From: a virus
Lineage: Duplodnaviria; Caudoviricetes
Virus record (IMG/VR): IMGVR_UViG_3300032227_001003
Coordinates: 1-34,514 of that record
Reading direction: 5' to 3' (one strand)
DNA length: 34,514 nt
Positions 1 through 34,514 of this stretch are shown here, in pieces (position 1 is the first letter of the stretch; the number at the start of each line of letters is the position of its first letter). Below the pieces are notes generated by a model. That model was not told the DNA's origin. It saw nothing but the letters and a program-made list of their open reading frames with translations, and did not search any database. The translations under genes and the position numbers were made by a program.

Positions 1-123
1 AAAATCGAAAACGATTGGAAGGAAAGCTGGGACCGATCAACGGGCCAACAAGAAATGTCGGATTTCGCCCGTCAACTTGAGCGCGAACTGAACGAGGCTT
101 GCGCGATCAATTCGGAGTTGGAA
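1..123. repeat. Terminal direct repeat (left copy), circular assembly overlap
   Basis: Bases 1-123 are identical to 34392-34514, and an ORF reads in frame across the junction. Confidence 0.97.
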
Positions 124-243
124 AAGGCTCTTTCCACAATTGCTATATGGGCGGCTGAATGCGCAGTCTCAGAACAAACTCAGCTTATAATTGGCATGAC
201 CGCTCACGGGGCCATCACCAAATCCAAGCAAACCAAACCATGA
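1..243 (+). CDS. 3' part of small phage protein spanning the circular junction (MSDTPRTD...DFARQLEREL type)
   Basis: Frame 1 is open from base 1 (KIENDWKESW...) and continues the ATG at 34368; 88 aa in total. Confidence 0.8.
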   Translation, partial: KIENDWKESWDRSTGQQEMSDFARQLERELNEACAINSELEKALSTIAIWAAECAVSEQTQLIIGMTAHGAITKSKQTKP

Positions 244-455
244 ACGACGTAAACGACTTTCTGGACGTTGCCGAGAGCGCCCCACGTTGGAAGCAGGACG
301 CGAAACGATTGGGCATCGAAACATTCTACGTTTTCGACATGTCCGATTCCTACTGGGAGGCATCAATCGAGCTTTTCGGTGAAGTGGAAACCCAATGCGG
401 AGAGACTGAGCGCGAGGCCGTGAACTCGCTGATGTTCAAGCTGAAACTTGATTGA
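240..455 (+). CDS. Hypothetical protein
   Basis: ATG at 240 overlaps the upstream stop (ATGA); acidic 71 aa product. Confidence 0.65.
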   Translation: MNDVNDFLDVAESAPRWKQDAKRLGIETFYVFDMSDSYWEASIELFGEVETQCGETEREAVNSLMFKLKLD

Positions 456-456
456 G

Positions 457-759
457 ATGAAAGAACAAAACGAAATTCTAAAAACCGGGTGGGTCAACGT
501 TTATGCGGATGGATCGTCAGGCTATGTTTGGCCTACTGAGCAAGAAGCTAAAGACAAGGCCGGAGAGCCTGCTAGGCAAATCGAAATCCGCGTCGTTGCC
601 AGCTACGAGAAGGCCGACAAGGGACCGACCAAGGTCGATCGCGGCGCTAACGATCCTATCGAGTGGAAGCCTTGGACCGTCGAAATGGTGAGGAATCACC
701 GAAACTTTCAAGAGACTGCCGACTTGCACAACGCAGAGATGGAAAGGGTGACAAAATGA
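457..759 (+). CDS. Hypothetical protein (GWVNVY motif)
   Basis: ATG immediately after the upstream stop; tightly packed operon. Confidence 0.65.
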   Translation: MKEQNEILKTGWVNVYADGSSGYVWPTEQEAKDKAGEPARQIEIRVVASYEKADKGPTKVDRGANDPIEWKPWTVEMVRNHRNFQETADLHNAEMERVTK

Positions 760-929
760 ACGGAGACGGAAAGACCATCAGGAACCGCCGCTGGCAGGAA
801 AAGCAGATCGCTGCGGGTAGATGCGCGATCTGCGCCAGATTGGCCGTGCCCAATCGGACTCGCTGCAAGATTTGCGCGGAAAGCAACAGGGAATATCAGA
901 GAGAATACCGCCAGCGGAATGGACGATAA
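756..929 (+). CDS. Small basic Cys4 zinc-finger protein
   Basis: ATGA coupling; CAIC...CKIC pairs flanked by Arg-rich helices. Confidence 0.65.
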   Translation: MNGDGKTIRNRRWQEKQIAAGRCAICARLAVPNRTRCKICAESNREYQREYRQRNGR

Positions 930-935
930 ATCGTC

Positions 936-995
936 TTGCGGATTCATATCATTTTGTTGAGCCTTTCCGTAACGCTCCACCGTTACAGTAACGTT
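936..995 (+). promoter_or_regulatory. Degenerate copy of the late-promoter motif followed by iteron-like GTAACG/CGTTAC sites upstream of the initiator
   Basis: TTG at 936, ATTTTGT at 951 (+15), then TGAGCCTT; GTAACG at 969 and 988, CGTTAC at 981. Confidence 0.55.
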
Positions 996-1958
996 ATGCC
1001 AAATTACACTAAGCTTTTTAACTCCATCGTAACGTCCACGATCTGGACCGAGGATGACAAGACGCGCATCGTTTGGATTACGATGTTGGCAATCGCAGAT
1101 CAAAACGGCGAGGTGCAGGCATCCATACCTGGCTTGGCCAGATTGGCCGCTGTCAGCATCAATGACGCTGAGATCGCCATTGCTAAGTTCCTTGGGCCTG
1201 ATCCATACTCGAGAACTCCCGAGAATGACGGGCGTCGGATCGCCAAAATCGACGGGGGCTGGGAGCTTTTGAACCACGCTAAATACCGCAGGATGGCAAG
1301 TTTGGCCGAGGCCAAGGAGGCCAATGCCGAGCGGCAACGGCGTCACCGCGAGCGTAACGCTCCCGTAACGCATAGTAACGCCTCCGTAACGCACCGTAAC
1401 GCTACCGTAACGCCTCAGACCGACAAAGCAGAAGCAGAAGCAGAAGCAGAAGCAGAAGCAGAAGCAGAAGCAAAAGCAAAAGCAGAAGCAAAAGCAGAAG
1501 TAAAAGCAGAAGTAAAAGCAGAAGTAAAAGCAGAAAAGAAAAAACAAAAGCATGAGAGCGGCTTTGCCGCTAGGTCGAGCAAGGCTCGCCCACAAACCCG
1601 CGAGGAGTTTGATGCCTTCCTCCAAGAGCTTGGCCTTTACCCTCGCGATGCCGAGGGAACCTGGAACAAGTTTGAGGGCAATGGCTGGACCAACGGCGGC
1701 AAAAAGATTGCCTGCTGGAAATCGACCGTCAGGGCGTGGAAGGCATCGGGCTACATGCCGACTCAGAAAAGCCCGTCTGATTACGAGCCGGAATGGCCAA
1801 GGGCGCAATCCGCCGCTGATACGGCCCCCGAAGAAGAGGACGACCTCATGGCCAAGCTACTGCGGCACAAGGAGGCCGAGGCGCGAGAGGCGGCAGGAGA
1901 TCACCCAGATTACTGGACTGAGGAAGAAATCGAAAAAGAGGAGGCCGGATGCTTCTAA
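996..1958 (+). CDS. Phage replication initiator (replisome organizer, lambda O-like role)
   Basis: N-terminal YTKLFNSIVTSTIW...WITMLAIAD...GLARLA winged-helix-type region, NAERQRRHRER helix, internal iterons, C-terminal NGW...WKSTVRAW domain; directly upstream of the helicase. Start taken at ATG 996. Confidence 0.8.
   Translation: MPNYTKLFNSIVTSTIWTEDDKTRIVWITMLAIADQNGEVQASIPGLARLAAVSINDAEIAIAKFLGPDPYSRTPENDGRRIAKIDGGWELLNHAKYRRMASLAEAKEANAERQRRHRERNAPVTHSNASVTHRNATVTPQTDKAEAEAEAEAEAEAEAKAKAEAKAEVKAEVKAEVKAEKKKQKHESGFAARSSKARPQTREEFDAFLQELGLYPRDAEGTWNKFEGNGWTNGGKKIACWKSTVRAWKASGYMPTQKSPSDYEPEWPRAQSAADTAPEEEDDLMAKLLRHKEAEAREAAGDHPDYWTEEEIEKEEAGCF
1354..1412 (+). repeat. Six GTAACG iterons with 10/11-bp spacing; putative replication origin
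   Basis: GTAACG starts at 1354, 1365, 1375, 1386, 1396 and 1407. Confidence 0.8.
1428..1535 (+). repeat. 18-unit hexamer tandem repeat (GCAGAA/GCAAAA/GTAAAA) encoding AE/AK/VK, followed by an A-rich tract
   Basis: Seven perfect GCAGAA units, then alternating variants; purine-skewed. Confidence 0.9.
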
Positions 1959-3727
1959 CCGTCTCAGACCTCTCCGAGCAACTCGTCGGCAGGATCGAGG
2001 AGCTTGCGCCAATGCTTCTTCCCGGCGGCAGGCGTCACGGCAACGAGTGGATCTGCGGCGACTTGTCAGGCAACCCTGGTGATTCGCTCAAACTCACGAT
2101 GACGGGAGCGCATGCAGGTCAGTGGAGAGATTGGGCGACCGATGACCACGGCGACCTCGTGGACCTTTGGCGTCTCTCTCGAGCGATCTCAGCGGGGGAG
2201 GCGGTTTCTGCGGTCAGGACATACCTTGGCATCTCCGAGCCTGTCAGGCAGCACGAAAAGCGGGTTTACGGCCATGCTCCCGCAATTAAGTCTGAGGCTC
2301 CATCACCAAACGGTCGCGCCTACGCCTGGTTGACCCAAACGCGGGGGCTGAAGCCGGAGATCATCGAGAGGCTGAAAATCGAGATCGACACAGGGCGGAA
2401 GGCCATTGTTTTCCCGTGCATCTCTCCAGCCGGCGAGATCATTAACCGCTCATATCGGACGCTGGGCGAGAAAAAGAAGGTGTGGCAGGATAAGGACTGC
2501 GCACCAAGCCTTTTTGGATGGCAGGCCGTCCCTGAGTCGAGCTACCGTTCCAAAACGATTCTGCTCTGCGAGGGCCAGATCGACGCAGCCACATGGCATC
2601 AATGGGGGATTCCTGCACTCTCTGTTCCCAACGGCACGGGAGCGACATGGGTGGAGTTTGAATGGGACAACCTCCAAGCGTTCGATTCGATCTATCTGGC
2701 GTTTGACCAAGACGAAGCCGGGAGGAAGATCGCCAACATGGCGGTGACGCGCCTAGGGAAGCACCGTTGCTTTATCGTCGCGATGCCAAAGAAGGACGCG
2801 AACGATTGTCTGCTGGCTGGATTCACCGCCGAGGACGCACGCGATTGGGTGGCCAATGCCAAGCGGCCACGCATTGAGCGATTGGTGACCACGGCGGAAA
2901 TGGAGGATCGCCTCGTCGAGGATGTGAAGCCAAAGCCCGAGCCGTTTTCAATGCCGTTCCTAAAAATGGATTGGCACAATGGGGATGGGTTTTACTTCCG
3001 CCCAGGTGAGCTGACAATCTGGGGTGGCTTCTCGCACGCTGGCAAGTCTACCATGCTGAACTTCATGGTTGCCCAGCTCTTGGGCGCACGGATTCCTGTC
3101 TTCATCGGCTCTTTCGAGATCCGCGTCGAAACTCAGCTTCGGAAGATGCTGTCGGTGTTCTACGGAAAAAAGAACATCAACGAAACTGCTGCGCGTGAGT
3201 TTGCGCGGAACGTAGGTGAAAGCATTGTCTTTTCCGATGTTGTCGGCTCGATCACCAAGGATTCGCTGATGGAGATGATGTGGTTCTCGCACCGTCGCTA
3301 TGGCACAAGCCATTTCGTGATCGACTCACTGATGCGCGTGCAGGGCTTGGAAGAGGATTACCCAGCCCAAGGAGAGTTTTGTAATCGGCTCCAAGATTTT
3401 GCCAAAGAAACGGGAAGTCATCTACATCTGGTTGCGCATTTGGCAAAGCCAGCGCAAGATGGAGCAAGACCTAGCATGTATGCCATCAAAGGCTCAAGCT
3501 TAATGGTCAACAATGCAGACAACGTTCTGCTTGTCCTCCGCAACCCTGAGAAAGAGAAGAAGCGCAAGGCCGGAAAACTGACGAGCGAGGAAGAGCGGTC
3601 CATGCACGACTCCGAGATTATTGTCGAGAAGCAGCGCGAAACCGGATGGCTTGGCATGTTCAAACTCAATTTCGATTCCGCTAGATTCCGATTTACAGAA
3701 TTTGATTCAACCAAAGTAATGCAATGA
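1949..3727 (+). CDS. Bifunctional DNA primase-helicase (Toprim + SF4/DnaB-type helicase, T7 gp4/Twinkle-like)
   Basis: Toprim motifs LCEGQIDA, FDQDEAG, KDAND; Walker A GGFSHAGKS; Walker B FVIDSL; IKGSS...ADNVL; EKQR. Confidence 0.92.
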   Translation: MLLTVSDLSEQLVGRIEELAPMLLPGGRRHGNEWICGDLSGNPGDSLKLTMTGAHAGQWRDWATDDHGDLVDLWRLSRAISAGEAVSAVRTYLGISEPVRQHEKRVYGHAPAIKSEAPSPNGRAYAWLTQTRGLKPEIIERLKIEIDTGRKAIVFPCISPAGEIINRSYRTLGEKKKVWQDKDCAPSLFGWQAVPESSYRSKTILLCEGQIDAATWHQWGIPALSVPNGTGATWVEFEWDNLQAFDSIYLAFDQDEAGRKIANMAVTRLGKHRCFIVAMPKKDANDCLLAGFTAEDARDWVANAKRPRIERLVTTAEMEDRLVEDVKPKPEPFSMPFLKMDWHNGDGFYFRPGELTIWGGFSHAGKSTMLNFMVAQLLGARIPVFIGSFEIRVETQLRKMLSVFYGKKNINETAAREFARNVGESIVFSDVVGSITKDSLMEMMWFSHRRYGTSHFVIDSLMRVQGLEEDYPAQGEFCNRLQDFAKETGSHLHLVAHLAKPAQDGARPSMYAIKGSSLMVNNADNVLLVLRNPEKEKKRKAGKLTSEEERSMHDSEIIVEKQRETGWLGMFKLNFDSARFRFTEFDSTKVMQ

Positions 3728-4017
3728 GAACAGCAAACATCAACGTAACCAAAATCGACAAGACCGCCCTTTACGAAGGGAAGAACGGCAAATACCTGAG
3801 CCTGGTCTTCTTCGACAACAAGGAAGGGCCGGACCAGTTCGGCAACGATGGCTTCGTCACGCAGGATCTGGGCAAGGAGCGTCGCATGGCAGGGGAGAAG
3901 GGGCCGATCATTGGCAACTGGAAGGAAGTTGGAACTAAAGCGCCGACCCCAGCTCCAGCCAGACAGGAAAGCGCAGTGATCGTTTCGATGGAAGATCATT
4001 CCGATATTCCGTTTTGA
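3724..4017 (+). CDS. Putative single-stranded DNA-binding protein
   Basis: INVTKIDK...GKNGKYL...DQFGNDGFV core with acidic C-terminal DIPF tail; follows the helicase. Confidence 0.65.
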   Translation: MRTANINVTKIDKTALYEGKNGKYLSLVFFDNKEGPDQFGNDGFVTQDLGKERRMAGEKGPIIGNWKEVGTKAPTPAPARQESAVIVSMEDHSDIPF

Positions 4018-4081
4018 AACTGGACTACATAAGGGAGGCGGCTCCTTATGACCGCGTGATTGCGATGACCACAGCCTAAGC

Positions 4082-4435
4082 ATGACCGACAAGACCTACC
4101 ACACCGACCTGGATGATGCGATCCTCGACGGGTGGGAGTCGCCGGTCATCATACCGATCAACGGTGGCGAGGTGCATTCGCACGGCAGGAGATGCTATGT
4201 CCGCAACGTTCGCCGAATCGCCTTCCTTCGCCATGCACTTGGCCGAGGAAGGATCGCAGCAAAGCACCTGACCGACGTTCTAGGCTTTGCCGCAGGATGC
4301 GAGGTGCATCAGTTCCTGCGGAGTCTCCAGTTCCAACTAGCCATTGAGAAATCACCGATCCGCGTGCAGCTCATCCTTGAGGGCCGGAAAGGTTATTGGG
4401 TGGCATACAAACGAGATCGCAATGAAACCAAATAA
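4082..4435 (+). CDS. Hypothetical protein
   Basis: 117 aa ORF in operon orientation. Confidence 0.6.
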   Translation: MTDKTYHTDLDDAILDGWESPVIIPINGGEVHSHGRRCYVRNVRRIAFLRHALGRGRIAAKHLTDVLGFAAGCEVHQFLRSLQFQLAIEKSPIRVQLILEGRKGYWVAYKRDRNETK

Positions 4436-4598
4436 AGAAGGGCGTCGAAAACAAATTGTCAGGAAGCTTCCGGCTAGAGTGATTCATTGCGAGAATTACC
4501 AAGAGCGCCGAACGGCAGGATGCTGCGGCTGCACTGGCTGCTTCCTTGTGCTGATCATCGGCGCGATCATTCTCATGCTGCTGATGATGGCAGCTTAA
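4422..4598 (+). CDS. Small membrane protein (Cys-rich, C-terminal TM helix)
   Basis: GCCGCTGC followed by hydrophobic FLVLIIGAIILMLLMMAA. Confidence 0.5.
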   Translation: MKPNKEGRRKQIVRKLPARVIHCENYQERRTAGCCGCTGCFLVLIIGAIILMLLMMAA

Positions 4599-4609
4599 CC
4601 AACGAACCT

Positions 4610-4882
4610 ATGAACCAACAAAAGAAAAGAGGACGGCCAGCAAAGGCCAAGGCTGAAGTGCAACCCGTCGAGGATGTCGAGCAGGTCGATGCCATGCATG
4701 ACGCTGATGCAATGGATGTCATCGAGGATGTCGAGCAACCAACGCAAGACGAGACTCAAGGCAACCAAGACTTAGACCTGGTGCGCCGTGTCGAGATGGA
4801 GATCGGGCGCACGCATAACGCATGGGGCTTGGTGGATCCTGTCGAGCTGATTGATGCGGTTAAGCGCGTGATGAGACATTAG
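4610..4882 (+). CDS. Hypothetical protein with KKRGRPAK (AT-hook-like) N-terminus and acidic linker
   Basis: ATG at 4610 with A/C-rich upstream context; internal EDVEQ repeat. Confidence 0.6.
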   Translation: MNQQKKRGRPAKAKAEVQPVEDVEQVDAMHDADAMDVIEDVEQPTQDETQGNQDLDLVRRVEMEIGRTHNAWGLVDPVELIDAVKRVMRH

Positions 4883-4920
4883 AGCTATGAGTGAAGCACG
4901 CGATCCCGCAACAAACAGGA

Positions 4921-4950
4921 TTGACGCCGAATCAGGTGAATCGGTAAAAT
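4921..4950 (+). promoter_or_regulatory. Sigma70-like promoter for the HNH gene
   Basis: TTGACG-N18-TAAAAT; the in-frame ATG at 4962 starts 12 nt after the -10. Confidence 0.5.
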
Positions 4951-4961
4951 CTTGCTCTGCA

Positions 4962-5966
4962 ATGGCAACAGGGCAAGCGGCGGCGCATCATGGCGTTCCC
5001 AAGGAATTTCGAGCCTTCGCTATCTGCGGTAACTGCGGGAAGGAGTTTGCACCGAAGCAAGGCACATCGGGCCAGTTCTGCTCTCGCGCTTGCGTATCGC
5101 CTGGTAGGTCGCAGTTGGATGAGCCGAGGGTTATCCGGCTTTATGCGCAAGGCATTGGATTGAAGGCAATCGCCAAGGAATTGATTGGCAGGGTCAGCGC
5201 AAAGAATACGATACGAGACGCGCTTAGGCGGAATGGTGTCCAGATTCGGACGGTTAAGCAAATGGCCAAAGATCCGGCATCTATTCTTAGGAAATTAAGG
5301 GGCAGGGGGGTAACGATTGATCGTAATAGCGTGTTTGATAAAAAGATCAAAACGACGACAAGCACGAATGGCCTTGAGCTGTTTGATTATGGAAGGCGGC
5401 TAGTAAAGAAAGCCAGTGAAGCCCGGGCATACCATGCGCAAAACGCCAAAGCAATCAAGTCTGGCTTTAGGTCGTCGTATCACGCCAAATATCAGACTGA
5501 TGGAGCATTTAGAGCAAAGGAGATTGCACGGCGAAGGTTCAAGAAGTTTGTGGGAGAGGGATTAGGGGAAAGGGCCGGGAAGTTTATAGGCTGCTCATGG
5601 GATGAGTTCCGCCTATACCTTGAGACGCAATGGGAGGATTGGATGAATTGGGAAAACATTGGGCCAATTGCAGACGGCTTTTGGCAAATTGATCACATCG
5701 TGCCGTGTTCTTGGTTTGACCATGAAAGGAATGATCACGCTAGGCTTTGCTGGCATTACCTCAACATGCGGCCAATATCATCGCTGGAAAATTCGAGAAG
5801 AAGCAATAGGCCGACGGACCTTATTGAGACGTTGAAGTCACTTCCAGAATGTGAAATCAAGAATGACCTTATAGCGTTCGTTTTGCAAAGCGTTCATTTC
5901 CAGCCAGTTACGGGTCCCTTGACAGAAAATTACTCCGCTCGGGGTCGTCGCGAGCCATTCCGCTAG
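4962..5966 (+). CDS. HNH/endonuclease VII-like nuclease with N-terminal Zn finger and HTH
   Basis: CGNCGKEF...FCSRAC, helix-turn-helix-like segment, C-terminal IGCS...WENIG...WQIDHIVPC...CWHYLNMRP...EN..RSN. Start may be 4887. Confidence 0.8.
   Translation: MATGQAAAHHGVPKEFRAFAICGNCGKEFAPKQGTSGQFCSRACVSPGRSQLDEPRVIRLYAQGIGLKAIAKELIGRVSAKNTIRDALRRNGVQIRTVKQMAKDPASILRKLRGRGVTIDRNSVFDKKIKTTTSTNGLELFDYGRRLVKKASEARAYHAQNAKAIKSGFRSSYHAKYQTDGAFRAKEIARRRFKKFVGEGLGERAGKFIGCSWDEFRLYLETQWEDWMNWENIGPIADGFWQIDHIVPCSWFDHERNDHARLCWHYLNMRPISSLENSRRSNRPTDLIETLKSLPECEIKNDLIAFVLQSVHFQPVTGPLTENYSARGRREPFR
5912..5955 (+). other. Putative cos site (cosQ-like GGGTCCC plus cosN-like dyad)
   Basis: TTACGGGTCCC, 23 nt ending in CG, then GGGTCGTCG; same spacing as lambda cosQ-cosN; dyad GCTCG-N9-CGAGC; the terminase is gpA-type. 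Confidence 0.65.
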
Positions 5967-6162
5967 TCGCAACAAGCCCCCAAGAGGACACCAGATTGCC
6001 AGCCTAATGAGACTGCAATTGCGGAGAAAACCCTCAGCCTTGCTCTGAAATCGCACTTTTCCGCGCAATGGGCAAAACCGCGCAATCCTAGTGCAATCAA
6101 CGCTTTCCATGCACATCACCGGCGCATTCCCTGCTAGGTAATTGGCAGATGTAAAAATCCTC

Positions 6163-6197
6163 TTGCGTTTCTTTTTCGTTTTGTGGTGTCTCTCGCA
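6163..6197 (+). promoter_or_regulatory. Late-promoter motif copy 1 (capsid operon)
   Basis: TTG at 6163, GTTTTGT at 6178, ATG at 6198. Confidence 0.75.
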
Positions 6198-8189
6198 ATG
6201 TCGCGCGGCACACAAAAACAATTCTCACCGCAGGTTCGTTCCTTCGACCTGTCCCGCTCCTCGATCAACGAGGACGAGCGAACGGTGGATGTTGTCTTTT
6301 CGACCGAAACCGATCAAGTCGAACGCTCTTGGGGCGTCGAAATTCTCGACCACGGCGCAAAGTCCGTTCGCCTCAAGAGGTTGAACAACTCCGCGCCGCT
6401 TCTGCTCGATCACGATCCCCGCGAACAAGTCGGCGTGATCGAATCCGCTCGCATCGACGGCAAAGCTGGAGCCGCAACCGTTCGATTTTCCCGATCTGCA
6501 AAGGGCGAGGAAATCTTCCAAGACGTTAAGGACGGGATCCGCTCCAAGATTTCCGTTGGCTATCGTGTGCACGCCCTCGTTATGGAAAAGCGTGACAAGA
6601 TGACCGGCAAAGAGACATACCGCGTCATCGATTGGGAGCCTTTCGAGATTTCTCTCGTTTCGATTCCCGCCGACGACGGCGCCGGCGTGCGCGATGCCGC
6701 ATCAATCTTCGGCCAACGAGCCGCTGAACTTTCAACCTCCATTACCATGGAAAACCAAGACCACGACCAAGAACGCGCCGACAACGCAACGGCTCCCGCT
6801 GCGCTCGCTCCGGCGGAAACCAAGAACGAAGTCCGCGCCGCCGCTGAGGTGGAACGGGAACTCAACAAGCTTCAAATCGCCCAACTTGCGAAGGAAGAAG
6901 CAGCTCGCGCAATCGCCGAAGATCGCAAGCGTGCCGCTGAAATTACCGAATGCGGTAATGGATTTCGCCGCAACCAGGCTGAGATCACGAAGGCCATCGA
7001 AAGCGGCCTTTCGATTGACGACTACAAGCGTCAACTCCTCGACTCTATGAAAACCGAAAACCCCGCTTACTCCGCTGGTCGCGTCGAAATCGTCAGCGAA
7101 CCCGTCAAGAAGGGCACTCGCCAATACCTGCAAAGCACCTGGGCCGAAAACGCCAAGCGTGCTCTCGGTGATCGTGGCCGCAACATCGTTGTCCCGACTT
7201 ACTCCGAAGCTCGCGAGTTTTCGCGCAACTACATCGGCGGAAGCCAGACTCCGTTTCACCGCTCCCTGACCGGATCCGTGACGCTCGTTGACAAGCTCGC
7301 CATCGATGAGGGCATCGGTATGCCCATCGTTGAAGAAGTTGTCGCGATGTATCCCGAAATCGCCGTCTTCCCGGTTGATACCATCTCCGGTGATACCGTG
7401 ACGCTCTCGATCCAGACCGGCAACCCCTCCGTTGGATATCGTAACGCCAACGAAGGAACGAGCGCGAAGAAGGGCACCTTCGCCTCGCGCATCTTCCAGA
7501 CCTCAATCATCGAGCAGTTTATTAACGTCGATATCCAAGGCGTGCTGAACGCTAGCAAGGATCCCGCTCGCGTTCTCACTGCCGAAGCCAGAAGCGTCAC
7601 CAAGGCAGTGCTTAGCCATATCGCATTTCAGCAGTGGTATGCTGGTACTACTCAGTCAAATTCGGATCTCAAGGCCAGCCCCGGCTTCCTCGCTCAGTCG
7701 AACAGTGCCGCAACGCACGTTGTCGATGCTACCGGCTCGACCGCCAAAACCTCGGTCTGGGTCATGGAACTCGGACAAGGCTTCTGCGACCACGTCTACG
7801 GCAACGACAACACCCTCCTGTTTGGCGAAGATTGGACCGAAGAAACGGTTGACGACGCCAACGGCAACAGCCTCCGCTGCCTTCAAAACTGGATCTCGGG
7901 CCGTGTTGCGCCTCGCCTCGCTGACAAAAATAAAGCGCTGCGCATCAAAAACATCGCAACAGATTCGGGCAAGGGCCTCACCGACGCTCTCCTCGCAAAG
8001 GCATTCCGCCAAGCTCGCGAACTCGGTATGAATCCAAATGCGATCTTCGCAACGCCCCGCTCCATCGAGCAGCTCCAGGTTAGCCGCACCACCTACTCGC
8101 CCATCGGCGCTCCCGCTCCGATGCCGGAAGAGTATCAAGGTGTTCCGATCTACCAAACCATCAACCTTTCCAACGCGGAGACGGTCTGA
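6198..8189 (+). CDS. Prohead protease-scaffold-major capsid protein fusion
   Basis: N-terminal HK97-type protease motifs (PLLLDHD, ISVGY, WEPFEISLVSIPAD), coiled-coil middle, C-terminal HK97-fold capsid domain (TGNPSVGYRNANEG...YQGVPI); highly biased codon usage. Confidence 0.9.
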   Translation: MSRGTQKQFSPQVRSFDLSRSSINEDERTVDVVFSTETDQVERSWGVEILDHGAKSVRLKRLNNSAPLLLDHDPREQVGVIESARIDGKAGAATVRFSRSAKGEEIFQDVKDGIRSKISVGYRVHALVMEKRDKMTGKETYRVIDWEPFEISLVSIPADDGAGVRDAASIFGQRAAELSTSITMENQDHDQERADNATAPAALAPAETKNEVRAAAEVERELNKLQIAQLAKEEAARAIAEDRKRAAEITECGNGFRRNQAEITKAIESGLSIDDYKRQLLDSMKTENPAYSAGRVEIVSEPVKKGTRQYLQSTWAENAKRALGDRGRNIVVPTYSEAREFSRNYIGGSQTPFHRSLTGSVTLVDKLAIDEGIGMPIVEEVVAMYPEIAVFPVDTISGDTVTLSIQTGNPSVGYRNANEGTSAKKGTFASRIFQTSIIEQFINVDIQGVLNASKDPARVLTAEARSVTKAVLSHIAFQQWYAGTTQSNSDLKASPGFLAQSNSAATHVVDATGSTAKTSVWVMELGQGFCDHVYGNDNTLLFGEDWTEETVDDANGNSLRCLQNWISGRVAPRLADKNKALRIKNIATDSGKGLTDALLAKAFRQARELGMNPNAIFATPRSIEQLQVSRTTYSPIGAPAPMPEEYQGVPIYQTINLSNAETV

Positions 8190-8225
8190 TTTAACCCATC
8201 CTGACAACCCCAACTACCTACGACC

Positions 8226-8630
8226 ATGTCACAAAAAGTTAATCGCCGGAACAAAGCAGACGCTCTCCTGAGCGTTACCAAGGCGCTCCCCGCTGCCGCT
8301 GCCAACAACGACTCCGATGAAATCTACATCGGCCCCGCTGGACCGCATCGCGAAGGCATGAAGCTCCGCGCTTCGTGGCCTGCCAACACCGTCCTCGTCG
8401 CCACCAAGCTCCTCACGCTTACGCTCAAGAGCGGAGCTACCGGAGCTCTTGCCGCCGAAGCCGATCCGACTGCTACCTACGTCATCACCGGAAATACCGG
8501 TTTCGACGCTGGCTACGTTGATTTCGAGCTTGGCCAGAATGTCGGTGAGTATGTCGCCGTCAACCAAGCCGTCGAAACTGGCGGTGGCTCCAACATCGCG
8601 ACCTCGTTCACCTACACGGTGGTTTGCTAA
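8226..8630 (+). CDS. Capsid decoration/cement protein (Bbp16-like jelly roll, putative)
   Basis: 134 aa, Ala/Thr/Gly beta-rich, immediately after the capsid gene. Confidence 0.6.
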   Translation: MSQKVNRRNKADALLSVTKALPAAAANNDSDEIYIGPAGPHREGMKLRASWPANTVLVATKLLTLTLKSGATGALAAEADPTATYVITGNTGFDAGYVDFELGQNVGEYVAVNQAVETGGGSNIATSFTYTVVC

Positions 8631-8643
8631 ACAATTCCGCCCC

Positions 8644-8889
8644 ATGCCTGCAGTAAATTCGAACGCGAAAGCAGACGACGCACCGGGGGAGGTTCCGCCT
8701 CTTCCCTCCCCTGGTGCGACTGCGGACAGGGTTAACCGCATCCAGCGAATCGTTGACATTGTTGAAATGCTCAACGGCACACCAGACCAAGACACGGTCA
8801 TCGAGGACGAGCGGAAAAACCTCACGGCATTTATTGCTGAAAATCTCGACGCCGGTCTCACCGCCAAAGTCAAAGCCATTCTGAAATGA
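8644..8889 (+). CDS. Hypothetical head-associated protein
   Basis: ATG at 8644; ATGA-coupled to the next gene. Confidence 0.6.
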   Translation: MPAVNSNAKADDAPGEVPPLPSPGATADRVNRIQRIVDIVEMLNGTPDQDTVIEDERKNLTAFIAENLDAGLTAKVKAILK

Positions 8890-9185
8890 GCTATGCAACA
8901 CTCGACCATCAAGCAGCCCTTGCCGATCTGATCGCGTTTGAAGGCAAGATGATCGAAATCGATGGCGTGAAAATGAGGGCAATTATCGAACAAGGCGACA
9001 CCTCGTTTGAAGCAAGCGAATTCGGAATCGACAACCGCGAAAGCACGCTGACCGCGACCATCCTAAACAGAGGCACGACGCCGCGCAAACAAGCGCCCGT
9101 CTTTTACCAAGGGCAAAAATATCGCATCACGGCAATCAAGCCCGAAGGCGACCGAATCCTTTCCATTGACCTGACCAATGATTGA
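8886..9185 (+). CDS. Head-tail joining/closure protein (gpFII-like)
   Basis: 99 aa beta-rich, with GQKYRITAIKPEG motif; expected position. Confidence 0.65.
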   Translation: MSYATLDHQAALADLIAFEGKMIEIDGVKMRAIIEQGDTSFEASEFGIDNRESTLTATILNRGTTPRKQAPVFYQGQKYRITAIKPEGDRILSIDLTND

Positions 9186-9591
9186 TACCACCCCAGATCT
9201 CGCAGAGCGAGTCGAGGATAGCATCGCACGGGTTTTCCGTGATGCCTTCCCTGGTATTGTCATCGCAACCTCTAGCAAGCCCGAGGAGCGCGTTGGAACG
9301 TCCATCGGCATCAAGGCCGAAACTGGGGCAGAGGAGCCAATCGGAACGAACATGTTCCCCATCTCCATCGACATCGAGACGCGCAACCTCAATGCACCAC
9401 AGCGCGAACTGATGCGCGAAATGATCGGCAATGCCGACTCTGCCAAGCAGACGGTTTCCGCTTACTCAGCCAAATCCTTTTCCATGCCGCGAGGCCAAGC
9501 CGTTGAAATGATCGGCGCACCTCGCACGGTCGAGAACGAAAACGACCGCATCATCACCTATTCTCTTGTCGCCACAATCCAACCCATCTGA
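9178..9591 (+). CDS. Tail terminator/completion protein (putative)
   Basis: Size and position just before the tail tube gene. Confidence 0.5.
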   Translation: MIDTTPDLAERVEDSIARVFRDAFPGIVIATSSKPEERVGTSIGIKAETGAEEPIGTNMFPISIDIETRNLNAPQRELMREMIGNADSAKQTVSAYSAKSFSMPRGQAVEMIGAPRTVENENDRIITYSLVATIQPI

Positions 9592-9594
9592 GCC

Positions 9595-9975
9595 ATGCCA
9601 ACTCCCACTTTTGTATCTGCAACCAACTTCGTAAAAGGCGTTGTCAGCGCCGAGACGGCCATTAACATTTCCGATTTTCGCCAAGGCTGGACCAACGAAA
9701 AGATCTTCATCGAAGACAAAGGCGGATCGCCAACCGGTTTTGTTTACAACTTCCTGACCGCGACCACCTGCACCATTACCGGCGAGGTTAACACCTCCGC
9801 TCTTAGTGGCATTCTTGGTGTTGCTTTCGGAACTGCTGAGGTCGTGGCAAATTCCGTGTCTGGCTACGGTATCACCACGGGAGGTTTCTATATGGACGAC
9901 ATCGAAATCAGTCAATCGCGAGGCGCTCTGGCAACGGCCACGGTGAACTTCACCAAGCATCCTGATATCACCTGA
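9595..9975 (+). CDS. Major tail tube protein (putative)
   Basis: 126 aa Thr/Gly-rich beta protein (TCTITGEV...FYMDDIEISQSRGALATATVNF); biased codons. Confidence 0.65.
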   Translation: MPTPTFVSATNFVKGVVSAETAINISDFRQGWTNEKIFIEDKGGSPTGFVYNFLTATTCTITGEVNTSALSGILGVAFGTAEVVANSVSGYGITTGGFYMDDIEISQSRGALATATVNFTKHPDIT

Positions 9976-9977
9976 GG

Positions 9978-10658
9978 ATGAGTGAACTAAAAGGGGCGGG
10001 AGTTAATATCATCCCAACGCAATGTCCGCGCTTCTTCGCGGCTTGCGTCACTGCTGGCGTCGAGCTGGAACCGGGAACACCAGGCGTCTCTAACGTCTAT
10101 TCCAAGGGCGTGACCTACGATCCCGACGAGCCGGGAACGATCAGCTACCACCTCGACAACAAGACCGTCGGCCCTTTGTCGCTCGCCAAAGTCTGGCGGG
10201 ATCCGTCGCAGGACATGACCGAAGCCGCAGCCCTGCCGGCGCGAATGATTAGCGCGAGAACAGAAGACCATTGGCAGCAAATCGCCGACGATCTCGAGCT
10301 GTTGCACGTTTACTGTGCCATCGCGCACATCAAGTCATTCGCCGATGGCAAATTCGCAATCGGAATGCGTGCTGTGACCGACGAGGAAGAGCGCGCCGCA
10401 CAAATACTCTCCGACATGCCCGATGTTATCCGCAACGCAACAGGAAGGCGCAACGGCGGAAAGATCGCTGAACGTTTTGACGCCATCTGGATGCCTGCCA
10501 TGTTCGCTTGGGTAAAGGCATGGGTGGCCAATTACCTTGAGCTGAAAGACATCTGGAAGGCGGCGAATCCCGCAATCAAGATCGAGCGCGAGGGCTTTCC
10601 GCTCGTCATCCCAAAAGGTCCACAATTTGAGAAACTAGCCCGTCGTTGGGTCAAATAA
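9978..10658 (+). CDS. Hypothetical protein within the tail operon
   Basis: 226 aa ORF tightly packed between tail genes. Confidence 0.7.
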   Translation: MSELKGAGVNIIPTQCPRFFAACVTAGVELEPGTPGVSNVYSKGVTYDPDEPGTISYHLDNKTVGPLSLAKVWRDPSQDMTEAAALPARMISARTEDHWQQIADDLELLHVYCAIAHIKSFADGKFAIGMRAVTDEEERAAQILSDMPDVIRNATGRRNGGKIAERFDAIWMPAMFAWVKAWVANYLELKDIWKAANPAIKIEREGFPLVIPKGPQFEKLARRWVK

Positions 10659-10670
10659 CCAAAAAGAAGC

Positions 10671-11126
10671 ATGAGTGAAATCACCATCGAAGACATCGAA
10701 AAAGAGAACAGCGTCACGCCTGACGTAGTTGCCGCACGCAGCCGATCCTACCAATTCAAGGGCAAGGCCTTAAAGCCCTTTTCAAAATCCCGCTCGACGG
10801 CAGCGCGATGCATGGGCAATTCCCTCTTCCTCGGTCGCGCAAGGCCGGATGAAAACGGAGTCTGGGACCAGATCACGCTTGACTCGATCATGGTAGTCTG
10901 GCTTTGCTCCGTGGAAGATTCCCGCGTGGCCCGCGCCTGTCTGAATCGCGATCAAGCAATCATCGAAATGATGGCATGGTGGGACAAAGAGGGCGGGGAG
11001 ATCGGAGGCTCTGAAGAAATCGAGGCCGTGCAGCTTCTGAACATGATCTGCGAGGATATCCAAACCGTCTCGGCATCTGTCGAATCTCCCTCCGGTGGCC
11101 GCGACACCTCCAACGTGGGGGAGTGA
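10671..11126 (+). CDS. Tail assembly chaperone (gpG-like)
   Basis: Position downstream of the tail tube; ends in GTG GGG GAG TGA, overlapping a -1 frame ORF. Confidence 0.55.
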   Translation: MSEITIEDIEKENSVTPDVVAARSRSYQFKGKALKPFSKSRSTAARCMGNSLFLGRARPDENGVWDQITLDSIMVVWLCSVEDSRVARACLNRDQAIIEMMAWWDKEGGEIGGSEEIEAVQLLNMICEDIQTVSASVESPSGGRDTSNVGE

Positions 11127-11341
11127 TCGGGAGCGATGCTGACTACGTTTCGACCGTAGCGGCAAAGCTCCCCGGCCAGACTTGGGCATATTACATGGAC
11201 GAGCTACCGCTCTGTATCGGTATGCAGTTGCGCAACGCTGACCTTTTCGAGCGCGGCTGCGACATTGTGCCACCAGGCAGGAGCGCATCGGCAAAGATGC
11301 AGGAGATCCTTGGCGAACATGCGGAAGCGTGGTTTAGTTGA
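11123..11341 (+). CDS. Tail assembly chaperone gpT-like segment (probably expressed by -1 frameshift)
   Basis: In the -1 frame relative to the upstream gene; PGQTWAYYMDELPL resembles gpT-type segments. Confidence 0.5.
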   Translation: MIGSDADYVSTVAAKLPGQTWAYYMDELPLCIGMQLRNADLFERGCDIVPPGRSASAKMQEILGEHAEAWFS

Positions 11342-11343
11342 GT

Positions 11344-11955
11344 ATGGACCGAATAAAAGCAGATTGGGAAATGGCAGAGTTCACGAAGGCTTTGCAGGAG
11401 TATCTTGTCGAGTCTCGAAAGGACACCGGAACGGCCATCAACGAAAAGGCCGTGCGGGTTGCTTTTACTGCCAGTAAAAACATGCCTGCTGCAATTGAGG
11501 TAAAAGCCCAAATCAGCACCGATCATCCAAAGGGGAGTTCGATCTGGCACGCCATCGCAACCGGGAAAACCAAGTTCGGGATCACCAAATTCGGAGCAGC
11601 AGTAAGAGGGCAGGGAAACAAAAAGATCGCCGATCAAATCTACTCGTCTCGCGTCAGGCACGCTGGTTATTCCAGATCGCTTTTCCTCAAGCTGGCGAGC
11701 GATCTTGGCGGGAAAGTTCGCGCAGTGAAAAAGGTAGCGTCAATCGACAACGCAAAAGGCAAAAAGGCCAACGAAGGCGGAAAGAAAGATTTTATGGCCG
11801 CAGTTTTGCAAATCCTCGGCGTCGATCAAGAGCACGGCGGAAAACTGGATCGCGCAATTGCCTCGGCCTTGACTACGGAAGCGGCAGACATGCGGAAATA
11901 CATTGAGGCCAAGATCGCCAAACGCGCACAGACTCATTCGGGAAGAAGAAGGTGA
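11344..11955 (+). CDS. Neck/tail completion protein (HK97 gp10/lambda gpZ-like, putative)
   Basis: Basic helical protein of about 200 aa in the morphogenesis operon. Confidence 0.5.
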   Translation: MDRIKADWEMAEFTKALQEYLVESRKDTGTAINEKAVRVAFTASKNMPAAIEVKAQISTDHPKGSSIWHAIATGKTKFGITKFGAAVRGQGNKKIADQIYSSRVRHAGYSRSLFLKLASDLGGKVRAVKKVASIDNAKGKKANEGGKKDFMAAVLQILGVDQEHGGKLDRAIASALTTEAADMRKYIEAKIAKRAQTHSGRRR

Positions 11956-12368
11956 TGCAACGCTTCTCAATCAAGGCTCTCTCCTCGATGTTTCGCACCA
12001 ATCGCGAGACGGTGGAAAAACGCGCCTCGCACCTGGGGCTGAAGTTTGAGGAAGGCGACAAGGGCGCAAAGCTCTACGACATCTTCGAGATCGCTCAGCT
12101 TCGCCCTCCACCAGCTCGCAGCGAAGGCGCAATGTCCTTGGAGGAGGCGAGGACGCGAGAGGCTACAGCGCGCGCTGAGGGGCTAGAAATGGACAATGCG
12201 CGGAAGCGCCGGGAGCTTGCAAACGTGGACGAGCTAATGGCCGCTCAGAACGTCCTCTTTGACGAGATCGCCGCGATGATCAAGAAATCGAAAATGACCG
12301 ACGCGGAAAAGGAGGATTGTCTGAGCGTGATTTCATCGGTTCCTCGGAAGTGCTGGGGCGAGCTTTAA
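11952..12368 (+). CDS. terS: Terminase small subunit (Nu1-like)
   Basis: N-terminal wHTH (SIKALSSMFRTNRETV...KLYDI), then LEEARTREATARAEGLEMDNARKRRELANVDEL coiled coil typical of Nu1/DUF1441. Confidence 0.8.
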   Translation: MMQRFSIKALSSMFRTNRETVEKRASHLGLKFEEGDKGAKLYDIFEIAQLRPPPARSEGAMSLEEARTREATARAEGLEMDNARKRRELANVDELMAAQNVLFDEIAAMIKKSKMTDAEKEDCLSVISSVPRKCWGEL

Positions 12369-13807
12369 GAGTTGCTGGGAGTCGCCGGCGCTTTCCCAAT
12401 TGCCGTAGACAGCCCTGCCGCTTCCAGCTTGGCGTTGTCCGCCTCATTCTCGGCAATGATCTTGTCGATGTTCAAGCCGCGATCCTTGGCCGCACGCTCG
12501 CGCGAATTAAGCGAAAGAGCGATTTCCCGCTCGATGGCCTCGATGTCGCCGACGGGATCCACCCAAGTCCAAGTCCTGCCAGAGAACTCGACATGTGATA
12601 GACGGTCGAAATCAAGGAGGGTATAGCCCTCAATCCTACCCATTAGGAGGGCCATTCGTAGCCAACGCTCGAAAAGCGGAATCTCAAACGTGTCGATGAA
12701 CCACGAATGGAGAATCTTGTAAATGTCGCGCTCTGACAGGACGCCCTGCCGGATCGAGGAATACGAAACGCCCTCAAGATCCTGCGCCCAGGTGTTGTAA
12801 TTGACGTAGATGCCCGGGGAGACGCCGCGCAGAATGGCTTTTCTAAAGTCAGGCATCGCACTATTAGGGTGCGCCGGATCAATCATCTGGGCCTCGACGC
12901 CGTGGGGAAGCGTCTCAAACGTGCCTGGTGCGGAAGGCGCAATGGCTTTCCCGTCGTCGTCCTCATCGCCAGTGTATTGAGCCTCGCCCGTCTGCTTGAA
13001 GAATCCAAGCTTGTTGGCGCTGATACGGGCGGCGATGACCTCGGCCTCTTCAAACTTCGCAAGATGCCGAAGGCGAAGGAGCGCGTTGGCCAGCCAAGAA
13101 TAGCCTTGGCTCTGGTTGATCCGTCGAGCAAGGAAGGTGTGGATCATGTTGTCACCAGGCACTGCGAACGTCTCGCGCGTATACCTGCCGCTCTTAGGAT
13201 CCATTTTCCTAAGGTGGTATTTGATCGGCTCGTCCCACTCGTCAAACTCCACGCCCATGTAGATACGAGCGGCATCGTTCCGGTGGTGCGGATCCAGAGC
13301 GTCGATCTCGATGCCCTGCGCAGCAAAGCGGAAATCGTTTTTCGGAAAGCCTTCAACGGTGCGGGTCAAAAAGCCACCATCGCGAACGGCAGAACGCAAG
13401 GCGAGACGCTCGAAAGCAGCGCGTGAGAACTGCCGCGTAACGTCAAAATTGCCACGCCGGGAGAAATCCTCCCAAGCCTCCTCGACCTTTGCTCTCGCGT
13501 TGTTGTCCGCACTGTTGGACAATCCCTTTTTGCTCCTCGCATCTGCTCGACGGGCGAGCGATTTCATTCGGATGCCGTGCTGCCCGATGACGTTAGATTC
13601 CAAGGCCATTAACGCGCCCTCGATGTAGCCGTCATTCCGCTCAGAATCCCGCGCACGGTCGCGCAGTGACTTGGCATCCTGCTTGATCGCGTTATCCGCT
13701 GGGCCTGTTCCTGCGACCCAGTCATTGGTGTATCGCGTGCCTTTTGCCGCGTCAAAATTGCGCGTACGGATGGGCTTGTTGTTGGGGCCGTAAAGGAGAG
13801 GTTTCAT
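12365..13807 (-). CDS. Portal protein, lambda family
   Basis: LRDRARDSERND, GVEFDEWDEPIKYHL, DLEGVSYSSIRQG and WVDPVGD motifs. Confidence 0.93.
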   Translation of the reverse strand: MKPLLYGPNNKPIRTRNFDAAKGTRYTNDWVAGTGPADNAIKQDAKSLRDRARDSERNDGYIEGALMALESNVIGQHGIRMKSLARRADARSKKGLSNSADNNARAKVEEAWEDFSRRGNFDVTRQFSRAAFERLALRSAVRDGGFLTRTVEGFPKNDFRFAAQGIEIDALDPHHRNDAARIYMGVEFDEWDEPIKYHLRKMDPKSGRYTRETFAVPGDNMIHTFLARRINQSQGYSWLANALLRLRHLAKFEEAEVIAARISANKLGFFKQTGEAQYTGDEDDDGKAIAPSAPGTFETLPHGVEAQMIDPAHPNSAMPDFRKAILRGVSPGIYVNYNTWAQDLEGVSYSSIRQGVLSERDIYKILHSWFIDTFEIPLFERWLRMALLMGRIEGYTLLDFDRLSHVEFSGRTWTWVDPVGDIEAIEREIALSLNSRERAAKDRGLNIDKIIAENEADNAKLEAAGLSTAIGKAPATPSNS

Positions 13808-14340
13808 TCAAATCTGGAATAAATGGTTCGACCGTTGGAAAGGCCAGCATCAGCGCGAGCCTTGGCAATTTCAGTGTCGAGATCGCGGCGGTATTTGGTC
13901 AAAAGCTCACGAGCGTCCATCAAGGAGATCTTAGTAATCGGCACGCCGCCGACCGTGTAAGTCTCAAGCCCTCGGCCTTCGTCGTCTGAGATTCGACCTT
14001 CAAGGTGTGCTTCCAAAGCCTTAACCATCTTCCGCGCATGACTCGGCAGCGGGGCGCGATCCGGCGGGGCTTGTAGCGTGATATTGCCAATGGACTCAAC
14101 CGACCGAATCCCGGCCACCTCAAGCGTCAAGGCAACAACATAAATTCCAGCTGGCAGGTTCGCGGTCTTTTCGGGTGGATAGGTAGCAGTTGCCGTCGTC
14201 CCTGAGACTGACAGCGGAACCGTGACAACGTCGCCCGTGTCAATGCTGCGAAAATGAGCGGATCCTGTAGCGCCTGACGTTACAGTTGCCGTAAATTCGA
14301 TGGATTCGCCGCAGAATGCACGGGAGGGTAAAGCTGCCAT
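13804..14340 (-). CDS. Head completion protein, gpW-like C-terminus with N-terminal Ig-like extension
   Basis: Between terL and portal; TYTVGGVPITKISLMDARELLTKYRRDL; start at ATG 14340. Confidence 0.7.
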   Translation of the reverse strand: MAALPSRAFCGESIEFTATVTSGATGSAHFRSIDTGDVVTVPLSVSGTTATATYPPEKTANLPAGIYVVALTLEVAGIRSVESIGNITLQAPPDRAPLPSHARKMVKALEAHLEGRISDDEGRGLETYTVGGVPITKISLMDARELLTKYRRDLDTEIAKARADAGLSNGRTIYSRFE

Positions 14341-14374
14341 GTCGATGACTCGACAAAACAAAGCCCGATTTCAA
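14341..14374 (-). promoter_or_regulatory. Late-promoter motif copy 2 (gpW-portal)
   Basis: Minus strand TTGAAATCGGGCTTTGTTTTGTCGAGTCATCGAC-ATG. Confidence 0.75.
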
Positions 14375-14385
14375 GGCGCTTTTGG

Positions 14386-16269
14386 TTAATCAGCTACGAA
14401 ATCGAGAGTATATTCGCGCTCTTTACCTCGATCTGGCAGGTTCTTGGCCGCATATTCAGCGTATTTTTTGGCAATCGTGGCAAAAGCAATGTCGAGCTTC
14501 TTGGCGGCGGCGATGTTGTAGACGCGAACGTCGAGCGGTTCGTTCCGGTCGCGCTTGTCCTTCTTGTCGAAAAACTCGTAGAAGCTCCCGTCTTGTCCTT
14601 TCTTCAGCGTCACCTTTTCGATCAGCAGGCGCTGGAAATATTCCGGGGTATAACCATGGCCGCTGGGGAAATGCATGTAATTATGCGGATAGATGGAAGA
14701 TTTGCGATCTTGCCGCAGCGCCGCGTTCTGGTAGATCATGCTCTTGCATTCGTGCGTGCCGATCTCAAAGAACGTTCCTCGCTTCTCCCTCTTAGGCTGC
14801 GAGACAATCGGCTTGCCCAAAACGGTCGAGCCGAAGATGGCAAAGACACCGCGAGCCTGTCGCACCTTGGTAAAGGCTAGCACCTGGGCCTGCCGAAATT
14901 TCGAGTCGATAAAAACTGAGGCGACTCGCAGCACTTTGCCGCAAGGGTGGAGGAACTCCGTCTGAAGCAGCGCATCGAGCTTTTGCCAAACCTCTGGCTC
15001 CATCGTCCCCCCGCTCAGAATGTGATACCCAAGCCCCCATGTCTGGCCGTTGACGCCGTGGCCGACAAACTCAAACTCCAAACGGTCGCCTTGAACGTCG
15101 CAACCTCCTGTGACAACCAGCACGCCAGCCGGGACTTTAAACTGGTTTTCAGTCACGCGCTCAAGGTAGTCGTAAGCCTCCTGAGCAAGGCCGACCGGAT
15201 CCGGCATTTCCTCCTCGGGCGCTTGGTAGGTTTCCGCGTCGAACGTGTTGATCAAGACGCGCTTGGCCTTCTCGCGATTGTCCGCCGCCTCGATTTTCAA
15301 CTCCTCGACCGCAGCCCAGTGCAGATGACTCGCGAATCCCTTTTGGGGAGGATGCGGCGACATCATGCGGGATCCGTGAAAGCCTGCGATTCCATTAAAC
15401 GGTCGCGTGGCCTGCCATCGGCCATTGCGAATCATCTCCATGCGCTCAGCATCGGAGATTCGGCACTCGCTCTCGGGGCATTTAATCCACGCATCCTCGG
15501 GCTTGTCGCGGTCATATTTGAGCTGGCGGCGATGCAGGACAAACTCCTTGGCGCAATGCGGACAGGGCGCAATCCAGACTCGCCAATCTGATTGGAGCAT
15601 CAGCGCCTCGATCTTGCTCTTGCCTTTGACGCTAGGATAGCTGGCCGCAATCTTGATCGTGTCAGCATATTCAGACCCTCGGACCCAGAAGATTTCGAGC
15701 GGGTCGCCTTCGTCGCTTTCGGTCGATTCAATGGCGTCGATCTCGTCCGCAAAGAGGAAGTTTCCCTTTGCTCTCCGCATCTCACCTGGAGCGTTTGACC
15801 CGAAGGCATTCACAAGACCACCAGGGAAAAGCTTGTGGAGGATTGTGTTCCCGCTTTTGCGCCGGCCAGAATCGTCGCCGATCAGCGAGGCAAGATCCGG
15901 CGTCGGATTGACCAGCTCTCCCATCAACGTCTCTTTGCTCCATTTCTCGGTCTGCGAGATCGTCGGATACATGACAAGGACGCGACGAGGGGCTTCGGCG
16001 ATGCTGTGGCCGATCTGGTTCATCACGACCTCGGTCTTGCCCATCCGGCTGGCGAGCATGTAAACTGTCATCTGCACGCGTGGATCGTATGGCGCTTCCA
16101 TCATTTCGCGTTGATACGGCGCAAAGTCGAACCGAAAGCGCCTTCCCCCCTCCATCCTTCGCACCTTTTCCGACCATTCCGGCGCGGTCATCGTGCGCTG
16201 GAATCGAAAGGCACGCTCTAAGTGCCTGAGAGTTCCCCGGTGATACCGATCAAGTGCCGCCTCATTCAT
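14386..16269 (-). CDS. terL: Terminase large subunit, lambda gpA family
   Basis: APYQREMM, Walker A ASRMGKT, Walker B LFADEID, CPHC...C Zn site, GCDVQGDRLE, FIDS, RNEPLD. Confidence 0.95.
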   Translation of the reverse strand: MNEAALDRYHRGTLRHLERAFRFQRTMTAPEWSEKVRRMEGGRRFRFDFAPYQREMMEAPYDPRVQMTVYMLASRMGKTEVVMNQIGHSIAEAPRRVLVMYPTISQTEKWSKETLMGELVNPTPDLASLIGDDSGRRKSGNTILHKLFPGGLVNAFGSNAPGEMRRAKGNFLFADEIDAIESTESDEGDPLEIFWVRGSEYADTIKIAASYPSVKGKSKIEALMLQSDWRVWIAPCPHCAKEFVLHRRQLKYDRDKPEDAWIKCPESECRISDAERMEMIRNGRWQATRPFNGIAGFHGSRMMSPHPPQKGFASHLHWAAVEELKIEAADNREKAKRVLINTFDAETYQAPEEEMPDPVGLAQEAYDYLERVTENQFKVPAGVLVVTGGCDVQGDRLEFEFVGHGVNGQTWGLGYHILSGGTMEPEVWQKLDALLQTEFLHPCGKVLRVASVFIDSKFRQAQVLAFTKVRQARGVFAIFGSTVLGKPIVSQPKREKRGTFFEIGTHECKSMIYQNAALRQDRKSSIYPHNYMHFPSGHGYTPEYFQRLLIEKVTLKKGQDGSFYEFFDKKDKRDRNEPLDVRVYNIAAAKKLDIAFATIAKKYAEYAAKNLPDRGKEREYTLDFVAD

Positions 16270-16280
16270 GTTTTAAGCCC

Positions 16281-17252
16281 TCAAACAGGCTGGCCGTGGC
16301 TCAACAATACCGGAGCCAGAGTCACCAGTTGCGAAAATTGCGTCTCCGTCCCGCGCGAAAAGGTCAGAAGCGCCGCAGTTGGCAGCGCCACGCTAGCCGC
16401 GTCGAGCAATCGCAGCACTTTGGAAGTGTCCAGCGTCATCGTCACGCCGATGGGGCCGATGAAGGTCTCGGAAACGGTGATCGCAGGATTTACTCCCACG
16501 GCAGTCCGCTTAATTTCAATCTTGATCGTCTCTCCGGTCGCATCTCTCGCTACCAAGAACTCTCCCGGTTCGATGTCCTCTAGTGCCGTCTCGATCTGAT
16601 ACGTTGAAACATCCGCCGAAAGCCACATCGTGCCGGTATCGGTTGCCGTCCTGATCTGGAACTTTCCGGCATCCGGCATCCTCGAGATGGTGATGCGGTC
16701 GTTTTGCGCAACGCTCACGCTACCGGTCGCCACGTTTGCAACCGTCACGGCAGCCTCGCTAATGTTGGCCGCGCTCGTCACCGCTACCAGTGTCTGGAGC
16801 GTTAGGTCAATCTCGACCGTCTCGACGTTGGAAGCGCCGCCAGCGATGAGCGTAAGCGCACGATTCGTCATCGTTCCGAAGGCGGAATGGGCAATGGTGA
16901 AATCGGCTCTTGCTCCGTTGCTGCGGAACGTGACGGTAAAAAGGCCATCTTTTCCCGTCACATCTACGCCACCTGCCGAAACAATGGCGGAAAGGCGATT
17001 AAGCGCAAGACCGAGCAAATGCGCGTCAATCCCGGCAGCGGGAAGCTCAATCGTGGAGGCCCCCCAGGTGATCGACCAATCGCCAGAGGCAATCAGCACG
17101 GGCTTTTCCAGCGCAAGGGAAAGGCTCAACGTGTCACTGCTCGTAATCTCCAAATGATCCGCGATTAGCTCGACGCTGAGACTGTCGCCGGGGCGAATCG
17201 CATCAGGCAATCCCCGCACCTGTCCCCTGTCATCGTATCGCAATCTGAGCAT
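16281..17252 (-). CDS. Virion structural protein (tail/baseplate-associated, repeated beta domains)
   Basis: Two related repeats (LALNRLSAIVSAGGVDVTG / IETALEDIEPGEFLVAR); start at ATG 17252 supported by the promoter motif. Confidence 0.6.
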   Translation of the reverse strand: MLRLRYDDRGQVRGLPDAIRPGDSLSVELIADHLEITSSDTLSLSLALEKPVLIASGDWSITWGASTIELPAAGIDAHLLGLALNRLSAIVSAGGVDVTGKDGLFTVTFRSNGARADFTIAHSAFGTMTNRALTLIAGGASNVETVEIDLTLQTLVAVTSAANISEAAVTVANVATGSVSVAQNDRITISRMPDAGKFQIRTATDTGTMWLSADVSTYQIETALEDIEPGEFLVARDATGETIKIEIKRTAVGVNPAITVSETFIGPIGVTMTLDTSKVLRLLDAASVALPTAALLTFSRGTETQFSQLVTLAPVLLSHGQPV

Positions 17253-17322
17253 GTCGGACGCCTCGACAAAACGCAGCGTAAAATCAAGTTGAAAATCCCG
17301 TTCGTTTTGTGCAGTCATCGGC
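17253..17322. promoter_or_regulatory. Back-to-back late-promoter motif copies 3 (minus) and 4 (plus)
   Basis: Minus: TTG 17287, GTTTTGT 17272, ATG 17252. Plus: TTG 17289, GTTTTGT 17304, ATG 17323. Centre TCAAGTTGA. Confidence 0.8.
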
Positions 17323-19479
17323 ATGCCTGACTCTACCGTCATCTCTGGCGTTGCCGACCTGCCTAAATTCTATTTCGCGGAGGGCGCACCGTTCCGATTG
17401 AGCCTTACTATCGGAGCGGAGTTTTCGATGACGGGCAAATTCGTGACGTTCGGAATGAGGGCGCGTTCCGGCACGGTCAGGCGCGTTTTCGGGACGGATT
17501 CCGGCGAGTCGAATCTGACCATTGCGGGGCAAGTCATCACATTGAACGTTGCGACAACCGACGCGACCGTTCCGGCCTTTGCATCTGGTTGGACCTTGGA
17601 AGATGTCCAAGCTAAGGGAGAGACCGAATACTGGGTGGATATTTCCGCGACCGAAGGCAGTGACGTTCTGTTGCGCCTTCAAGGCCAAGCCGATTGGGTG
17701 GCTCCTGGTTCCGACATCGCAGAATCTTCCGCCGTTGTTTCATCGCCAGCCATTGATGTGGATATAACGAGCGGAGCCGTCTCGGTATCGGTTGCAGTCC
17801 TCGGCGCTGCGGAACCGACGTTGACGACCAACACCGCAACCAGCGGGTTAACGGGCATTCTGAAAGCTGCAAGCAACACGCTCGACGTTGCCGTTGCAGG
17901 AACTGACTACGTCGCCACAAACGACTCCCGCTTGACCGACGCAAGGACGCCCACAAGCCACGTTCATGGGGGCATTTCCAACGCAGGCGCAATCGGCTCG
18001 ACCTCGGGCCTGCCGATCAAGACCGGAACCAGCGGAGTTCTTGAAGCTGGCGCATTCGGAACTTCAGCGGGTCAATTCGCACAAGGCAACGATGCGCGAT
18101 TCCATGATCGGTCGCATGCGGTGACCTCGACCAGCGATCACACTGCCGGGAACTGGAAGGTTTTCCACTCCAACGGCAGCGGTCAGCTTGTCGAGCTTGC
18201 CCTTGGAGCGGACGGAACCTTTCTAAAGAGCAATGGCGCGTCTCTTGCGCCTAGTTTCGCGACTCCTGCGGGAGGTGGTGGATCGTCCATCACCGGAACT
18301 GGCTTTGCTTATGTTCGATCAACAGGAAACAACTCTACCGCAGTAATCGGAAACCCAGCCTTGCCATACTTGACTGCGCAAGCGGCATGGAATGCTGGCG
18401 CGACTCGTTTTGACTTCGGCCCCGGCTCGTTTTCAATTGATGCGGCATTTGGCAGCGGCGGTGCGTCTAATGCGATTTATGTGCAGGGAGCTGGCGTTTC
18501 TGGATGCAGCCTTACCCTGACGTGGAGAGGAGAGGATGGAGTAGAGCAAAATGGTTTCACCGCGCCGGATTTAAACCTAAGCTCTGATAAAAGCGTTTAT
18601 TTAACAGTTACCATTGAAGGTGGAGATGGAACTTCTGCGGCATCGGATACTTACAACGGAGGGAATATCGCAAGTCACTACTTTTCAAACTGTTATATCG
18701 GAACCTTGACCTTAACGGCGGGAGCTGGATGCAACGGTGGAACTACAGGAGCCGACGCAACATCATCTGGCGCAGAGTTTACAACCATAGTGACGGGCGC
18801 GCTTCAAGGTTCGACCATTTATAAAAACGCAATCCTTGAGGCCGGGGTGTTTTCGCCAGATAAACTTTCCGATGGTAATAAAGGAGGCATCACCGTGGGC
18901 TCCAGCGGAACTAGCTGGAGCGTAAATGCAAACACGATACAATTTAGCAACCTTGTTACCGCCTCAGCAAAAGGGAAGATCATTGGAAGAAAAACCGCAG
19001 GGGCTGGCAATTTCGAGGAATGCGTGATCGGAGATTTTATCACGCCTGCCGCTGTTACGACCAGCAACATCACGGACACGACAGGAAATGTTGCCAACGT
19101 AACGGGCATGTCTTTTTCAATTGCCGCCAACGAAAAAGTCTCTGCTATATTTCGCGGCTTTTGGGCAACGAATACTTCTGGCTCTGGTTTCAAATATGCT
19201 TTTACTGGACCAGCCTCGCCTACCGACGTTCAGATCGGCGACTTCTCTTTTACTTCGGCCACCGCAGTCAGAACTGAATCGGGAATAACTGCATTCAGCA
19301 CAACCGCGACTCAAGGCGGCGGAACGCTGATAAATAGCGCGATGCCTATTATGATTCAGATTTACGTGTGCAACGGATCTACTCCAGGCACTGTTCAGCT
19401 TCAAGTCGGCGGAGAAGTAAACGGCTCAATTTTCACCCTTTATAAAGGCTTCACGATGCAGGTTCTCAGAATCCCATGA
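17323..19479 (+). CDS. Tail fibre / receptor-binding protein 1
   Basis: 718 aa Gly/Ser/Thr-rich; NDSRLTDARTPTSHVH fibre motif; GGGGS linker before an AT-richer distal module. Confidence 0.8.
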   Translation: MPDSTVISGVADLPKFYFAEGAPFRLSLTIGAEFSMTGKFVTFGMRARSGTVRRVFGTDSGESNLTIAGQVITLNVATTDATVPAFASGWTLEDVQAKGETEYWVDISATEGSDVLLRLQGQADWVAPGSDIAESSAVVSSPAIDVDITSGAVSVSVAVLGAAEPTLTTNTATSGLTGILKAASNTLDVAVAGTDYVATNDSRLTDARTPTSHVHGGISNAGAIGSTSGLPIKTGTSGVLEAGAFGTSAGQFAQGNDARFHDRSHAVTSTSDHTAGNWKVFHSNGSGQLVELALGADGTFLKSNGASLAPSFATPAGGGGSSITGTGFAYVRSTGNNSTAVIGNPALPYLTAQAAWNAGATRFDFGPGSFSIDAAFGSGGASNAIYVQGAGVSGCSLTLTWRGEDGVEQNGFTAPDLNLSSDKSVYLTVTIEGGDGTSAASDTYNGGNIASHYFSNCYIGTLTLTAGAGCNGGTTGADATSSGAEFTTIVTGALQGSTIYKNAILEAGVFSPDKLSDGNKGGITVGSSGTSWSVNANTIQFSNLVTASAKGKIIGRKTAGAGNFEECVIGDFITPAAVTTSNITDTTGNVANVTGMSFSIAANEKVSAIFRGFWATNTSGSGFKYAFTGPASPTDVQIGDFSFTSATAVRTESGITAFSTTATQGGGTLINSAMPIMIQIYVCNGSTPGTVQLQVGGEVNGSIFTLYKGFTMQVLRIP

Positions 19480-19895
19480 TAGCGACCATTCACGACATTC
19501 TTTCAATTGCTTGGCCAGATCGAGGCGGATGGCGCGTCTACGGAGACGAGATCAGCGCTGGAGATGGGGGCAGCGTGCCGGCGCCGCAAGAGATCGAGGC
19601 ACAACGCGCATTTGCAGAGGTCATCCTTGCAGACCGGGAGGCAACTATCAACCAACGCGCACAGGGCCGCTCTGCCCTCTACGCTGCATGGCAAGCTCTC
19701 CCCGCCTACATTCGTGGCCCATTCCGCGAAAAGTTTGAAGTCGCCAACACGCTTCTCGACGAGGGCGACGACGAAGCCGCAATCGCGATGATCGAATACG
19801 CGGAAGCGCCAACCTCCTACACAGCAGAACAAATCACCGTCTTCGCCGCAACCAAAACGGCCATGAAAGCAGGCATCGAAAATCTCTCCGCATGA
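19476..19895 (+). CDS. Tail fibre assembly chaperone (putative)
   Basis: 139 aa helical protein coupled to the fibre gene; VPAPQEIEA motif. Confidence 0.55.
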   Translation: MIATIHDILSIAWPDRGGWRVYGDEISAGDGGSVPAPQEIEAQRAFAEVILADREATINQRAQGRSALYAAWQALPAYIRGPFREKFEVANTLLDEGDDEAAIAMIEYAEAPTSYTAEQITVFAATKTAMKAGIENLSA

Positions 19896-21412
19896 AACTC
19901 TTCTTCGACCTCCGCATTGATCGCCTAGTTGCCGCACCTGGACAGGATTCTGTCATTACCGGTCTGGCCGGGAAAGCTGGAGACGGCGCGACTCCGGTTC
20001 AGCTGATTTTCGGGCGAAGCTCTGACCCGACGAGCACAACCTCGATTGTGGAAGCGCCAACCTGGACGCCGGAGAACCTGCCTGGTGGAACCGTAATCAA
20101 AATCGGCATCAAAGAGGATGGCGAATACAGCGACGGCACACTCCTCGCCTCAAATTCAACGTGGACGCACAACGCCGGAACCTACACTTACACAGGATCG
20201 CTCGACCTCAATACCAATGAGATCGACACGGCACTCGGTCGCGACGATGCCAACGCCGTGAACGACGTAGCTAGCCTTGCTTGCAGTTTCGAGCTGACCT
20301 ATCAACCCAGCGGATCCGGTGGATGGCGCAGCTCTGTCGAGCCTGTCGAGTTTACGATCTACCATGACATCCTCGTAGGCGATGAAGCCACGCCAACAAA
20401 CGCAGGAGACCCGACGCAATACCTTCTCAAGGCGAGCGGCATCGAATGGCTTCCTACCACGACAAGTCAAACTGGAGGAACTGCCGCCGATCTGGATGCC
20501 ATTGCGACGGTGGGTGTGACTGTTGGCAAGCTGGTGATGTTCAAAGATGCCGACACTTCGGATCTTTTGCGAACATATCAACTGACCGCAGGGACTGACG
20601 CCGAAAGCGCTCCAGCCGTTATTCGCCCAGACGACTACAATGCATCGACCAACGCCAAGGTTTGGAAACAACGCCAAATTGACGGCGAGTCGTTGCTTCC
20701 ATCTACCGTGTCTCAAGCGGAAGCGGAGGCCGGAACGGCAACAACAAACAGACTATGGACGGCGGAACGTGTGAAGCAATCCATCGCCGCCTTGGAATCA
20801 ACAAAAGGTCTCGCTTCCAGCGTGGCGAATGAAGTCGTTCTTTTCAACGGAACCGATGGAAGGCAGCTCAAGAGGGCAACTACCACGGGCATCGCGAAGC
20901 TCACCAGCGGCGTCTTGTCTGCCGCGACCGCTGGCACTGATTACTTGGCAGGGGGAGCGGTCACATCGAGTGGCTTAACGATGTCAACCGATCGCCTTTT
21001 GGGGCGAACGACCGCAAGTAATGGCGCCGTTCAAGAAATAAGCATTGGAGCTGGTTTAACTCTTTCAAGTCTGAGTCTTTCTGCCACTTCTATCGGTCAC
21101 GTTCCGTTGTCTGTGACCACAGTGAGCACATCTTCAACGCTTGGGGCTGGCGTCAGCGGAAACTACATAGAAGTAACCGGCACAGGCGCTGTGACAATTA
21201 CCATTTCAGCCTATTCGTTTCAAGCGTGGCCCATTGGTTCGCACTTTTGGATCGTAAATCGTAAATCAAGTGGCAATCTTACAATTGAGGGCGCTGCCGG
21301 CGTCACCGTGGTATACGCGGGATCAAGCTCGGGATCATTCTCCCTAGCAAGTACCGAAAGGGCGGTTCATCTTTGGAATTCAGCCCAAGACGTCTGGCGC
21401 GTCATCTCCTAA
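19892..21412 (+). CDS. Tail fibre / baseplate-anchored protein 2
   Basis: N-terminal anchor-like domain, VIRPDDY, SQAEAEAGT...WTAERVKQ fibre repeats, C-terminal beta-sandwich. Confidence 0.75.
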   Translation: MKLFFDLRIDRLVAAPGQDSVITGLAGKAGDGATPVQLIFGRSSDPTSTTSIVEAPTWTPENLPGGTVIKIGIKEDGEYSDGTLLASNSTWTHNAGTYTYTGSLDLNTNEIDTALGRDDANAVNDVASLACSFELTYQPSGSGGWRSSVEPVEFTIYHDILVGDEATPTNAGDPTQYLLKASGIEWLPTTTSQTGGTAADLDAIATVGVTVGKLVMFKDADTSDLLRTYQLTAGTDAESAPAVIRPDDYNASTNAKVWKQRQIDGESLLPSTVSQAEAEAGTATTNRLWTAERVKQSIAALESTKGLASSVANEVVLFNGTDGRQLKRATTTGIAKLTSGVLSAATAGTDYLAGGAVTSSGLTMSTDRLLGRTTASNGAVQEISIGAGLTLSSLSLSATSIGHVPLSVTTVSTSSTLGAGVSGNYIEVTGTGAVTITISAYSFQAWPIGSHFWIVNRKSSGNLTIEGAAGVTVVYAGSSSGSFSLASTERAVHLWNSAQDVWRVIS

Positions 21413-21414
21413 CC

Positions 21415-21669
21415 ATGACAACTCAAAAAGCCACCGCATTAACGAAGGAATACGGCGTTCAGATCTCCATCGGCCTTCTACTCGTTCTAGGGGCTGGCGT
21501 GTGGAACCTATCGCGAGCCGCGTTTAAGATTGAAGCTCGCCTTGAGGGCATCGAGCGCAATCAATGGTCAATCGAAATGGAGCGCGAGGTATGGCACAAT
21601 GTGAGCAAGTCGAATCCGATGATCCAAGCGCCGGATATAAACGCGATTATTTCGATCTTTCGGTATTAA
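21415..21669 (+). CDS. Small membrane protein with one TM helix and coiled coil
   Basis: ISIGLLLVLGAGVW followed by KIEARLEGIERN. Confidence 0.6.
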   Translation: MTTQKATALTKEYGVQISIGLLLVLGAGVWNLSRAAFKIEARLEGIERNQWSIEMEREVWHNVSKSNPMIQAPDINAIISIFRY

Positions 21670-22340
21670 GTCAGCCACGCCGATGGAGTAATTGAGCCTG
21701 AAATGCTTAAAATGTCGACTCCTTTTAAGGTCCATTCGTCACCGCAAACGGTTAACCCATTAAATTCTGGGCCTTCCACGCCTGAAGATGCCGCGCTCCC
21801 GCCTTCGCCCTCTCCGTTATCGTAACCGCAGTCAAAGACTGATCCAATCGTCCACTCATCGCGAAAAGGCACATAGATAATGAGTTCGGGGTTAAACCAA
21901 ATTCTGATTGAATTGTTTGGCCCATCTTCTTGCTCTTCGTTAAACTCCTCGTAACGGGTAAAGCTTGATTCAAATTCATATTCATTGTTGAACGGATTCA
22001 CAAAACGGCTAAACGCTTTTTTTAATGTTGTAATAGCAGTGCCCTCAACAGACCCGTCACTGTCGCGGAAGATTCCCCGGGTAAAATTTCCAGACCACGC
22101 AGCGGAACCTACCTCGGTGGAAAGCGACACATCAAAATGGTATTCAGACGCAAAAGCCAACGCAACTAGCGATTTCGGAGGTCTGCGAAGCTCTCCTGTT
22201 CCAGGAACCCAAAACCTGTAATCGTTTCGCACTTCAGTTGTTAGATCTAAATAAATTGGGTATGGATACGCAGCAATCTGTTGCCGCTCAAATTCCGCTG
22301 AGCCAACTGGATGGATGCCGGTCCTGTAATCGTAACTCAT
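21666..22340 (-). CDS. Putative tail tip protein
   Basis: Last gene of the tape-measure operon; acidic/aromatic. Confidence 0.55.
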   Translation of the reverse strand: MSYDYRTGIHPVGSAEFERQQIAAYPYPIYLDLTTEVRNDYRFWVPGTGELRRPPKSLVALAFASEYHFDVSLSTEVGSAAWSGNFTRGIFRDSDGSVEGTAITTLKKAFSRFVNPFNNEYEFESSFTRYEEFNEEQEDGPNNSIRIWFNPELIIYVPFRDEWTIGSVFDCGYDNGEGEGGSAASSGVEGPEFNGLTVCGDEWTLKGVDILSISGSITPSAWLT

Positions 22341-22975
22341 GCCGCTTTTTGTGCTATGACAAAGCCCGGAAGTTGGACAAACTCACCGTTTGGCGTCCTG
22401 TAAATCCCATATTGAATCGCGAGATGATTAAAACAAAGTTGCTCCGCGTAGATGCCCTCACTGATTAGAGTCGAGGAATCACTGGACTCAGAAACGAATT
22501 TCCAAAGCGGAAAATGCCTTTCGATAAATTCAAAGTCCTCTCCTTCAATTGTTCCGTTGTAAGTCACTTGATAGCCCAAATCCTCTGGCCATTGGGGCAA
22601 AAAGACAAGCTCACAAGCTGTTGGATCTTCTTCGTCGATTTTCAGCGCGATGTATCCGTCTGCTGCAACCGTAAAAATCTCATCAGGGTTGGAAATTGTG
22701 AGAGTAAGAGTGATCGAATCGGAGCTTTGTAGAACGGTCCCAACCTCGATACTGACTTCCGCAGCTTCGCGATCAACTACCGTTAATGGCCACGCTGGGA
22801 AAAACACTTGCTCTCCTCCTGCTCCAATTTTTGGCGGCAACCATCCTTGCGCCGTCTCGCTCCACCCCGGCCTCCCGCCGGGGTTGACGCTCGTTCGTTG
22901 CGCGTATTCGGCCACACGGTTGAGAGCTTCAACCATCCACTTGTTGCCCGATTTAAACTCTGGCCTCTTCATCAT
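22337..22975 (-). CDS. Putative tail tip/hub protein
   Basis: ATGA-coupled within the tape-measure operon. Confidence 0.55.
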   Translation of the reverse strand: MMKRPEFKSGNKWMVEALNRVAEYAQRTSVNPGGRPGWSETAQGWLPPKIGAGGEQVFFPAWPLTVVDREAAEVSIEVGTVLQSSDSITLTLTISNPDEIFTVAADGYIALKIDEEDPTACELVFLPQWPEDLGYQVTYNGTIEGEDFEFIERHFPLWKFVSESSDSSTLISEGIYAEQLCFNHLAIQYGIYRTPNGEFVQLPGFVIAQKAA

Positions 22976-23580
22976 GACGATACCGGTTCAATGAGGTTCT
23001 CCCACGACTCCACAACCGCCCAGACGCTGGGAGCCAATCGCGTCCTTGTGAATTGAGCGAGCCTTCCGACAGGCTTATACCTGCCCGAGATGCTGCCGGT
23101 GTATTTAGGAGGATCTGGCTGGAATAGAAGGTTTGTCGGAAGTGAGCTTGGAACAATGCCTGGAAACAACGGCCTTGTTGGAGAGTAAATTCCCCGGTAA
23201 ATCCATCGCACCGTGGTGGCTTGGGCGAAATATCGGAACGAGATGTTTTCATCGGCGTCTGTGTTGATCGTGACACTTTGCGAGGAAATGCTGTCCTCGA
23301 TGTCAACGATGCCGTTGTCGCTCGTTGCGTCGATGTATCCGATGAAGTTTAAGGTCAATTCAGCAACCGGGCCACGGTCGATGGAGTCCTTGGTTTCCAA
23401 ATACATGTTCGGATAGTTCGTGTGTCTCGTGCCTCGCTTCCATTTTGCTTTTTCTGCCGCTAGGCCCGAATTGATTCCGCGTAATACAACGGTTAAACCG
23501 TCGAGGCCGGATCGTGAAACCGTCTCTTGAACGGAGACTTCGCGGAATGTCGTTGTTCCTTTTCCTATTGGGGTGGGCAT
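22972..23580 (-). CDS. Putative distal tail protein
   Basis: Immediately downstream of the tape measure gene; beta-rich 202 aa. Confidence 0.55.
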   Translation of the reverse strand: MPTPIGKGTTTFREVSVQETVSRSGLDGLTVVLRGINSGLAAEKAKWKRGTRHTNYPNMYLETKDSIDRGPVAELTLNFIGYIDATSDNGIVDIEDSISSQSVTINTDADENISFRYFAQATTVRWIYRGIYSPTRPLFPGIVPSSLPTNLLFQPDPPKYTGSISGRYKPVGRLAQFTRTRLAPSVWAVVESWENLIEPVSS

Positions 23581-23581
23581 G

Positions 23582-25321
23582 TCAGTTCACGGTGAGGGCT
23601 TGGCCGATCTTGCTTTCGATGGATTCAAGGGAGGAGACTTGTTTCTCTTGGAGCGTGAGGTTCTTTTTGTCTCCCTTGTCATCGCCGCTTGTGCGCAGGC
23701 GACGCTTTTCGCCTAGGCCGGTAGTAAAACCAGGTCCGCCGACTCCTGCGATTCCAGCAAAACGTCCAGTTTTTGGCACGCCGTTTTCGTCCACTCCGTA
23801 GCGATTCGACATCGAAAACGCGTTTCCAGTTCCAATTGCAAGTCCAGCTGCGCGGTTTGATTGCATCTGCGCAAGTGCATTAAGTCCGCCAAACGTAGTT
23901 CCGCCAACTCCCGCGCCGTTATATTTATCAGCCTGCATTTGATACAACCCACCAAGCCCACCAAAACCTGCTTTTTTGTATTCTGCTGCTTTTGCCGCTA
24001 GATCCTCCCCGCCCGTAGTCGCTTCCGGTGATGTCGCCGCCGTTATGGCCCCCGAGTATTTTGCCATTACATCGCCTAAAGAATCCAGCGGACGGAAAGC
24101 ATCCGCGAGAACGTCAACAATCGGCTGGATTTTATCGGCTCCACGCGTTCCAAGGTCATCAAGCCATTTTGTAAGGGGGCTTTTCTCGCCCTTGCCAGAT
24201 AGCGCCTCCATGATGTCATTGCCACTAAAAACGGCTTTCAAAGCATCTTGAAATTGAGCCAAGGGTCTTAGCAGAGAGGCGGTCATGATGTTTGCAAGCC
24301 CACTCCAGTAATCGGGTGACGAGAGCGCGAGAAAGGTCGCCGAAATTACCTCTCCGATTCGCTGCCAGATTTGAAAAGCCTTATAAGCGCCGTCAACGAA
24401 TGACATAATTCCGGCAACCATTTCGGGAATCTTTGCGCCGAGGTCTTGTCCCATCTTTGCAAAATCAATTGTCCCAAGTTTTCCAATCAGGATGTTCATG
24501 CCAGGAATAAGCGCTTCCATGATCGGCTTTCCAATATCGGCAAGCCCCATGTTGATTGAATCTGTAAGCGTAGACCAAACCCCGTTGAAGGTTTTTGACT
24601 GCTTTTCCATCATTCCGAAAAACTGCCCGCCTTGCGAAGTCAGTGAAACGAAAGCGGTCTCAAGCATTGGAAACGTAATCTTACCTTCCGAAGCTAACTT
24701 TTTGACTTCACCTTGAGAAACTCCGAGCTGTTTCGCGAACTCTTGAATAATTGGAATCCCGCGCCCGGTTAGCTGATTGATGTCTTCGGAGAAAAGAGTC
24801 CCTTGGACTCTGGCTTTGCCATAAAGCTCAGCAATCTCGCCGATTGGAGCCATGACTCCGCTTGAAACATCCCCGACTCTGCGGAGCGTTTCAGCAACGG
24901 TATCGGCAGACTCGCCAAAGGCGAGCAACATCCGACCTGCTCCGGCAAGCTCTGGGAACTCAAAAGGAGTTTCCGCCCCTAGTTTTTGAAGTTCGCCAAG
25001 AACCTTTTGAGCAGATTCAGCACTTCCAAGCATCGTCTCAAATGCAACGGATGTTGATTGCATGTCTGCCGCTAATTTAACGCCCTTAAACAAAGCTGCC
25101 GCAGAGGCGGCGGCGGCAGTTGCGACTCCAAGTGCCGCAAATTTGACCGTTGCAGCGCCTGCGCTCTTAACAAGGCCGCCGATTGCACCGCTTGCGCTGC
25201 CCAACGATTGGCCAATCTTAGTGCCGGTAGTTGCGGCCAGCCCTCCAGCTCGTCGCATCGTCGCAGCGAATCCCGTCATGTCTGCCGAGATCGTCGTCTT
25301 TAGGTCTGCTTTTGCGGCCAT
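23582..25321 (-). CDS. Tail tape measure protein
   Basis: AFETMLGS...ETPFEF...LRRVGDV...YGKARVQG...DINQLTGRGIPI...QSKTFNGVWSTLTD tape-measure domain. Confidence 0.93.
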   Translation of the reverse strand: MAAKADLKTTISADMTGFAATMRRAGGLAATTGTKIGQSLGSASGAIGGLVKSAGAATVKFAALGVATAAAASAAALFKGVKLAADMQSTSVAFETMLGSAESAQKVLGELQKLGAETPFEFPELAGAGRMLLAFGESADTVAETLRRVGDVSSGVMAPIGEIAELYGKARVQGTLFSEDINQLTGRGIPIIQEFAKQLGVSQGEVKKLASEGKITFPMLETAFVSLTSQGGQFFGMMEKQSKTFNGVWSTLTDSINMGLADIGKPIMEALIPGMNILIGKLGTIDFAKMGQDLGAKIPEMVAGIMSFVDGAYKAFQIWQRIGEVISATFLALSSPDYWSGLANIMTASLLRPLAQFQDALKAVFSGNDIMEALSGKGEKSPLTKWLDDLGTRGADKIQPIVDVLADAFRPLDSLGDVMAKYSGAITAATSPEATTGGEDLAAKAAEYKKAGFGGLGGLYQMQADKYNGAGVGGTTFGGLNALAQMQSNRAAGLAIGTGNAFSMSNRYGVDENGVPKTGRFAGIAGVGGPGFTTGLGEKRRLRTSGDDKGDKKNLTLQEKQVSSLESIESKIGQALTVN

Positions 25322-25393
25322 GTTGCAATCCCTCTACAAAACAAAGAAGATTTTCAACTTGCGTTTTTCTTTTGTTTTGTCGAGTCCTCCGAC
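25322..25393. promoter_or_regulatory. Back-to-back late-promoter motif copies 5 (minus) and 6 (plus)
   Basis: Minus: TTG 25357, GTTTTGT 25342, ATG 25321. Plus: TTG 25359, GTTTTGT 25374, ATG 25394. Centre TCAACTTGC. Confidence 0.8.
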
Positions 25394-25570
25394 ATGGACA
25401 CGAAACTTCTTCTTGGTCTACTTCTCCGTCACGGTCTGACCATCGCGGGTGGCTACGCAACTGGAGCCGGTATTGTCTCACAGGCCGATCTCCAGACCGG
25501 TATCGGTGCGGCGGTGGCCCTCGTCGGTATTGTCATGTCGGCGCTGGAAAAGCGGAAGCGGGTAAAATGA
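25394..25570 (+). CDS. Putative holin (58 aa, absent from the ORF track)
   Basis: MDTKLLLGLLLRHGLTIAGGY...IGAAVALVGIVMSALEKRKRVK: two hydrophobic segments and a basic C-terminus; ATGA-coupled to the endolysin. Confidence 0.75.
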   Translation: MDTKLLLGLLLRHGLTIAGGYATGAGIVSQADLQTGIGAAVALVGIVMSALEKRKRVK

Positions 25571-26214
25571 GCCTCGATATTAAAAGCCTCGCGCAACCTG
25601 ACGCCGTGCTAATCCAGCACGGCCTCCGCGCAGTTGGCTTTTACGACGGGACGACGAACGGCAATCCCGGCAACCTGACGCTCGATGCCTACAAACGCTA
25701 CCTTGCAAGCCTAGCAGCGGTTGAGCAGCCGGGAAACAGTCTGGCCGCAAAGCTCGTTGGGATCCTCAAACGCGAGGAGGGCGTCCGCGAGCAGCCCGTC
25801 AACACTAACCGGGGCAAGCGCGTCGAGGAGTATCAATCCGCCACTTGGTTACCAGGTTCCGGCTGGGCCTGGTGCGCCGCGTTTATCTGTTGGGGAGTGC
25901 GCGAACTCGAGAAGCTCGCAGACCTGCCATTCCCACGACCGCAGACCGCAGGCGCATGGGACTTTGAAAGATGGGCAAAGGAGGACGCAGGGCCGACGGT
26001 CAAGCTCCACAAGCCGAAGCAAGAGATCAAGGCCGGGGACATCGTGATTTTTACTTTCTCCCACATCGGCCTCGCCATCGAGGACGAAAAGCACGGCATG
26101 GTCACGACGGTTGAGGGCAACACCTCAACAAGCGGATCCCGAGAGGGAGGGGGCGTTTACATCCAAGAGCGGAAAACCTCTCTCATCCGTTCGCACATTC
26201 GACTTTTTGCATGA
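25567..26214 (+). CDS. Endolysin, peptidoglycan-binding + CHAP domain
   Basis: IQHGLRAVGFYDG...G..T PG-binding-like motif; WCAAFICW, AGDIVIF, SHIGL, TVEGNT. Confidence 0.88.
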   Translation: MSLDIKSLAQPDAVLIQHGLRAVGFYDGTTNGNPGNLTLDAYKRYLASLAAVEQPGNSLAAKLVGILKREEGVREQPVNTNRGKRVEEYQSATWLPGSGWAWCAAFICWGVRELEKLADLPFPRPQTAGAWDFERWAKEDAGPTVKLHKPKQEIKAGDIVIFTFSHIGLAIEDEKHGMVTTVEGNTSTSGSREGGGVYIQERKTSLIRSHIRLFA

Positions 26215-26330
26215 TCCCATCCGCCATCTTCGGCGCTCTCTTGATGATCGGGGCTTTTGTCCTAGTCCTCAAATGCAGCCGAGACGATGACGACGACGAT
26301 TTTCCTGATTACCCGAGCGGCTACCGATAA
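26211..26330 (+). CDS. Small membrane peptide (39 aa)
   Basis: MIPSAIFGALLMIGAFVLVLKCSRDDDDDDFPDYPSGYR; ATGA overlap with the endolysin stop. Confidence 0.55.
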   Translation: MIPSAIFGALLMIGAFVLVLKCSRDDDDDDFPDYPSGYR

Positions 26331-26375
26331 TATGGGCGATTTCAGAGACTATCCTAAAGGCTACCGATAATATGG
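26295..26375 (+). repeat. Imperfect 40-bp tandem duplication with exact core GGCTACCGATAATATGG
   Basis: Core at 26319-26335 and 26359-26375. Confidence 0.85.
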
Positions 26376-26803
26376 ACGAGGCAAAACGAGACAGAATTCT
26401 GGCAGGCATTTTGAAACGACCGAATGCGGCAAATTACGACATCTCGAAAAACCTCTCTGCGGTGACATCTGCCGAGGTTGCCGAGGTCAGGGCGTCGATG
26501 GCAGGCGAGGTGATGAAAGGGCCGCAGGACGGCAGGGAGAGCGAACTAGAGGCCATCCAGCTAAATCAAAAGCGAGTCATGCCGCAGAAACCTCAAGGCT
26601 CGGACTGCCGAAGACGACTCCATGAGATCAAGAGGGGCGTCTGCTACCGAGTCGCTGACTTCGCCCAACATTTGGGAGTCTCTGAGGATACAATCAGGCG
26701 TCACGCGAAAGCCCTGCACTGTATCAAGTGGGTGGAGATGTCGCCGGACAACTTTGAGGAATGCGTCATGTCACCGGAGACGGCCAAACAATACCTACGT
26801 TAA
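26372..26803 (+). CDS. Putative DNA-binding protein (HTH)
   Basis: YRVADFAQHLGVSEDTIRRH helix-turn-helix. Confidence 0.65.
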   Translation: MDEAKRDRILAGILKRPNAANYDISKNLSAVTSAEVAEVRASMAGEVMKGPQDGRESELEAIQLNQKRVMPQKPQGSDCRRRLHEIKRGVCYRVADFAQHLGVSEDTIRRHAKALHCIKWVEMSPDNFEECVMSPETAKQYLR

Positions 26804-26806
26804 ACC

Positions 26807-27802
26807 ATGAGCGACGAAATCAATCTTTCCGACCGCCTCGTTTCTGATTCCGACGCAATGAACCGCGTCGTTAAGGCGCAGGCCGAACTTGCCAAAGCCC
26901 GAGCTGAGGCTTCCGCATTGCGAAAGGATCGAGACGATGCGCTGGACGAATACAATGCGCTCCGAGCGGCGAAATTCCCGATCAAGAGCGAATACAAACC
27001 GAGGCCGAGGGTCAAGACTGAAACCGTTCGACTCATCGCCAACGATGTCCACGGATCCATGATGGACCGCCCTGCCGTCGAGGCGTTCTTGGGCGATGTG
27101 CGCCGACTCTCGCCGGATGAGATCATCTTGAACGGCGACATCGTGGAATGTGGCGGCTTCCTTGCCAAGCACCACGCGGCCAACTACATCGCCCAGACGA
27201 CCTACAGCTATCAAGACGACATCGCCCATGGCAACTGGTTCTTGGACCAGCTCCAAGAGGCCGCGCCCTCTGCGCAAATCCACTACATTGAAGGCAACCA
27301 TGAGGACCGAGTCGAGCGGTGGGTGATTGACGAGACGATGTCGAACTCGCGAGATGCCGAATTCCTGCGGCGGCTCAACGCCCCTGAGTTTCTGCTCAAG
27401 CTCAAGGAAAGGGGCATCGTCTACTACAGGCGCTCCGAGACGCACGTCCCCGGCCTGCCCCCTGGCTGGATCAAGATGGGGAAAATCTTTTTCGTGCATG
27501 AATTGAGCGGATCCAAGAACGCCGCGAGCGATTCCGTCTCCAGGACTGCGGGAAATGTGGTCTTCGCCCATACCCACCGAGAAGATTCGGCCACGCGAGT
27601 CCTTCCCGGCGTCGGCCTTGTCAAAGCTTGGAATCCCGGCTGCCTTTGCCAACGTCAACCGCTATGGCGGCACTCTGATCCCACGGGCTGGTCGCATGGA
27701 TACGGCTACCAAGTCATAGCGAAATCAGGCGAGTTCATCCACGTGAACGTCCCGATCTGGGAGGGTAGATCCCTCCTCGGCAACATGCTGGAAGGCCGAT
27801 GA
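26807..27802 (+). CDS. Calcineurin-like metallophosphoesterase with N-terminal coiled coil
   Basis: NDVHG, LNGDIVE, EGNHE, VHE, AHTHR, NPGCLC motifs. Confidence 0.85.
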   Translation: MSDEINLSDRLVSDSDAMNRVVKAQAELAKARAEASALRKDRDDALDEYNALRAAKFPIKSEYKPRPRVKTETVRLIANDVHGSMMDRPAVEAFLGDVRRLSPDEIILNGDIVECGGFLAKHHAANYIAQTTYSYQDDIAHGNWFLDQLQEAAPSAQIHYIEGNHEDRVERWVIDETMSNSRDAEFLRRLNAPEFLLKLKERGIVYYRRSETHVPGLPPGWIKMGKIFFVHELSGSKNAASDSVSRTAGNVVFAHTHREDSATRVLPGVGLVKAWNPGCLCQRQPLWRHSDPTGWSHGYGYQVIAKSGEFIHVNVPIWEGRSLLGNMLEGR

Positions 27803-28122
27803 GCGCGTTTGAGGGACATTTCCGCAGAGCGCAGGATGCCCTTGGACTCGCTCATTATGACGTTCGCTTTTCGGTTGAGCCTGGTGCGGGAAACTACGCA
27901 AGCATTGAACCAGATCCCGCATCCTGCACTGCGACCTGTCGAGTCGATCTGGAGTTGTGCGAGCGAGAAGAGCAAACGGCGCAGGTAGCAGTCCATGAAG
28001 TTCTGCACCTTTTGCTAGCGGAGCTGCGTCACGCTGCGTCCATGTCAGACGAGGCTGCTGATTGGGTGGAAGAGCAGATCGTCAGGAAAATCGAAGCCGT
28101 GGTTTTTCGAGGGCTGGCATGA
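27799..28122 (+). CDS. Small zincin-like (HEXXH) protein
   Basis: VHEVLHLLL followed by EEQIV. Confidence 0.65.
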   Translation: MSAFEGHFRRAQDALGLAHYDVRFSVEPGAGNYASIEPDPASCTATCRVDLELCEREEQTAQVAVHEVLHLLLAELRHAASMSDEAADWVEEQIVRKIEAVVFRGLA

Positions 28123-28388
28123 TCTGCCTTTGTTGCCCTCCCATCAATTTCGTCTGCGAGCTGCACCGCTCAGGCAAATCGCCTAATTCGGTCGCGATTG
28201 GCAGCAGATTAGGCGTTGATTGCCCGTGGGATCCCGACGACCTGCCGGATCGTCTACGCGGATTCGGTCACCGGATGGCCGATCAAGACGGCGGAAGCGG
28301 AGAAGAGTGGATCTGGCCGCAGGAGGATCTCGAGGCGCAAATGATCGAGGCCGTTAAGGTCATCTTTGAAGCGGCAGAATTGCCGTGA
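28119..28388 (+). CDS. Hypothetical protein, Cys-rich N-terminus
   Basis: ATGA-coupled; MICLCCPPINFVCELH. Confidence 0.5.
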   Translation: MICLCCPPINFVCELHRSGKSPNSVAIGSRLGVDCPWDPDDLPDRLRGFGHRMADQDGGSGEEWIWPQEDLEAQMIEAVKVIFEAAELP

Positions 28389-29523
28389 ACCGCTTCGCCT
28401 CGTCGCGGCTGACCAACTTGGCCACATAGGACCGATAGAGCTGGCTGGCATTGGCGTGGCGCGACCACGTTGCCACCTTTGCCGCATCACCGTAAAGGCT
28501 CATCATCGCCGTGCAAAACGTGTGTCGCATGGCATTCTTGGGCCATTCTGGGATTCCGATCTTTGGAAACTCCTCGCCTCGCCAATTCTCGACCGTATCG
28601 TTTCCAGGCACCGAGATCTTGCCATCGCCCTGATACTTTGTAAGCCACGCCCAAAGGTTCTCAGGCAGGTCATGCAGCGCCCAATCGTCTCCGGTCTTGA
28701 CGACTCGCTCACCGCCCTCTGTCCAACCAGGTAGCGTGATGACTCGCGCATCCAGGTCGATCCATCCCCACTGCATCCGACCGACTTCAGCCCTTCTGAT
28801 TCCCGCGAATAACTGGAGCGCGTGCCATGGAGCGTATTTCGGAGCGTTGCAATCGATCCATGCCATCATCGCCGCGCATTGATCGACGGACAGGACGCCC
28901 TTGGGCTTCGGCTTGAGGCGCGGAAGATCGCCTTCGTGGATGGACAGGGTTGGCGCTTTTGCCACCAGCCCTCGACGCTCGCACCAGTTAAAGAAGTTGC
29001 AGAGGCTGCCGTGATAGTTGGCGACCGTTCTCGCATCGAGCGGCAGGCTAGCCAGCCAATCGAGGACGGCGTTGCCCGTAATGCTCCTAATCTGGCGCTC
29101 ACGTGCCGACTCAGCGAAAAGCCCGACATGGTGACGCAGACCGGACAAGTGCCGCTTTGACAGACCTCTAACCTCTTGGGCCGCTATGAACTCATCGAAG
29201 GCCTCTTCCACCGTAACGGCAGCGGATCCGAGCGGATGGTGCTCAAGGTAGAATCGGGCGGCATCTCTAAGGTCCACCCCGGGAATGATGCGTCGGGCCT
29301 CCGCAAGCTCACGCGAATCTTCAGGGCGAAGAGGGGCCGAGTCAGTCCCGTGGCGCTTGACTTGGCGCACATGTTCCGCCCATGCTTTTTCCGCTTGGGC
29401 TTGGGTCTGGTGGAGGGACCGAAGCCGCTTTCCCTGCGAGTGAATGGTAAGCTCCCATTTCTCCCGATCACTCCTGTAATTGATGGGAATAGTCCCGCTT
29501 CGGGTCGTTGGTATTTTGCCCAT
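28360..29523 (-). CDS. int: Tyrosine integrase
   Basis: FAGIRRAEV (R), VVKTG (K), NAMRHTF, SRHAN, YRSY; core-binding domain ARTVANYHGSLCNFFNW. Confidence 0.93.
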   Translation of the reverse strand: MGKIPTTRSGTIPINYRSDREKWELTIHSQGKRLRSLHQTQAQAEKAWAEHVRQVKRHGTDSAPLRPEDSRELAEARRIIPGVDLRDAARFYLEHHPLGSAAVTVEEAFDEFIAAQEVRGLSKRHLSGLRHHVGLFAESARERQIRSITGNAVLDWLASLPLDARTVANYHGSLCNFFNWCERRGLVAKAPTLSIHEGDLPRLKPKPKGVLSVDQCAAMMAWIDCNAPKYAPWHALQLFAGIRRAEVGRMQWGWIDLDARVITLPGWTEGGERVVKTGDDWALHDLPENLWAWLTKYQGDGKISVPGNDTVENWRGEEFPKIGIPEWPKNAMRHTFCTAMMSLYGDAAKVATWSRHANASQLYRSYVAKLVSRDEAKRFTAILPLQR

Positions 29524-29527
29524 TTTT

Positions 29528-29709
29528 GGTGGCAGTTGGTGGTGGTTTACGTCTCAAAAGGCATTATTTTGCCATATTTTGATAACTCTGTAAACCCTGC
29601 AACCCTTATAGAATAAGGGATTGTTAAATGGAGGTGAGGGGAGTTGAACCTTCAACCACCCTTATATAATGGGCCTTGCAGGGGGGGCGGTGGCGGTTCG
29701 GTGGCGGGT
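29528..29709. mobile_element. attP region with paired arm-type sites and symmetric accessory sites
   Basis: GGTGGYRGKT at 29528, 29538, 29689 and 29700; CCCTGCAA (29595) / TTGCAGGG (29676) and CCCTTATA on both sides of the core. Confidence 0.7.
29629..29650 (-). other. attP core: 3' fragment of tmRNA (ssrA) or tRNA-Ala
   Basis: Minus strand GGTTCAACTCCCCTCACCTCCA = T-loop, 3' T-stem and acceptor strand with U70 and discriminator A73. Confidence 0.8.
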
Positions 29710-29735
29710 GGACGCAGGAGAGGGGCGTATTTCGC

Positions 29736-29749
29736 TGTTCCTTTGATCA
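29736..29749. promoter_or_regulatory. Second LexA-like box (one mismatch)
   Basis: TGTTC-CTTT-GATCA. Confidence 0.45.
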
Positions 29750-29841
29750 CTTTTTAAGGTTTCGAGATTATCGCCAAGGAAGCCCCGAACTGGGTGGGAC
29801 AAAAGCGGGGTGACGGGGCGTTTTTCGCTCATCAAAATTTT

Positions 29842-29869
29842 TTGACACTGTTCGCGGGAACAGTAAAAT
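29842..29869 (+). promoter_or_regulatory. Sigma70-type promoter with a perfect LexA (SOS) box in its spacer, antisense to the repressor
   Basis: TTGACA-N16-TAAAAT; TGTTC-GCGG-GAACA at 29849-29862 within the palindrome ACTGTTC...GAACAGT. Confidence 0.8.
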
Positions 29870-29877
29870 GCGGCCTT

Positions 29878-29946
29878 ATGAACGCACTCAACCCGCTCAG
29901 GTTTCACTGTTCGTTGACTTGGACCGTTGGACATCTTTTCGGATGA
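29878..29946 (+). CDS. Possible leaderless 22-aa peptide downstream of the LexA-boxed promoter
   Basis: ATG 8 nt after the -10; MNALNPLRFHCSLTWTVGHLFG; overlaps the repressor 3' end antisense. Confidence 0.3.
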   Translation: MNALNPLRFHCSLTWTVGHLFG

Positions 29947-30211
29947 GATCGGCAAGCCACTGGTCAAGGGACACGCCCAATGACTTTGCTTTCTGTTGAG
30001 CCGCCAAAAGCTCAGAAACGGAAAGCCTCGGGTTTAGCTCTGGCGGCCCAGTTCGCAGTCTTTCAATGAGGCGCAGCGCAGGCCCTGGTATCGGGCGATT
30101 TGCGGAAAGCCATCCGTTGACGGTCGAGAGCGAAACGCCGCACTGGTGGGCGAGCCACTCCCGCGTCTCACCCGTGCCTAAAAGCCATTCTTTAACCTCT
30201 TCGTTTTCCAT
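29897..30211 (-). CDS. Immunity repressor: XRE-type HTH plus C-terminal ribbon-helix-helix-like domain, no S24 peptidase
   Basis: REWLAHQCGVSLSTVNGWLS HTH; LNPRLSVSELLAAQQKAKSLGVSLDQWLADLI; between attP and the divergent early operon. Confidence 0.75.
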   Translation of the reverse strand: MENEEVKEWLLGTGETREWLAHQCGVSLSTVNGWLSANRPIPGPALRLIERLRTGPPELNPRLSVSELLAAQQKAKSLGVSLDQWLADLIRKDVQRSKSTNSET

Positions 30212-30304
30212 GATGGCAGAATCATAAATCTTTTTTACCAAATTGCAAACTTTCCTCTTGATTTCGGATTACCAGTTTGCATATTTTACCTTAGCAGTTA
30301 GCAC
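30212..30304. promoter_or_regulatory. Divergent lysis/lysogeny switch with operator-like direct repeats
   Basis: TTACCAAATTGCAAA (30235) and TTACCAGTTTGCATA (30269); minus TTGCAA-N16-TATGAT; plus TTGATT...CATATT. Confidence 0.6.
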
Positions 30305-30478
30305 ATGATTACAACAATAACCTTTGAAATCGTTCCAGACGCCTCACTCACACAGGGCATTCTGGAGGCCTTCGCCAAGAAAGCGGCGGATCACGGACAA
30401 ACCCCGGAAGGACGTCTCCAAGACCTCATTCGGCAGGATCTGGGGACAGACGGAAGCGCGGAGGAGGGGGCAGCATGA
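30305..30478 (+). CDS. Small ribbon-helix-helix-like regulator in the cro position (57 aa, absent from the ORF track)
   Basis: MITTITFEIVPDASLTQGILEAFAKKAADHGQTPEGRLQDLIRQDL...; ATGA-coupled to the antirepressor. Confidence 0.65.
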   Translation: MITTITFEIVPDASLTQGILEAFAKKAADHGQTPEGRLQDLIRQDLGTDGSAEEGAA

Positions 30479-31191
30479 GTCTTTCCCTTGCCATTAAAGA
30501 CGGACCGCGAGGCGTTGACCTTCGCGAGCTTCACGCAGAGCTTGACTCTGGACGGGATTTCTCGACATGGGCGCGGGCAAATCTGGCCGAATTCATCGAG
30601 GGGCACGATTTCGAGGTTTCCCCCACAGTGGGGGAAAACCCTGCCGGGGGTCGCCCTCGCATTGACTACGCCGTTTCCATCGAGTGCGCCAAGCACATCG
30701 CGATGATGGAGCGGACCGAGAAGGGGCGGCAGGTCCGTCAATACTTCATCGAGATTGAGAAGACGGCGCAACTCCCGGCCATCCCGACTCACTCCGAAGC
30801 CCTGCGCCTCGCCGCCGACGCAATCGACAAGGCCAATGCACTTGCCCTTGAAATCGCGGATCTGAAGCCGAAGGCCGAGTTTTACGACGCTGTCACCGCC
30901 TCCGACGAAGTCATCCAGCTCGCGGTCGCATGCCAGGTGCTGGAAATGCCCTTCGGTCGCAATACGCTCTTTCAGCGCCTCCGCAATCGAGGAGTCTTGA
31001 TTACCGCCGGTGGCCGACACAATCTCCCAAAGCAGCGTTTCATCGAGCAGGGGCTTTTTACGGTCAAGCAGTCTCACTACGTGGACTCTGACAAGCAGGT
31101 CCAGCCCTGCTACACGCCCTACGTCACGCAGAAGGGGCTTGATTGGCTTCGCAAGGAGTTTGCGCCTCAAGCGAAAGGAGTCACGGCATGA
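30475..31191 (+). CDS. ant: Phage antirepressor (AntA/AntB N-terminal + KilAC C-terminal)
   Basis: VDLRELHAEL...DFSTW...AKHIAMMERTEKGRQVRQYFI; KPKAEFYD...GRNTLFQRLR...PKQRFIEQGLF...VTQKGLDWL. Confidence 0.9.
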   Translation: MSLSLAIKDGPRGVDLRELHAELDSGRDFSTWARANLAEFIEGHDFEVSPTVGENPAGGRPRIDYAVSIECAKHIAMMERTEKGRQVRQYFIEIEKTAQLPAIPTHSEALRLAADAIDKANALALEIADLKPKAEFYDAVTASDEVIQLAVACQVLEMPFGRNTLFQRLRNRGVLITAGGRHNLPKQRFIEQGLFTVKQSHYVDSDKQVQPCYTPYVTQKGLDWLRKEFAPQAKGVTA

Positions 31192-31418
31192 AAGACCTTT
31201 CCGCGCAACTCGACCGCATCGAGGCCGCGCTTGCCTCACTTGGCGGCATCCAATCGCCATGGCTCAGAGGCGACAAGGCCGGGGCCGAATACGCAGGATT
31301 TAAGTCACCGCGCGGATTTCTCCGCTGGGCCTCACTGAAAGGCATTCGTCCTGACAAGAGCGACGGCATCAACTTTTGGAGCAGAAGAGACATAGATAAA
31401 GCAAGAGAGAAACGATGA
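31188..31418 (+). CDS. Excisionase-like HTH DNA-binding protein
   Basis: SPWL...GAEYAGFKSPRGFLRW...FWSRRDID. Confidence 0.6.
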   Translation: MKDLSAQLDRIEAALASLGGIQSPWLRGDKAGAEYAGFKSPRGFLRWASLKGIRPDKSDGINFWSRRDIDKAREKR

Positions 31419-31684
31419 ACATATTGAACAACAGAAAAGCGGACAACCTCCGCGCACGCATGGCGGAGTTTTTTGACTTCACCAGCGGCGATAGTGTCCA
31501 AGACATTATAAACAGGGCTTTCGAGGCTGGCGTTGCAGCCAAAAGCGATGCCGATTTTTTCGCTATGCAGGACGCCTTCGACCGCGCTCGCGCTCGCTAC
31601 GAGGCCCAGCGCCGCACTCAACCCGTGGCGTTCCTCGACCTTCAGCCTGGAACTCTTATCAGAATTGCCGCGAATGAACTTTGA
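31415..31684 (+). CDS. Hypothetical protein
   Basis: ATGA-coupled early gene. Confidence 0.6.
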   Translation: MNILNNRKADNLRARMAEFFDFTSGDSVQDIINRAFEAGVAAKSDADFFAMQDAFDRARARYEAQRRTQPVAFLDLQPGTLIRIAANEL

Positions 31685-31775
31685 TATCACCGACTTCATC
31701 GTAAAGCTGCTGACAACGCTTGCCGTGTTCGCAGTGTGGAACGTGCCGGCCCTTTTCGATCTGATCTGGCCATGA
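31674..31775 (+). CDS. Small hydrophobic peptide
   Basis: MNFDITDFIVKLLTTLAVFAVWNVPALFDLIWP; fills the gap and is coupled to the next gene. Confidence 0.45.
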   Translation: MNFDITDFIVKLLTTLAVFAVWNVPALFDLIWP

Positions 31776-31972
31776 TTCCGCATTCCGTATCAGGCATCGT
31801 CTCGCGCTACCTCCTCGACGGTCCCGAGGCCGAGAGGAGCGTCACGCTTGAGATTGAGCGATCCGAGATTGTCGCAGTGATCGACAACGAAACAGGGGAG
31901 GAACTCAATCCATCCGTTGTTGAGCGCCGCGACTACGACCTTGCCATTGACTACCTCATTACCCGAATTTGA
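31772..31972 (+). CDS. Hypothetical protein
   Basis: ATGA-coupled; 66 aa. Confidence 0.55.
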   Translation: MIPHSVSGIVSRYLLDGPEAERSVTLEIERSEIVAVIDNETGEELNPSVVERRDYDLAIDYLITRI

Positions 31973-31973
31973 T

Positions 31974-32216
31974 ATGACCATTGAGCAAATATTGATGCGC
32001 CACCAGCGCGAAACGGACACGTTGATTGCCGAAATCCGAGCATTCCGACTTCGTAAACGCGAATCGTGCGACCACCTGATATACGACGGCCTCGCGGTCC
32101 AGGTGCGGATGTTGAAAAACCTAGGCATTCGACTCGCCGCCGTCGATGCCATCGAGGAAGAGCTTTACGGGCTGGCTCTGGATGTTTTCCCAGACAATGG
32201 GCAGGGGCGCGACTGA
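31974..32216 (+). CDS. Hypothetical protein
   Basis: ATG directly after the upstream stop; 80 aa. Confidence 0.55.
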   Translation: MTIEQILMRHQRETDTLIAEIRAFRLRKRESCDHLIYDGLAVQVRMLKNLGIRLAAVDAIEEELYGLALDVFPDNGQGRD

Positions 32217-32233
32217 TACGCGCATTCAACCAC

Positions 32234-32563
32234 ATGAAAGTAAGCGAATTATTTAGCGGCTACCTAGAGGCCGAAGACCTACCAGACGACCGTGATGTAA
32301 CGGTCACAATCGAGAGCGTCCGCGCTCCCGGTAAAGACGACAAGGGCAAAGACGGGCGAGTCATGGACAAGCCCATCGTCAAGCTTGCGAAGGTTAAAAA
32401 GGAGTGGGTTTTGAACAAAACCAACGCTCGCACGATCCGCCGGATGCACGGCAACGAGACGGAGGCCTGGCACGGTAAGGAGGTCACGATCTACCGCACG
32501 ACCTGCGCCGCCTTCGGAGACGCGAACACCCCATGCATCCGCGTCCGCGGCAACAAGCTCTAA
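32234..32563 (+). CDS. Conserved phage protein next to exonuclease (candidate ssDNA-binding/annealing)
   Basis: YLEAEDL...VTVTIESV...LNKTNARTI...G.ETEAWHGKEVTIY...CIRVR. Confidence 0.65.
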   Translation: MKVSELFSGYLEAEDLPDDRDVTVTIESVRAPGKDDKGKDGRVMDKPIVKLAKVKKEWVLNKTNARTIRRMHGNETEAWHGKEVTIYRTTCAAFGDANTPCIRVRGNKL

Positions 32564-32565
32564 GC

Positions 32566-33453
32566 ATGACCGCACTTGAAGTATCTCCGCGTGACTATCA
32601 CGCCAAACTGACGTTGGATCGGTCCAACGTGTTCAGCCCCGATTCGTGGCTTTCCAAGTCGCGGCTTTCTGAGCTTCGCAACTGTTCGCTCTGGAAATGG
32701 CGATTCGCCCCGCGGGAGTTCGCGCCGACCTCCGCGATGACATGGGGTTCGTTGATCGACTGCCACCTCACGACGCCGGAACTGGTCGCTGAGACGGTCA
32801 TCTACAACCCGTATCCAGACTTCAGGACCAAGGCCGCGCAGGAACTCCGCGACACTGCGACCGCTCAAGGCAAGATCATTGTCAGCGCGGAAATGGCCGC
32901 GAGCGTGCAGGTAGCTGTTGATCGAGTCAAAGCCGATCCGATTGCCGGAGCTGTTTTTGGGTGCAGTCAGACGCAGGTAGTCCTGTTGAATAAGATTCGC
33001 GGAATCAACTTCAAGGCGCTTGTAGACCTTGCGCCAGACAATGAGCCGTGCCTTTACGACTTCAAGACAACCAGCGACTTTTCTCCTCGCGGCATCTCTA
33101 AAGCAATCGACTCATTTCAGTATCATGTTCAAGCGGCGCTCTACCTCAAGCTCTGGAACCTCTGCCATCCCAACGACCAGAGGAGCCGCTTCCGATTCAT
33201 CTGGCAGGATTCCTCCGCGCCCTACGAGGTTGCAGTGACGGAGCTTCCGGCCTTTGACATTGCGGCTGGTGACGAGTGGGCAGCAAACCAGATTGACCGG
33301 ATCATCGCGGCTGCGAAAAGCGGAGTTTGGCCAGGTATCACCAGCGGCAAGGTTGCCATGATCGGTCGCCCTGGTTACGCCGCCTATCAGGACGAGGAGG
33401 AGCTAGATGGCTTCGTTGACGCGCCGGAAATGCAAACCAACGCAACCCAATGA
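32566..33453 (+). CDS. PD-(D/E)XK exonuclease, RecE/ExoVIII-like (DUF3799-type)
   Basis: LSKSRL, TSAMTWGSLID, FKALVDL, YDFKTT, YHVQAALY, FRFIWQD. Confidence 0.85.
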   Translation: MTALEVSPRDYHAKLTLDRSNVFSPDSWLSKSRLSELRNCSLWKWRFAPREFAPTSAMTWGSLIDCHLTTPELVAETVIYNPYPDFRTKAAQELRDTATAQGKIIVSAEMAASVQVAVDRVKADPIAGAVFGCSQTQVVLLNKIRGINFKALVDLAPDNEPCLYDFKTTSDFSPRGISKAIDSFQYHVQAALYLKLWNLCHPNDQRSRFRFIWQDSSAPYEVAVTELPAFDIAAGDEWAANQIDRIIAAAKSGVWPGITSGKVAMIGRPGYAAYQDEEELDGFVDAPEMQTNATQ

Positions 33454-33881
33454 AAGACGTTTCCATCTACCACCTTGAGCATTTGGGCGGCACGCGAACC
33501 ATCCGTTTCAATCTCGCAGCGATTCGCCGCCTTCTTCCTGAGTATCAGATCGACAATTTTAATCTGACCTCTCAGCAACGAAACAAGATGCAGCGCCGAG
33601 TTGACCTCTACGTCGGCCTTGGGGGTAAATGCGATTTCCAGACGGGAATTGATGCTTCCGAGGAGCGTGTCATTCCGGCCCGAATCATCCCGGCCAAAGA
33701 CGCCAAAATGGTTCGCGGGAAAATGGTTCCGGCATCTAAGCGCGAGGTCATTCCTGCACGCATCGAGCCGGCTAAACCCGAGATCCTGCCGAGTATTGAT
33801 CACCTGCCTAATAATCACATCCTCGACAAGGCGCTTCGTTTGGACTTTGCAGCCAAATTCAAAACGCTCGCCTCACGATGA
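33450..33881 (+). CDS. Hypothetical protein with IPA/VPA repeats
   Basis: ATGA-coupled on both sides. Confidence 0.6.
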   Translation: MKDVSIYHLEHLGGTRTIRFNLAAIRRLLPEYQIDNFNLTSQQRNKMQRRVDLYVGLGGKCDFQTGIDASEERVIPARIIPAKDAKMVRGKMVPASKREVIPARIEPAKPEILPSIDHLPNNHILDKALRLDFAAKFKTLASR

Positions 33882-34195
33882 AACAATCCCCCACCGCTCG
33901 CAGTCTGGCTCATCTGCGCAAAACATGCCAGCTGGTCCAGGTAGTCGAGAAGTGGAATCCTCACGCTAGAATCAGGCAGGATCTGTTCGGGATCATTGAC
34001 ATTCTCGCGATCCGCGACGGTGAGACCGTTGCAGTGCAATCAACTAGCTGGTCAAACACAAAAAGCCGCATCAACAAGATCAACGAATCGGATGCGCTAG
34101 AACATTTACGAGCCGCCGGATGGATCTTGCTGGTCCACGGGTGGCGGAAGAACAAAAACGGAAAATACGAACTTAAAGAAATCGACATATCATGA
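33878..34195 (+). CDS. Small PD-(D/E)XK nuclease, putative Holliday junction resolvase
   Basis: RQDLFGIIDILAI...VAVQST...LVHGW. Confidence 0.7.
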   Translation: MKQSPTARSLAHLRKTCQLVQVVEKWNPHARIRQDLFGIIDILAIRDGETVAVQSTSWSNTKSRINKINESDALEHLRAAGWILLVHGWRKNKNGKYELKEIDIS

Positions 34196-34371
34196 AGGAC
34201 TACCTTATCGGAATTCTCTGCCTGATCACGGGATTGGGCTACGGACTTGCCTTCTATTTCGCCCTCGAAATGGGCGAGCAACGGAACGAGAAAGATCGGG
34301 CCATCGCGGAACTGACTGAGGTGCGCGTCATGGCAGAATGGGGACGCTTTGAAGAGGGGAGGGCGAAATGA
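34192..34371 (+). CDS. Small membrane-anchored protein (59 aa, absent from the ORF track)
   Basis: MKDYLIGILCLITGLGYGLAFYFALEMGEQ...; ATGA-coupled on both sides. Confidence 0.6.
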   Translation: MKDYLIGILCLITGLGYGLAFYFALEMGEQRNEKDRAIAELTEVRVMAEWGRFEEGRAK

Positions 34372-34514
34372 GCGATACACCTAGGACCGATAAAATCGAA
34401 AACGATTGGAAGGAAAGCTGGGACCGATCAACGGGCCAACAAGAAATGTCGGATTTCGCCCGTCAACTTGAGCGCGAACTGAACGAGGCTTGCGCGATCA
34501 ATTCGGAGTTGGAA
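34368..34514 (+). CDS. 5' part of junction-spanning protein (continues to base 243)
   Basis: ATG AGC GAT ACA CCT AGG ACC GAT = MSDTPRTD, in frame with bases 1-243. Confidence 0.8.
   Translation, partial: MSDTPRTDKIENDWKESWDRSTGQQEMSDFARQLERELNEACAINSELE
34392..34514. repeat. Terminal direct repeat (right copy)
   Basis: Identical to bases 1-123. Confidence 0.97.

What the first reader, a model, noticed from the sequence alone, without database searches (positions are those of the whole stretch)
29842..30211. LexA-boxed promoter firing antisense into a non-cleavable repressor: candidate new SOS-induction switch
Seen: TTGACA-N16-TAAAAT on the plus strand, with a perfect palindrome ACTGTTC-GCGG-GAACAGT filling the spacer. 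The predicted start lies about 20 nt from the stop codon of the minus-strand repressor and points into it. The 104-aa repressor has no S24 autopeptidase domain. The only ORF at the predicted +1 is 22 codons (29878-29946). Known: TGTTC-N4-GAACA is the reported Verrucomicrobia LexA motif, and phages with non-cleavable repressors (coliphage 186 tum, N15 antC, Gifsy) use LexA-controlled antirepressor proteins. Inference: DNA damage here would release an antisense transcript, convergent transcription or a micro-peptide that silences the repressor. Read-through would also reach the cro-position gene, ant and the xis-like gene, which lie on the same strand.
Basis: partly seen in the sequence, partly recalled or inferred. 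Interest (0 to 1): 0.85.

Follow-up and report, generated by a model that had tools for sequence, protein, structure and literature searches.

The report
Hidden SOS micro-antirepressor in Verrucomicrobiota phages
This temperate phage has a predicted promoter, likely switched on by DNA damage through host LexA, in front of a conserved 22-codon reading frame that runs backwards over the end of its repressor gene; the peptide likely disables the repressor and wakes the phage, and the same peptide core recurs beside three different repressor families.

Summary
An 11/12 sigma-70 promoter (29842-29869) holds the window's only exact TGTTC-N4-GAACA palindrome and points into the 3' end of a 104-aa repressor that has no S24 domain.

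The new result is that the 22-codon ORF (29878-29946) looks like a real gene. Two distant phages with different RHH repressors carry the same cassette: promoter, box in the spacer, a start codon 5-8 nt after the -10, and the core [HR]-C-S-L-T-W-x-[LV]-G. Between those two, 13 codons show 6 synonymous and 0 non-synonymous changes in the peptide frame, against 0 and 7 in the repressor frame.

Best reading (0.55): a LexA-controlled 15-23-residue antirepressor that breaks the RHH dimer. LexA binding, host identity, translation and the peptide's target were not tested.

The layout is not new. Bacillus phi106 AimX-AimC (bioRxiv 2025) has a LexA site, then a 29-aa antirepressor overlapping the end of a non-cleavable repressor. 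This system differs: no arbitrium genes, RHH repressors, a shorter peptide, and a near-invariant core across dissimilar repressors. That invariance suggests either a broad-range antirepressor or a host target. Verdict: new variant of a known kind.

The parts
29842..29869 (+). Predicted sigma-70 promoter (TTGACA-16-TAAAAT), convergent with the repressor gene
   Evidence: Same position with a 16-nt spacer in L097 (TTTACG/TATTCT, 8/12) and L131 (TTGACG/TATTTT, 9/12)
29847..29864 (.). Palindromic operator filling the spacer (TGTTC-N4-GAACA, also CTGT-N8-ACAG); likely a host LexA box
   Evidence: Identical 16-nt spacer in L097; 2 mismatches in L131; no listed difference in the X3 contig. The LexA assignment is a recalled motif, untested
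29878..29946 (+). 22-aa micro-ORF MNALNPLRFHCSLTWTVGHLFG. ATG 8 nt after the -10, no room for a Shine-Dalgarno site (predicted leaderless). Proposed antirepressor peptide
   Evidence: Synonymous-biased divergence; core conserved in L097, L131, L010 and in the loose ends of X3 and X5 (read by hand)
29897..30211 (-). 104-aa repressor: Cro/C1-type HTH (about 1-56) plus RHH-like domain (about 55-97), no S24. Its polar tail appears to be a by-product of the overlapping micro-ORF
30212..30304 (.). Divergent control region with TTTGCA-type repeats (candidate operators)
   Evidence: D1. Similar repeats upstream of repressor homologues in L010, L012 and L013
30305..30478 (+). 57-aa cro-position gene, first gene of the early operon
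   Evidence: No Pfam hit here; the genes at this position in L097, L131 and L025 hit RHH-type families
30475..31191 (+). AntA/AntB-KilAC 'antirepressor' gene of the early operon; not part of the conserved cassette
   Evidence: No tblastn hit in G002 or G008
29629..29650 (-). attP core matching a tmRNA 3' end
   Evidence: In at least 23 of 40 viral loci with this 22-mer ARAGORN calls a tmRNA there; shared with L025
28360..29523 (-). Tyrosine integrase

Best explanation
[quoted passage not shown] Shown: promoter, palindrome, ORF, absence of S24, conservation of the cassette beside three repressor families, and coding-type divergence of the ORF. Inferred: LexA as the binder, SOS induction, translation, and the repressor as target. 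The proposed mode is that the alternating core (F/L-x-C-x-L-x-W-x-V/L) forms one beta-strand that pairs with, or replaces, the ribbon strand of the RHH dimerisation domain. That domain is the one element the three repressor types appear to share. Breaking the dimer would free the early promoter and start the lytic cascade (cro-position gene, ant, xis-like gene, exonuclease). Antisense overlap may add a minor effect.
For: (1) A box-only scan gave 59 loci, 1 related to this phage (L097; integrase 23% identical). It has the identical spacer, a GTG 6 nt after the -10 and a 23-aa ORF with LRCSLTW, Cys at position 11 as here, over the end of a 65-aa RHH repressor. (2) A peptide-only scan gave 22 loci, 4 related: L097's own contig and three copies of one locus (L131, L139, L142). 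The latter has a 9/12 promoter with a 2-mismatch box in the spacer and a 15-aa ORF over a third repressor; the 18 unrelated loci had best boxes of 3 or more mismatches. (3) L097 vs L131, 13 codons: 6 synonymous / 0 non-synonymous in the peptide frame, 0 / 7 in the repressor frame; 3 of the 6 lie outside the search pattern and include a TCC/AGT serine switch. Window vs L097, 8 codons, neither found by peptide pattern: 4/3 against 0/5. Window vs L010: 4/2 against 1/5. (4) Repressor tails that can encode [HR]CS[LF]TW antisense in the same register: 17 of 24 close HTH-RHH homologues (two are this protein; 8 of 13 distinct tails), 3 of 9 and 9 of 17 in the two RHH families, 19 distinct heptamers, shuffle rate 0.7% or less. 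(5) A 35.9-kb relative keeps promoter and box and continues the peptide frame (L-L-R-L-R-C-S-L-T, read by hand) into an L131-family repressor. So the box does not travel with the repressor's DNA-binding domain, which argues for a host binder. (6) The C-terminal domain aligns with the RHH structures TacA1 (Z 7.0, rmsd 1.9, 50 aligned) and PutA (Z 6.7, rmsd 1.5, 44 aligned). (7) Precedent: phi106 AimX.
Against: The peptide core is almost invariant while the repressors are dissimilar (HHalign A3 vs A5 and A6: probability about 1%; A5 vs A6: 92%). Known antirepressors are mostly cognate-specific or co-evolve with their repressor, which fits a host target at least as well. The LexA motif could not be checked against any host SOS gene. 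L025, a very close relative (integrase 93%), has a 3-mismatch box, no recognisable promoter and a core changed to H-W-S-F-T-S. In X4 and X7 the same repressor sits behind a replaced upstream stretch of unknown sequence. None of 11 distant repressor-homologue loci has the cassette at the repressor's 3' end, including several short ones without S24, and only 3 of 150 distant homologues have a compatible stretch. The tail-compatibility counts are not independent (shared descent) and show only that the peptide can be encoded. RHH Z-scores are middling.
Confidence: 0.55

Rival explanations
1. The peptide is real and damage-induced but acts on a conserved host factor (RecA or LexA, a protease or adaptor, RNA polymerase, or the ribosome exit tunnel as an arrest peptide that lets the transcript read on), not on the repressor.
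For: Invariant core across three dissimilar repressor families; invariant Trp and Gly near a variable stop. Bacillus phage GIL01 gp7 binding LexA is a precedent (search listing only).
Against: In every DNA locus seen, the ORF lies over the repressor's 3' end, as for AimX. All the repressors carry a predicted RHH domain. Peptide length on both sides of the core varies (15-23 aa), and the stop is 3-8 codons after the Trp.
Confidence: 0.22
2. The effector is the transcript: antisense pairing or polymerase collision silences the repressor gene, or read-through reaches the early operon; the ORF only stabilises the RNA.
For: Convergent geometry with a 41-56 nt overlap in all three DNA loci. No + strand intrinsic terminator between the promoter and the early operon. 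Lambda oop RNA is an antisense RNA with a LexA site in its promoter region (PMC5869508 passage).
Against: Amino-acid-level conservation with nucleotide divergence is not expected of a purely RNA function. [quoted passage not shown]
Confidence: 0.1
3. The peptide is an antirepressor, but the palindrome binds a host regulator other than LexA, so the inducing signal is not DNA damage.
For: The motif assignment is recalled only; the paper is not held. The L131 box has 2 mismatches and reads as a GTTC direct repeat. The host is inferred from repressor neighbours only.
Against: Exact fit to two recalled LexA consensus forms. A non-cleavable repressor needs another link to damage sensing, and LexA-controlled antirepressors are the usual one.
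Confidence: 0.1
4. Chance: the palindrome is a hairpin in the repressor's 3' UTR and the ORF is incidental.
For: The box would fold as a hairpin in the - strand transcript.
Against: No U-tract follows it on either strand in the window; 0 of 60 resamples give the architecture; independent recovery in L097 and L131 with fixed promoter spacing and a coding signal.
Confidence: 0.03

Closest known systems
Bacillus phi106/phiW23 AimX-AimC, extended arbitrium systems (bioRxiv 10.1101/2025.11.23.689978; read: two of three Results parts, the AimX-AimC binding section and the Discussion; figures and supplements not seen)
   Same: LexA site, then a tiny ORF (29 aa) with a 30-bp antisense overlap on the end of a short repressor lacking an autocleavage domain, next to a divergent cro-like gene. 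First thought to be an antisense RNA, then shown to be a protein antirepressor that forms a heterodimer and blocks repressor oligomerisation.
   Different: Here there is no aimR-aimP upstream (attP and integrase lie there). The repressors are HTH-RHH or RHH-only; the fold match to AimC covers only the HTH (9iaq, residues 1-58) and no AimC sequence match appeared. The peptide is 15-23 aa with a predicted leaderless start, and its core is constant across repressor families, whereas AimX is divergent and tracks AimC.
Salmonella Gifsy GftA/GfoA (PMC3121763; passages and one section read), SPbeta-family Sar (bioRxiv 10.1101/2025.11.27.690993; passages), coliphage 186 Tum and N15 AntC (recalled)
   Same: Non-cleavable repressor inactivated by a small LexA-controlled antirepressor; Gifsy antirepressors can act on non-cognate repressors.
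   Different: Gifsy antirepressor genes lie far from the immunity region; Sar is about 100 aa and phage-specific. The passages read describe no overlap with the repressor gene and no RHH repressor.
Lambda oop RNA (PMC5869508, PMC2327240; passages)
   Same: Antisense transcript with a LexA site in its promoter region, directed at a lysogeny regulator.
   Different: oop is described as an antisense RNA against cII; this transcript carries a conserved reading frame and faces the repressor.
P22 immI mnt-arc-ant (recalled, not tested)
   Same: Divergent pair of RHH regulators followed by ant, as in L025 and in outline here.
   Different: Secondary immunity region in P22, with no SOS-boxed micro-ORF recalled; here the RHH gene sits at the main repressor position.
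Vibrio TF-smORF modules (PMC10432266; passages)
   Same: Very small antirepressors, non-proteolytic inactivation.
   Different: SOS-independent, about 60 codons for smORF63, cognate-specific.

Membership tests
LexA-controlled antirepressor / non-cleavable repressor switch | Repressor lacks the S24 autopeptidase | tested here: met
   longer family members do carry S24
LexA-controlled antirepressor / non-cleavable repressor switch | SOS-box-like operator overlapping the promoter of a small ORF | tested here: met
   sequence level only; motif recalled
LexA-controlled antirepressor / non-cleavable repressor switch | The small ORF encodes a protein | tested here: met
   by codon-level divergence; translation itself not observed
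LexA-controlled antirepressor / non-cleavable repressor switch | LexA binds the box and damage induces the ORF | not testable with these tools
   needs EMSA and expression data
LexA-controlled antirepressor / non-cleavable repressor switch | The product binds and inactivates the repressor | not testable with these tools
   needs reporter or binding assay
Extended arbitrium AimX-AimC | aimR-aimP upstream of aimX | tested here: not met
   attP and integrase lie upstream; none of the 47 ORFs scanned hit a receptor or TPR family
Extended arbitrium AimX-AimC | Short ORF overlapping the repressor's 3' end in antisense | tested here: met
   50, 56 and 41 nt overlap in window, L097 and L131
Extended arbitrium AimX-AimC | Repressor homologous to AimC beyond the HTH | tested here: inconclusive
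   9iaq aligns over residues 1-58 only; the C-domain aligns with RHH proteins
Extended arbitrium AimX-AimC | Antirepressor sequence diverges with its cognate repressor | tested here: not met
   core constant across three repressor families
Verrucomicrobia LexA regulon | TGTTC-N4-GAACA motif (recalled; source paper not held) | tested here: met
   exact in window and L097, 2 mismatches in L131, 3 in L025
Verrucomicrobia LexA regulon | Host is a member of Verrucomicrobiota | tested here: inconclusive
   ESM neighbours commonest Verrucomicrobiota; the only 3 phage-collection hits are Akkermansia phages; no host genome found
Verrucomicrobia LexA regulon | Same motif upstream of host lexA and recA | not testable with these tools
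oop-like LexA-controlled antisense sRNA | Non-coding, short terminated RNA | tested here: not met
   coding signal; no + strand terminator-like site in 29870-30305; the one Rfam match near the region was below threshold
Ribbon-helix-helix proteins | Strand-helix-helix C-terminal domain in the window's repressor | tested here: inconclusive
   Z 6.7-7.0 to TacA1, TacA2 and PutA; weak profile hits; NikA-like hits in 2 of 92 homologues; RHH_1 above cut-off for the L097 repressor, weak for L131

The most novel reading that the evidence does not exclude
A 15-residue, leaderless, SOS-induced peptide is a broad-range ribbon-helix-helix breaker: one near-invariant beta-strand that inactivates dissimilar RHH repressors by taking the place of the partner ribbon. 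It would be shorter than the smallest phage antirepressor in the papers read here (29 aa). It would let phages swap immunity repressors without re-evolving their induction trigger, and would let co-resident prophages induce one another.
Probability: 0.3. Interest if true: 0.85.

Novelty: new variant of a known kind. Interest (0 to 1): 0.66.

Why it matters
It gives a concrete, testable account of how phages with tiny RHH or HTH-RHH repressors, which have no RecA-cleavable domain, could be induced in a phylum whose phage regulation is barely described. It exposes a gene that standard gene calling misses (its exact product is not in the 15-billion-protein collection). It shows a way to detect such genes from the odd, low-complexity tails they force on the overlapping repressor. 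If the peptide inactivates several unrelated RHH repressors, it is a minimal general RHH inhibitor and a convergent counterpart to AimX. If it does not, it points to an unknown host target for a 15-residue SOS peptide.

Tried and rejected
Complex prediction of repressor residues 50-104 (two copies) with the peptide frame (two copies): no verdict, score 0.02 against a mark of 0.32, controls not folded. This is not evidence either way.

Sequencing runs: no RNA holder listed. This says nothing about expression.

Exact promoter-plus-box pattern in viral contigs: 0. A looser version in GTDB genomes: 3 hits (two Chloroflexota, one Christensenellaceae), none in front of an evident SOS gene. Repressor family in GTDB genomes: none confirmed.

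First peptide pattern: 2 loci, both unrelated chance hits. The deep repressor alignment was too variable for a locus scan. Peptide tblastn in 50,697 phage records: no match. Integrase in plasmids: none. ESM Atlas on the C-domain: no usable hit. Foldseek PDB: nothing at E<=0.001.

Second 1-mismatch box at 29736-29749: conserved in L025 but inside the attP-side block and not in a promoter-like site; not pursued. Box as the repressor's own operator: rejected, because the same box occurs with HTH-RHH and RHH-only repressors. Peptide core as a second LexA half-site (9-nt repeat D19): rejected, because relatives change it synonymously.

Literature: the Verrucomicrobia LexA paper is not held, and searches for the motif gave nothing usable. 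Searches for this cassette or an RHH/LexA antirepressor gave 1, 0 and 0 papers; the one listed is a toxin-antitoxin survey, not read. Earlier scan findings: none in 4 look-ups.

Full report
Setting. The window is a whole phage record of 34,514 bases with a 123-nt terminal repeat. It encodes terminase, portal, capsid-protease, tape measure, primase-helicase and integrase. The integrase (28360-29523, -) is followed by an attP core matching a tmRNA 3' end (29629-29650; at least 23 of 40 loci with this 22-mer are called tmRNA). Then come the promoter in question, the repressor (29897-30211, -), and a divergent early operon (57-aa gene, AntA-KilAC gene, xis-like gene, exonuclease). The host is probably Verrucomicrobiota: the repressor's language-model neighbours are commonest in that phylum, and its only 3 hits among 50,697 phage records are Akkermansia phages. 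This is an inference; no host genome was reached.

Observation. TTGACA-16-TAAAAT at 29842-29869 scores 11 of 12, the best of 5 sites in the last 7.5 kb. Its spacer is the window's only exact TGTTC-N4-GAACA and only CTGT-N8-ACAG. Both motifs are recalled as LexA boxes (Verrucomicrobia and E. coli type). The Verrucomicrobia paper was seen only as a citation and could not be read. An exact box inside a promoter of 9/12 or better arose in 0 of 60 resampled windows. The repressor has no S24 domain, and the record has none. Its family has 604 representatives at E<=0.001. Of 92 of the 150 listed that I scanned, 14 long members carry S24, as do 3 of 7 locus homologues tested, including two Akkermansia phage repressors. 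The model shows an HTH followed by an extended segment and two helices. That second part aligns with RHH proteins at Z 6.7-7.0, which is suggestive, not conclusive.

The micro-ORF behaves like a gene. A box-only scan of viral contigs returned 59 loci; one (L097) had homology to this phage. It has a different integrase (23% identical) and a 65-aa RHH-only repressor. It also has the identical 16-nt spacer, a GTG 6 nt after the -10, and a 23-codon ORF with the core LRCSLTW over the repressor's end. A peptide-only scan returned 22 loci, of which 4 were related: L097's contig and three copies of one locus (L131, L139, L142). There a 9/12 promoter with a 2-mismatch box in its spacer precedes the 15-codon ORF MAITSLRCSLTWSLG over a third, 63-aa repressor. 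The 18 unrelated loci had no box better than 3 mismatches. L097 and L131 differ at 6 of 13 codons, all synonymous in the peptide frame, while all 7 changed repressor codons are non-synonymous. Three of the six lie outside the search pattern, one being a TCC/AGT serine switch. Pairs found without the peptide pattern show the same bias: window-L097 4/3 against 0/5, and window-L010 4/2 against 1/5.

Further relatives agree. Loose ends of related contigs, read by hand, continue the frame as L-L-R-L-R-C-S-L-T (X3) and V-F-N-P-P-R-L-R-C-S (X5), with most third positions changed. X3 has no listed difference from 29840 to 29891; 4 of its 21 differences are not placed and may lie near the ends of the match. 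Its tail matches P0194, an L131-family repressor on a contig of the same length. So this window's promoter also serves a different repressor. Among stored proteins, tails able to encode [HR]CS[LF]TW antisense in register number 17 of 24 close homologues (two are this protein; 8 of 13 distinct tails), 3 of 9 in the L097 family and 9 of 17 in the L131 family. They give 19 different heptamers, against 0.7% or less in shuffles. These counts share ancestry and show compatibility, not DNA.

Limits and contrary results. The cassette is confined to this phage group: 0 of 11 distant repressor loci have it at the repressor's end, and only 3 of 150 distant homologues have a compatible stretch. L025, close over integrase, terminase and portal (93-99%) but with a swapped RHH pair, has a 3-mismatch box, no promoter match and an altered core; it looks decayed or rewired. 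X4 and X7 keep the repressor but replace the upstream stretch with unknown sequence. The three repressor families are dissimilar while the peptide core is constant. That is unlike the cognate-specific antirepressors in the papers read.

Mechanism. Shown: architecture, conservation, coding signal, lack of S24. Inferred: (i) the box binds a host protein, because it persists across HTH-RHH and RHH-only repressors, and LexA is the best candidate by motif and precedent; (ii) the message is leaderless, as the start codon lies 5-8 nt after the -10 in all three DNA loci; (iii) the peptide is the effector; (iv) its alternating hydrophobic core is a beta-strand that disrupts the RHH dimer. I put the whole chain at 0.55, a host target for the peptide at 0.22, RNA-level action at 0.10, a non-LexA regulator at 0.10 and chance at 0.03.

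Comparison with what is known. Bacillus phi106 has a LexA site, then a 29-aa ORF with a 30-bp antisense overlap on the end of the short, non-cleavable repressor aimC. Recoding and start-codon mutants showed that the protein, not the RNA, acts, by forming a heterodimer that blocks oligomerisation (bioRxiv 10.1101/2025.11.23.689978; text sections read, figures and supplements not seen, and they may bear on any AimX homology). The present system works like it but is not a member: no aimR-aimP, RHH repressors, a shorter peptide, and no co-divergence with the repressor. Gifsy (PMC3121763) and Sar give the wider class, and lambda oop the RNA analogue. Three searches found no description of this cassette; most subscription journals are not searched.

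Verdict. A real feature and a new variant of the LexA-controlled small-antirepressor switch; interest 0.66. The boldest reading not excluded, a 15-residue broad-range RHH inhibitor, has probability about 0.3.

Noticed in passing
window 29754-30475 vs L025 and runs X2, X3, X4, X7: The immunity region is a swappable cassette between attP and ant: HTH-RHH, two or more RHH-only types, and an 892-nt unknown module. Several switch points fall inside the micro-ORF (29891, 29914), so it may be a recombination point.
   Followed up: partly
window 29846-29854 and 29905-29913; L131 2458-2465 and 2507-2514: The left half of the box is repeated exactly in the peptide core (9 nt here, about 8 nt in L131), so the core may have arisen by duplication of the operator half-site.
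   Followed up: partly
window 29736-29749: Second, 1-mismatch TGTTC-N4-GAACA-like site, conserved in L025, near attP; could be a weak LexA site or an integrase/xis arm site.
   Followed up: no
window 30305-30478; L010 497-736; L013 about 1042-1225; L002 3685-3951: Cro-position genes next to this repressor family look RHH-like rather than HTH and could pair with the repressor's RHH domain.
   Followed up: partly
L025 4591-4680 (-): Apparently decayed cassette: degenerate box, an ATG at the homologous position opening an 8-codon ORF coupled to a 21-codon ORF with an altered core.
   Followed up: partly
window 29595-29683: 25-nt imperfect inverted repeat flanking the tmRNA-like core, plus GGTGGCGGTT-type direct repeats on both arms: candidate integrase binding sites.
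   Followed up: no
window 12365-16269, 16281-17342, 21666-25321: Terminase large subunit, portal and tail genes lie on the - strand in blocks interleaved with + strand head and tail genes, an unusually rearranged morphogenesis region; the contig is one piece in its probable source run only for 28000-31600 as tested.
   Followed up: no
window 26807-27802: Metallophosphoesterase gene beside the lysis genes, 98% identical in L025.
   Followed up: no
L069 868-889 and L098 1501-1522: Two proviruses carry the same CTGTTCATCCGAACAG palindrome, one after an SRAP-like gene, so this box form is not specific to Verrucomicrobiota.
   Followed up: no
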